From: Eledone cirrhosa | Taxonomy: Eukaryota | Direction: 5' to 3' | Assembly: GCA_964016885.1 (NCBI GenBank) | Contig: OZ024741.1 | Span: forward strand, 147,746,001-147,810,000 | DNA: 64,000 bases | Position numbers and translations under genes: made by a program | Shown: positions 1 through 64,000 of the stretch, one piece after another | Layout: every line of letters starts with the position of its first letter | How positions within the stretch are numbered: position 1 is the first letter of the stretch | The notes under the pieces: model-generated | Seen by the model: the letters and a program-made list of their open reading frames with translations, nothing else | Told to the model about the DNA's origin: nothing | Databases searched by the model: none

Positions 1-174
1 CTCATATAACCAACAACCTTTTTTGTTTACTTTTGTTAAATTACATTCTAACCAAGTGTCGTTTACAAACGATATCTTTACATATTGCTTGCAAACATCT
101 CGGTTAAAGAACCAACAAATTCTACTACTTTATTCAATGTACGAGCTAGATATTCTATAATCGTCAAATATACT
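1..174 (-). repeat. Upstream inverted repeat of GPCR cassette 1 (runs off the window edge)
   Basis: Reverse complement of 2370-2543 (e.g. agctagatattctataatcgtcaaatatac vs gtatatttgacgattatagaatatctagct) and of 48341-48513. Confidence 0.9.
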
Positions 175-1069
175 CTCGTCTCACGCTACAGAAGCAAGGG
201 GCCCGGTTGCTCCAGTACCTAACAGCCCTCACCAACTGTCTCGTCCGCGCCAACTTGCCCTGCCATGCCCACGATCTTGTCTTCTCAGCCAGTCTGTCCG
301 CCGTAAGGAAGAATGACGGAGGTGTCCGAACGCATGGCGATGGGCAACGTCTTCCGACGACTTGCAAGTCAGTCAAAGAGGACCTGAGCGAGGTGCTAAA
401 CCCTGTCCAGCTCAGAGTGTGAATCAAGTGCGGATATGAGGCTGCAGTATTCCATAGGGCACGCGCCTCCTTCGTCATCCCACCTCCTTATGAAGCTGGA
501 CATGACATACGCTTTCAACAGCGTTCTTCCTCTTGAAGAACTGCTTCATCCTCCCCAGATTTATGTTCCCGCCGCACGGTTCACCTTGTCACCCCCATGC
601 AGATCTTCTCGGTGAACTCTACGCTCCATCCGATGCTGTGCAGAACTCATGTGCAATGTGAGTTTCGACAGTGCCGGCTGGCAACAGGCGAAGCTACCAG
701 CGAGGTACGGTGGCCTAGGCCTCAGACCCGCTTCGGATCTGGCTCTAGCGGCCTACCTTTCCTCAATCTCCTCCAGTAGCGTTCTCATCAGCGATGTCCT
801 CAGCATGACGGTCGAACATGACGTTGCCCGTCTGAGGAAAGAGTCCCGTGAGATGGGGTGGCTGTTGCAGCGGGTATCGCTGGCAATTGTCTGTGGAAAA
901 GGTCATGCGGTCTTTTCCGTTGGGCGCAGCTCCAACACCGCCACGCCCTAGACCCAGAGCCCATCCTCCTCCACTTCCCTCTCCCATTTTCTTTGACGCT
1001 AGAGCCCTTGCTTTTCCCTTCCTTTTCCGTTTTTAAATATTGATAAAGTTATTTTCACTGAAAAAAAAA
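175..1069 (+). mobile_element. Decayed CRE-clade-like non-LTR retrotransposon fragment (RT pieces, RLE-type C-terminus, A-rich end)
   Basis: Peptides ASLSAVRKNDGGVR..., LNPVQL.V.IKCGYEAAV, WQQAKLPARYGGLGL...LAAYLSS and WLLQRVSLAIVCG resemble CRE-type ORF motifs; A9 at 1061-1069. Confidence 0.7.
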
Positions 1070-1243
1070 GTAAAGATAATAATGTGTTAACTATATTGAC
1101 GTAATCTGCGAGAGTAATGCGTAAGATTTCAAATAGATTATTTCACTAAAAAGTTGATACACAGCGTTCTCTATTTGTGATTCAACCAGATATTTTCGAA
1201 GCTGCAAGAAGTAATATAAACATTTGGAGGAAAGAAAAAGATA

Positions 1244-2305
1244 ATGGATAACAAACAATATCCCATAGACTGTAATAACACTTTAGAGAAGTTAAGTTCT
1301 GAAATGGTGGATGTTATGTTTCCAGTAATAATGTATCTGACAATGATTATAGGGTTTGGATCAGTCGGAAATATCTTAGTATCTTATATATACTATTATA
1401 AATTTGAGAACACAGCTTCACATTTGTTGGTTGTAGCGCTTTCGATTTGCGATTTTCTTACTTGTATAATAAGCCTACCAATTGAAATTACGATTCTAAA
1501 TTTTCCATACACCTTTTACAGTGCTACTGCTTGCCGCCTCATGCGTTTTATTACTACTTCCACCGTAATCGCTTCATCATTGATTGTATTCATTATAGCA
1601 GTTGATAGATACTCACTTATCTGTCGACCTCTTCAAGTTCAATTTTCTCGTCAGAAGTCGAGGGAAATCATAGTATGTTTAATAATCACCGCCGCCATAT
1701 TAAGCCTGCCAAATGTTTATTTATACAACGCAGAACATCTCAACGTAAAAGACTGTGGAAATATTGGAAGAAAGTGTTCATTTACTGCGAAATTGAGTGG
1801 TACAATCTATCCTATAATCTATTATTGTGTATTGCTTCTTGTTTTTTTTGGTCTGTTTGTTTTTCTGGTGTTAATATATATAATGGTTGCAATACATATT
1901 TGGAGATTTTCCGCAAGAAATATGCTTAGACAGCAAGATGTAGAGCCAATTAAATATGCGCCCGAGATCCAAAATGAACCTTATAGTGGTACTGCTGGAG
2001 TTAATGTTGGTAAAAGACGATTAATGATTCCTCAAAAAAATATAACTTCTAGAACCAATATACTTTTGTTGACCATCATGTTCTTCTGGCTTCTGTGTTA
2101 TGTACCTCATCTATTCGGCCTAGCATACTGGAGGATGAACAAAATAGATTCCTTTGCCAACAAAAAACAAGGTGGAATTGTAATTTATAAGTTAACGATG
2201 TATTCTATTTACATTAATTGTGCTGTAAACCCATTCATTTATGGAGCTTTTAATACAAAGTTTCGTATTGAATTACAGAGTTTGCTTCGTCGATTTCATG
2301 AATAA
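1244..2305 (+). CDS. Intronless class A (rhodopsin-like) 7TM GPCR, peptide-receptor-like orphan, 353 aa
   Basis: Seven hydrophobic segments; GN in TM1, LSICD in TM2, Cys at top of TM3, AVDRY..IC, LSLP in TM4, CYVP in TM6, NCAVNPFIY in TM7, helix-8 KFR; ATG to TAA intact. Confidence 0.95.
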   Translation: MDNKQYPIDCNNTLEKLSSEMVDVMFPVIMYLTMIIGFGSVGNILVSYIYYYKFENTASHLLVVALSICDFLTCIISLPIEITILNFPYTFYSATACRLMRFITTSTVIASSLIVFIIAVDRYSLICRPLQVQFSRQKSREIIVCLIITAAILSLPNVYLYNAEHLNVKDCGNIGRKCSFTAKLSGTIYPIIYYCVLLLVFFGLFVFLVLIYIMVAIHIWRFSARNMLRQQDVEPIKYAPEIQNEPYSGTAGVNVGKRRLMIPQKNITSRTNILLLTIMFFWLLCYVPHLFGLAYWRMNKIDSFANKKQGGIVIYKLTMYSIYINCAVNPFIYGAFNTKFRIELQSLLRRFHE

Positions 2306-2369
2306 AATATTGAGTTTCTTGAAAATAGATACAAAAGTACGGAATTCTTAACTCTACAGATCTCACCAA

Positions 2370-3032
2370 AGTATATTTGACGATTATAGAATATCTAGCT
2401 CGTACTTTGAATGAAATACTAAACTTTGATGGTTCTTTAACCAAGATATTTGCAAGCAATATGTAAAGGTATAGTTGGCAAACGACACTTGGTTAGAATG
2501 AACTTTAACAGAAGTAAGCAAAAATTGTTGTTGGTTATATGAGAGAATGTATGAATTACAAGTGAATTATGTAAGGATAGTCTTTGGAAAAATTATAGAA
2601 AGAAAGATTTGTGTATGAATGCGATGTGCGTGTTTTTTTGCTCGATTGGCTTTACCTGTAAAATCTCTCCTGTGATTATTTCCTTAAACTTTCTAACCAT
2701 ATTACCGAAATGGCAAATATCTTTTGGGTGGTTGCTTGCTTTCTGCATTTGTACAAAGTCTGCATTGGGTAATTCCCAGGATACGCTATATCTAACACGA
2801 GCAGGATAACATCAAACAAAAGGGGAGTAAATTTGCCACAAACAAACAAAACGTAAATATATACCCCCGTAAAATCGCACATTTTACACATATCTATCTT
2901 CACGAACACTCGGAATAAGGAGACAGTGCAACATATGCTAAGATACTAGAAAATGAAATCAAGATTGTAAAGTAATCTCTTCTGTGTGACAGAATGAAAT
3001 TTGCTTTTACTATGATTAAAAAAAAATGTAAT
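2370..3032 (+). repeat. Downstream inverted repeat of GPCR cassette 1
   Basis: Inverted relative to 1-174; aligns in direct orientation, with indels, to 48341-49299. Confidence 0.85.
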
Positions 3033-3034
3033 TG

Positions 3035-3420
3035 ATCGTCGCAAATTATTCGTTTTTTGTTGTTTCAATCGAAGAATTCCATCTTAGAGACAGTTGGGCG
3101 ATTTACGCCAAACTTGTTTTATTCAGAGTATTTTCTCATTATGCAATGTTTTGGCTATTTACGAAGTTTTGCGGGTTATGTTAATTTCGAGGTATTTTCC
3201 CAGTATGCACCGTTGTGGCTATTTACGAAGGTACCCCCAAAACCTGCGAGTCTCGGGAAACCGGGGTCAGATTTTCGCAAAACTTGTTTTATTCAATTTG
3301 TATTCCCATTTCAGAGTCAACTTGCTTTCAAAGTATTTACCCATTATGCGCCCTTTTGGCTGTATTACATAAAAGACAAGCAAGCAAGCACGCAAGATCA
3401 GAGTTTTAGTAGTTTATAGA
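3035..3420 (-). repeat. Internally repetitive element with a Helitron-like 5' end
   Basis: Minus strand starts TCTATAAACTACTAAAA then (GCTT)3; three copies of gtatttt.ccattatgc...tggctatttac and two of gattt.cgc.aaacttgttttattca. Confidence 0.35.
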
Positions 3421-3651
3421 TAGATAGATAGATAGATTTCTTTATTTACCATAAAGGCATAAAAAGAAGGGACAAATACAAAGGGGGAGTTTACATATAA
3501 TCGAGTAAAAAGGGTGTAACATGAAAATAATCGAAAATAACCTCAAAAGGGAGGGGACGTGATGGGGGTTGCACACACCCCCGAAAAAGTGTGCAATCCT
3601 TTGCCCGGGGAGCACATGGAGAAGGTGCTCCCCTCTCCTTTACTTCTTTAC

Positions 3652-6600
3652 CTACAGGATGGTATACAGAGAAGGCCCATTTACACGAGCCATTCTCGCC
3701 ACTATCACCCACCTTTCATAAAACTGCCTGTGGCCAAGCACCTCTCTCTCCATTCTTATCCTTCTTCCGAAGTGATATCGGAAGAAGTAGACCAGACTAT
3801 GGCCAGAGAGGAAGTTGCCTGACCTCAGACCTTTCAATCGTGTCCACCAAACAACCTCTTTCAACATGGCTATTACGCACAGAAAAACCGCCTTTGCTTC
3901 CTTTGTGAAGAGGGGAGGCGGTTTGATTGTCATCACGGACTCGGCGGTCAATTTAATCGGCGCCACCCGCGACAGCAGTTGTTCGGCGTAGCCCCACAGA
4001 TCAGCCACGCCCGGACATTGCACCAATGCGTGCGCCACGGTTTCTTCGTGACGCACGCATCTAGGGCAAATCTTTTTTGAGGGATCCCTGCCCGGGCGCC
4101 CGTGTCTGTAGAGCCTCTCTCGAACGGGTAGAGCCCCTCGGTAGCACTGCCAGGCCAGTGACTTCTGGAAGTTGTCCATTGGTCCTGGGCCGAAAGTCCT
4201 ACCGAACAGGCTGGCCAGTTCGTCTTCTTCCATGTCCAGCGACTCTCCAAGGGTGTCATCGCCCCTGCTAGCCACCAGCCCTCTATAGAATGATGAGGTG
4301 GATTCTCCACCGATGGCCCGGCCCGCTTGCCAGAGAGCCCTGAGCGCCTGAGCACACTCAGTGTGCCAGTCTCCCAGTTTTCCGGATCTTTGCTTGACCC
4401 AGGACTGTAGCTCGGTGAGTGAGACGAGTCTCGGAAAGGCTCGTTTCACGAACGGAGCCCACACCGGTTGACCAGTGAGGAATACCTGTAGGTGCCGTAG
4501 CCTTAATGCGTGCCTACGCATTATCAACCACGGCATCCCCAGCCCTCCTTTTGAAGGTTGTTGGCAGCAGATGGATCTTCTCACCATAGGAGGACGCTTC
4601 TTCCAAAGAAATTGGAAGAGCATGCGTTCCATGGTGGTGAGTGTTTCCTTAGGGCAAGGCACGACAGTCAGGCGGTAGTAAGTGACGGACGCTATGTAAA
4701 TGTTCGCCACCTCCGCCCGGCCTTTTAGGGACAGCTTACACTTGGCCCATTTCTGGGTTAGTGCAAACACCTTGTTCGTAACCTCGTTCCAGTTCTTTTC
4801 CACCTGGAGGTCCGGTCCAAACCAGACCCCAAGCAACTTTACCGGGCCCTCCGTCCAGTGTCCGACGACACCGTCAGGAGGCATCGGTCTGCCTCTCCAC
4901 GTTCCGAGTGGCAACCCGATGGATTTTTCCCGGTTCAGTTTCGCTCCTGACAACCTTTCGTACTCCTCCAGTAAGGTACCGATCGCCTCGATCTCCGAGT
5001 CGGTCGATACCATTACTGTTACGTCATCGGCGTAGGCCGACACCGCTTTGCTCAATCCTGGTTCCAGGGGGATACCCTGCAACAACTCCAACTTCCTCAG
5101 TAAAGGCTCGAGAGTCAATACGTACAGAAGGGAGGAGAGAGGGCACCCCTGTCGAATGGATCGTGTGATTTCGAACGGCTTCGAAAGGTAGCCGTTCACC
5201 TTGATCCTAGAACAGATGTGGTTGCTATGTAGGGCAGTGATCCAGCCTCTGAAAACAGGACCGAACCCAGCCGCCGCTAGCACCGCATCCAGGTAACCAT
5301 GGTCGACCCTATCGAAGGCCTTAGACTGATCCAAGTTGATCAGGGCCCCACCGAAGCCGGGTTTGTTGCCAACCCTCTCTATGATGTATCGCATGAGGTG
5401 GAGGTTATCGTGAATGGACCTGGATGGGATAGCACATGTCTGCGCATCTCCCACCAGGCCACCCACGACAAGCGCCAACCTCTTTGCTAACACCTTGGCC
5501 AAAATCTTTAACTCTGTGTTTAGCAGGGTTATGGGCCGAAAATTATTTATACTATCCCCCTTGTTCTCGTCCTTCCTCACCAGCGTGACTACGCCCTTGG
5601 CTACAGAACAAGGAATTCTCCCGTTCTGCTGCCAATTGCAGTAGACCGCTTCGAGGAGTTCGGAGAAGAAGACCGGCATTGCTAAATAAAGTTCGTAAGG
5701 TATACCATCGAGACCTGGAGATTTGCGTCTGCTGCATTGGCTCAGCGCATCTCCGATCTCATCAGCCGAGATTGGTCCCTCGCAGGACTCTGCCTCTTTG
5801 CTCGAGAGACGCGGCAGGCCGTCGAGGTATGGACCGAAATCCACGCCCCGGCCCGGACCCTCGCCTCCCCCGAACAATCGGGCAAAGTGCTTTTGAAAGG
5901 CCTCGCACATCTGCTTAGGCTCCCGGATCACTCGTCCATCTTCGTCTTGCAACGACCGGATGGTGGATCGATTTCCACTTTTAGCTTCTGTCACGCGGGC
6001 CCATCCAACGGCTTTGGCCCCCTCATTACCTAGAGCACGTATTTTACTTCGAATGACGCAGCCTTCATGCTTTGCATCGAAAAACTGGTTCAAGGCCGTC
6101 CTCGATGCCAGCACTCTGGCCACATCTTCGCTCTTGATTGCCTCTTCTAATTTACCTGTTAATTCTTTCTCGTTTCTATTCCTACCGGCAGCTAACATCT
6201 TGCTATAACTTATTGATTCTGTTCTAATCTCTCTTTTGAGAGATGCCCACCATCGGTTGTTGACGATTGCACCCGTCAACCTCTCCTTAACTAATCTGCT
6301 AATCCGGTTTCTGTAAGTCTCTTTTGCCGGTAAAGACAAATTAAGTTTCCAGTAACCGGGACCCTGTCTATGTGTTTTCTCGAGATTGACCACGCAGGTC
6401 ACTAATTTGTGATCCGTGTAGCCAACTGTGCGCATTTCTGGACAGCTTAATATGTCCCTATCCTTACTTCTAACTAAGAATCTATCTAAGTACGATCTAG
6501 ATTGACCACTGTGGTTTCTCCAAGTCCAGGTAGGCACAGTTGGAAAATCTAGTCGATATCTATCGACCAAGTTAAAACGGTCGAGTAACCCCTTGAGGCT

Positions 6601-7089
6601 GTTACACCCCCCTCTATTAGGACATGCTCCTGCATAGTCCCAACGTGCATCTAGGATGTCATTCCAATCCCCCGCTAGAAGCAGGGAACGCGACGTTCCC
6701 AGAAAAGTCTCCAAACGCTGGAAGAAGTCGGGCCGTTCAGCTCCGAAAGGGGAGTAGACAGCGACCAGTCTCAAGGCCGCACTTTCACTACTGCCAACGT
6801 CTAGCACCAACAAACGACCCTCCGGGTCCGAGTGCACAACCTGTACGGCAAGACCCAGGTGTTTTTGCAGCAGCACGACAACCCCACCCCCACCTCCAGG
6901 TTGACAGAGAGATGCATGCACCTCAAAGTCATCGAAGGTGGGGGCCAGCTGCCGCATGACGCTGATTCGAGTCTCACAGATAACCATTACATTTATACTA
7001 CATGACCTGAGGTCATTTAGAAGCTTTGCTTGCTTCCAAGTTGAGCCCAGGCCACGTGCATTCAAACATCCTACTCTTAACACATCCAT
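3652..7089 (-). CDS. LINE ORF2: APE endonuclease + reverse transcriptase + C-terminal zinc finger, 1145 aa
   Basis: LNARGL, CET, AGDWN, YLDRF, TDH (APE); KSPGLDG, FRPITLLN, DQSKAFDRV, RQGCPLS, YADD (RT); CPRC...ETVAHALVQC. Confidence 0.97.
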   Translation of the reverse strand: MDVLRVGCLNARGLGSTWKQAKLLNDLRSCSINVMVICETRISVMRQLAPTFDDFEVHASLCQPGGGGGVVVLLQKHLGLAVQVVHSDPEGRLLVLDVGSSESAALRLVAVYSPFGAERPDFFQRLETFLGTSRSLLLAGDWNDILDARWDYAGACPNRGGCNSLKGLLDRFNLVDRYRLDFPTVPTWTWRNHSGQSRSYLDRFLVRSKDRDILSCPEMRTVGYTDHKLVTCVVNLEKTHRQGPGYWKLNLSLPAKETYRNRISRLVKERLTGAIVNNRWWASLKREIRTESISYSKMLAAGRNRNEKELTGKLEEAIKSEDVARVLASRTALNQFFDAKHEGCVIRSKIRALGNEGAKAVGWARVTEAKSGNRSTIRSLQDEDGRVIREPKQMCEAFQKHFARLFGGGEGPGRGVDFGPYLDGLPRLSSKEAESCEGPISADEIGDALSQCSRRKSPGLDGIPYELYLAMPVFFSELLEAVYCNWQQNGRIPCSVAKGVVTLVRKDENKGDSINNFRPITLLNTELKILAKVLAKRLALVVGGLVGDAQTCAIPSRSIHDNLHLMRYIIERVGNKPGFGGALINLDQSKAFDRVDHGYLDAVLAAAGFGPVFRGWITALHSNHICSRIKVNGYLSKPFEITRSIRQGCPLSSLLYVLTLEPLLRKLELLQGIPLEPGLSKAVSAYADDVTVMVSTDSEIEAIGTLLEEYERLSGAKLNREKSIGLPLGTWRGRPMPPDGVVGHWTEGPVKLLGVWFGPDLQVEKNWNEVTNKVFALTQKWAKCKLSLKGRAEVANIYIASVTYYRLTVVPCPKETLTTMERMLFQFLWKKRPPMVRRSICCQQPSKGGLGMPWLIMRRHALRLRHLQVFLTGQPVWAPFVKRAFPRLVSLTELQSWVKQRSGKLGDWHTECAQALRALWQAGRAIGGESTSSFYRGLVASRGDDTLGESLDMEEDELASLFGRTFGPGPMDNFQKSLAWQCYRGALPVRERLYRHGRPGRDPSKKICPRCVRHEETVAHALVQCPGVADLWGYAEQLLSRVAPIKLTAESVMTIKPPPLFTKEAKAVFLCVIAMLKEVVWWTRLKGLRSGNFLSGHSLVYFFRYHFGRRIRMEREVLGHRQFYERWVIVARMARVNGPSLYTIL

Positions 7090-7122
7090 GTGGGCGGCAG
7101 AGCCAAAGGAGAGTGTAGAGAC

Positions 7123-9001
7123 CTACCTTTCCGCTTCCCGGGGTTCGGGTTGCACGACTTCCATGGGGTCGGGGGTGTTGGGTGAAGGGGTGTCTTGTGG
7201 TGGTGTGGGGTCGTCGGTGTGTGGTGGGGTTGGGGTGTTTGGAGTTGTGTTGGGGAGGGGAAGGGGAGGGGGAAAGCTTTTTAGTAGGACGCGGTTTATG
7301 GGTTTGACAGAGGGTGGTCCTACGTCCTCCTTAAAATCCTTTTTTAGTTTTTGGTAGAGGTTCATTGGGATTTTTATTAGTTTTAAATGTGGGTGGTTTT
7401 CTGATGAAACAAAGTTTACACCTTCGGTTTGTACCGAAGGATTATTGTATATGAGTTCATTTAATTTATTATTGTTTCTGTTGATGTAAGTATAGTGTAA
7501 TGTCTTTTTTTCCGATGGTGTGAGTGTTTCGAAGAGGGGAGGGGCAGGTTTGGTTTTGTTTGTTGCTGGAGGGGTGTTTTCTGTTTTGTTAGATTGTGTT
7601 GCGATTTGGGTGGGGGTTGTTTGTCCTTGTGTGTTTTGCACATGTTTTCTTTTTTTCCTTTTAATCTGTCTGAAGGACTCCGTTTCTTCCTCCGAATTCG
7701 TTGGGTTATCTTCAGTGTTGGAGGGAAGAGGTATGTTTGCTGGTAATGTTTCCGTGTTGGTTTTCTTTGTGGGGGAGATGGATGTCACTATGTTAGACTG
7801 TGTTGTGTGTTGTGTCTGCGGTGGTTGTGTTGTTTTATTGAGTGAGAGGTTGGGTGGGCCTGTATTTTGTTTTGGGGTAATGTGTTGTGACTGTTTGTGT
7901 TGTGGTGGTGTTGTGGTGTTACTGAGGGACGGGTTGGGTGGGACTGAGTTTTGTTGTTTGTTTATCTGTTGTGGTGGTGGTGGTGGAGCTGGTGTTGGTA
8001 GCAGGGTTTTCTTTTTGTTGAGTTGGGGACAAGCGGCCTTCAGGTGCCCTCTGCCTGCACAGATATGGCAGGACGGCCTTCTCCCCTCCACGCTAATGTT
8101 TATATACCCGTGGTCCTCTAATAGGATTCTGTCGGGTATTTGGGCGATGCGTTCAGGCTTCATTTGTACTACCAGCTCTATACCTGTTCCACTGAACGCA
8201 TTGCCTGTGGTTTTCCCAATGGAAATCACGTTGTCATTTACTGGATCGATGAAGCCAGCTATGAGCCAGCAGTAGTCCACATCTGGCATCATTGCATCCA
8301 GCCATATGCGTTGAGTTTTTTTTCCCATATAAGATGGATAAAAGGTGAAATTTTTCGAACGAATCGGTGACAAAGCACATTTTTTTTGCCGCCGATTCGT
8401 TCTTCATGATAATTGCTAGGCTTCCATACAGTCTGTCTTTTCTTATGAAAGTTGTTTCATTCAGTACTTCTGCGAGTACTGTTTTGATATCTGCTTGAGA
8501 AGGCTGTTCAGGTTTTTTTGTACTGTTGTTGATGGTCCGAAACTTGACCGTTCGGCTTTCAATGTCTTTCGTGAATTCTTGAGGCATTTTTACCAATAAA
8601 ATACCATTCTCACCTTCACTTATGTATTGTTTTGCGTCCGTGATCCTTCGTACCACATCTGAAATGTTTTCCGCTATATAAGTCAAAGATTTCTTTGTTT
8701 TCTGTGCAAATGAAATTTTGTCGTCTGCTTTGTTTTCTGATATGATGTTATTTTCAACTGTTATTTTTTTGTTTGTTGTGTCTTTGTTTGTGTTATTAGT
8801 ATTGTCATGCAATTTTTCAAATTTTTTTTTTCCGTTGTTTTCGTCATTTAATTTTTTTTCCGCAGATTCGTCCGTTTTTATTTTCATTTTTCCTTCCTTC
8901 TCTATGACGTTAGTTGGGAAGGAAGGGAGGACTAAAGCGTGCGAGCTTACAACTCTTACCGCTGTCCCCCCACCACTATTTTCGTTCGCTGCGTTTAACA
9001 T
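7123..9001 (-). CDS. LINE ORF1 (zinc knuckle), split by one frameshift near 8385
   Basis: ORFs 8234-9001 and 7123-8373 join if one A is removed from an A8 run (A7 in copy 2 reads AAKKYALSP); CHICAGRGHLKAAC knuckle. Confidence 0.85.
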
Positions 9002-9238
9002 TTCTGTTAGACGATTGAAATTTTTTACACAAAATTTTTTTTTAAAACAGGTTTTTCACCTCTAGGAGGGGTAAAGATGAGCTGACCCACCGCCTGACAG
9101 TTCAGACGGAGGGTCAAGCTACACAATTGTATCAAAATTAAGTTTGAACTCACAAAATTTCCTCAATAAATTTGAACAAAACTTCTGTGCGAAGTGAATG
9201 ACATCCACACTGTAGAACAGACGACAGCTAGATTATCA

Positions 9239-9316
<78 letters not shown>
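9239..9316. repeat. (GATA)n microsatellite between Tx1 copies 1 and 2
   Basis: Direct reading; shorter tracts at 3416-3437 and 15138-15160. Confidence 0.98.
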
Positions 9317-12300
9317 TTCTTTATTTACCATAAAGGCATAAAAAGAAGGGACAAATACAAAGGGAGAGTTTACATAAAATCGAGTAAAAAGGGTATAAAA
9401 TGAAAATAATCGAAAACAACCGCAAAAGGGAGGGGACGTGATGGGGGTTGCACACACCCCCGAAAAAGTGTGCAATCCTTTGCCCAGGGAGCACATGGAG
9501 GAGGTGCTCCCCTCTCCTTCACTTCTTTACCTACAGGATGGTATACAGAGAAGGCCCATTTACACGAGCCATTCTCGCCACTATCACCCACCTTTCATAA
9601 AACTGCCTGTGGCCAAGCACCTCTCTCTCCATTCTTATCCTTCTTCCGAAGTGATATCGGAAGAGGTAGACCAGACTATGGCCATAGAGGAAGTTGCCTG
9701 ACCTCAGACCTTTCAATCGTGTCCACCAAACAACCTGTTTCAACATGGCTATTACGCACAGAAAAACCGCCTTTGCTTCCTTTGTGAAGAGGGGAGGCGG
9801 CTTGATTGTCATCACGGACTCGACGGTCAATCGAATCGGCGCCACCCGCGACAGCAGTCGTTCGGCGTAGCCCCACAGATCAGCCACGCCCGGACATCGC
9901 ACCAATGCGTGCGCAACGGTTTCTTCGTGACGCACGCATCTAGGGCAAATCTTTTTCGAGGGATCCCTGCCCGGGCGCCCGGGTCTGTAGAGCCTCTCTC
10001 GAACGGGTAGAGCTCCCCGGTAGCACTGCCAGGCTAGTGACTTCTGGAAGTTGTCCATTGGTCCCGGGCCGAAAGTCCTACCGAACAGGCTGGCCAGTTC
10101 GTCCTCTTCCATGTCCAGCGACTCTCCAAGGGTGTCATCGCCCCTGCTAGCCACCAGCCCTCTATAGAATGATGAGGCGGATTCTCCACCGATGGCCGGG
10201 CCCGCTTGCCAGAGAGCCCTGAGCGCCTGCGCACACTCAGTGTGCCAGTCTCCCAGTTTTCCGGATCTTTTCTTGACCCAGGACTGCAGCTCGGTGAGCG
10301 AGACGAGTCTCGGAAAGGCTCGTTTCACGAACGGAGCCCACACCGGTTGACCAGTGAGGAATACCTGTAGGTGCCGTAGCCTTAATGCGTGCCTACGCAT
10401 CATCAACCACGGCATCCCCAGCCCTCCTTTCGAAGGTTGTTGGCAGCAGATGGATCTTCTCACCATAGGAGGGCGCTTCTTCCAAAGAAATTGGAAGAGC
10501 ATGCGTTCCATGGTGGTGAGTGTTTCCTTAGGGCAAGGCACGACAGTCAGGCGGTAGTAAGTGACGGACGCTATGTAAATGTTCGCCACCTCCGCCCGAC
10601 CTTTTAGGGAAGCTTACACTTGGCCCATTTCTGGGTTTGTGCAAACACCTTGTTCGTAACCTCGTCCCAGTTCTTTTCCACCTGGAGGTCCGGTCCAAAC
10701 CAGACCCCAAGCAACTTCACTGGGCCCTCCGTCCAGTGTCCGACGACACCGTCGAGAGGCATCGGTCTGCCTCTCCACGTTCCGAGTTGCAGCCCGATGG
10801 ATTTTTCCCGGTTCAGTTTCGCTCCTGACAACCTTTCGTAATCCTCCAGTAAGGTACCGATCGCCTCGATCTCCGAGTCGGTCGATACCATTACTGTTAC
10901 GTCATCGGCGTAGGCCGACACCGCTTTGCTCAATCCTGGTTCCAGGAGGATACCCTGCAACAACTCCAACTTCCTCAGTAAAGGCTCGAGAGTCAATACG
11001 TACAGAAGGGAGGAGAGAGGGCACCCCTGTCGAATGGATCGTGTGATTTCGAACGGCTTCGAAAGGTAGCCGTTCACCTTGATCCTAGAACAGATGTGGT
11101 TGCTATGTAAGGCAGTGATCCAGCCTCTGAAAACAGGACCAAACCCAGCCGGCGCTAGCACCGCATCCAGGTAACCATGGTCGACCCTATCGAATGCCTT
11201 AGACTGATCCAAGTTGATCAGGGCCCCACCGAAGCCGGGTTTGTTGCCAACCCTCTCTATGATGTATCGCATGAGGTGGAGGTTATCGTGAATGGACCTG
11301 GATGGGATAGCACATGTCTGCGCATCTCCCACCAGGCCACCCACGACAAGCGCCAACCTCTTTGCTAACACCTTGGCCAAAATCTTTAACTCTGTGTTTA
11401 GCAGGGTTATGGGCCGAAAATTATTTATACTATCCCCCTTGTTCTCGTCCTTCCTCACCAGCGAGACTACGCCCTTGGCTACAGAACAAGGAATTCTCCC
11501 GTTCTGCTGCCAATTGCAGTAGACTGCTTCGAGGAGTTCTGAGAAGAAGACCGGCATTGCTAAATAAAGTTCGTAATGTATACCATCGAGACCTGGAGAT
11601 TTGCGTTTGCTGCATTGGCTCAGCGCATCCCCGATCTCATCAGCCGAGATTGGTCCCTCGCAGGACTCTGCCTCTTCGCTCGAGAGACGCGGCAGGCCGT
11701 CGAGGTATGGATCGAAATCCACGTCCCCGCCCGGACCCTCGCCTCCCCCGAATAATCGGGCAAAGTGCCTTTGAAAGGCCTCGCAAATCTGCTTAGGCTC
11801 CCGGATTACCCGTCCATCCTCGTCTTGCAAAGACCGGATGGTGGATCGATTTCCACTCTTCGCTTCTGTCACGCGGGCCCAGCCAACGGCTTTGGCCCCC
11901 TCATTACCTAGAGCACGTATTTTACTTCGAATGACGCAGCCTTCGTGCTTTGCATCGAAAAACTGGCTCAAGGCCGTCCTCGATGCCAGCACTCTGGCCA
12001 CATCTTCGCTCTTGGTTGCCTCTTCTAATTTACCTGTTAATTCTTTCTCGTTTCTATTCCTATCGGCAGCTAACATCTTACTATAACTTATTGATTCTGT
12101 TCTAATCTCTCTTTTGAGAGATGCCCACCATCGATTGTTGACGATTGCACCCGTTAACTTCTCCTTAACTAATCTGCTAATCCGGTTTCTGTAAGTCTCT
12201 TTTGCCGGTAAAGACAAATTAAGTTTCCAGTAACCGGGACCCTGTTTATGTGTTTTCTCAAGATTGACTATGCAGGTCACTAATTTGTGATCCGTATAGC

Positions 12301-15138
12301 CAACCGTGAGCATTTCTGGACAGCTTAATATGTCCCTATCCTTACTTCTAACTAAGAATCTATCTAAGTACGATCTAGATTGACCACTGTGGTTCGTCCA
12401 AGTCCAAGTTGGCACAGTTGGAAAATCTAGTCGATATCTACCGACCAAGTTAAAACGGTCGAGTAACCCCTTGAGGCTGTCACACCCCTCTCTATTAGGA
12501 CATGCTCCTGCATAGTCCCAACGTGCATCTAGGATGTCATTCCAATCCCCCGCTAGAAGCAGGGAACGCGACGTTCCCAGAAAAGTCTCCAGACGCTGGA
12601 AGAAGTCGGGTTGTTCAGCTCCGAAAGGGGAGTAGACGGCGACCAGTCTCAAGGCCGCACCTTCACTACTGTCAACGTCTAACACCAACAAACGACCCTC
12701 CGGTTCCGAGTGAACAACCTGTACGGCAAGACCCAGGGGTTTTTCCAGCAGTACGACAACCCCACCCCCACCTCCAGGTTGACAGAGAGATGCATGCACC
12801 TCAAAGTCATCGAAGGTAGGGGCCAGCTGCCGCACGACGCTGATCCGAGTCTCACAGATAATCATTACATTTATACCACGTGACCTGAGGTCATTTAGAA
12901 GCTTTGCTTGCTTCCAAGTTGAGCCCAGGCCACGTGCATTCAAACATCCTACTCTTAACACATCCATGTGGGCGTCAAAGCCAAAGGAGAGTGTAGAGAC
13001 CTACCTTTCTGCTTCCCGGGGTTCGGGTCGCACGACTTCCATGGGGTCGGGGGTGTTGGGTGAAGGGGTGTCTTGTGGTGTTGTGGGGTCGTCAGTGTGT
13101 GGTGGGATTGGGGTGTTTGGAGATGTGTTGGGGAGGGGAAGGGGAGGGGGAAAGCTTTTTAGTAGGACGCGGTTTATGGGTTTGACAGAGGGTGGTCCTA
13201 CGTCCTCCTTAAAATCCTTTTTTAGTTTTTGGTAGAGGTTCATTGGGATCTTTATTAATTTTAAATGTGGGTAGTTTTCTGAAGAAACAAAGTTTACACC
13301 TTCGGTTTGTACCGAAGGGTTATTGTTTATGAGTTCATTTAATTTGTTATTGTTTCTGTTGATGTAAGTATAGTGTAATGTCTTTTTTTCGGATGGTGTG
13401 AGTGTTTCGAAGAGGGGAGGGGCAGGTTTGGTTTTGTTTGTTGCTGGAGGGGTGTTTTCTGTTCTGTTGGATTGTGTTGACATTTGGGTAGGGGTTGTTT
13501 GGCCTTGTGTGTTTTGCACATGTTTTCTTTTTTTTTCTTTTAATCTGTCTGAAGGACTCCGTTTCTTCCTCCGAATTCGTTGGGTTATCAGTGTTGGAGG
13601 GAAGAGGTATGTTTGCTGGTAATGTTTCCGTGTTGGTTTTCTTTGTGGGGGAGATGGATGTCACTATGTTAGACTGTGTTGTGTGTTGTGGCTGCGGTGG
13701 TTGTGTTGTTTATTGAGTGAGGGGTTGGGTGGGACTGTGTTTTGTTTTGGGGTAATGTTTTGTGACTGTTTGTGTTGTGGTGGTGGTGTAGTTTTATTGA
13801 GGGACGGGTTGGGTGGGACTGAGTTTTGTTGTTTGTTTATCTGTTGTGGTGGTGGTGGAGCTGGTGTTGGTAGCAGGTTTTTCTTCTTGTTGAGTTGGGG
13901 ACAAGCCGCCTTCAGGTGCCCTCTGCCTGCACAGATAACAGGACGACCTTCTCCCCTCCACGCTAATGTTTATATACCCGTGGCCCTCTAATAGGATTCT
14001 GTCGGGTATTTGGGCAATGCGTTCAGGCTTCATTTGCACTACAAGTTCTATACCTGTTCCACTGAACGCATTGCCTGTGGTTTTCCCAATGGAAATCACG
14101 TTGTCATTCGCTGGATCGATGAAGCCAGCTATGAGCCAGAAGTAGTCCACATCTGGTATCATCGCATCCAGCCATATGCGCTGAGTTCTTTTACCCATAT
14201 AAGATGGATAAAGGGTAAAATTTGTCGAACGAATCGGCGACAAAGCATATTTTTTTGCCGCCGATTCGTTCTTCATAATAATCGCTAGGCTTCCATACAG
14301 TCTGTCTCTTCTTATGAAAGTGGTTTCATTAAGTACTTCTGTAAGTACTGCTTTGATTTCTGTTTGTGTTGGTTGTTGAGGTTTTTTAGAAATGTTGTTG
14401 ATGGTGCGGAAAACGACCGTCCGACTTTCAATGTCTTTGGTGAGTTCTTGAGGCATTTTTACCGATAAAATACCATTTTCCCCTTGAGTTATGTATTGTT
14501 TGGCGTTTTTAATTCTTTGTGCCACATCTGAAATATTTTCAGGTATATATGTCAAAGATTTCTTTGTTGTTTGTGCAAATGAAATATTATTGGTGTTGAC
14601 TTTGTCGTCTGCTTTGTTTTCTGTTATGATGTTGTTTTCAAATGTTATTTTTGTGTTTGTTTGTCTTTGTTTGTGGTATTAATATTGTCATGCAATTTTT
14701 CAAATTTTTTTTTGTTGTTGGAATCAATGTCCAGATTTGTGTTTTCGTCATTTTTCTCCGCACATTCGTCTGTTTTTATTTTATTTTTTCTTTCCTTCTC
14801 TATGACGTTAGTTGGGAAGGAAGGGGGGACTAAAGCGTGCGAGATTACAACTCTTACCACTGTCCCCCCCCCCCCACCACTATTTTCGTTAGCCTCGTTT
14901 AACATTTCTGTCAGACGATTGAAATTTTATGCCACAAAATTTTTAAAAACAGGTTTTTCACCCCTGGGTGGGGCGAAGATGAGCTGACCCACCGTCTGAC
15001 AGTTCAGACGGGGGGTCAAGCTACACAATAGTATCAAAATTAAAATTGAACTTACAAAATTTCCACAATAAATTGGAACAAAACATCTGCGCGAAGTGAA
15101 TTATATCTACGCTGTAGAACAGACGACAGCAGGATTTT
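9317..15138 (-). mobile_element. Tx1 subfamily A, copy 2 (full length, frameshifted)
   Basis: Highly similar to copy 1; ORF2 split at ~10607 (10604-12967 and 9531-10589); ORF1 in pieces over 13001-14905. Confidence 0.95.
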
Positions 15139-15160
15139 AGATAGATAGATAGATAGATAT

Positions 15161-16140
15161 ATTTCTTTATTTACCATAAAGGCATAAAAAGAAGGGACAA
15201 ATACAAAGGGGGATTTACATAAAACAGAATAAAAAGGGTATAAAATGAAAATAATCGAAAACAACCTCAAAAGGGAGGGGACGTGATGGGGGTTGCACAC
15301 ACCCCCGAAAAAGTGTGCAATCCTTTGCCCGGGGAGCACATGGAGAAGGTGCTCCCCTCTCCTTCACTTCTTTACCTACAAGATGGTATACAGAGAAGGC
15401 CCATTTACACGAGCCATTCTCGCCACTATCACCCACCTTTCATAAAACTGCCTGTGGCCAAGCACCTCTCTCTCCATTCTTATCCTTCTTCCGAAGTGAT
15501 TTCAGAAGAAGTAGACCAGACTATGGCCAGAGAGGAAGTTGCCTGACCTCAGACCTTTCAATCGTGTCCACCAAACAACCTCTTTCAACTAGGCTATTAC
15601 GCACAGAAAAACCGCCTTTGCTTCCTTTGTGAAGAGGGTAGGCGCCTTGATTGTCAACACGGACTCGGCGGTCAATCGAATCGTTGTCACCCGCGACAGC
15701 AGTCGTTCGGCGTAGCCCCACAGATCAGCCACGCCCGGACATTGCACCAATGCGTGCGCAACGGTTTCTTCGTGACGCACGCATCTAGGGCAAATCTTTT
15801 TCGAGGGATCCCTGCCCGGGCGCCCGTGTCTGTAGAGCCTCTCTCGAACGGGTAGAGCCCCCCGGTAGCACTGCCAGGCTAGTGAGTTCTGGAAGTTGTC
15901 CATTGGTCCCGGGCCGAAAGTCCTACCAAACAGGCTGGCCAGTTCGTCCTCTTCCATGTCCAGCGACTCTCCAAGGGTGTCATCGCCCCTGCTAGCCACC
16001 AGCCCTCTATAGAATGATGAGGTGGATTCTCCACCGATGGCCGGGCCCGCTTGCCAGAGAGCCTTGAGCGCCTGGGCACACTCACTGTGCCAGTCTCCCA
16101 GTTTTCCGGATCTTTGCTTGACCCAGGACTGCAGCTCGGA
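15161..16140 (-). mobile_element. Tx1 subfamily A, copy 3 (5'-truncated)
   Basis: Matches the 3' ~1 kb of copies 1 and 2; homology ends abruptly at ...gcagctcgga 16140. Confidence 0.93.
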
Positions 16141-16200
16141 AATATAAATTAGCGAGAATCGTAATTCCGCTTAGGAATAAACGAAAAACAACTTACGAGA

Positions 16201-16263
<63 letters not shown>

Positions 16264-16577
16264 ATTCTTTCACTTCAATTTATTAAATTTATTAAATTTA
16301 TAAATTAAGGAATTTATAAATTTCCGGTTGGTTGGTTGGTTCCACAACCAGACGATTATTCATATATTGTCAAAGTTCTTTTTGCTTCTTGTTTTGCTTC
16401 TATGCAATATTGCAGTCTGTACACATGTGTCAATTATACAACTATGTACACAGTATATAGTTTCTGCCTACTCCGTGCATATGGAACAAAGGCCTTATAT
16501 TCCATCAAGGCAAGAAATATATTGAATTAAATTTATTAACTGGTAAATATTGTAAAAGTGTTTCAATATATATATAA

Positions 16578-19535
16578 ATCATCATCATTTTACGTCCGCT
16601 CTTCCCTGCTTGCAAGGGTGGGACGGATCTTATTCAGCACAGCATCTCTCCACTTGTCACGGTCCTTCGTCATCTCCACCGTGAGCTTCAGTGATCTGAG
16701 GTCTGTTCTCACCACCTCCGCCCATGTTTTTCCTGGTCTACCTTTACCACGCCTTCCTTCAACTGGCATTTCCTGGCACTTCTTCACCCATCGGTCATCC
16801 TCCATGCGCATCACATGTCCATACCACCTCAGTCTCCTCTCCCGTACACTACATTCTATCCCTCTTAGACACAGTTTCTCTCTCAACACATTCATGCTGT
16901 GTCGTTCACGCATATTGACACTGCACATCCAACGGAGCATGCTTGCCTCATTTCTCTCCAGCCGTCGCATATCCTCTGCAGTTGCTGCCCATGGCTCACT
17001 ACTATGCAACATCGCGCTCCTCACACAGGCATCATATAACCGGCCTTTCGTACGCAGGGAGAAACCCTTCTTCTTCAGCAGAGGAAGCAGCTCCCTAAAC
17101 TTCTTCCAACCCGTCCTTATTCTAGATACTATGGCCTCGGAACACCCTCCTCCCATGCTAATCTGATCTCCTAGGTACCGGAAGCTATCCACCACTTCTA
17201 TAGCACCCGCCTACATTTGAAAAATGTGTCTATCAATGCGACTTCTACTGTCTAACTTCCCTGTACATCTACTGCATACATATTTCTCCCTACCTGTTAG
17301 TTTGCTTGCTATCCCGCTACATCTCTTTTATACCTAGGATATGCATTGTGTGCATTTTATAGAATTTATCCCAGTTCCTTTTCTGCATATCGAACATGGC
17401 CATTTCCCTGACAGAATCAGAGTTTTGTCCTCTTTTCTACTCATCAACACTTTTGTCTTAGCTAGGTTCACTCTCAGTCCTCTTGCTTCCAACTGCTGTT
17501 TCCATAGCCAGAATTTATTCTCTAGCTCCTCTACTGATTCTGCTATAAGAACCAGATCGTCAGCATAGAGAAGTTCCCATGGACAGCCAGTCTTAAACTC
17601 CTCTGTTATGGCTTGGAGGACTATAATGAACAAGAGCGGGCTGAGGACCGAACCTTGATGTACTTCTACTTGTATCTGGAATTCCTCACTAAACTCCATT
17701 CCTACCCTGACTTTACTGACAGTACCTCTGTACAAAGTTTGCATTGTCCTCACAAGCCATTCCTCAACACCTAGTTTCCTTAGGGACCACCAGATGACAG
17801 ATCGGGGTACCCTATCAAAGGCCTTCTCTAGGTCAACAAAGATTAAGTATAGTGGCTTATTTTTCTCTAAAAACCTCTCTTGAAATTGTCTCACCAAGAA
17901 GAGGGCATCTGTTGTACTCTTCCCAGGCACAAAACCAAACTACATCTCATCATGAGAATACTGCTGCACCAGTCTTTGGGTATGACACCACCATATATAG
18001 CCTGATTGATGATGCGTGCAACCAGTTTAGTGCCTACGTCCCCAGATGCCTTCAGTATCTCAGCTACTATTCCCGATGGTCCAGCAGCCTCACCATTTTT
18101 CATTTCCTTAATCGCCTCTTGGACCCTATATTCGTCAATCTCAATAGCTGGTCCCTCTGTCGGATCTACTGGCGGTAATTTCTCTCTCTCCCATTCGTTC
18201 TCCACCTTCATCAGTCTCTCATAATGACATTTCCAGGCCTCCTTTTTCTGATCATTCGTGACACTAAGTACACCGGCATCGTTCCGGACACATTTATCTC
18301 CAACAACATCCTGATTTGCATTGACACACTGCCTTGCAATGTGGAACACCGCACGCCTCTGATCTTCCCGTCGCAGAACATTGGCAAACCTCCTACTCTC
18401 AGCCTCCCTGCGTACTAAGTACACCTGACATCTAGCTTCTCTCTTAGCGGCTGTATATTCTTCCCTACTCCCACCCTTTTTCCAAGCCTTTCATGCTAGT
18501 CTTTTGTGTCTAATGGCCTTATCTACTGGGCTGTTCCACCACCAGGTCACTCTCTGTCTGGTTGGAGCTCTGCCACAGCCACAAGTTTCATCAGTAGCCT
18601 GCAGTAAGTTGTCATGTAAGAAATTCCAGTTATTATCTATGTCATACGTCTCTATATCGTCTTCTTTTTCGTCATACACATCTTGAAGGGCTTTCCTAAA
18701 TTTGTATTTTAGTGAAAGGTCTTTTAGCTTCCAGACCTTTCTTCTCCACACCTTCCTGTATGTCTCATTCCATCTCTTGCTTACTGAGATGTCACTAACG
18801 ACTAACCTATACTGTGGGGTACATTCTTCCCCAGGGTATGCCTTGGTATTAGACACTATCTGCCTGTTCTGCTGCCTAACTAGTAAGAAGTAAATCTGGC
18901 TTATGTGCTCGCCAGATTTGTAGGTTATTAGGTGGTTGACAGGTTTCTGGAAGTTTGTGTTGCAAATAGTCAGTGTACTTGCATCACAAAATTCAAGAAG
19001 TCTCACTCCTTCTTCATTTCTCGAGCCTTAACCGTGTCCACCATGTACCCCAGTGTAACCATCCTGGAGCTGTCCAACATGACCATTGAAGTCCCCTGCT
19101 AGCATAACAATGTCTCCGTCCTCTGTCATTGCGGTTGTTTATAAAAGTTGCTCGTAAAAGCAGTCTTTCTCATCTTTGCCTAGGCCTGCTTGGGGAGCAT
19201 AGGCAGAGATGATTGTCAGTAGTCACCTGCCTACAACTAATTTAAGCTTAATTATTCGATTACTAACTCGAACTACCTCTATTGTCTTATTGATCCATCT
19301 CTCAGCCAGGAAAATGCCTACTCCCCCTAACCCATCATCCTTACCTACCCAGAAAAGCTTATAGCTAAGATGTTTGCCTACGACTAGTCTCGCAGAGGCA
19401 CCTTTCCATCTCACCTCTTGCACGCAGCACACATCCACATGCCTTCTCTCCAGCATCTCCGCTATTTCAGCAGATCTACCTCTGAGAGTGCCAACATTAA
19501 GTGTTGCAACTCTGAGATGCGACGTCTTCATATTT
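16578..19535 (-). mobile_element. RTE-clade LINE, decayed (APE-RT), (GAT)n tail
   Basis: ATLNVGTL, CVQEVRW, DLEKAFDRVP, HQGSVLSP, YADD, RLRWYGHVMR, GRPGKTW; stops and a ~130-bp internal deletion at ~17950. Confidence 0.95.
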
Positions 19536-19739
19536 TGTTGTTGTTCCTATCCATTTGTTGTTGTGCTGATAAGCATTTTGGCATTGATACACTGGTTGGA
19601 TGCCCTTCCTAACACCAGCACCACTTTACAGCATGGACTGGGTGCTTTTAGTTGTGCTACCACCACTAGAGAGGGTGTCTTATTAGACTCAAGGATCCTC
19701 TCTACCCCTCCATTTTACAGTAGGAATAAGAGGGATCAG

Positions 19740-19975
19740 ATGCTGTTTACTCGAGAGAAGACTACGTTGGTATGGCCAGGTGATGCGCATGAAAGACGAC
19801 AGCTGTATGAAAAAGTGCAGGGCGATCAAAATTGATGGTAGTTGCGGAGTAGGTAGACCCAGAAAAACCTGGGACGATCTGATAAATTCCGACCTTACAC
19901 ACTTTCACCTCTCTAAGACAATGTCATTGGACCGAGATCTTTGGCGCTACGCAGTAATACAGAAGACCCGCTTTG
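19740..19975 (+). mobile_element. RTE LINE 3' fragment
   Basis: RLRWYGQVMRM...GRPRKTW...DRDLWR. Confidence 0.8.
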
Positions 19976-20144
19976 CCTATGTACAAAGAAAAACCTACAG
20001 TCAGTAGGCACCTCTTAACCAAATATACACCCCAATCCACTACCCCTACCCTATCCTCCCACTCCCACCAACACCACCCTCTCTCTATAAAGTTGGTACC
20101 ACAACATCCAGTCCAAATAAATGAGATAAATGAGATCGAGATTG

Positions 20145-20396
20145 TGTAGGTGCCACGAGAAAAAAACACACAATCCACGCTGTAATGTGGCCGTGTAGGT
20201 AACACGGTAAAAAGTTCCCAGTTCCACACTGTAAATGTGGTTGATGTTAGGAAGGGCATCCAGCCGTAGAAAACCTGCCAGATAGTCCTATATGAGCGAG
20301 ACACTGTCACCCGACCAAACCTTGCCTCAAGTGGAGCAACTCCCGTCTAACCCATGCTAGCGTGGAAAGTGGACGTTAAACGAAGATGATGATGAT
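20145..20396 (+). mobile_element. SINE 3' part with RTE-like tail
   Basis: ggaagggcatccagccgtagaaa...ccatgctagcgtggaaagtggacgttaaac(gat)n; related pieces at 19590-19675 (-) and 33385-33655 (-); tail resembles the RTE end ggacgtaaaatgatgatgat. Confidence 0.75.
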
Positions 20397-20486
20397 ATAA
20401 TAGTAGAACATTGGTGGGTTATATCCGTAGTAGTAGACCACGCAGTCCATGGGACGAGTTTTGTAGAGTAGTTGCACAACAGCTAG

Positions 20487-20581
20487 TTCACCATACCGAG
20501 AACAAATGTTTCACCTTATTCACATCCTCAGACCGAGCTGCGGATCTAAATAAGGTGAAATATATGTTCTCAGTATGGTGA

Positions 20582-20582
<1 letters not shown>
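20487..20582. repeat. Fold-back inverted repeat (~34-bp arms)
   Basis: ttcaccataccgagaac...ccttatt / aataagg...gttctcagtatggtgaa. Confidence 0.85.
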
Positions 20583-20640
<58 letters not shown>

Positions 20641-20644
<4 letters not shown>

Positions 20645-20757
20645 AAGAAATTAAAAGATGGTTAAAAAAGTTCCATGTATTTTATTATGCGCATTGTTTT
20701 TGTAATGCGCATAATAAAATACATAGAACTTTTTAACCATCTTTTAATTTCTTCTTA
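20641..20757. repeat. Near-perfect hairpin inside (TA)n
   Basis: taagaagaaattaaaagatggttaaaaa...tgcgcatt / aatgcgca...ccatcttttaatttcttctta. Confidence 0.9.
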
Positions 20758-20843
20758 TATATACTCCAGTCCAATAAACTGTTGAGTGCTACTTATCTGA
20801 TATTTGCATTGCTTTATTGTTCTACAATAAACCTCACCTCCTA

Positions 20844-20900
<57 letters not shown>

Positions 20901-21152
20901 GTTCGGATCTAGCTGTTGAAAAGGCTGGAACTCTTCGGGGATGTGTATGTAGATGTTTTTGTGCGTGTGCATATGTATGTATATATGCAATTTGTATGTA
21001 TGAATGAGTATATATATATATATATATACACACATATATATACATGTGTCTATGTATTTGTGTATGTATGCTTATGAGTGTGACCATGTTTGCTTTTATG
21101 TCCTCATGCGTATATATATATATGTGTGTGTGTGTGCTGTGTATATACAGGA

Positions 21153-21208
<56 letters not shown>

Positions 21209-21302
21209 GAAGTAATTCCGCCGGAAAGGTCCAGGAAAAAAGAGTGCTCTCTGTAGGTTACAGAGCTTATTAGTTATGTAATAAACAACATAAGACAATT
21301 AT

Positions 21303-21360
21303 TTCATTTACCAGTGGTTTCTTGAAAGCAAATAAATTTGCTTTCATTCATCAGAATGAA
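21303..21360 (-). ncRNA. Type I hammerhead ribozyme motif (family A)
   Basis: Minus strand: UUCAUU CUGAUGA a UGAAAGCAAA uuua UUUGCUUUCA a GAAA CCA c UGG UA AAUGAA. Confidence 0.8.
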
Positions 21361-21450
21361 AAAAATCGTGGGGTATTTCTAATACACCAGGATTTTTGTT
21401 TGCTTTCAAGAAACCACTTGTAAATGAAATAATTATCTTATGTTGTTTAT

Positions 21451-21509
<59 letters not shown>

Positions 21510-21644
21510 GTGTACTTATGTGTATACTTTTATGTATGCATGTATGTGTATGTACTTATATTTCTATTGTGTGTGAACATTCTTTTTCTTTTTCTTTTTC
21601 TTTTTCTTTTTCTTATACTTGTGTGTGTGTGTATGTGTGGTGAA

Positions 21645-21736
<92 letters not shown>

Positions 21737-21783
21737 TTCAAAATATTATCAAATGAAGATATTCACATAATCAAAATATATGC

Positions 21784-21843
21784 TTTATTATATATGTTTC
21801 GAAGGTACTGTGTTGTTTTTTCAGTACGTCCTCGTCAGATAAA
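21784..21843 (-). ncRNA. Type I hammerhead ribozyme motif (family B, partly mutated)
   Basis: Minus strand: UUUAU CUGACGA GGAcGUACUG..CAGUACcUUC GAAA cauaua UA AUAAA; mismatch in stem III. Confidence 0.65.
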
Positions 21844-22225
21844 ATATATGATTTGATATATGACATACCGCTACAGTCTTGATATTCCAATTCCTGTATT
21901 GGCAGTCATTTGTTTCATCAAATCTCAAAATTTATATACTACAAATAATACTATGATAAACTTAAAGAAGAAAAGGACGTGGAGTGCATTAGAGATATAA
22001 GAGAGGGTGTAAAGAGGAGGGAGGCAAGAAAAAAAGAAAGAAAGAAAAAAGAAGAAACAATAAATAAATACATACATACATATATATTTAAATGGATTGA
22101 TGAATAGAGGAAGAAGAAGGGAGAAATAACGACAAAAGAGAGGAAACATAAAATATATGGGTAGAATTATACTCCAGAAAACCTGTCGAGTACTCTGAAT
22201 ATCCCTTTTGCTTATATATATATAT

Positions 22226-24979
22226 TAGAGTGTTCCAGAATCCCACATTTTACATAAAGGTGTTTTTTTCTTAGCTCCCTACGCATTTTCTCATGCCATT
22301 TTGTATATTATCAATTTATAATGTAATTTTGATTATTTCAGACTAATTTAAGCCTTGCCTAATAGTTGTAAATTGGCAGAATAATGGCGGAAACCAGTGT
22401 GTCTAGTTGTATCTACTCGCTCCGGTGTGATGATCTAGAAATATGGCTCCTGGGGCAATATGTTACATCCTTTTCACAAAACAAAATACCAACAACGGGG
22501 TATGTTCTAAGATATTTCTTCTACCTGAAAGATGGTCCTATGAAACACGAAAAGCATGTGAGCTTCAATGGTGCTATTGCGGATAGGCTTGTGATGGAAG
22601 TAGTTAGTCAGTGGGAAAAAGCTGGTGTGGCGACTCAACAAAAAGACAAAGTGAAACTGAAAATTATGAACATGCACAGTGAATACAAAAATTTACAAAA
22701 AAACAAAGGTTCTAAGTCAAGCAAAGAAAAGGAAGCACTATTTATTTCTGAATTGGATTCGTATTTCTACATTGCACATACTGATGCTGAAAAGAAAATT
22801 TTGAAAGATCGTCTTTGTAATAATGAACAGAAAATGGAAGATGGTACATTTCTCGAAGCCCTGCGTTGCCAGAAAAAAGTATCTCTGTGTTGCCAGAAAA
22901 AGGTATCTTCAAAGTTTAAGCGTGATCAGGTTTCTGTGGCTCGTCGAGAGTCAGAGAACCATAGAAAGCCTTTGTCAGGATCTGTAGCAGCACAACTTCC
23001 ACGTAATGAACTGAATGATTTAAGTTCAACCAATGATGAAACTGAAGATGAACAGGATCCTGAATTTCAGGCCTCAAACCCACCCAGAGATAGCTCAAAG
23101 TCAGACAAGAAACGAAATATGCAGCTGGAACTCCCAAAGAATCCATTTCAAAGTCCAAAAGTTTTCTAATGGCTGATTATTTAAACCTGACACTGGCCCA
23201 GAGAACAGCATTTATGGCATCGATTATTTCTGAGGGTGGGACTGACATAGACGCCACAACTCTCTCCAAGAATAGTAGCAGACGTGCAGCTAAGAAGATC
23301 AGAACTGTGGGGGCTGAACACATAAAGGAACAATTTGCTGTACCAGACTTTGTTACTTTGCATTGGAATGGCAAAATAATTCCTGGTGACCACGAGAGGC
23401 TAGGTGTGCTAGTTGCTGTAACTCCAGACTTCAGAGAAGGTAAACTCCTCAGTGTTCCTATAATTCCTGATGGCACTGGAACCACCCAAGCCAAAGCATC
23501 ATTTGATCTTGTTAAAGATTGGAATGTTGATGGGTCTGTGGTGGGCTTGGTCTTCGATACAACTGCTTCGAATTCTGGATGGAAAAATGGTGCCTGCGTG
23601 AAACTAGAAGAGATGCTCAACAAAAAGGTGTTTTATTCTGCTTGTCGGCACCATTAATATTTGGAGCATATCTTGTGTGCAGTGTGGCAATGTCCAGTCC
23701 AGCCACCGCAGAGTTCAAGGAGTTCAAAAAAGATTGGGTGTCACTCACGGACAAGACCAACTTTAAAACATTTAACATTGTCGACCGAAGACTCAAGCGT
23801 CTGTGTTCTGAGAACATCAAGTTCCTCCAAGATTTGCTGACATCCGACAATGGGAAAATGAGTTCTCTTCCACGGACGACTATCGAGAATGTGCCGAGTT
23901 GATGTTGATCTTGCTTGGTGTCACCCCTCGTCGTGGAATACATTGGATGCTGCCTGGTGCATATCATAACGCTCGGTGGATGTCCACAATCATCTATATT
24001 GCAAAGATGTATGCATTTGGTGAGCGACTCAATTACAATCAAGCTAAAATGGAAAAGTTGCGCCGGATCTGTATGTTCAATGCTCTGTTCTACGTGCGAT
24101 ACTGGCTGACAGCAGTCAAGTGTGCTGATGCACCATCCAATGACCTTCAATTCTACATGGAGTTGACACAGTACAGTAAAGTTGACAGAGATCTCTCGCA
24201 GGCAGCCACTACTGCTCTGAGCAGGCATCTTTGGTACCTGACGGAGGAAGCCATTCCGCTAGCGTTGTTTTCAAGTCGGATCCAAGAGTCCGAGAAGACA
24301 AATAGCCCAACGTCTTGTCAAAACGAAAACGTCTGGGTCACTCGACCGTGGTGCTCCAATAATTCCCGAGTTGAAGTCGTCCACGAAGCTGCCTCATCTA
24401 GTTGGGAAGAAATCAAGGCTTCTGTTCGATCTCCTTGGTCTCGACGATACTTGGCTTGAGCTGTCACCCGCAACTTGGTCATCACAAGCGTCATATCAAA
24501 ATGCAAGTGCTGTTGTTCACAATATCAAGGTAGTCAACGATCTGGCGGAAAGAGCAGTCAAGTTGATAATTGATTTTGTTGCTATCACCAAGAATGAGGA
24601 GAAGAAGCAGTGTGTTCTTCAAGTAGTCGAAGCTCATCGTCGTAAGGTCACGGATTTCAAAAAAGAAACTGTGTAAAAAATATGACTGGAGTTAACTTAA
24701 ATGAACTTGTTTCTTCCTTGTACGCCTTTATATTCAAAGCTGGTTTACTAAATATAATGGATTAATAAAATAAACAATTATTGTATGGTCATATTTGGTT
24801 TCACATTTTCATGATTTCATGCAACACAATCACACTTTTCACTATAATCACCATGATATAGGCAAGGCTCAAAATAATTTATTTTATACAAAATGTTTTA
24901 TTTTACCAATTGGGGCATTTATAATGGGAAAATAAACAGGGAGCATTAGTATTGTGACCTTGCTTTTTATGGCACACTA
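22226..24979 (+). mobile_element. hAT-superfamily (hATm-like) DNA transposon with fragmented DDE transposase
   Basis: ORF pieces 22384-24676 with LHW(N)GK, FDTTASNSG, ACRHH, HNARW, HLWYL, VNDLAERAVK; ends TAGAGTGTTCCA / TGGCACACTA; 8-bp flanks atatatat / acatatat. Confidence 0.8.
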
Positions 24980-25119
24980 ACATATATATATATATATACA
25001 TAATTTTTTATTTCCCTTTTTTGTCAACCCGTCCATTTTTGTCTTTATATATATATTTTTTATTTTGTTTTTATTAATTTTCATGTCTGCTTATCTCGCT
25101 ACTGATCTGGTTCGACTTT

Positions 25120-25630
25120 ATGTATGCGTGTGTGGTATGTTCTGTATATGTATTTATGTACGTATGTGGATATATGGTTTCATGTCCATACGTGTGTGTG
25201 CGAATGTGTACCTGTATGCACGTTTGTATGTATGTGTGTGTGTCTGTGTGCACAGGTGTGTAAGCGTGCACGTATGTGCATATATGTATGTGTGTGTATG
25301 CATGCGTGTATATACATATATATGTATGTTTGTATATATATATATGTATATGTGTATTTGTATATATTTGTATATGTATATATGTATATATATATATATA
25401 TATACATATGTGTGTGTGTGTGTGTATATATGTATGTGTATGTATGGAGATGTGTGTATGTATATTCATGCATAATTTTGGGTACGTGTATGTGTGTGTG
25501 TGCGCATGTATGAGCGTAGGAACGCCTGTAAATATGTGTGTTTGTATTTGATTGTAGGCGTACATATATTTATGTGTGAATGTATAAGTTTACGTAAATG
25601 TGTGAGTTTGTGCTTGTATATGTGTTTGTA
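25120..25630. repeat. Degenerate (TG)/(TA) microsatellite region
   Basis: Direct reading. Confidence 0.9.
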
Positions 25631-25750
25631 TATTTACATCAACATTTTTTATTTTTCCCCTTTACTTTATGTCCGTTATTTTATTTCAGCCTCGCTTTCA
25701 TTTATCCTAAACTCAGTTTTGAAATCCATATCTCATTCCATTTAAATAAA

Positions 25751-25812
25751 TTCATTCTGATGATTGAAGGCAGATGTATGTGTCAAGCTTCGTGAAACCT
25801 TTGGTAAATTAA
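25751..25812 (+). ncRNA. Type I hammerhead ribozyme motif (family A, second copy)
   Basis: UUCAUU CUGAUGA uUGAAGGC...GCUUCGu GAAA CC uuu GG UA AAUUAA; downstream 100 bp homologous to 21205-21302 (-). Confidence 0.65.
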
Positions 25813-25910
25813 ATAATTATCTTATGTTGTTTATTACATAACTAAAAAGCTATGTAGCCTACATAGAGCACTCTCTTTTCTTTTATCTTTCCTACGGAAA
25901 TACTTCAACA

Positions 25911-26028
<118 letters not shown>

Positions 26029-26045
26029 ATATATATATATATATA

Positions 26046-26123
<78 letters not shown>

Positions 26124-26163
26124 TTTTGCGAGGTTCTTGATATGAAATCGTGTGTCGAAACAA

Positions 26164-27897
26164 ATATTGTTATACTTGGGGAGGGTCATATTTGTGTAAT
26201 ATTGCCAGAATTAATAACAGAACACACTCTCGTTACGGAGGGCGATATCAATATAGTTATAAGAACATTCCCACTAGAGAGCACTAACAAGTTTGATTTA
26301 GAACGTAGCACAATGGAAAGCATCCAGCAGATAGCTAATTCCATACACCAGAGTATAACTGTAACTATCGACTACCCTTCCAAACACCCTAACAATAGAC
26401 TACCTGTATTAGACACGGAACTCTGGATTAACACTATAGACGAGAGAGCCCAAATTCTCCACTCACACTATGCTAAACCCATGGCCTCCAAATACCTTAT
26501 ACTCAAAAACTCAGTAATGTCCAGTAGTGCTAAGTTTAATATTCTGATCGCAGATTTGGTACGAGTGATGAAGAATGTGTCCAGCATGTGCGACCCAACA
26601 GAAATGGAAAGACACATCCAACACTTCATCAACCGCATGCAGTTCTCTGGCTACAACCAAAGAGACAGAGTCAGAGTATACGAAGGAGCCATGGAGAAGT
26701 ATAAGACCCTCATAGAACTGGACATGAAAGGTATTTGCCCATTATACAGGAGCAAATCATGGAATAGCTTAGATAGGGCTAGACATAAGATAGGGAAAGC
26801 CACCTCATGGTACGACAACCAGAGATACCAGAGTGTCATGTTTGTGGATGCTACCCCTGGAGGGAAATTAGCTAACCAGTGTAGAAAGGCCCTGAGAAAG
26901 ACCCACTTAAAGATTAAGGTGGTAGAAAAGCCAGGAACCACCATAAAATCCCTGATCAGCAAAACCTACCCTTTTAAGAAAACCCACTGTACTAATAGGA
27001 AATGTATCATATGTAAGGTAAATCGCCGGATAAACTGTAAAACTAGAAACGTAGTCTATAGCATAAGATGTACAGAGGGTACTTGCAGAAACATGACAAC
27101 AACATACATAGGCGAGACAGCTCGTAGCATAGGTGAAAGAATAGACCAACACTGGCGGGAACTAAAAGGACGAAAAAACGGTTCAGTACTATACGAACAT
27201 GTCAGACAACAACACGACAGTAACATAGACAACATAGAAATTAGAATAATATCTAAACATAGAAATGACCCAGCAGATAGGCAAATCAGAGAGGCCAATG
27301 AAATAGAACTTAGAAGGCCAAGACTAAACAGAAAGAATGAATGGAATAACAACACCACCCAAACAAACAACACTGACCTAAGAGAAGTATAAATAAATAA
27401 ATAGATAAATAAATAAATAAATACATACACAAGCACAATAACAACAAACACATATAAACACACACTGGTAAAGATAGAATACATTAACCAATACACAGTC
27501 ACCCAATCACGAACACACATCAAACAAAACACTATACACACATGCAAACGCATGCGCAAAGAAGACAAAATAAAATAAACAAATAAATAAATATATAAAC
27601 AGACTAAATAAAGATGGCGTAGAAAATACAATGCAACGGGAGGAAACAATAGCACCACTGGCGATGTTGCAGATGTGCAACGAAAGAACTTTGATAAACT
27701 ATATATATGTGTTTGTGTCTATATTGTATCTGTATTATTTTTTACCGTTGGTCAGTCAATGGAAACATTGAGGACCGAATAAATTAGATTACCGATATAA
27801 AAGACACAGAAGCGAAAACCAACCAAACAGTGAGTGTGTTCTGTTATTAATTCTGGCAATATTACACAAATATGACCCTCCCCAAGTATAACAATAT
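26164..27897 (+). mobile_element. Penelope-like element 1, 5'-truncated (RT C-terminal half + GIY-YIG) with inverted terminal copy
   Basis: [18 protein letters not shown], Cys-rich linker, VVYSIRC...[11 protein letters not shown]; 66-bp inverted repeat 26164-26229 / 27832-27897; (TA)n nearby on both sides. Confidence 0.9.
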
Positions 27898-27906
27898 ATA
27901 TATATA

Positions 27907-28284
27907 TACATATAAAAATTAGAAAACTCATTGCTAGAACACCCGTTAAAACAATTAAATTGAGCGAAAATATTTTGCTGGTTTGCGAGCTAATGAAGGT
28001 GAAGTAAACTTGTCTTGTATGTGTGTAAACTTGTCTTGTACATCGCCTTTCTTTATTTTCTCTTCCAGTCACTTCTGTGCACCAACACACTTCTCCTTGA
28101 CCCCCTCCTCTTCAATCTTTTCTATATTTCAACTGCCTGTCATCCCAGCTTGTGGATTATCTCTCTGTTGACCGCTGGTCGCTGGTCTCTGTCTTCTGAA
28201 GCATTTTTACCCATTGTTATCTTTGACAGCATTTAGCTGTTTTAACGGCTGTTCTAGCGATGTGTTTTCTCATTTTTATATGTA
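27907..28284. repeat. MITE-like / fold-back element with ~54-bp imperfect TIRs
   Basis: tacatataaaaattagaaaactcattgctagaacacccgttaaaaca / tgttttaacggctgttctagcgatgtgttttctcatttttatatgta. Confidence 0.75.
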
Positions 28285-28304
28285 TTCAAATACACTGTCA
28301 TAAA

Positions 28305-29221
28305 ACAATGAAATAAAATATCAAGTCATTAGAGATATACTTCACTGCTTTACGATCGTTTCTAGATGATGATAATACATTGCATCTATACTCAGTTATT
28401 GATCTATGTAAGTTTACAAACTATCATATAAAGAGAATATTTACTTACATGTATATCACCAGCTGTTTTCAAAAGCAATAATAATTTTATTCAATAATAA
28501 TTTTATTCAGAATTAGTAGTATGTTAGTATCATCTCCTTATTTGGAGTTAGTTGAAGAACTAACGAATCAAATTGTTTTTTTCATATGGTGTTAAGATGA
28601 AAAGTAATACACTTTAGTTGAGGTCATGACCCTTTGAAAGGAATGGTTGATGGGCGTTAATAGTAGAATTGGCATAAAAATCTATTAGGAGGAAGGGGAT
28701 TGTCAAACTGATAGTTGAATGTATCTGGTATAGTGAATTTAAAAGGAATGTCAAAATAAATGGTGATTAGTGTTGTATTGAGTTTTAAGGTGAATATAAA
28801 TTAAGGTTATGGCTAGGAAAGATAGTATATTAAAAGATGAAAATTATAATAAGATAATGAAATAGAGTAATGCGATAATATACAACTTAACCAACACAAT
28901 ATAGTACGGTGTGGTAAATTGCACTTAGTATAATATAGCATATTATACGCTCTAAAATACTATCAAGTATGCTTATGCATAAATAATCAAACTCAGATAA
29001 ATACATGTTGGCATAGTTAAAACACAAATTTCATAGTTTACAAAGTGCATATATCCACACTATATATAGAGAGAGGTACAGTTATATTGATATCCAACCA
29101 AAAATATACATACGTACAAATAGATGCAAACCTAAATACACATTTACACGTATGCATATAATCATATACATACATATCCATACATATCTATATCCACACA
29201 TACACATCTATACCCACATAT

Positions 29222-29292
<71 letters not shown>

Positions 29293-29354
29293 CATACATA
29301 CATACATATATACATATACATACATATACACACAGACACATTTAGGCATAGATA

Positions 29355-29440
<86 letters not shown>

Positions 29441-32400
29441 TTTAAATGTTTTTCGTATACGGTGATTACAAACAATGATTAATTCCTGTCTTTTATTTAA
29501 TAAATCGTCCTTAGATTTAGTAATTTCCAAGATCTCTCCTGAACATAATCTGCAATCCCTCCCAAGATATGGAGTATTTTGTAGAATCGTGTTCCACGAT
29601 AACTTGAAATCTATTTTTTTCTTTTTATAATTATTTACCGCTTAGTTTAGTATTGTTGAAACTACAAGAGTGTGCGTAAAATCTTTTCTTAAATGTGTTT
29701 GATGTAGATCCTATATGTTTTGTTGGAGTCTGTAGAAGTCACACTGCATTTATATATTACATTGTTAATCAAACAGTTTCCATTTAAGGGGCAAATGCTT
29801 CTATTTCTACAATTACAGCCATACGTAAGATGGTTTGGGGGGGTGCCTATACTATTCTCATTTATCCTTGAGCTATTCCTATTGTAATTAATTGTTTCTA
29901 CTTTTTGGCACAAGGCCAGAAATTACCCAGTGCATTACTGGTAATCCTATTGTAATTAATGATAGCAGGAGAATGAAGGTTGCTTTGTGGGTGGTTTGGT
30001 GCTAGAGTTGTATTGTGATTTTGTGTTCTGTTGTTTTTGTGTTGGTAATTTGGGTGGTTGTGTTTTCTAGGTTGAAGGATTGTATTATTTGCCTTTTTAA
30101 AAGGTGCAGTCCTATTTAAATTATGTTGCGGTGGTGTAGTCATATTATTTTAAAGTTTATAAATGTTGTAGTTGTTTATTTTTTGTTTGAGATTGCTTGA
30201 TGTAGAGTATGAGAATTTAACAGTATATTTGTTAAATATTTGGTGGTATCTGTGGTTTGGTGGAAAATGTTTATGTAGTATTTCAAAGAATATTTTGGGG
30301 ATTTGTCCAATAGTTTGCAGGTTGAAGGGTGCGTTGTACCATGTTATGTTTCTTTAGCGAGGTTTTAGTTAAATTTATATTATCACTTATATTATTGTGT
30401 TGTGTTCTAGAAGAATTCCTATGGTTAGTGTCCTTATTTGTGGAATTTGGTAAATTATCGTGGTTGTATTTGGTGTTATGTTTGGGTAGATTATGAGATT
30501 TTGAGTGCTTGGTATTCATATGTGGGTTGATAACATTGGTCATAGATCGTGTAGTAATAGTTGTTGTGGTTTTTTGGTTGTTTGGTGTAATAGGATTAAC
30601 CACTTTAGGTATTTGTTTCAATGGTATTTTTTGGTGTTTGTAGATTTTGTTAGGTTTTATGTTTTGGTGCATAGTAGTGTTGGGGATATATGAGATTTTT
30701 TCTTTATATCCACTTCTAGTTAAGGCCTCGTTGTAGAAGGATTATTATTATAAAATATATCTTCATTGGAAGATAATTTAGAAAGTTTAAGAGATATGTT
30801 ATATACTAAGTTCTTGTGTATAGAGCCAGGGTGGTTAGATCGTGAATGTACATAATGTAGATTCTGGTTAGGTTTGTGGTAGGGTTGATAAGTATTCGTA
30901 GAAAGGTCTAAGGTAACGTCAAGGAAATTAGCTACTTTTGAAATGTTTTCAAAAGTGATGCTAAGGCTGTAATAGTCCTTGAGGAATTTTCTAATTTGTT
31001 TTTTGTTCTTCTCTATATTGGAATTGCTAAGATTGTTAGATAACAATAGACAATCATCCCGATAAAGACCACCTTTGAGGTGGGGGAAAGAGTCATGAAT
31101 GTTATAGAGGAGAAATAGTCCAACGAGGTCTGTAACTTGAGCAGAGTCCATGGATCCCATCGTAATATCGAATAAGTTGTTATACGTGTTTCTTGTCCAG
31201 TATTCATCTTGGAAGTTTAGTAAGGTTTTTCTAGCGTGAGTTATGAAGTTGATTTCCTCAGTAGATAAATCCGATCTATTTCTGGCAAAGATCAGTGCTT
31301 TGTTTAAAAGAATTGGAGAAATAGAAGAATAGTAAGAATTGATGTCGAATTGAATGAATGAAGCTGAGTTTTTATTCTCAATGCTAGTAAACCATTCGAT
31401 AACTTGGGAAGTGTTATCCCATAGTGGATGCGTTACAAATTTTCTAATTTGCGGAATGATACGATCAATAATCTTTTTGCTGATATTATCGATATCAGAT
31501 TTTGATGGGTATATCAGTCTAATAGATGGGATCGAGTTAAAGTCAGATTTATGGTCTTTCAGGTTGAAGTGTGGGCTTTTAGGCGTGAAAGGCTCAGTCC
31601 TCTCTTCAATCTGGAGCTTTTTTACTATATCACATGATATGTTGTTCAAGGATGTTAGTGCGGTGGTATTTGCTTTCTTATAGTTTTTTCTAAGTTCTTT
31701 ATTTATGAACTGGTTATATTTATCGATATCCATATGGTACAAGTTACCAGTTTTGTCAGAATGGACATGGATCTTTTTTTGAATTTTTCAGTTGTAGAAG
31801 GGTAGAGTCCAATTCCTTTTGGAATTCTGATTTGTGTTTTCTGAACTTTATGTTTTTAATCATGTTCAGTAGGGCGCTCTCAAAATTTTCCAGTTGAATA
31901 TTATGAGGAGGATTTGTGTATGTTTTGAATACTTCATTTCATTTGTATTAGTTTTGTTGTCAAAATGGTAGGCCCTCCATCTCATTCTCCTAATAAAGTG
32001 GTTAGTGTTTTGTATGAGTAAGAGTAGATATTCATCTTTAGGTGGAATTGGAATATTCTTCAACGAAGTACCCAAATATTGTTTTTCCATTGTGATACAG
32101 GAATTAGATTTTAAAAAAAGAGCTCAACTAAATATTATAATCAATTATGAAAAATATATTGAGGGAGTAAAATGCACAGAGGTATCCACTGTAAGTTTTG
32201 GGGTCTATTCTGCATGAAGAACTCGATGTAATCCATATGTTAAAAATGTTGTAGGTTAAGATAAATCTCGGAAAACAATAAAACATTAAAAGGAAAACAG
32301 TCATGATATAAGTTAAAAAATGAAATAAAAATTCAAGTCACTAGAGATATACTTCACTGCTTTACGATCGTTTCTAGATGATGATAATACATTGTATCTA

Positions 32401-33318
32401 TACTCAGTTATTGATCTATGTAAGTTTACAAACTATCAGATGAAGAGAATATTTACTTACATGCATATCACCAGCTGTTTTCAAAAGCAATAATAATTTT
32501 ATAGTATTTTATAATAATTTTATAGTATTTTAGAGCGTATAATATGCTATATTATACTAAGTGCAATTTACCACACCGTACTATATTGTGTTGGTTAAGT
32601 TGTATATTATCGCATTACTCTATTTCATTATCTTATTATAATTTTCATCTTTTAATATACTATCTTTCCTAGCCATAACCTTAATTTATATTCACCTTAA
32701 AACTCAATACAACACTAATCACCATTTATTTTGACATTCCTTTTAAATTCACTATACCAGATACATTCAACTATCAGTTTGATAATCCCCTTCCTCCCAA
32801 TAGATTTTTATGCCAATTCTACTATTAACACCATTCAACCATTCCTTTCAAAGGGTCATGACCTCAACTAAAGTGTATTACTTTTCATCTTAACACCATA
32901 TGAAAAAAACAATTTGATTCGTTAGTTCTTCAACTAACTCCAAATAAGGACATGATACTAACATACTACTAATTCTGAATAAAATTATTATTGAATAAAA
33001 TTATTATTGCTTTTGAAAACAGCTGGTGATATGCATGTAAGTAAATATTCTTTTTATCTGATAGTTTGTAAACTTACATAGACCAATAACGGAGTATAGC
33101 TACAATGTATTATCATCATCTAGAAACGATCGTAAAGCAGTGAAGTATATCTCTAATGACTTGATATTTTATTTCATTGTTTTAACTTATATCATGACTC
33201 TGTTTTCCTTTTAATGTTTTATTGTTTTCCGAGGTTTATCTTAACCTACAACATTTTCAACATATGGATTACATTGAGTTCTTCATGCAATATAAACCCC
33301 ACAACTTACTGTGGATAC

Positions 33319-33325
<7 letters not shown>
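28305..33325 (-). mobile_element. Penelope-like element 3, near full length, with direct and inverted pseudo-LTRs
   Basis: SLKNIPIP N-terminus (32090); RT 30720-31742 (QFDINSYY, TMGS.DSA, YRDD, FLDVTLD); CNCR..CPLNGNC..NVIY GIY-YIG at ~29500-29900; 28311-28490 = 32321-32500 direct; 28311-28964 inverted at 32521-33180; 32175-32500 inverted at 33000-33325. Confidence 0.9.
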
Positions 33326-33386
<61 letters not shown>

Positions 33387-34559
33387 TCATCATCATCATC
33401 ACCATTTTACGTCCATTCTTCCACACTAGCATGGGTTAGATGGGTTGTCCTGTTGCGGACAATGCCAGGTCAGGTGACCCTGCCTTGCTCATACAGAACT
33501 GATTCTGGCTTGATTTCTACAGTTGGATCCCCTTCCTAACACCAACCTAATTTACTGTGAGTACTGGGTGCGTTTTTACTGTGGCGCCTACACGACCACT
33601 TTACAGTGTGCGCTGGGTGCTTTTTTGTCATGACACCTACACGACCACTTTACAGAGAGTATCGAAAAGGTTATATTTCAATAGACTATTTTATTTTAAC
33701 AAATGACCATATAATAATGCAGTAAATTCTGTAGCGGAGTTGTTTCATGGCGCGTAACAATAACCCAATTATGCATGATTTGGTTACTTTAGACCAATCG
33801 TAAGTCACGCATGAATATTAACTATTTCCGCCCAAACAAAGATTTTCACGCTTCCTTTGTTTCCCTTTACTATTTGTTGTTTTGACTTCAGGAAGCTAAC
33901 ATCCATTTTTCCTTGCCGTGTCCACACTAACCAAAATGTAACAGTATATTAGAACTTCGGCCCTGTCAGTGAGGGACCAACCGCTTTCTTTGCATATAAC
34001 ACTTAATTGTGTTTGTTCACTTTATTTGGCATGCCAGCATAACTTTTGTAATCCTGTTTCGGTTGTAAATAAATCATGTAAAATATTATAAAGTCTTATA
34101 TTTCTGCCATCAATGAATCTTGCCGCAACTCTAAAAATACAATGTCGGATGTGATATGGGAAAATCCTTTACCCAAGGTTCTATCATTTTCCACAATAAC
34201 AAATGAGTATAACACTTGACTTAGCTAACTCATTTGCCATAGTCAGCTCACTTGCTCATAACTGTGTTACAGATTCTCTTCTTTCGTGGCGACAACCTTA
34301 CAACCGAATAACAACTTCTACTTCAACAGCTACTTCTATGTTACATTGATTTCTGGCTAACATTGCCACATATAACAAAACGTTACATTTCTTGCTACTA
34401 CAACTTAATAACATATTCCATTTATGTTAACACTGCATACAATAATTCCACTAAACTTCTACAATAAATGTCTGAATATAAAGTTTTATTCTTTTTTTAT
34501 AACTTTTAAAAAATATTATAAAGTGGAGGAAAGGAAGCAGGGGAGAGAGAGGGGCGAAC

Positions 34560-35035
34560 ACTTACGAAGACCAAGACCCCCAAATTGCTTGGGCAACGCA
34601 GCCTGATCGTGGGACTCCGGAGAGAGTCTAACATTGCCCAGACACTCGAGTCTCTCGAAGATTAGGTCGTCGAAGCGTTGGAGGCAGGACAGAAATCTGT
34701 GAGAGGGGCTGACCCTGAGCAGATACAGAAGCTGAGGAATAGACAGGTAGTTCCTGAGTATGAAGAAACCTTAATGGGGTTCCATAACTTCAATATTCCT
34801 CAGCAGCTGCTCAAGGTCAACCATATTCGATTGGAAGGTTGACTCGAAGGCCAGGTCTGTGATTGGGGCTCCTAAGGAGCACCAAGCCGACGGGGGAGGG
34901 ACCGTGATGGAACGGAAGGACTCTGAGAACAGGTCGATCAGCTGTTGGTGTTGAGAAGCCGTGTGGTTGAGGATCCAGAGCTCACATTTGGAGCTATTGA
35001 GACAATGCTGCGAGTGTGGTGCCTTACCTCAAAAA
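34560..35035 (-). mobile_element. CRE-clade-like retrotransposon fragment
   Basis: Minus frame reads SLGAPI...FFILRNYLSIPQLLYLLRVSP...DQAALPKQFGGLGLR. Confidence 0.7.
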
Positions 35036-35195
35036 TCATTAGAGAGGTTGCCCAGTACTCGCGACGTTGCTGTCGCGACGTTCCTTTACATTTTTTTAAT
35101 ATTGTCACATTAAAAGAATATATTTTCATTGTATCATCCTTATAAAGTTATTTACATATTGAGCATTTGTAAAAATCGGAATAAAATTGGCTGAT

Positions 35196-35265
<70 letters not shown>

Positions 35266-35502
35266 ATGTGCTACCAGCAGTATTTTTCTCCCCATTTTAT
35301 TACATATATTTACCCAAACTGCGATTCTGTTTTTCTCTCTCTCTCTCTCTTACTGCTCCCCCATTCTCTCTGTTTCTCCTACTTTCTTTCGCCCCCTCTG
35401 TCATGTCAGTTAACTCTTCCTCACACTTCCACTCACTCACTGTTTCTCCTCTCCTCACTTCACCCCGTTCGCGAAGAAAGCAATTTCTCTCTTTTCTCAC
35501 AT

Positions 35503-35544
<42 letters not shown>

Positions 35545-35599
35545 CCAACGAAATGCATGTTCCTGTTATGTTTTCATTGTAGAGCTGGACTTAATGATA

Positions 35600-36250
35600 A
35601 TATATAGATATGGAGGCATCCCATTTTGGCCGCTTGTATTCGCGATCATATTCTTTCGGTCATTAGCTAAGATTTATGACCATAGCTAAGGGTTGACATG
35701 AATACCAAATTGAAGATAACGAGTTTAGCTTTTACATCTACCTCCCTTCTTCTGGTTACTGATTGACAAAGTTGGCGTATTACTGCACCAGCTCATGCAA
35801 TTCTTGCACTTAACTCAGTCTCCTGCCTTCCATCACTCATGAATATGGCTCTGAGATACTTGAACTTCTCCATCTGCTTCAATGGAACTTCATTCACATG
35901 CAGAGTGCACTCTGCAGGCTTCTTTGAGAAGACGAGTGTCTCAGATTTTGCAGCACTAATTTTCTTTCCAGTCATGAAGCACTCAGTTTCAAACCTATCA
36001 AGTGCAAGTCAGAGATCACCTTCTGTTGAGTAACACCTTGTTGTCTGCAAATTCTAGCCGACTGATTTTACACCTGCCACTTCCAACCCGGCTGCACATG
36101 TCAATCCAATAAACAGGAGAAGAGACAGCATGCACCCTTGGCAGAGTCTGATCTCACATTGAATGGTTTCAATTTAGCACCATTTATCTGAACACCAATA
36201 CTCGAGCATTCATATAGAGGCATCAGGACAGAAAGAAGCTTGATATATAA
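35600..36250 (-). mobile_element. RTE-clade (Expander/Rex3-like) LINE fragment
   Basis: KISAAKSETLV...LKQMEKFKYL..FMSDGRQETEL.ARIA; homologous piece at 59335-59625 (+). Confidence 0.75.
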
Positions 36251-36379
36251 ACATTTTTTTGTGTAAACAGCAATAACACTAACCATGTTAGGGATGCGCA
36301 CGGTAGTGGGGTGGCTGGTGAGGCCATGTGCGAGAACCCCTGCCCGTGATCAAGCAATCGCACAAAAGGAAAAAGAACA

Positions 36380-39300
36380 AGGATATGAAGACGTCACATC
36401 TCAGATTTGCCACACTTAATGTTGGCACTCTAACAGGAAGATCTGGTGCGATAGTGGAGATGCTGGAGAGAAGGCATGTGGATGTGTGCTGCCTGCAAGA
36501 GGTGAGATGGAGAGGTGCCTCTGCAAGACTTATCGCAAGCAAACATCTTAGTTATAAGCTTTTCTGGGTAGGTAATGATGATGGGTTAGGTGGGGTAGGC
36601 ATATTACTGGCTGAGAGATGGATCGATAAGATAATAAAGGTAGTTAGAGTTAGTAATAGAATAATTAAGCTTAGATTAGTTGTAGGCAAGAGACTACTGA
36701 CAATCATCTCTGCCTATGTTCCCCAGGCAAGCCTAGGTAAAGAAGAGAAAGTATGCTTTTACGAGCAACTTTTACAAACAGCCTGAATGACAGAGGACGG
36801 AGACGTCGTTATGCTAGCAGGGGACTTCAATGGTCATGTTGCACAGTTCCAGGATGGATACACTGAGGTACATGGTGGGCACGGTTACAGCTCAAGAAAT
36901 GAAGAAGGAGTGAAGCGTCTTGAATTTTGTGATGCAAGTGCGCTAACCATTTGCAACACTAACTTCCAGAAACCTACCAACCACCTAATAACCTACAAAT
37001 CTGGCGAGCACATAAGCCAGATTGACTTCTTACTAGTTAGGCAGCGAGACAGACAGATAGTGTCAAATACTAAGGCATACCCCGGGGAAGAAGGTACTCA
37101 ACAGCATAGGTTAGTCGTTAGTGACATCTCAGTAAGCAAGGGATGGAATGAGACATACAGGAATGTGTGGAAAAGAAAGGTCTGGAAGCTAAAAGACCTT
37201 TCACTAAAAGACAAATTTAGGAAAGCCCTTCAAGATGTGTATGACGAAAAAGAAGACGATTTATAGACGTATGACATAGATGATAACTGGAATTTCTTAG
37301 ATGACAACTTACTGCAGGCTACTGATGAAACTTGTGGCTGGAGCAGAGCTCCAACCATACAGAGAGTGACCTGGTGGTGGAACAGCCCGCCCAGTAGATA
37401 AGGCCATTAGAGACAAAAGACTAGCATGGAAGGCTTGGAAAAAGGGTGGGAGTAGGGAAGAATATACAGCCGCTAAGAGAGAAGCTAGATGTTAGGTGTA
37501 CTTAGCACGCAGGGAGGCTGAGAGTAGGAAGTTTGCCAATGTTCTGCGACGGGAAGATCAGAGGCGTTCGGTGTTCCACATTACAAGGCAGTGTGTCAAT
37601 GCAAATCAGGATGTTGTTGGAGATAAATGTGTCCGGAACGATGCCGGTATACTTAGTGTCACGAATGATCAGAAAAAGGAGGCCTGGAAATGTCATTATG
37701 AGAGACTGATTAATCTGGAGAACGAATGGGAGAGAGTGAAATTACCGCCAGTAGATCCGACAGATGGACCAGCTATTGAGATTGACGGATATAGGATCCA
37801 AGAGGCGATTAAGGAAATGAAAAATGGTAAGGCTGCTGGACCATCGGGAATAGTTGCTGAGATGCTGAAGGCATCAGGGTACGTAGGCACTAAACTGGTT
37901 TCACGCATCATTAATCAGGCTATATATGGGGGTGTCATACCCAAAGACTGGTGCAGCAGTATTCTCATAAATTGCTACAAAGGTAAAGGGGATGCTCTGG
38001 AGAGGAGCAATTATAGGGGTATAAAACTGATGGATCAGGTTATGAAAGTGGCAGAAAGGATATTAGCACAACTAATTAGAGAAAGGATCAAACTAGATGA
38101 GATGCAGTTTGGTTTTGTGCCTGGGAAGAGTACAACAGATGCCCTCTTCTTGGTGAGACAATTTCAAGAGAGGTTTTTAGAGAAAAATAAGCCACTATAC
38201 TTAATCTTTGTTGACCTAGAGAAGGCCTTTGATAGGATACCCCGATCTGTCATCTGGGGGTCCCTAAGGAAACTAGGTGTTGAGGAATGGCTTGTGAGGA
38301 CAATGCAAACTTTGTACAGAGGTACTGTCAGTAAAGTCAGGGTAGGAATGGAGTTTAGTGAGGAATTCCAGATACAAGTAGAAGTACATCAAGGTTCGGT
38401 CCTCAGCCCGCTCTTGTTCATTATAGTCCTCCAAGCCATAACAGAGGAGTTTAAGACTGGCTGTCCATGGGAACTTCTCTATGCTGACGATCTGGTTCTT
38501 ATAGCAGAATCAGTAGAGGAGCTAGAGAATAAATTCTGGCTATGGAAACAGCAGTTGGAAGCAAGAGAACTGAGAGTGAACCTAGCTAAGACAAAAGTGT
38601 TGATGAGTAGAAAAGAGGACAAAACTCTGATTCTGTCATGGAAATGGCCATGTTCGATATGCAGAAAAGGAACTGGGATAAATTCTATAAAATGCACACA
38701 ATGCATATCCTAGGTATAAAAGAGATGTAGCGGGATAGCAGGCAAACTAACAGGTAGGGAGAAATATGTATGCAGTAGTTGTACAGGGAAATTAGACAGT
38801 AGAAGTCACATTGATAGACACATTTTTCAAATGCAGGCGGGTGCTATAGAAGTGATGGATAGCTTCCGGTACCTAGGAGATCAGATTAGCATGGGAGGGG
38901 GGTGTTCCGAGGCCATAGTATCTAGAATAAGGACGGGTTGGAAGAAGTTTAGGGAGCTGCTTCCTCTGCTGAAGAAGAAGGGTTTCTCCCTGCGTACGAA
39001 AGGCCGGTTATATGATGCCTGTGTGAGGAGCGCGATGTTGCATGGTAGTGAGACATGGGCAGCAACTGCAGAGGATATGCGACGGCTGGAGGGAAATGAG
39101 GCAAGCATGCTCTGTTGGATGTGCAATGTCAATGTGCGTGAACGACACAGCATGAATGTGTTGAGAGAGAAACTGTGTCTGAGAGGGATAGAATGTAGGG
39201 TACGGGAGAGGAGACTGAGGTGGCATGGAGATGTGATGCGCATGGAAGATAACCGATGGGTGAGGAAATGCCAGTTGAAGGAAGGCGTGGTAGAGGTAGA

Positions 39301-39458
39301 CCAGGAAAAACATGGGCGGAGGTGGTGAGAACAGACCTCAGATCACTGAAGCTCACGGTGGAGATGACGAAGGACCGTGACAAATAGAGAGATGCTGTGC
39401 TGAATAAGACCCGTCCCACTCTTGCAAGCAGGGAAGAGCGGACGTAAAATGATGATGA
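36380..39458 (+). mobile_element. RTE-clade LINE, decayed; inverted duplicate of 16578-19535
   Basis: Same motifs, same premature stop after CTQCIS, and same ~190-bp 3' flank (39459-39645 vs 16391-16577). Confidence 0.95.
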
Positions 39459-39644
39459 TTTATATATATATTGAAACACTTACAATATTTACCAGTTAAT
39501 AAATTTAATTCAATATATTTCTTGCCTTGATGGAATATAAGGCCTCTGTTCCATATGCACGGAGTAGGCAGAAACTCTATACTGTGTACATAGTATGTAT
39601 AATTGACACATGTGTACAGACTGCAATATTGCATAGAAGCAAAA

Positions 39645-39990
39645 CATGGGTCTTGAATATAAACAATCTGAAATGATTGGAAAACAATGAAGTGTGCATA
39701 TTGCAGTGTCTGTGTGTAACATTAGTGTACATGAATGACAGCACAAAGAAATTAAAATAAAAGCTATCTATAAGAGGAATATAATGTAGTATACATCAGT
39801 GAAAACTGTGCCGGTGTTGACATGAAGGATGCTAGTTGTATTAAGAAGTGTTGGGAGTTTTAAGTAAAAGGAGCTTGTCAAAGATGGAGGCCAAGGAAGA
39901 CATGGTAAGAAGTGGTGAAGACAGACCTCAAAAAGCCGACCCTCATGAAGGAGATGGCTGACAATGTGTTGTGTGTAAGAAAACCCATTT
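39645..39990 (+). mobile_element. Old RTE LINE 3' fragment
   Basis: Degenerate ...CIKKC...RPRKTW*EVVKTDLK. Confidence 0.55.
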
Positions 39991-40554
39991 CTTGGTGCAA
40001 GCAGAGTGGAATGGTTGTTAAGGTGGTAATGATAGTAACAGGCTGTATTGGGCTTCTTGCTCACTACACTCCCAATTAAATCACCTCTTTCTATCCTTTG
40101 TGATATACACCCACTTATTATGCCCAGCTCTAGGGAGGGCATCTGTTTTCTATTCAATCACCCATTATCTTATTCACTCTTTATCATCATCATCATCATT
40201 ACTATCCATCTCACCTGCATCTCTACTAACTATTAAACTATTAAAAGAGAAAGTGAAAGAGAGATGTTATATATTTATTTCTGTGTGCATGTGTGTGTGC
40301 GTCAACGAAGATGTGTATGTATGTGTGTGTGTGTCTGTGGGGGGGGGGATGTAATTCCACAAAAGTCTAGAATCGTCTTTAGATCAAAGTATCAGTTGAA
40401 GGTTTAACAATATTGCATTAGCTTTTATAAAGTCGCTTTATATCAATCTTTGATTTTACAGAACACAGAAAAAATAGATACTATTTGAAATTAATCTATA
40501 GTGTATATTAATTTAGCTTTTTGAGGATAGTGTCATGTTATTATTATCCTAATT

Positions 40555-40670
40555 CTGAGTTCAAATACTTCTGAGGTTAACTTTGCCTTTCATCCTTACG
40601 GGGTCGATGAAATAAAGTACCAGTAATGTACTGAGATAATTGCTGGCCTTGTGCCAAAAGTAGAAACAAT
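40555..40670 (+). mobile_element. Truncated SINE with 15-bp TSD
   Basis: gagttcaaat...ctttgcctttcatccttacggggtcgat..aaagtaccag...ggccttgtgccaaaagtagaaacaat; TSD ttattatcctaattc at 40541 and 40670. Confidence 0.85.
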
Positions 40671-40944
40671 TATTATCCTAATTCAGATGATAGTGTCAAC
40701 CTATTCTCTAAGGCTGCTATTTGCATTTAAACATAATATTGCTTTGTATTGTTTTTTTTTTCCTGCTATTTTCCAAGAAAGTTAATTTGATGATGCCACC
40801 AAAACACTGCTAATCTATCAGGGAGTTACAATATCCGCCAAACGGTTGAAATCTTCAAGTGAAAGAGAAACCCACAAACAATATAAAAAAACAAACTTGG
40901 GAATAAAGGGAAAAGTCAACATTTTGATATTCAGTAGAATATAA

Positions 40945-41120
40945 GACGGGAAACAGAAAGGTTAAGACAACAAGAAAGACGATCGCAACTTTCTGAGAGT
41001 GAACAGAACCTGAGACAGGAAACACAAAGATTAAGGCAAGAAGAAAGACGAGTGCAACTTTCTGAAAGTGAACAGAACCTGAGACAGGAAACAGAAAGAC
41101 TAAGGCAAGAAGAAAGATGA
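40945..41120 (+). repeat. 69-bp tandem repeat (~2.5 copies), remnant coiled-coil coding
   Basis: Translates as RQETERLRQEERRxQLSESEQNL repeats, bounded by stops. Confidence 0.75.
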
Positions 41121-41344
41121 TCCCAACAAACGGAAGTTGAATATGAAAATCACCGAGAGGCAATGAGAGTTGCGATGCAAACATGATGAGCACAAAGGAC
41201 TCTTCAAGGCAGAATATCCAATGCAGTCGTTTTCTCTTCTACCTGTCTTCTCTTATCAACTGTTCACTCGAGTGTACCTCAACTAGTATGATATATATCA
41301 GTTTTGTTAGGTATATTCTTAGGTTTCAGAGTTACTGAAAGAGA

Positions 41345-42810
41345 GTAATGGGAGATAACTATGATGTCGCTTATGGTGGTTGTGGTGTTGCATGTGGTGG
41401 TGGTGGTGCATGTTATGGTGGTGCATGTGGTGGTGGTGCATGTGAAGGTGGTGCACGTGGTGGTGGTGGTGGTTCATGTGGTAGTGGTGGTGGTGCATGT
41501 GAAGGTGGTGCATCTGGTGGTAGTGCATGTGATGGAGGTGATGATGGCGATGCATGTGGTGGTGGTGCATGTGATGGTGGTGATGATAATGATGGTGGTG
41601 CTGGTGGTGCTAATGGTTTGAGGTGATGGTGATGGTGGCAGTGGTGGTAGTGATGGTGATGGTAGTGAGGGCAATAATAGTAGTGATGGTGGTGATGGTA
41701 GTGGTTGTGGTGATGATGATGGTGGTGTTACTGATTATGATGGCCTGATGGCTGTGATGATAGTGGTGTTGTTGTTGACGAAGGTGGTGGAGGTAGTGGA
41801 GGTAGTGGTGGTGATTAAGGTGGTGATAGTGACAATGGCGATGATAAAGGTGGTAGTGATGGAGGTGGTGATGGTGATAATGGTGGTGGTGATGGTGATG
41901 AGGGTAGTGGTGATGGTGATGGAGATGGTGATAGTGATAATGGTGGCGGTGATGGAGGTGGTGATGAGGGTAGTGGTGGTGGTGATGGAGGTGGTGATGA
42001 GGGTGGTGGTGATGAAGGTGGTGATGGGGGTGGTGATGGTGATGATGGTGATGAATGTGGTGGTGATGGTGATAATGGTGGCGGTGATGGAGGTGGTGAT
42101 GAGGGTAGTGGTGGGGTGGGGTGTAGGTGGGGGTGATGGTGATAATGGTGGGGGTGATGGAGGTGGTGATGGTGATAATGGTGGGGGTGATGGATGTGGT
42201 GATGAGGGTAGTGGTGGGGATTGATGTAGGTGGTGGTGATGGTGATAATGGTGGGGGTGATGGAGGTGGTGATGAGAGTAGTGGTGGGGATTGATGTAGG
42301 TGGTGGTGATGGTGATAATGGTGGTGGCGATGAAGGTGGTGATGAGGGTAGTGGTGGGGGTGATGAAGGTGGTGATGAGGGTAGTGGTGGGGGTGATGAA
42401 GGTCGTGGTGATGGTGATAATGGTGGTGCTGATGAAGGTGGTGATGGTGATAATGGTAGTGGTGGTGGTGATGAAGGTGGTGATGATGATAATGGTGGTG
42501 GTGGTGATGGAGGTGGTAGCGGGATAATGGTGGTGGTGATGAAGATGGTGATAGTGATAATGGTGATGGTGGTGGTGATGGTAATAATGGTAGTGGTGGT
42601 GAGGATGATAGTGGTGGTGATGAAGGTGGTGGTGATGGTGATAATGGTGGTGGTGATGGTGATAATGGTGGTGGTGATGAAGGTGGTGATGGTGATGATG
42701 GTAGTGGTAATGAAGGTGGTGATGGTGATAATGGTGGTGGCGATGGCGATAATCGTGGTAATAATGCTGGTTGTGGTGAGGATGATAGTGGAGGTGGTTG
42801 TGTTGGTGAA
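41345..42810. repeat. Degenerate (GGT/GAT)n trinucleotide low-complexity tract
   Basis: Direct reading. Confidence 0.95.
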
Positions 42811-43035
42811 TAATAACTTAAGAAATAGAAGAAATATATGTCATGATGACTTTTAAAATTATTTGGCATCATAGAAATTTCTAATTTTAAAACAACTAAA
42901 AGGAAAAAAACAAACAACAGATATATTTAAAATTAACAAAAACAATGAAACAAGGGAATAGTTAACCTGCCTAAATATACTGGTACTTTTTATTGCCCTG
43001 TTTTGTATACATTCACAATATACATGTATATTATA

Positions 43036-43074
<39 letters not shown>

Positions 43075-43082
<8 letters not shown>

Positions 43083-43855
43083 CGTAAAATAAGAAAATTA
43101 TAAAATTAACTTACTTACTAAAATATATTTTCCGAAGAAGATACAGAGAAGCATTCCGTCGTCAGGGAGGTCTATTCTCATCTAAGTATCCAGACAAAGC
43201 GTGGACACTGGAAACTTATTAAAAAATAATTCAGTGGATAGGAAATAGCAAAGCGTGGACTGAATTCCTAGCCATTGAGAAAATCACTGCCTCTGCGTCG
43301 GTGGCAAATTCAAAAAGAATCAATCACGTGACATCGAGGTCAATCAGTGGAAAGTGGTTTGCTAATAAGACAGCGGCCTGCTACCATAGCAGCAGTCATG
43401 GCCAATATTGCTCGACAAATAATTTGGAGATAATTATAAAGAATTAATATCTAGTAACATATATATACATACAGATGCATATCAATGCTAGCAAATATAT
43501 AGGTTTTGTCTTAGTAACTTTGTGGTTCAATGCATGGGGTTGCAGAACAATAAAATGAGAGACGTAAAATAAGAAAATTATAAAATTAACTTACTTACTA
43601 AAATATCACTTCCAACTAATTAGTTTCTGTATCTTCTTCGGAAAATATATTTATTCCATTCCAGAAACTAATTAGTTGGAAGTGATATTTTAGTAAGTAA
43701 GTTAATTTTATAATTTTCTTATTTTACGTCTCTCATATTATTGTTCTGCAACCCCATGCATTGAACCACAAAGTTACTAAGACAAAACCTATATATTTGC
43801 TAGCATTGATATGCATCTGTATGTATATATATGTTACTAGATATTAATTCTTTAT
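43075..43855 (-). mobile_element. Non-coding hammerhead-bearing retrozyme-like element (direct + inverted partial copies)
   Basis: 52-bp direct repeat 43075-43126 / 43555-43606; inverted arms 43436-43627 / 43663-43855; hammerhead 5' half at 43152-43170 (-) and 3' half at 43657-43682 (+); (TA)n flanks. Confidence 0.7.
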
Positions 43856-43874
43856 ATATATATATATATATATA

Positions 43875-44066
43875 TTAATAAAAGGAAAAGAAAACATCAC
43901 GAGCGCTCCATCTCAAAATTATTTTTGAAAAGCCATAGAAATGCGCAACCGGTAAAAACTTAAAACTAAAACTGAATACTAACCAATACTTATTCTAATT
44001 TATACTTATTCCTAATTAAACTATTTTTCACTGGGAAAAATTTGTCAGCATTTTCTTTTCCTTTTA

Positions 44067-44070
<4 letters not shown>
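43875..44070. repeat. Small MITE-like element in (TA)n with 20-bp TIRs
   Basis: ttaataaaaggaaaagaaaa / ttttcttttccttttactaa. Confidence 0.6.
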
Positions 44071-44150
<80 letters not shown>

Positions 44151-44189
44151 TTAAAAAACAATTAGAAGACAGCAACCTCTTAACCTCTT

Positions 44190-45458
44190 AACTCCTGCTA
44201 CGTTGATGATATAAACATCGTAGTAAAAACACCCCCACTAGAGAACAGTCAGGAATTAAAGAAAAACACCATGGAAAGCATCCAGCAAATAGCTAACTCC
44301 ATCCACCAGAGTATTAGAGTTACTATAGACTACCCAAGCAAACACCCCAACCATCGATTACCTGTACTAGACACAGAGCTCTGGTTAGATACCATTAATA
44401 ACAAAAAACAAATCCTCCATTCCCATTATGCCAAACCCATGACTTCCAAATATCTGATCCACCGAAACTCACCTGTTTCGGACCATACCAAAATCAACAT
44501 ACTGATTGCAGATTTGGTACGGGTGATGAGAAACGTGTGCAACCCCAAAGAACTAGAGAGACACATACAACACTTCATCCACCGTATGCAGTTCTCTGGT
44601 TACAATCAGAGAGATAAAATCAGAGTATATAGAGGAGCCAGAACCAAATGGGAAAAAATGGTAAATAATGATACAAATGGGACCTGCCCCTTGTATAGGA
44701 GCAAATTTTGGAATAGAATAGAAAGAACTAGGAATAAGGTTAATAAAATAAACTCATGGTATGATAGCAATAAATACCAGAGTGTAATGTTCATAGATAC
44801 AACCCCTAGAGGTGAATTAGCTTACAAATTTAGAAGGGCCCTAGATAAACATAAACTCAATATTAAGATAGTAGAAAGACCAGGTACCTCCATAAAAACA
44901 CTTATTAGCAATACATACCCTTTTCAAAGACCTCCCTGTATAGATTGTAAAACTAGAAATGTAGTATATAGCATAAGATGTACTGAAGGACAAAGTAGAG
45001 ATAAGAATATAGTGTACATAGGTGAGACAGCTCATAGTATAGGGGAACGGATAAATGAAAACTGGCGAGAGCTTCAAGATAGTAAAGAATCATCTGTACT
45101 CCGCCAACATGCTAAAATAGAACATAAGGGTAAATTAGAGAACATAGAAATAAAAATAGAATCTACACATAGAAAAGACGCAATGTTTAGACAAATCACA
45201 GAGGCAATAAACATAAATGAACTCCAACCCAAATTAAATAGAAAACATGAATGGAACAGCAACATCACAACTTACAATTAAGGACAAAATGAAAACACAC
45301 ACACACATAGAACAAACAACCAACCAGTAACATGTAAATAAACAAATAAATAAACAAATATAAACACACACAGACACCCGGATGTAACACATGCGCAAAG
45401 TAAGTGAAAGCAACTGGTGCGTCTGTTTCTTATTGGCAATATGACCCTCCCAAAGCAA

Positions 45459-45465
<7 letters not shown>
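44190..45465 (+). mobile_element. Penelope-like element 2, 5'-truncated (RT C-terminal half + GIY-YIG)
   Basis: YVDDINI at ~44199; ORF 44271-45281 homologous to element 1, with VVYSIRC...YIGETAHS; ends in (TA)n. Confidence 0.9.
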
Positions 45466-45503
<38 letters not shown>

Positions 45504-45560
45504 TATTCATCTCGGAAGTTGTTTTTCGTTTATTCCTAAGCCGAATTACGATTCTCGCTA

Positions 45561-45652
<92 letters not shown>

Positions 45653-45685
45653 ATCTATCTATCGATCTATCTATCTATATATATA

Positions 45686-45864
45686 ATTCACTTGTAATTC
45701 ATACATTCTCTCATATAACCAACAACCTTTTTTGCTTACTTTTGTTAAATTACATTCTAACGATATCTTTACATATTGCTTGCAAACATCTCGGTTAAAG
45801 AACCAACAAAGTTTACTACTTTATTCAATATATGAGCTAGATATTCTATAATCGTCAAATATAC
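45686..45864 (-). repeat. Downstream inverted repeat of GPCR cassette 2 (truncated)
   Basis: Reverse complement of 48341-48530 and of 2370-2570. Confidence 0.9.
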
Positions 45865-45932
45865 TTTGGTGAGATCTATAGAGTTAAGAATTCCGTACTT
45901 TTGTATCTATTTTCAAGAAACTCAATATTTTA

Positions 45933-47270
45933 TTAATGATATCGATGAAACAAATTCTGTAATTCAAATCGAAACCTCGTATTAAAAGCTCCATAAATGA
46001 ATGGGTTTACAGCAGAATTAAAGTAAATAGAATACAGCATGAACCTATAAATTACAATTCCATTTGGTGCTCTGGTGAACAAGTGCTCTGTTCTTTTAAC
46101 CTCCAGTATCCTAGGCCGAATAGATGAGGTACATAAGTCAGAATCCAAAGGAAAGTGATGGTGAACAAAAGTATATTGGTTCTAGGAGTCTTAATTTTTT
46201 TTGGATGAGCCGTTAATCGTCTCTTACCAACATTAGCTCCAGAAGTACCACTAGAAGGTTCTTTTGGCATATGGGACGCATATTTGACTGGCTCTCCCTC
46301 TTGGCGTCTATGCCCTTTTCTTGCGGAAAATCTCCAAATATGTATTGCAACCATTATATAAACTACCCGCCGAGGTTGACTTTGCCTTTCATCCTTACGG
46401 GGGTCGATAAAATAAAGTACCGGTAATGCACTGGGGTAATTGCTGGCCTTGTGCCTAAAGTAGAAACAATTATATAAACTACCATCGGACGCCATGCTTT
46501 CCAGCATAGTTACGTCCCTTTACGATCTGAGTTCAAATCCCGCCGAGGTTGACTTTTCCTTTCATCCTTACGGGGTCGATAAAATAAAGTACCAGTAATG
46601 CACTGGGTAATTGCTGGCCTTGTGCCTAAAGTAGAAACAATTATATAAACTACCATCAGAAAAACAAACAGAGAACCAGAAACAATAAGCAATACACCAT
46701 AATAGATTATAGGATAGATTGTACCACCCAATTTCGAAGAAAATGAACACTCTCTTCCAATATCTCCACAGTCTTTTACGTTGAGATGTTCTGCGTTGTA
46801 TATATAAACTGTTGGCAGGCCTAATATGGCGGAGATGATTATTAAAGTTACTATGACTTCTTACGAGAAAATCGAACTTGAAGAGGTCGACAGATAAGTG
46901 AGTATCTATCAACTGCTATAATGAATACAATCAATGATGAAGTGACTATGGTTATAACAGTAGTAAAACGCATGATGCGGCAAGCAGTAGCACTGTAAAA
47001 GGTGTATGGAAAATTTAGAATGATAAGTTCAATTGGTATGCTTATTATACAAGTAAGAAAATCGCTCATCGAAAGCGCTACAATGAACAAATTTGTGGCT
47101 GTATTCTCAAATTTATAATAGTATATATAAGATACTAACATATTTCCGACTGATCCAAACCCCATAATCATTGTCAGATACAGCATTACTGGAAACACAA
47201 CATTCACCATTTCAGTATTTAACTCCTCTAAAGTGTCATTACAGTCTTTGGAATAATGTTTGTTATCCAT
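45933..47270 (-). pseudogene. Class A GPCR pseudogene, paralog of 1244-2305
   Basis: Colinear homology over the whole length; 10-bp deletion at ~46855, SINE insertion 46368-46640, 1-bp frameshift at ~46095. Confidence 0.95.
46368..46640 (+). mobile_element. Two tandem truncated SINEs inside the GPCR pseudogene
   Basis: Two copies of ccgccgaggttgacttt.cctttcatcc...gtagaaacaat; target attatataaactacc present three times (46353, 46469, 46640). Confidence 0.9.
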
Positions 47271-47444
47271 TATCTTTTTGTTTCTTCCAAATGTTTTTAT
47301 TAGTTCTTGCAGATTCGAAAATATTTGGTTGAATCACAAATAGAGAACGCTGTGTATCAACTTTTTAGTGAAATAATCTATTTGAAATCTTACGCAATAC
47401 TCTCGCAGATTACGTCAATATAGTTAACACATTATTATCTTTAC

Positions 47445-48340
47445 TTTTTTTTTCAGTGAAAATAACTTTATCAATATTTAAAAACGGAAAAGGAAGGGAA
47501 GAGCAAGGGCTCTAGGGTCAAAGAAAATGGGAGAGGTAAGTGGAGGAGGATGGGCTCTGGGTCTAGGGCGTGGCGGTGTTGGAGCTGCGCCCAACGGAAA
47601 AGACCGCATGACCTTTTCCACAGACAATTGCCAGCGATACACGCTGCAACAGCCACCCCATCTCACGGGACTCTTTCCTCAGACGGGCAACGTCATGTTC
47701 GACCGTCATGCTGAGGACATCGCTGACGAGAACGCTACTGGAGAAGATTGAGGAAAGGTAGGCCGCTAGAGCCAGATCCGAAGCGGGTCTGAGGCCGAGG
47801 CCACCGAACCTCGCTGGTAGCTTCGCCTGTTGCCAGCCGGCACTGTCGAAACTCACATTGCACATGAGTTCTGCACAGCATCGGATGGGGCGTAGAGTTC
47901 ACCGAGAAGATCTGCATGGGGGTGACAAGATGCACCGCGCGGCGGGAACATAAATTTGGGGAGGGTAAAGCAGTTCTTCAAGAGGAGGAACGCTGTTGAA
48001 AGCGTATGTCGTGTCCAGCTTCATAAGGAGGTGGGATGACGAAGGAGGCGCGTGCCCTATGGAATACTGCAGCCTCATATCCGCACTTGATTCCCACTCT
48101 GAGCTGGACAGGGTTTAGCACCTCGCTCAGGTCCTCTTTGACTGACTTGCAAGTCGTCGGAAGACGTTGCCCATCGCCATGCGTTCGGACACCTCCGTCA
48201 TTCTTCCTTACGGCGGACAGACTGGCCGAGAAGACAAGATCGTGAGCATGGCAGGGCAGGTTGGCGCGGACGAGACAGTTGGTGAGGGCTGTTAGGTACT
48301 GGAGCAATCGGGCCCCTTGCTTCTGTAGCGAGAGACGAGA
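47445..48340 (-). mobile_element. CRE-like fragment, inverted duplicate of 175-1069
   Basis: Near-identical reverse complement with the same junctions. Confidence 0.85.
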
Positions 48341-49299
48341 GTATATTTGACGATTATAGAATATCTAGCTCGTACATTGAATAAAGTAGTAAACTTTGTT
48401 GGTTCTTTAACCGAGATGTTTGCAAGCAATATGTAAAGATATCGTTTGTAAACGACACTTAGTTAGAATGTAATTTAACAAAAGTAAGCAAAAAAGGTTG
48501 TTGGTTATATGAGAGAATGTATGAATTACAAGGGATTTATGTAAGGATAGTCTTCGGAAAAATTATAGAAAGAAAGAGTTGTGTATGAATGCGATGTGCG
48601 TGTTTTGTTCGTGTGTATGAATGCGATGTGCGTGTGTTTTGTTTGTGTGTATGGATGCGATGTGCTTGTGTTTTATTCGTGTGTATGGATGCAAGACTAC
48701 CGGAGGTTACGGATGTTATCCTACCACCCTGCTTTACCCGTAAATTTCTCCTGTGATTATGTCCTTAAACTTTCTAACCACATTACCCAATGGCAAATAC
48801 CCTATGGATGGTTGCTTGCTTTCTGCATTTGTACAAAGTCTATACTGGCTAATTCCCAGGATACGCTATATCTAACATGAGCAGAATAACATCAAACAAA
48901 AGGCAGTAAACTTGTCACAAACAAACAAAACGTAAATATATACCCGTAAAATCTCAGGTTTTTCACACATCTATCTCGACGAACACTCGGAAGAAGGAGA
49001 CAATGCAACATATGCTAAGATACTAGAAAATGAAATCAACAATGTGAAGTAGTCTCTTCTGTAGGAATGAGAGCTATTTCTCATCACATACATAGCCAGA
49101 AATTTACTACGGGTTGTAGTAAATTCTATTAAAAATATGTATCTAATATGATGAAGCAATAAAGAAGTTTTGATTTATTTTTCTAATGAAGAAAAAATTG
49201 GTTCGGTACAATGTTATTTTAACACTTGTCATGTTGATAGGTTTTGTTAGAATTTTGAAGGTGAAATTTGCTTTTACTATGATTTAAAAAAATGTAATT
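48341..49299 (+). repeat. Upstream inverted repeat of GPCR cassette 2
   Basis: Homologous to 2370-3032; includes 3-4 tandem copies of gtgtatgaatgcgatgtgcgtg. Confidence 0.85.
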
Positions 49300-49329
49300 T
49301 ATACGAAATGTTTCCGTACTGTTTAAAAG

Positions 49330-52300
49330 CTAGGCACTCGCCCCCAAAAACTCTGTGACACCAATGGTGTCAAAAGCATCCACCTTTTTCCCTACATACA
49401 TGGGGAAAAGGACACAAAAAATAAAAATAAAAAACATACCTCCAAACATTAACATCTGGTGGATCTTGGCTGGCTTCGTAGAGCCAGAAACTGATATGAT
49501 ACTTTCAATACGAAAATCTATTCGACAAAGGTGGGCGGGCACAGATTTGGAGATTCTGTGGCAAATGAAACCGGAGAGAATCTCCAAAATACCCGAAAGA
49601 GTCGTTATTGATAATAACAACAAAATAAACATTTCGGTAGAATGACGAAAATTTCATTGCTTTCGCTGTGGTAGCACAGCTCACAAACGAACAAAAACAA
49701 CATCATAAAAAAACCGCTATTACAAACACCAACACCAAAACAACCACCACCACCACAAGTACAACGACAGACGAAACGAGCAACCACACCAAAACAAACA
49801 GACACTCAACCAACAACAACAGAAAAAGCAGAGACAACACCCCTGAAGAATACAGCCCCACTCCATCCCACTCCATCAAACACTACCACAAACACACATA
49901 CCGAAACACCACCACCACACAACATACCCTTACCCCACACACCTGACGATGATTATTCATCGACGGATGAAGCTGCTTCTCCTTCTTTAAGTGAAGAAGA
50001 GGGAGAACCGCGGAAATCTAAAAAACAAAAAAAGAGACACCACAAAACCCCCAAAACTCCAATCACCAACACCAACACACAACCACAGACACAAACAACA
50101 CCACAGTCAAACATCCCCCTATCAGCAAAACCAGCACCAACACTACCCCAAACACAAGCACCCACCATAAAAAGAAAACTCCCGGACGAACAACCAACTA
50201 AAACAACACAACAAAAACACAAACAACAATACGCATACATCAACACAAACAACAAGAGTTTGATGGAGGTCATCTTCCAAAACCCCAAGGTGGAGACGGA
50301 GGGCAAAACTTTCGTCAAGGCAGAATCGTCTCCACACCTTAAACTTATAAGGGTTTCTATGGAAACCTATAATGACCTAAAAAATAAATTCTCACAGGAT
50401 GTGGGCAACCCCTGCCACAAACCCATCAACCGCGTCCTGTTAAAATGTTTCCCCACCCCACCCAACACCCCATCCAGCACCCACATGGAGATTGAACAAC
50501 CCGATCTCCAGGAAACGAAAAGGTAAGTGCACCTTTCGTCCTTTTTCTCCAACTCTTCTCCACCAACATGGCTAGTTTACGAGTTGGAACCGTGAATGTG
50601 CGTGGCCTAGGGATGCCCTGGAAACAGGGCCAACATTCAAATGACCTTAGGTCACACAGTATGGATGTGATAGCCATCACCGAATCCAGGATCCACAACA
50701 GGCAGCAACTAACCTCCCATCTTCGACGACTTTGAGATCTACGCATCTCTCTGTCAGCCAGGATGTGGAGGTGGAGTGGCTGTCATGTTTCGGAAGAAGC
50801 TGGACGTCGGAGTACAGCAAGTACACTTGGATCCGGAGGGTAGACTGGTAGTCCTAGACGTGAACAGTATCGGAGGTGGAGCCTTCAGACTGGTGGCCGT
50901 TTATGCCCCGACCGGGCAATCGCAACCACGGTCAAACTTCTTTAAGCGTCTAGAGTCTTTTCTGGGAACGTCTCGCTCCTTACTTTTAGTGGGGGGACTG
51001 GAATGGTATCCTAGATGCACGATGGGACTATGTGGGAGCATGTCCCAGTAGAGCGGGGTGCAATAGCCTCAAAACTTTAATCGGCCAATGGCCAATTCCA
51101 ACTGGCCGATAGGTATCGACTGGATTTCCCGACTGCACCACAGTGGACGTGGGCAAACCGCAGTGGGACATCTAGATCGTATTTAGATAGGTTCTTCATT
51201 AGAGAAAAGGACAAGGAGATGTTAAGCTGTCCACGAATGCACATGGTTGCCTATTCAGATCACAAGTTAGTCGTCTGCTTAGTCAACCGTGATAGAATAC
51301 ATAGACAGGGTCCCGGATACTGGAAGCTGAACGTGTCGTTGCCGGCACGTAAAGCTTACAGTGAACGGATAAGTAGACTAATCAAGCAACAGTTAACGGG
51401 AGCCATCGTCAACAATAGATGGTGGTACTCTCTCAAGAAAGCAATTAGAATAGAATCGATAGGGTATAGCAGAGAGTTAGCCTTAGAGAAAAACAAAATA
51501 GAAAGAGAACTAGTAGCCAAGGTAGAGGAGGCACTTAGAAGTGGCAACGCGGCTAGAGTGTTAGCGTCGAGAACGGCACTGGACCAGTTCTTCGATGCGA
51601 AACACGAAGGCTGCGTGGTCAGAAGCAAAATAGGTGCTCTAGGAAACGAAGGAGCGAAAGCTGTCAGCTGGCCCGAGTGGCGGAGGCAAAAAGTGGCAAC
51701 AAGTCCACGATTCGGTCTTTGAAAGACCAAAACGGACGCGTGCTACTTGACCCCAAGCAAATGTGCGCGGCATTTCAGCGGAACTTTGCGCGACTGTTTG
51801 AGCAGAACGACGGTGAGCTGAACGGGGCAATGGACTTTAGTTCATACCTCGACGGCCTGCCGCGTCTCTCGAACACGGACGCCGAGTTCTGCGAAAGACC
51901 GATCACGGACACTGAGATACGGGACGCTCTGGGCCGCTGCGGGAAACGCAAGTCACCCGGTCTAGATGGTATACCCTACGAATTTTACATAGACATGCCG
52001 GCCTTGTTCTCTGGCGTCCTCGAAGCCATCTACTGCAATTGGCAGCAGAACGGGAGAATTCCCAGTTCTGCAGGCAAGGGCGTAGTAACGCTGATCAGGA
52101 AAGACGAGAACAAGGGGGACAAAATTAACAACTTCTGGCCCATAACTCTGCTCAACACAGAGTTAAAGATTTTGGCCAAGGTGGTAGCGACGAGGTTGGC
52201 GCTTGCCGTCGAGAACCTGGTAGGGAAAGCGCAAACGTGTGCAATCCCGACCAGGTCCATACACGACAACCTCCACCTCATGCGATACATCATAGAGAGG

Positions 52301-54250
52301 GTGGGTAGTAAACCCGGCCTCGGTGGGGCTCTGATCAACTTGGATCAGTCTAAGGCATTCGATAGGGTCGACCATCGATACTTGGAAGCGGTTCTCAAGG
52401 CGGCCGGTTTCGGTCCCGTTTTCAGAGGATGGATCGAGGTGATGCACACCAGCATCTGCTCGAGGGTCAAGGTGAACGGCTACCTATCGGAGCCGTTCGC
52501 AATCATGCGTTCGATTCGACAGGGGAGCCCTCTCTCCTCCATTCTGTATTTATTGACTCTAGAGCCACTACTGCGGAAATTGGAGCTGTTGCAGGGCATC
52601 CCTCTAGAACCGGGACTGCGCAAAGCGGCGTCGGCTTATGCCGACGACGTGACGGTAATGGTGTCGAGCACCTCGGAAATCGGGGTGATCAGCAACTTAC
52701 TGAAAGAATACGAAACGCTGACGGGAGCAAAACTAAACCCGGACAAGTCTGTCGGTTTGCAACTCGGTACGTGGAGAGGCAAACCGATGACGTCCGACAG
52801 CGTCGTTGGACGCTGGACGGACGGACCGGTGAAATTGCTCGGGGTCTGGTTCGGTCCAGACCTCCAGGTGGAGAAAAACTGGAACGAGGTCACGGCCAAG
52901 GTGTTTGCACTCTGCCCAGAAGTGGGCAGAGTGCAAACTGTCCTTGAAAGGTCGAGCGGAGGTGGCGAACACTTTCATAGCGTCCGTCATCTACTACCGC
53001 TTGACTGTCGTGCCTTGTCCCCGTGAACACCTCGCCAGGATGGAACGCATGCTCTTCCAGTTTCTGTGGAAGAAGCAGGCTCCGCTGGTGAGGAGATCCG
53101 TCTGCTGTGAGCACCATTCCAACGGAGGGTTGGGAATGCCGTGGCTGATGATGCGCAAACATGCGCTGAGACTGCGGCATCTCCAGGTATTCCTCACCGA
53201 CCCCCAACCGGTGTGGGTACCGTTTGTGAGACAGGCTTTTCCACAGCTCGTCTCGCTGACGGAGCTGCAGTACTGGGTGAAGGAAAGACCGAAAACGATG
53301 GGCGCCTGGCACATTGAATGCGCTCAGGCGCTCACAGTCCTCTGGCAAGCGGGCGCAGCAATCAGTGGAGACTCCACTTCGACATTCTATAGAGTGATTG
53401 TACGTTACAAGGGCGACGATGTGCTCGGAGAGACTCTGGGTGCCGAAGACGATGAGCTCACTAGTCTGTTTGGTAGGACTTTCCGCCCGGGACCTATGGA
53501 CAACTTCCAGAGGTCGCTGGCCTGGCAGTGCTACCGAGGAGCTCTACTGGTTCGTGACAAGATCTACAGGCACGGACGCCCCGGCAGGGATCCTTCCAAG
53601 AGGACGTGTCCAAGATGCGCGCAAGACATTGAAACAGTCCTGCACGCAATTGTACACTGCCCGGGCGTAACCAACCTATGGAACTATGCAGAACAACTGC
53701 TGTCGCGTATGGGACAAATCCAGTTGACTGCCGAGTCCATAGTAAGGATCAAATCGCCAGCCTCTTTCAAAAACGAAAGAGAGGCGGTTTTCCTCTGTAC
53801 GGTGGCTATGGTGAAAGAAGTTATATGGTGGACGAGATCGAGAGGACTGAGGACAGATACCTTTCTCTCCGGACAACAATTGATTCCCTTCTTTAAGTAT
53901 CACTTTAGAAGGAAAATCAGAGTGGAGAGAGAGGCACTGCACCCCAGTAAATTTACTGAAAGGTGGGTGAATGAAGCGAAAATGGCCCGAGTGATTGGGC
54001 CTTTTCTGTTTATAAGCCTGTAGGTTGAAGAAGAGAGCAAAAGGAAGAAAGGAGCACTTGCACAACACGCTCCTGCAGTTGAGGGTTGTTCTATCGACGG
54101 GGTATTAAACAACCCATTTGTGGCGCTTCCCCCTTATTGGGGATTTCGATTGTTGTAATTGTTTGTTTTTATATTTTTTACACGACAGTATGTAAAATCC
54201 CCAGCATGTCTTTGTATTGTCCCCTTTTCTTGTGCGCCCTTGTGGCTAAA
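49330..54250 (+). mobile_element. Tx1/L1-clade LINE subfamily B, 5'-truncated in ORF1, frameshifted
   Basis: ORF1 pieces 49355-50526; ORF2 pieces ~50568-54023 with YWKLN, KSPGLDG, DQSKAFDRV, YADD, CPRC; ends in tatctatctctctctc. Confidence 0.95.
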
Positions 54251-54363
54251 TATATCTATCTCTCTCTCCAACAGACGGCTCAAACATACGGCCCGCGAAC
54301 TACTTTTCTATGGCCCGTGGTAGAACCAATATTTCAGATTCCATTATAACTGGTGAAAATATG

Positions 54364-54568
54364 GCGGTGAGCTGGTGGAATCGTTAGCACATCTGGCGAA
54401 ATGCTTAGCGGTACTTCTTCCGTTTTTACGTTCTGAGTTCAAATTCCGCCGATCTCAACTTTGCCTTTCATCCTTTTGGGGTCGATAAATTAAGTACCAG
54501 TTGTGAACTGGGATCGATGTAATCGACGGGACCCTAAACCCTAAATTTCATGCCTTGTGCCTATAGTA
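54364..54568 (+). mobile_element. tRNA-derived SINE (near full length)
   Basis: ggcggtgagctggtggaatcgttagc (A-box-like), gagttcaaattcc (B box), tttgcctttcatcc core; mirrored at ~61912-62117. Confidence 0.85.
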
Positions 54569-54645
54569 GGCACGTTTGGCCCACTGTGCCTCTCCTCCAA
54601 CACGTAATGGCCCTTTTATGTCCTTCAGTTTGAGACGCCTCTTCT

Positions 54646-54680
<35 letters not shown>

Positions 54681-54699
54681 CACTTTACTTTTTTTCTGT

Positions 54700-54940
54700 C
54701 TCTGGACTACGCCCATGCTGGAGCATGACCTTTTTAAATTTATGGGGACGTCAACAAACCAACAAGCATTGGTTGGAGCGCAAACACAAACGCAAAGACA
54801 CACACAGACATATATGCATATATACGACGCGCTTCTTTTAGTTTCGGTCTATCAAATCCACTCACAGGGCTTTGGTCGGCTCGGGCAGTGGGACTGAACC
54901 CGGAAACATGTGGTTGGGAAGCAAGCTTCTTGTCACACTG
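54700..54940 (-). mobile_element. tRNA-derived SINE, second family, internally deleted
   Basis: Minus strand gaagcttgcttcccaaccacatgtttccgggttcagtcccactg...ccaaagccctgtgagtggatttg; mirrored at ~61535-61780. Confidence 0.7.
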
Positions 54941-55908
54941 CGCATATATATATGTGTGCGTGTGTGTGTATGTGTGTGTGTGTGTGTGAGTGTGTGTGTG
55001 CGTGTGTGTGTGTTTGTTATCAAATTAACAATGAAAATAAAAAGAACAAAGTCAAGTTACTTTGTAACTTTGTTTTTATTTTGTTGTTTTTATTTTTATT
55101 GTTAATTTAATACCTAATATCTGACTCTGTATCTAAAGAATTAATTCAGCGAAACATAGAACTTCTCTATGAATTTTACAAGATTACATTTTGCTCTATC
55201 CAGAGGTAGACCAGACTGAAAAAAGGAAATATATATATATATATATACGTGTATGTCTGTGTGTATGTGTGTGTGTGTGTGTATAAGTGGGTTTATCGGT
55301 GTTTGTGTCTTTATATTTACATACTCACACGAATAAATATATACATATGCACGTACACACAAACGCACACACAGACGTATACACATACGTACGTATATAA
55401 TAATTGTTTCTACTTTGGGCACAAGGTTAGCAATTATCCCAGTGCATTACTGGTATTTTGTTTTATCGACCCCCGTAAGGATGAAAGGTAAAGTTAACCT
55501 CGTATGTATATAATAATAACAATTTAAAGGAAAAAAAAAAATGTATAAGGCAATTATCGTCTGTCGTCTGTCAGTCTACTACTTCGGTTCAAAAACTGCG
55601 CTGCGTTCATGTCTATGGAATACTCAGTCATTTCGTTTGTCGAAAAATTCAAAGATCTTCATTGAGAAAGACGAGACTTCCCAAGGATGAGGTATAATTA
55701 AGATTTGGCTACTCTTTCTAACACCGAGCGATCACAAAGAGAATTCGTCATATATATAAATATATGTACACACACGCATGCATTCTTACGCACACTCACA
55801 AATACATGCGCAAACACACGCACACACACAGAGTAACAATCGTCTGCCAAGGCAACACAAACAGTGTTTTATAAAGTTGTGAATGTAATTATAGCGAACC
55901 CATTGATG

Positions 55909-58009
55909 TGTAGCGGTTGTCTCCCTTGTTTTGATTGGGATCTAGACGGGAGGTGGAACCCTTTCTGCGACTTCCGGTCAGAGCCCTATAAAACTAACAA
56001 CTTTAAGCTTCCTTTCTCTCTTTGCCTTTTCGGCACCAGGTCAAGAGTCTTCTCATTTGGCTCTGCCATTAATTTGGCCAACAGGCGCCTGGCCTTAGCC
56101 AGGCGCCCTCTGCCAGCCACGTTTGCCTGGCAATCAAAACGGTAACTACTAACTTTGTTTCATTCTAACATCTATCTTTGACATGTCAAGTATTCTATCT
56201 ACCGTTAATTAAATATTATACACACAAACCATGTCTCGTTTTGTTACATTCATACAACCTCAGTACCCTCGCTATATTGGTAACCCTGACGTGATACGAA
56301 CACGCAGCCGTTCATCGCTATAAGTGGTCACCCCCCCAAAAAAATAAAAAAATAGCACATCTGGTTTTGTGAGTAACATTACGAATACACAGCAAATTTA
56401 GCGACAAACTATGAAAATACTCAAGGACACGCACACACGCACATGTGGAATTCGCACAGACAGACTTTTTCTCTCACGCATCAATTAACTGTCGCATTTC
56501 ACCAATATATATATGTTTCTCGTTTCTTACAACGAACACTTTCAAAACAAAAAAAAAAAAACATTTCACGATATATATATATGTTTCTCGTTTCTTACAA
56601 CGAACTCTTTCAAGAAAAAAAAAAAAAAAAAAAGAAATTAAATAACATTTCAACAGGAACATTTATTTTCGATGAACCATTGCCTTTTTGTTCATCGTTT
56701 TCTTCATCGTTCAATTTTTTTTTTTTTTTTTCCCCAAAGTTCACACCAATAATTATGCTGATTGAAGCCTTTCTTTTTCATCATTGTCACTTTCAACATT
56801 GCACTATCATTTTCTCGCGCGTTAGAAATATTATTTTTTTTCAACCTTGTATTGGCACGTGTAGGCAGCACAAATTCTCGATTCACAGAGATGTCTCTAC
56901 TCACAGACAGCCGCACGCCATTTATCACCAGGGATTCTTCAGCCTTAAGCTATATTCTTCTATTTGCCGGTTTATAAATTTACAATGTAAATTTACAGTT
57001 GATAACCGCGCATTTATTAAGAATGCTTATTTCTCTGGTCGCTGGCCTCTTGACCCTTCCAGGTCAACGCATTCTCAACATCGACCATCAACTTCGGCTG
57101 CTATTTCTAGCACTTTGCGCAACTCATTTTTTTCTAAAAAAAAATTTTTTTACTGTGAATTTAAACACCGAATACGCTCACTCAGCGAGACAACAGCAGC
57201 AGCAACAGCAATATAACAGCAACAGCAATACATCAACACAGCTTCACCAAAGCCAGAGAATTTATTTTTGCAGCACTCTTCCTGTGAGAAAATCCATTCG
57301 GAGGTTGGAAATTTCACGATATACCACAGAACAGAAACCACCTGCATTCATTCTCTGGAACACACTTTCTTTCCTGCTGTCATGTGATTGCACACCTGTG
57401 AACTATATTTTGAACTTTGAGCTCTTCTATTACTTTTACTTTATTACATTGTATCTTTGGGTGATGGATAGATGGATGTCCAGTCGTTCTCTGGCCAAGA
57501 GCGGTTGGCTACCTTGATATCTATCATTGATTTTTCCAAACATTCTTTTGTCGTAATTTTCATGCCTGTTACAACATTCTCGCCAACTTGCTACATATTT
57601 TCATTTCGATTTTTATACACTAAAATTCTGGCGGGAGGTTATGTAGCGGTTGTCTCCCTTGTTTTGATTGGGATCTAGACGGGAGGTGGAACCCTTTCTG
57701 CGACTTCCGGTCAGAGCCCTATAAAACTAACAACTTTAAGCTTCCTTTCTCTCTTTGCCTTTTCGGCACCAGGTCAAGAGTCTTCTCATTTGGCTCTGCC
57801 ATTAATTTGGCCAACAGGCGCCTGGCCTTAGCCAGGCGCCCTCTGCCAGCCACGTTTGCCTGGCAATCAAAACGGTAACTACTAACTTTGTTTCATTCTA
57901 ACATCTATCTTTGACATGTCAAGTATTCTATCTACCGTTAATTAAATATTATACACACAAACCATGTCTCGTTTTGTTACATTCATACAACCTCAGTACC
58001 CTCGCTATA
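55909..58009 (+). mobile_element. Non-autonomous LTR retrotransposon (Gypsy-like ends)
   Basis: 368-bp LTRs 55909-56276 and 57642-58009 (TGTAGCG...CGCTATA); PBS tggtaaccctgacgtgat (tRNA-Trp-like); purine tract ggcgggagg; 4-bp TSD GATG. Confidence 0.92.
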
Positions 58010-58159
58010 GATGTTTTATTTATTTATTTTGTTCGATTTTTTTTTGTTACCTAGTAGAGCGCCTATATGGGGTCTTAGTGTCGTTCTCTATGTTTACAGA
58101 TTTACTTCTCCTTCACTGTAATACTGATCTGACTTTGCACAACTGCAATTTTATTCCAG

Positions 58160-58447
58160 GAGAGAGAACGGAGAAGAGAAGAGGTGAGAGTGTTTATGTT
58201 TGGTTGGTTGGTGAGAGAAAAAGGAGATAGTGTGGTGGTAGGAGGGATCAAGTATAAAGACAGAGAAAGGGGGGCGAGAGGGAGAGAAAGGCAGAGAAAT
58301 ACAGATGATCTGCTGAGAGAAAGAGAGACAGAAACAGAGAGAGAGCGAGAGTGATGTTGAGTAAATAGGAGGTAAGGCAGAGAGAGGGAAAGAAAAAAAG
58401 ACAGAGACAGAGAAGGAGAGGGGCAAAAAGAGAAAGAAGGATTTGAG

Positions 58448-58487
<40 letters not shown>

Positions 58488-58700
58488 GGAAGTAGAACGT
58501 GCAGAGTAAGAAAGAGGGGGAAACAAAAAGAGAGATAGAGAGTGACTATAGGAGGGAAACAGTGACAGAGAGAAAGAGACAAAGGAAGGGGAAGAGAGAG
58601 AGAGAGAGAGAGAGAAGGCTGTGTGACAGGAGAGGCTGGCATAAAGGGAGAGAAAGACAAGGCTGTGTGAGAGGGGAAAGAAAGAAAGAGAGCGTGAAGC
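58160..58700. repeat. GA-rich low-complexity tract
   Basis: Direct reading. Confidence 0.9.
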
Positions 58701-59969
58701 TGTAAGTAAATGAAGGGGAGTAAGTTGATAGTTATGTCGTGATAAAATGGAAAACTAGACGACACAATATGAAATATTAAACACGATATTAGAAATATAT
58801 TTTTGTAAATAAGAAAATAATTTATATGTACATACATGTATACGTAAATATATACATATGTTTACAGGTATATTTATATATTTCACACACATGTAACTAT
58901 CGTCTGCTAACACGAATACTTTTACCGGAATTTCATGAAGTCTAGGGTTTAATCTTACATTTATTACGTTACTTTTCATTATCAATGTTTTATTATAAAG
59001 TTGTGAATGTAATTATGGCGAATACATTGATATTTTATTGTCGTGTTTTATTAATTTATTTATTTTGTTCGAGATATATTTATATGGTAGAGCGCCTATG
59101 TGGGGACTTGGTAGCGTTCTATATGTTTACAGATTTACTTCCCCTTCACTACAAAATTGATCTGATTTTGCACTCTAAATTTTATTCCAGTGACCAGACC
59201 AACAATGCCACCAATAATGACAGCAATAGTACTACTGAATGTATTTAATTTTTAGAGACTATGTTTGATATGCAGAATTTACCAAAATAACTGGATACAG
59301 GAAGAATCATCTCCAAATTTAGAAATTCAGTGCAATCAGTGCAATCTACACGTGAATGGAGTTCCACAGAAGCAAGTGGAGAAGTTCAAGTATCTTCGGG
59401 CTGTGTTCACAAGTGATGGAAGGCAGGAAGCTAAATTAAGTGCAAGAATTGCAGGAGCTGGTGCAGTAATCCACCAGCTTCAGCATTTAGTAATCAGAAG
59501 AAGGGAGGAAGGTGTAAAATCCAAACTCGCTATCTTCAATTCGGTATTCTTTGCTCGGTATTCTTTGCTCGATAGAGTGCATAGCTTGGAGATCAGAGAG
59601 TCTAACCAGGTAGAGCTGCTAGTTGTTTAAGTAAAGTCAGAATAACAAAAAAAGGGTGGTGGGGGTGGGGGTGGCTGAAGGAAGTTAGTTTACAAACTAA
59701 TAAATTGTTAATTTTATATGTTAGTATTGTTAAAATTTTAATTGCTGTTTGTCTAGGAACGTGACTCTCTTTTGTTAGTGTAAAGTAGGGAATTTCACAG
59801 CACAACTTTATTTGTTGTCATAATTGTTTTAAATCATTATATTAATTAATATAACTCAGAGAATAAAGATGAAAGATGATTATGGTGGATTTTATTTAGA
59901 AGCTATAATAATAATTTCTTTATTTTTATAATAATTTCTTTATTCTTTCTTTCTTTGTTTATTTAGAAA

Positions 59970-60350
59970 CTATAATAATTCTTTCTACTTTTGGCACAAG
60001 GCCAGCAATTATCTCAGTGCATTACTGGTACTTTATTTTATCAGTAATACCGATACTATAATAATTGTTTCTTATATAGGCACAAGGCCAGCAATTACTC
60101 AATACATTACTGGTACTTTATTTTATCGACCCCGTAAGGATGAAAGGTAAAGTTAACCTCGGCGGGATTTGAACTCAGACCATAAAGGGCCGTAACTCTA
60201 CCGATACTATAATAATTGTTTCTACTTTTGGCACAAGGCCAGCAATTACCTAGTGTATTACTGATACTTTATTTTATCGACCTCGTAAGGATGAAAGGCA
60301 AAGTTAACCTCGGCGGGATTTGAACTCAGAATGGCAAGGGCCGTAACTCT
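59970..60350 (-). mobile_element. Tandem of three truncated SINEs
   Basis: Repeated ggcacaaggccagcaatt...tactttattttatcgac...ggatgaaagg; spacer taccgatactataataattg occurs twice. Confidence 0.85.
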
Positions 60351-60694
60351 CCGCGTTGTAATCTTTTATCTGTTTACACAAACATTTTTGAAATATTCAG
60401 ATAATTTTTGTTGGTATTCTCCCCTTACATTGTAAGGGAGACAATAATGTTTGTGTAGTCTAATTATGGAAGCAAGAGAAAAAGAAATCAAGAATGGTAA
60501 GGAAAGATTGATTTATTTCGGTGAAAATGTACATAGCGATTTACAGGAAAGAGACTACCTGGTTTACTGTTTTCTTTTACCCTTTTATTGGTTTCAATAA
60601 TTAGACTGCGACCATGTTGAGGCAACCATTTCAAGAGTTTGATTAAAAACTTCATTTTTGTTTTGTATATTCCTTGTATCAGTATATATTGCTT

Positions 60695-60764
<70 letters not shown>

Positions 60765-60787
60765 AAGCAATATATACTGATATAATA

Positions 60788-61794
60788 CATCCTTGGGAAG
60801 TCTCGTCTTTCTCAATGAAGATCTTTGAATTTTTCGACAAACGAAATGACTGAGTATTCCATAGACATGAACGCAGCGCAGTTTTTGAACCGAAGTAGTA
60901 GACTGACAGACGACAGACGATAATTGCCTTATACATTTTTTTTTTTCCTTTAAATTGTTATTATTATATACATACGAGGTTAACTTTACCTTTCATCCTT
61001 ACGGGGGTCGATAAAACAAAATACCAGTAATGCACTGGGATAATTGCTAACCTTGTGCCCAAAGTAGAAACAATTATTATATACGTACGTATGTGTATAC
61101 GTCTGTGTGTGCGTTTGTGTGTACGTGCATATGTATATATTTATTCGTGTGAGTATGTAAATATAAAGACACAAACACCGATAAACCCACTTATACACAC
61201 ACACACACACACACACAGACATACACGTATATATATATATATATATTTCCTTTTTTCAGTCTGGTCTACCTCTGGATAGAGCAAAATGTAATCTTGTAAA
61301 ATTCATAGAGAAGTTCTATGTTTCGCTGAATTAATTCTTTAGATACAGAGTCAGATATTAGGTATTAAATTAACAATAAAAATAAAAACAACAAAATAAA
61401 AACAAAGTTACAAAGTAACTTGACTTTGTTCTTTTTATTTTCATTGTTAATTTGATAACAAACACACACACACGCACACACACACTCACACACACACACA
61501 CACATACACACACACGCACACATATATATATGCGCAGTGTGACAAGAAGCTTGCTTCCCAACCACATGTTTCCGGGTTCAGTCCCACTGCCCGAGCCGAC
61601 CAAAGCCCTGTGAGTGGATTTGATAGACCGAAACTAAAAGAAGCGCGTCGTATATATGCATATATGTCTGTGTGTGTCTTTGCGTTTGTGTTTGCGCTCC
61701 AACCAATGCTTGTTGGTTTGTTGACGTCCCCATAAATTTACGAAGGTGATGCTCCAGCATGGGCGTAGTCCAGAGACAGAAAAAAAGTAAAGTG

Positions 61795-61833
<39 letters not shown>

Positions 61834-64000
61834 AGAAGAGGCGTCTCAAACTGAAGGACATAAAAGGGCCATTACGTGTTGGAGGAGAGGCACAGTGGGC
61901 CAAACGTGCCTACTATAGGCACAAGGCATGAAATTTAGGGTTTAGGGTCCCGTCGATTACATCGATCCCAGTTCACAACTGGTACTTAATTTATCGACCC
62001 CAAAAGGATGAAAGGCAAAGTTGAGATCGGCGGAATTTGAACTCAGAACGTAAAAACGGAAGAAGTACCGCTAAGCATTTCGCCAGATGTGCTAACGATT
62101 CCACCAGCTCACCGCCATATTTTCACCAGTTATAATGGAATCTGAAATATTGGTTCTACCACGGGCCATAGAAAAGTAGTTCGCGGGCCGTATGTTTGAG
62201 CCGTCTGTTGGAGAGAGAGATAGATATATTTAGCCACAAGGGCGCACAAGAAAAGGGGACAATACAAAGACATGCTGGGGATTTTACATACTGTCGTGTA
62301 AAAAATATAAAAACAAACAATTACAACAATCGAAATCCCCAATAAGGGGGAAGCGCCACAAATGGGTTGTTTAATACCCCGTCGATAGAACAACCCTCAA
62401 CTGCAGGAGCGTGTTGTGCAAGTGCTCCTTTCTTCCTTTTGCTCTCTTCTTCAACCTACAGGCTTATAAACAGAAAAGGCCCAATCACTCGGGCCATTTT
62501 CGCTTCATTCACCCACCTTTCAGTAAATTTACTGGGGTGCAGTGCCTCTCTCTCCACTCTGATTCTCCTTCTAAAGTGATACTTAAAGAAGAGAATCAAT
62601 TGTTGTCCGGAGAGAAAGGTATCTGTCCTCAGTCCTCTCAATCTCGTCCACCATATAACTTCTTTCACCATAGCCACCGTACAGAGGAAAACCGCCTCTC
62701 TTTCGTTTTTGAAAGAGGCTGGCGATTTGATCCTTACTATGGACTCGGCAGTCAACTGGATTTGTCCCATACGCGACAGCAGTTGTTCTGCATAGTTCCA
62801 TAGGTTGGTTACGCCCGGGCAGTGTACAATTGCGTGCAGGACTGTTTCAATGTCTTGCGCGCATCTTGGACACGTCCTCTTGGAAGGATCCCTGCCTGTA
62901 GATCTTGTCACGAACCAGTAGAGCTCCTCGGTAGCACTGCCAGGCCAGCGACCTCTGGAAGTTGTCCATAGGTCCCGGGCGGAAAGTCCTACCAAACAGA
63001 CTAGTGAGCTCATCGTCTTCGGCACCCAGAGTCTCTCCGAGCACATCGTCGCCCTTGTAACGTACAATCACTCTATAGAATGTCGAAGTGGAGTCTCCAC
63101 TGATTGCTGCGCCCGCTTGCCAGAGGACTGTGAGCGCCTGAGCGCATTCAATGTGCCAGGCGCCCATCGTTTTCGGTCTTTCCTTCACCCAGTACTGCAG
63201 CTCCGTCAGCGAGACGAGCTGTGGAAAAGCCTGTCTCACAAACGGTACCCACACCGGTTGGGGGTCGGTGAGGAATACCTGGAGATGCCGCAGTCTCAGC
63301 GCATGTTTGCGCATCATCAGCCACGGCATTCCCAACCCTCCGTTGGAATGGTGCTCACAGCAGACGGATCTCCTCACCAGCGGAGCCTGCTTCTTCCACA
63401 GAAACTGGAAGAGCATGCGTTCCATCCTGGCGAGGTGTTCACGGGGACAAGGCACGACAGTCAAGCGGTAGTAGATGACGGACGCTATGAAAGTGTTCGC
63501 CACCTCCGCTCGACCTTTCAAGGACAGTTTGCACTCTGCCCACTTCTGGGCAGAGTGCAAACACCTTGGCCGTGACCTCGTTCCAGTTTTTCTCCACCTG
63601 GAGGTCTGGACCGAACCAGACCCCGAGCAATTTCACCGGTCCGTCCGTCCAGCGTCCAACGACGCTGTCGGACGTCATCGGTTTGCCTCTCCACGTACCG
63701 AGTTGCAAACCGACAGACTTGTCCGGGTTTAGTTTTGCTCCCGTCAGCGTTTCGTATTCTTTCAGTAAGTTGCTGATCACCCCGATTTCCGAGGTGCTCG
63801 ACACCATTACCGTCACGTCGTCGGCATAAGCCGACGCCGCTTTGCGCAGTCCCGGTTCTAGAGGGATGCCCTGCAACAGCTCCAATTTCCGCAGTAGTGG
63901 CTCTAGAGTCAATAAATACAGAATGGAGGAGAGAGGGCTCCCCTGTCGAATCGAACGCATGATTGCGAACGGCTCCGATAGGTAGCCGTTCACCTTGACC
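60788..64000 (-). repeat. Right arm of young inverted duplication of 52465-55689 (includes Tx1-B 3' part 62228-64000 and SINEs); continues off the window
   Basis: Near-identical reverse complement with the same ORF2 frameshift; few substitutions and a 14-bp deletion at ~62895. Confidence 0.95.

Follow-up and report, generated by a model that had tools for sequence, protein, structure and literature searches.

Strong adaptive divergence between inverted copies of a receptor gene from a testis-biased cephalopod GPCR family in Eledone cirrhosa

The closest described relatives of the receptor genes analysed here form group 2 of Ritschard 2019 (PMC6408891). In the parts of that paper available to us, groups 1 and 2 are placed among molluscan neuropeptide receptors, group 2 is testis-dominated with a role in testis stated as unknown, and omega exceeds 1 on some branches of groups 1-3, although individual selected sites were not found. 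Another comparable system is provided by the lophotrochozoan chemoreceptor expansions, which in the accessible text of PMC11886862 are class A receptors arranged in tandem and evolving by birth and death with pseudogenes. The pair of genes described here (copies A and B) resembles these expansions in all three respects. However, the chemoreceptor expansions, which are sparse in cephalopods, do not possess the TM3-ECL2 disulfide, whereas the family of A and B keeps the cysteines and is testis-biased where measured. In our literature search, which covered few subscription journals, the work of Ritschard was the sole study of this family found.

Rapid change is also a hallmark of gamete-recognition proteins such as abalone lysin. 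Like A and B, these proteins show gene-wide dN/dS well above 1, diffuse replacement and a link to reproduction, the last being inferred here for the receptors. They are binding proteins rather than GPCRs, and A and B are compared as paralogs. In two-spot octopuses a Juno-like gene has a dN/dS of 1.69, and the median between sister octopus species is 0.283; the words GPCR and G-protein are absent from the main text of that paper (PMC13669787). A sperm-attracting peptide of cuttlefish eggs is cited in the accessible part of PMC4500399, and the same literature search, with its few subscription journals, found no receptor for it.

The window analysed here is the whole 64,000-nucleotide stretch of E. 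cirrhosa contig OZ024741.1 (positions 147,746,001 to 147,810,000, assembly GCA_964016885.1), and all coordinates refer to it. The two genes lie 44 kb apart:

1244..2305, plus strand: copy A, a class A GPCR with one uninterrupted open reading frame of 353 amino acids.
45933..47270, minus strand: copy B, an inverted pseudogene paralog of A that aligns with A over the whole length.
46353..46654, no strand assigned: a double SINE-like insertion in copy B, in which three copies of a 15-nt target duplication enclose two truncated pieces (156 and 101 nt).
1409-1417, 2012-2014 and 2255-2266: the purely silent differences between A and B (codons 56, 58, 257, 338 and 341).

The surroundings of these genes are rich in repeats, with about 54% of the window in hand-drawn retroelement blocks. 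Three tandem L1/Tx1-like elements, 95-97% alike, occupy the minus strand at 3416-16170; each ends at a (GATA)n tract, and microsatellite targeting by these elements is possible. The first of them retains an intact endonuclease-reverse transcriptase frame of 1156 amino acids. An inverted pair of reverse transcriptase-bearing elements (16390-19548 and 36367-39646) is 93-97% alike and presumably RTE-like. Two further repeats are nearly identical, namely an inverted duplication of at least 3.2 kb (52465-55689 and 60788-64000, 99.2%) and a direct repeat of 368 nt (55909-56276 and 57642-58009, 100%), each representing either a very recent duplication or an assembly artefact. The broken reading frames at 22372-24676 are, we assume, relics of a DNA transposase, and those at 26100-27400, 30283-31787 and 44184-45281 are taken to be Penelope-like reverse transcriptase and GIY-YIG-type relics; Pfam searches with two pieces of the former and two frames of the latter gave no match. 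LINE enrichment marks the cephalopod Z chromosome according to the accessible text of PMC10925132, but one window cannot indicate linkage.

Copy A matches the full 7tm_1 profile (E 2e-28), and its predicted structure comprises seven transmembrane (TM) helices and helix 8 (mean pLDDT 79). Both copies carry the class A motifs N1.50 (N43), D2.50 (D70), DRY (D121-R122-Y123), P6.50 (P288) and NPxxY (N329-P330-Y333), as well as C3.25 (C97) and the ECL2 cysteine C178, which are invariant in 20 of 20 aligned proteins. The first-pass annotation, made from the sequence alone, had reported that DRY, NPxxY and the TM prolines are kept. This holds for both motifs and for the four TM prolines common to A and B (79, 156, 288 and 330), but not for the remaining landmarks: at positions that are identical in the two copies, W4.50 is replaced by I147, W6.48 by Y286, and TM5 is prolineless and so has no P5.50 (numbering from our own anchoring; these residues are common in class A, not universal). 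The nearest solved structures, CCK-A and orexin receptors (TM-score about 0.7), share with copy A the 7TM fold with a beta-hairpin ECL2, DRY, NPxxY and the TM3-ECL2 cysteines; they differ from it in overall sequence (about 16-22% identity in the fold search) and in the three residues missing from A. The modelled fold is that of peptide receptors, and copy A is a peptide-type class A GPCR with ligand-dependent G-protein signalling as a candidate function.

In a tree of 21 proteins, with no group-1 proteins knowingly included, A and B together are sister (support 99/95) to a clade of 13 proteins that includes Octopus, with Argonauta outside. Their stem is long (0.79) and may hide a shift or misplace the pair. 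All close relatives of copy A come from Octopus and Argonauta, as would be expected of an octopod sequence; A and B are 33-41% identical to the Octopus sister proteins, the protein collection searched contained nothing closer to copy A than 48% identity, and a short-fragment search gave none at E ≤ 0.001 among 518 candidates. The database names of the relatives vary (vasotocin, orexin, CCK, RYamide, mesotocin), and therefore none of them shows orthology or ligand. In the Atlas, the matches of copy A begin with molluscan CCK-receptor-like clusters, and a chemosensory cluster appears at rank 12. Orthology to CCK, orexin or vasotocin receptors was rejected, because the oyster gastrin/CCK receptor is a far weaker match (24% identity, 40 bits) than the Octopus family (167-276 bits).

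Six of the six O. bimaculoides proteins in the sister clade are listed as group 2 in the supplement of PMC6408891; HXV7 is absent from its table. In the same source, the testis share of expression is 0.997 for HTN7, 0.9999 for HZ00, 0.964 for HIJ1 and 0.997 for HIH6, and 0 for HTP1 and FRL7, whose reads come from retina, sucker and skin and which make up a single nested subclade in our tree. Group-2 neighbours on the same scaffolds are testis-specific (HTK0, HTN0 and HXR3) or expressed broadly or in the embryo (HTH5 and HXU1), again according to the accessible part of PMC6408891. The Eledone pair thus resembles group 2 in phylogenetic placement, local paralog clusters and peptide-receptor ancestry, but forms a lineage of its own at the distance given above, and its inverted-repeat structure and pseudogenes have no counterpart in the account of PMC6408891, as far as that text was accessible.

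A codon alignment of A and B leaves 347 of 354 codons for comparison, the seven others being the stop codon and six codons affected by alignment gaps. Among them 106 differ, 101 by a replaced residue and five in a purely silent way. The distribution described in the first-pass annotation was recovered exactly for codons 1-138 (31 replacement and two silent differences, the latter at codons 56 and 58) and for the codons up to the SINE (19 and none, over codons 143-211), and the roughly three further silent changes it placed toward the C-terminus are those at codons 257, 338 and 341. Its overall ratio of about 25:1 was too high, since we obtained 20:1 by codon and about 10:1 by path-averaged nucleotide steps (116.7 replacement to 11.3 silent). 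Differences at codon positions 1, 2 and 3 number 54, 44 and 30; two-fold sites carry 17.5 transversions against 5 transitions, the opposite of the usual pattern; and divergence is 14.7% at 0-fold sites, 5.0% at 4-fold sites and 2.4% in the 5' flank. Constraint is nevertheless still visible, as 42 of the 47 columns that are at least 90% conserved among relatives are unchanged in the pair and the activation motifs are common to both copies. Slightly more than half of the replacements (56/101) do not leave the broad class of the residue replaced.

The maximum-likelihood dN/dS between A and B was 3.97-4.73 across six codon frequency models (dN 0.17, dS 0.04), with a profile interval of about 2-10 and likelihood ratio tests against 1 giving p values of 1.3e-5 to 3e-7. 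The ratio remains above 1 after correction for codon usage and base composition, reaching 4.4-4.7 under a free GTR mutation matrix, and 9000 neutral simulations (3 x 3000) yielded 23-28 silent codons on average and never fewer than nine, compared with the five observed. Several technical or mechanistic causes were rejected. Misalignment near indels does not account for the signal, which survives the removal of 34 codons (dN/dS 3.15-3.92, p<0.001), and base composition is no better candidate (GC3 0.29, with the four bases changing at similar rates in the flank). An overlapping reading frame conflicts with the counts by codon position and with most single third-position changes being replacements, and an A-to-I edited retrocopy with A/G differences making up only 35 of 128 and with genomic flanks common to both copies. 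We consider positive selection on the receptor pair highly probable, the evidence being a single pairwise comparison in which one partner was dead for part of the time. With dN/dS at 4.0-4.7, the results support the earlier proposal that strong diversifying selection has acted on a family of orphan receptors evolving by birth and death.

The changes are spread over the whole protein, affecting 12 of 15 residues in ECL3, 21 of 48 in ICL3, 9 of 26 in the N-terminus and 46 of 189 in all TM helices. When fitted apart, the TM and extracellular codons gave a dN/dS of 14.6 (lower confidence bound 4.2) at a neutral distance of 0.012, with 72 replacements and no purely silent difference among 264 codons; the intracellular codons gave 1.55, which is not significant, at a neutral distance of 0.136. 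All five silent codons are intracellular (5/54 against 0/192 same-residue codons elsewhere, p 4e-4), a split that was chosen post hoc and is equalled by 3 of 353 label rotations. This clustering fits imported older tracts or selective conversion. Enrichment in the ligand pocket, defined by a list of positions that we take to be canonical, was absent (8/38 pocket against 38/153 other positions, p 0.68); two alternative TM5 registers gave 9/38, and none of the three registers was significant. The unenriched pocket counts against a simple ligand-tracking story.

Copy B bears four lesions: a 10-nt deletion at 46857/46856 (A codons 139-142), a 287-nt insert of two related SINE-like pieces, an in-frame gain of 3 nt near 46202 in ICL3 and a 1-nt loss near 46100, close to codon 298. 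It was likely killed later by the two frameshifts and the double SINE insertion. The inserted sequence matches a repeat at 60057-60317 with 85% identity; its two pieces and the three copies of one target duplication are compatible with a double insertion or with a template jump at a single site. The pieces differ by two substitutions and two single-base indels over about 100 nt, which weakly suggests that B has spent much of the period after the split as a dead gene. The first-pass annotation placed the selection before the death of one copy. This is only partly right, since the living copy A seems, from the sequence comparisons, to hold the larger share of change: its tree branch is longer (0.29 against 0.11 for B) and each of the 19 outgroup proteins compared (which are non-independent) lies nearer to B than to A, although a count of site polarity (27 against 19, with 55 sites of no clear polarity) is not decisive on the asymmetry.

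Our preferred explanation, held with moderate confidence, is a reproductive receptor of testis or sperm under positive selection. In this reading, the inverted duplication of a block made of the gene and its upstream retroelement relic would date back a few million years, or about 2-11 My should the O. bimaculoides-O. sinensis clock hold here. The receptor would likely be made in testis or on sperm, and the driver would be male-reproductive selection, through competition among sperm or through conflict between males and females over a peptide cue coming from the female tract or the egg. Selection may have fixed roughly 85-90 replacements beyond the neutral prediction, of which the TM and extracellular parts would have taken most and A probably more than B; the flanks and short tracts would have been reshuffled by conversion among copies, and copy B would have died after these changes. 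A reproductive rather than a smell or taste receptor is likely because the nearest studied relatives are mostly testis-specific, an expression pattern carried over from proteins 33-41% identical and across a stem of 0.79. Two of the six sister relatives, those expressed in retina, sucker and skin, and the broad or embryonic HTH5 and HXU1 speak against this reading, and so do the unenriched pocket and the 56 replacements that keep the broad residue class. Rapid evolution of the family appears to extend to other species: in three presumed ortholog pairs of O. bimaculoides and O. sinensis, 16-26% of residues differ, or roughly dN 0.08-0.15 (a rough scaling from protein difference, with orthology assumed), compared with a mean autosomal dS of 0.123 in the accessible text of PMC10925132.

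Selection could also have come from an antagonist unrelated to a reproductive cue, such as a parasite, virus or toxin that binds the surface of the receptor, or a selfish element in the germline of the testis. Change across the whole protein rather than in the pocket, with 12/15 residues of ECL3 and 9/26 of the N-terminus replaced, agrees with this idea, as do inverted duplicates with conversion between their arms, an arrangement that recalls ampliconic conflict genes. Many of the changes occupy membrane-embedded positions, which speaks against such a driver, and we consider it unlikely. A little less likely still is the view toward which the first-pass annotation leaned, in which diversifying selection acts on a receptor that serves chemosensation or pheromone detection in suckers, skin or olfactory organ. 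The expression of HTP1 and FRL7 in retina, sucker and skin, the birth-and-death pattern and the fast extracellular parts would suit it, but these two proteins are one nested subclade of an otherwise testis-specific set. The slant is not favoured by the testis-biased relatives, by their derivation from neuropeptide receptors (PMC6408891, as far as accessible), by the invariant C97 and C178, unlike in the lophotrochozoan expansions (PMC11886862, likewise), or by the unenriched pocket.

The flanks of the two genes bear on whether selection is needed at all. The elements concerned are the following:

175..1033, plus strand: a truncated, frameshifted non-LTR retroelement relic upstream of A, identified from translations.
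47481..48339, minus strand: the matching relic upstream of B, different at 20 of 770 positions over the part compared.
1188..1243, plus strand: a likely 3' splice acceptor and 5' UTR piece of A, with AG at 1188-1189 (AA in B).
1..174, no strand assigned: the left arm of an inverted repeat in unit A, reverse complement of the 3' flank at 2370-2543, extending past the window.
2370..3033, no strand assigned: the 3' flank of unit A, or right arm, which differs by about 10% from the remaining three arms in the part compared.
48340..49299, no strand assigned: the upstream arm of unit B, with inverted homology to the 3' flank.
45680..45929, minus strand: the 3' flank of unit B, or second arm, ended by an (AT)n tract.

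The relic upstream of A has reverse transcriptase-like motifs that we take to be CRE-type, a label for which Pfam gave no match and the Atlas a weak one; its 3' part is a high-copy repeat, judged by contig depth and loose ends. The AG lies 54 nt before the ATG and is likely, from its sequence, the splice acceptor. Near-identity of the relic and the proximal 3' flank, as described in the first-pass annotation, is borne out by 28 differences in 1187 nt (1-1187) and 1 in 95 (2306-2400), but not by the stretches adjoining them, 1188-1243 (6/56, which looks older than the flank upstream) and 2401-2570 (16/152). Inverted repeats enclose each gene unit, since the sequence on the far side of the relic is the unit's own 3' flank in reverse complement. 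Three of the four arms are within 1-3% of each other and the right arm of A is 10-11% off. The layout resembles what the deletion of a head-to-head partner gene beside the retroelement relic would leave; in O. bimaculoides, the testis-specific group-2 genes HTN7 and HTK0 stand head to head, 68 bp apart. The mosaic of flank divergence, the differing arms and the clustering of silent changes indicate that conversion probably acted, and it may inflate the ratio.

It could accordingly be argued that the copies are older (about 10-12%) and under relaxed constraint, with conversion or silent-site constraint having erased their silent differences and no positive selection involved. Tracts with about 10% divergence do exist (1188-1243, 2401-2570 and the intracellular codons at 0.136), the arms show conversion, the silent codons are all intracellular, and B has three coding indels while the 1243 nt of 5' flank have none. 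Against the old 3' tract alone, 0-fold sites are not significantly more diverged (14.7% compared with 10.5%, p 0.20). However, only with the help of selection could conversion spare the sites of replacement: the runs of fewer than eight codons between replaced codons contain 97 identical codons, and these show no silent difference where 8.1 would be expected at 11% (P 0.0003). Tying the coding clock to the older, ~10% tracts still leaves a dN/dS of 2.2 (p 7e-5). Conversion alone thus cannot yield the pattern, base composition offers no explanation, and an origin without positive selection is improbable and already largely refuted.

Assembled sequencing contigs bear on the reality of both copies. 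A contig identical to A over 1891-2243 (0 differences) was present in 3 of 3 runs of one sample, possibly the source of the assembly and hence not independent of it. Another, with 61 differences and 4 gap letters from A over 1891-2228, fits B, for which 60 and 4 were computed. Further contigs fit neither copy (83 differences over 1381-1922 ungapped; 21 and 25 with a shortened ICL3; 40 over 1565-1769), which implies that the matches listed include at least three additional paralogs or alleles with about 80-86% identity. That A and B represent alleles of one gene or an artefact of assembly, as high flank identity and the lack, among the matches listed, of a contig spanning the 44 kb between them might suggest, is very improbable, given that A, and B with its 1-nt loss, lie on separate contigs (with sequencing error excluded if the runs are short-read data), that the outer flanks differ in insertions and that at least three more relatives exist, and even alleles would give omega above 1, through balancing selection.

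The family and some selection on it have already been published, and dN/dS of this strength was not met in the literature searched. The accessible text of PMC6408891 contains no case like the present one, with 101 replacements and a gene-wide dN/dS of 4; its branch values are given in Dryad files and Figure 3, and a similar value may therefore already be on record. Copies A and B add a new member to a testis-biased, functionally unexplained receptor family of cephalopods, and their adaptive divergence is unusually strong. About 100 replacements have accumulated on a silent distance of 0.02-0.04, a signal much sharper than is usual for GPCRs. As a bolder and rather doubtful extension of the reproductive explanation, the group-2 testis GPCRs might be the missing cephalopod sperm receptors for female- or egg-derived peptides, evolving with lysin-like speed, duplication, conversion and death, and by remodelling of the whole protein rather than tuning of the pocket. 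Copy A and its paralogs are candidates for sperm-female signalling and reproductive isolation in octopods.
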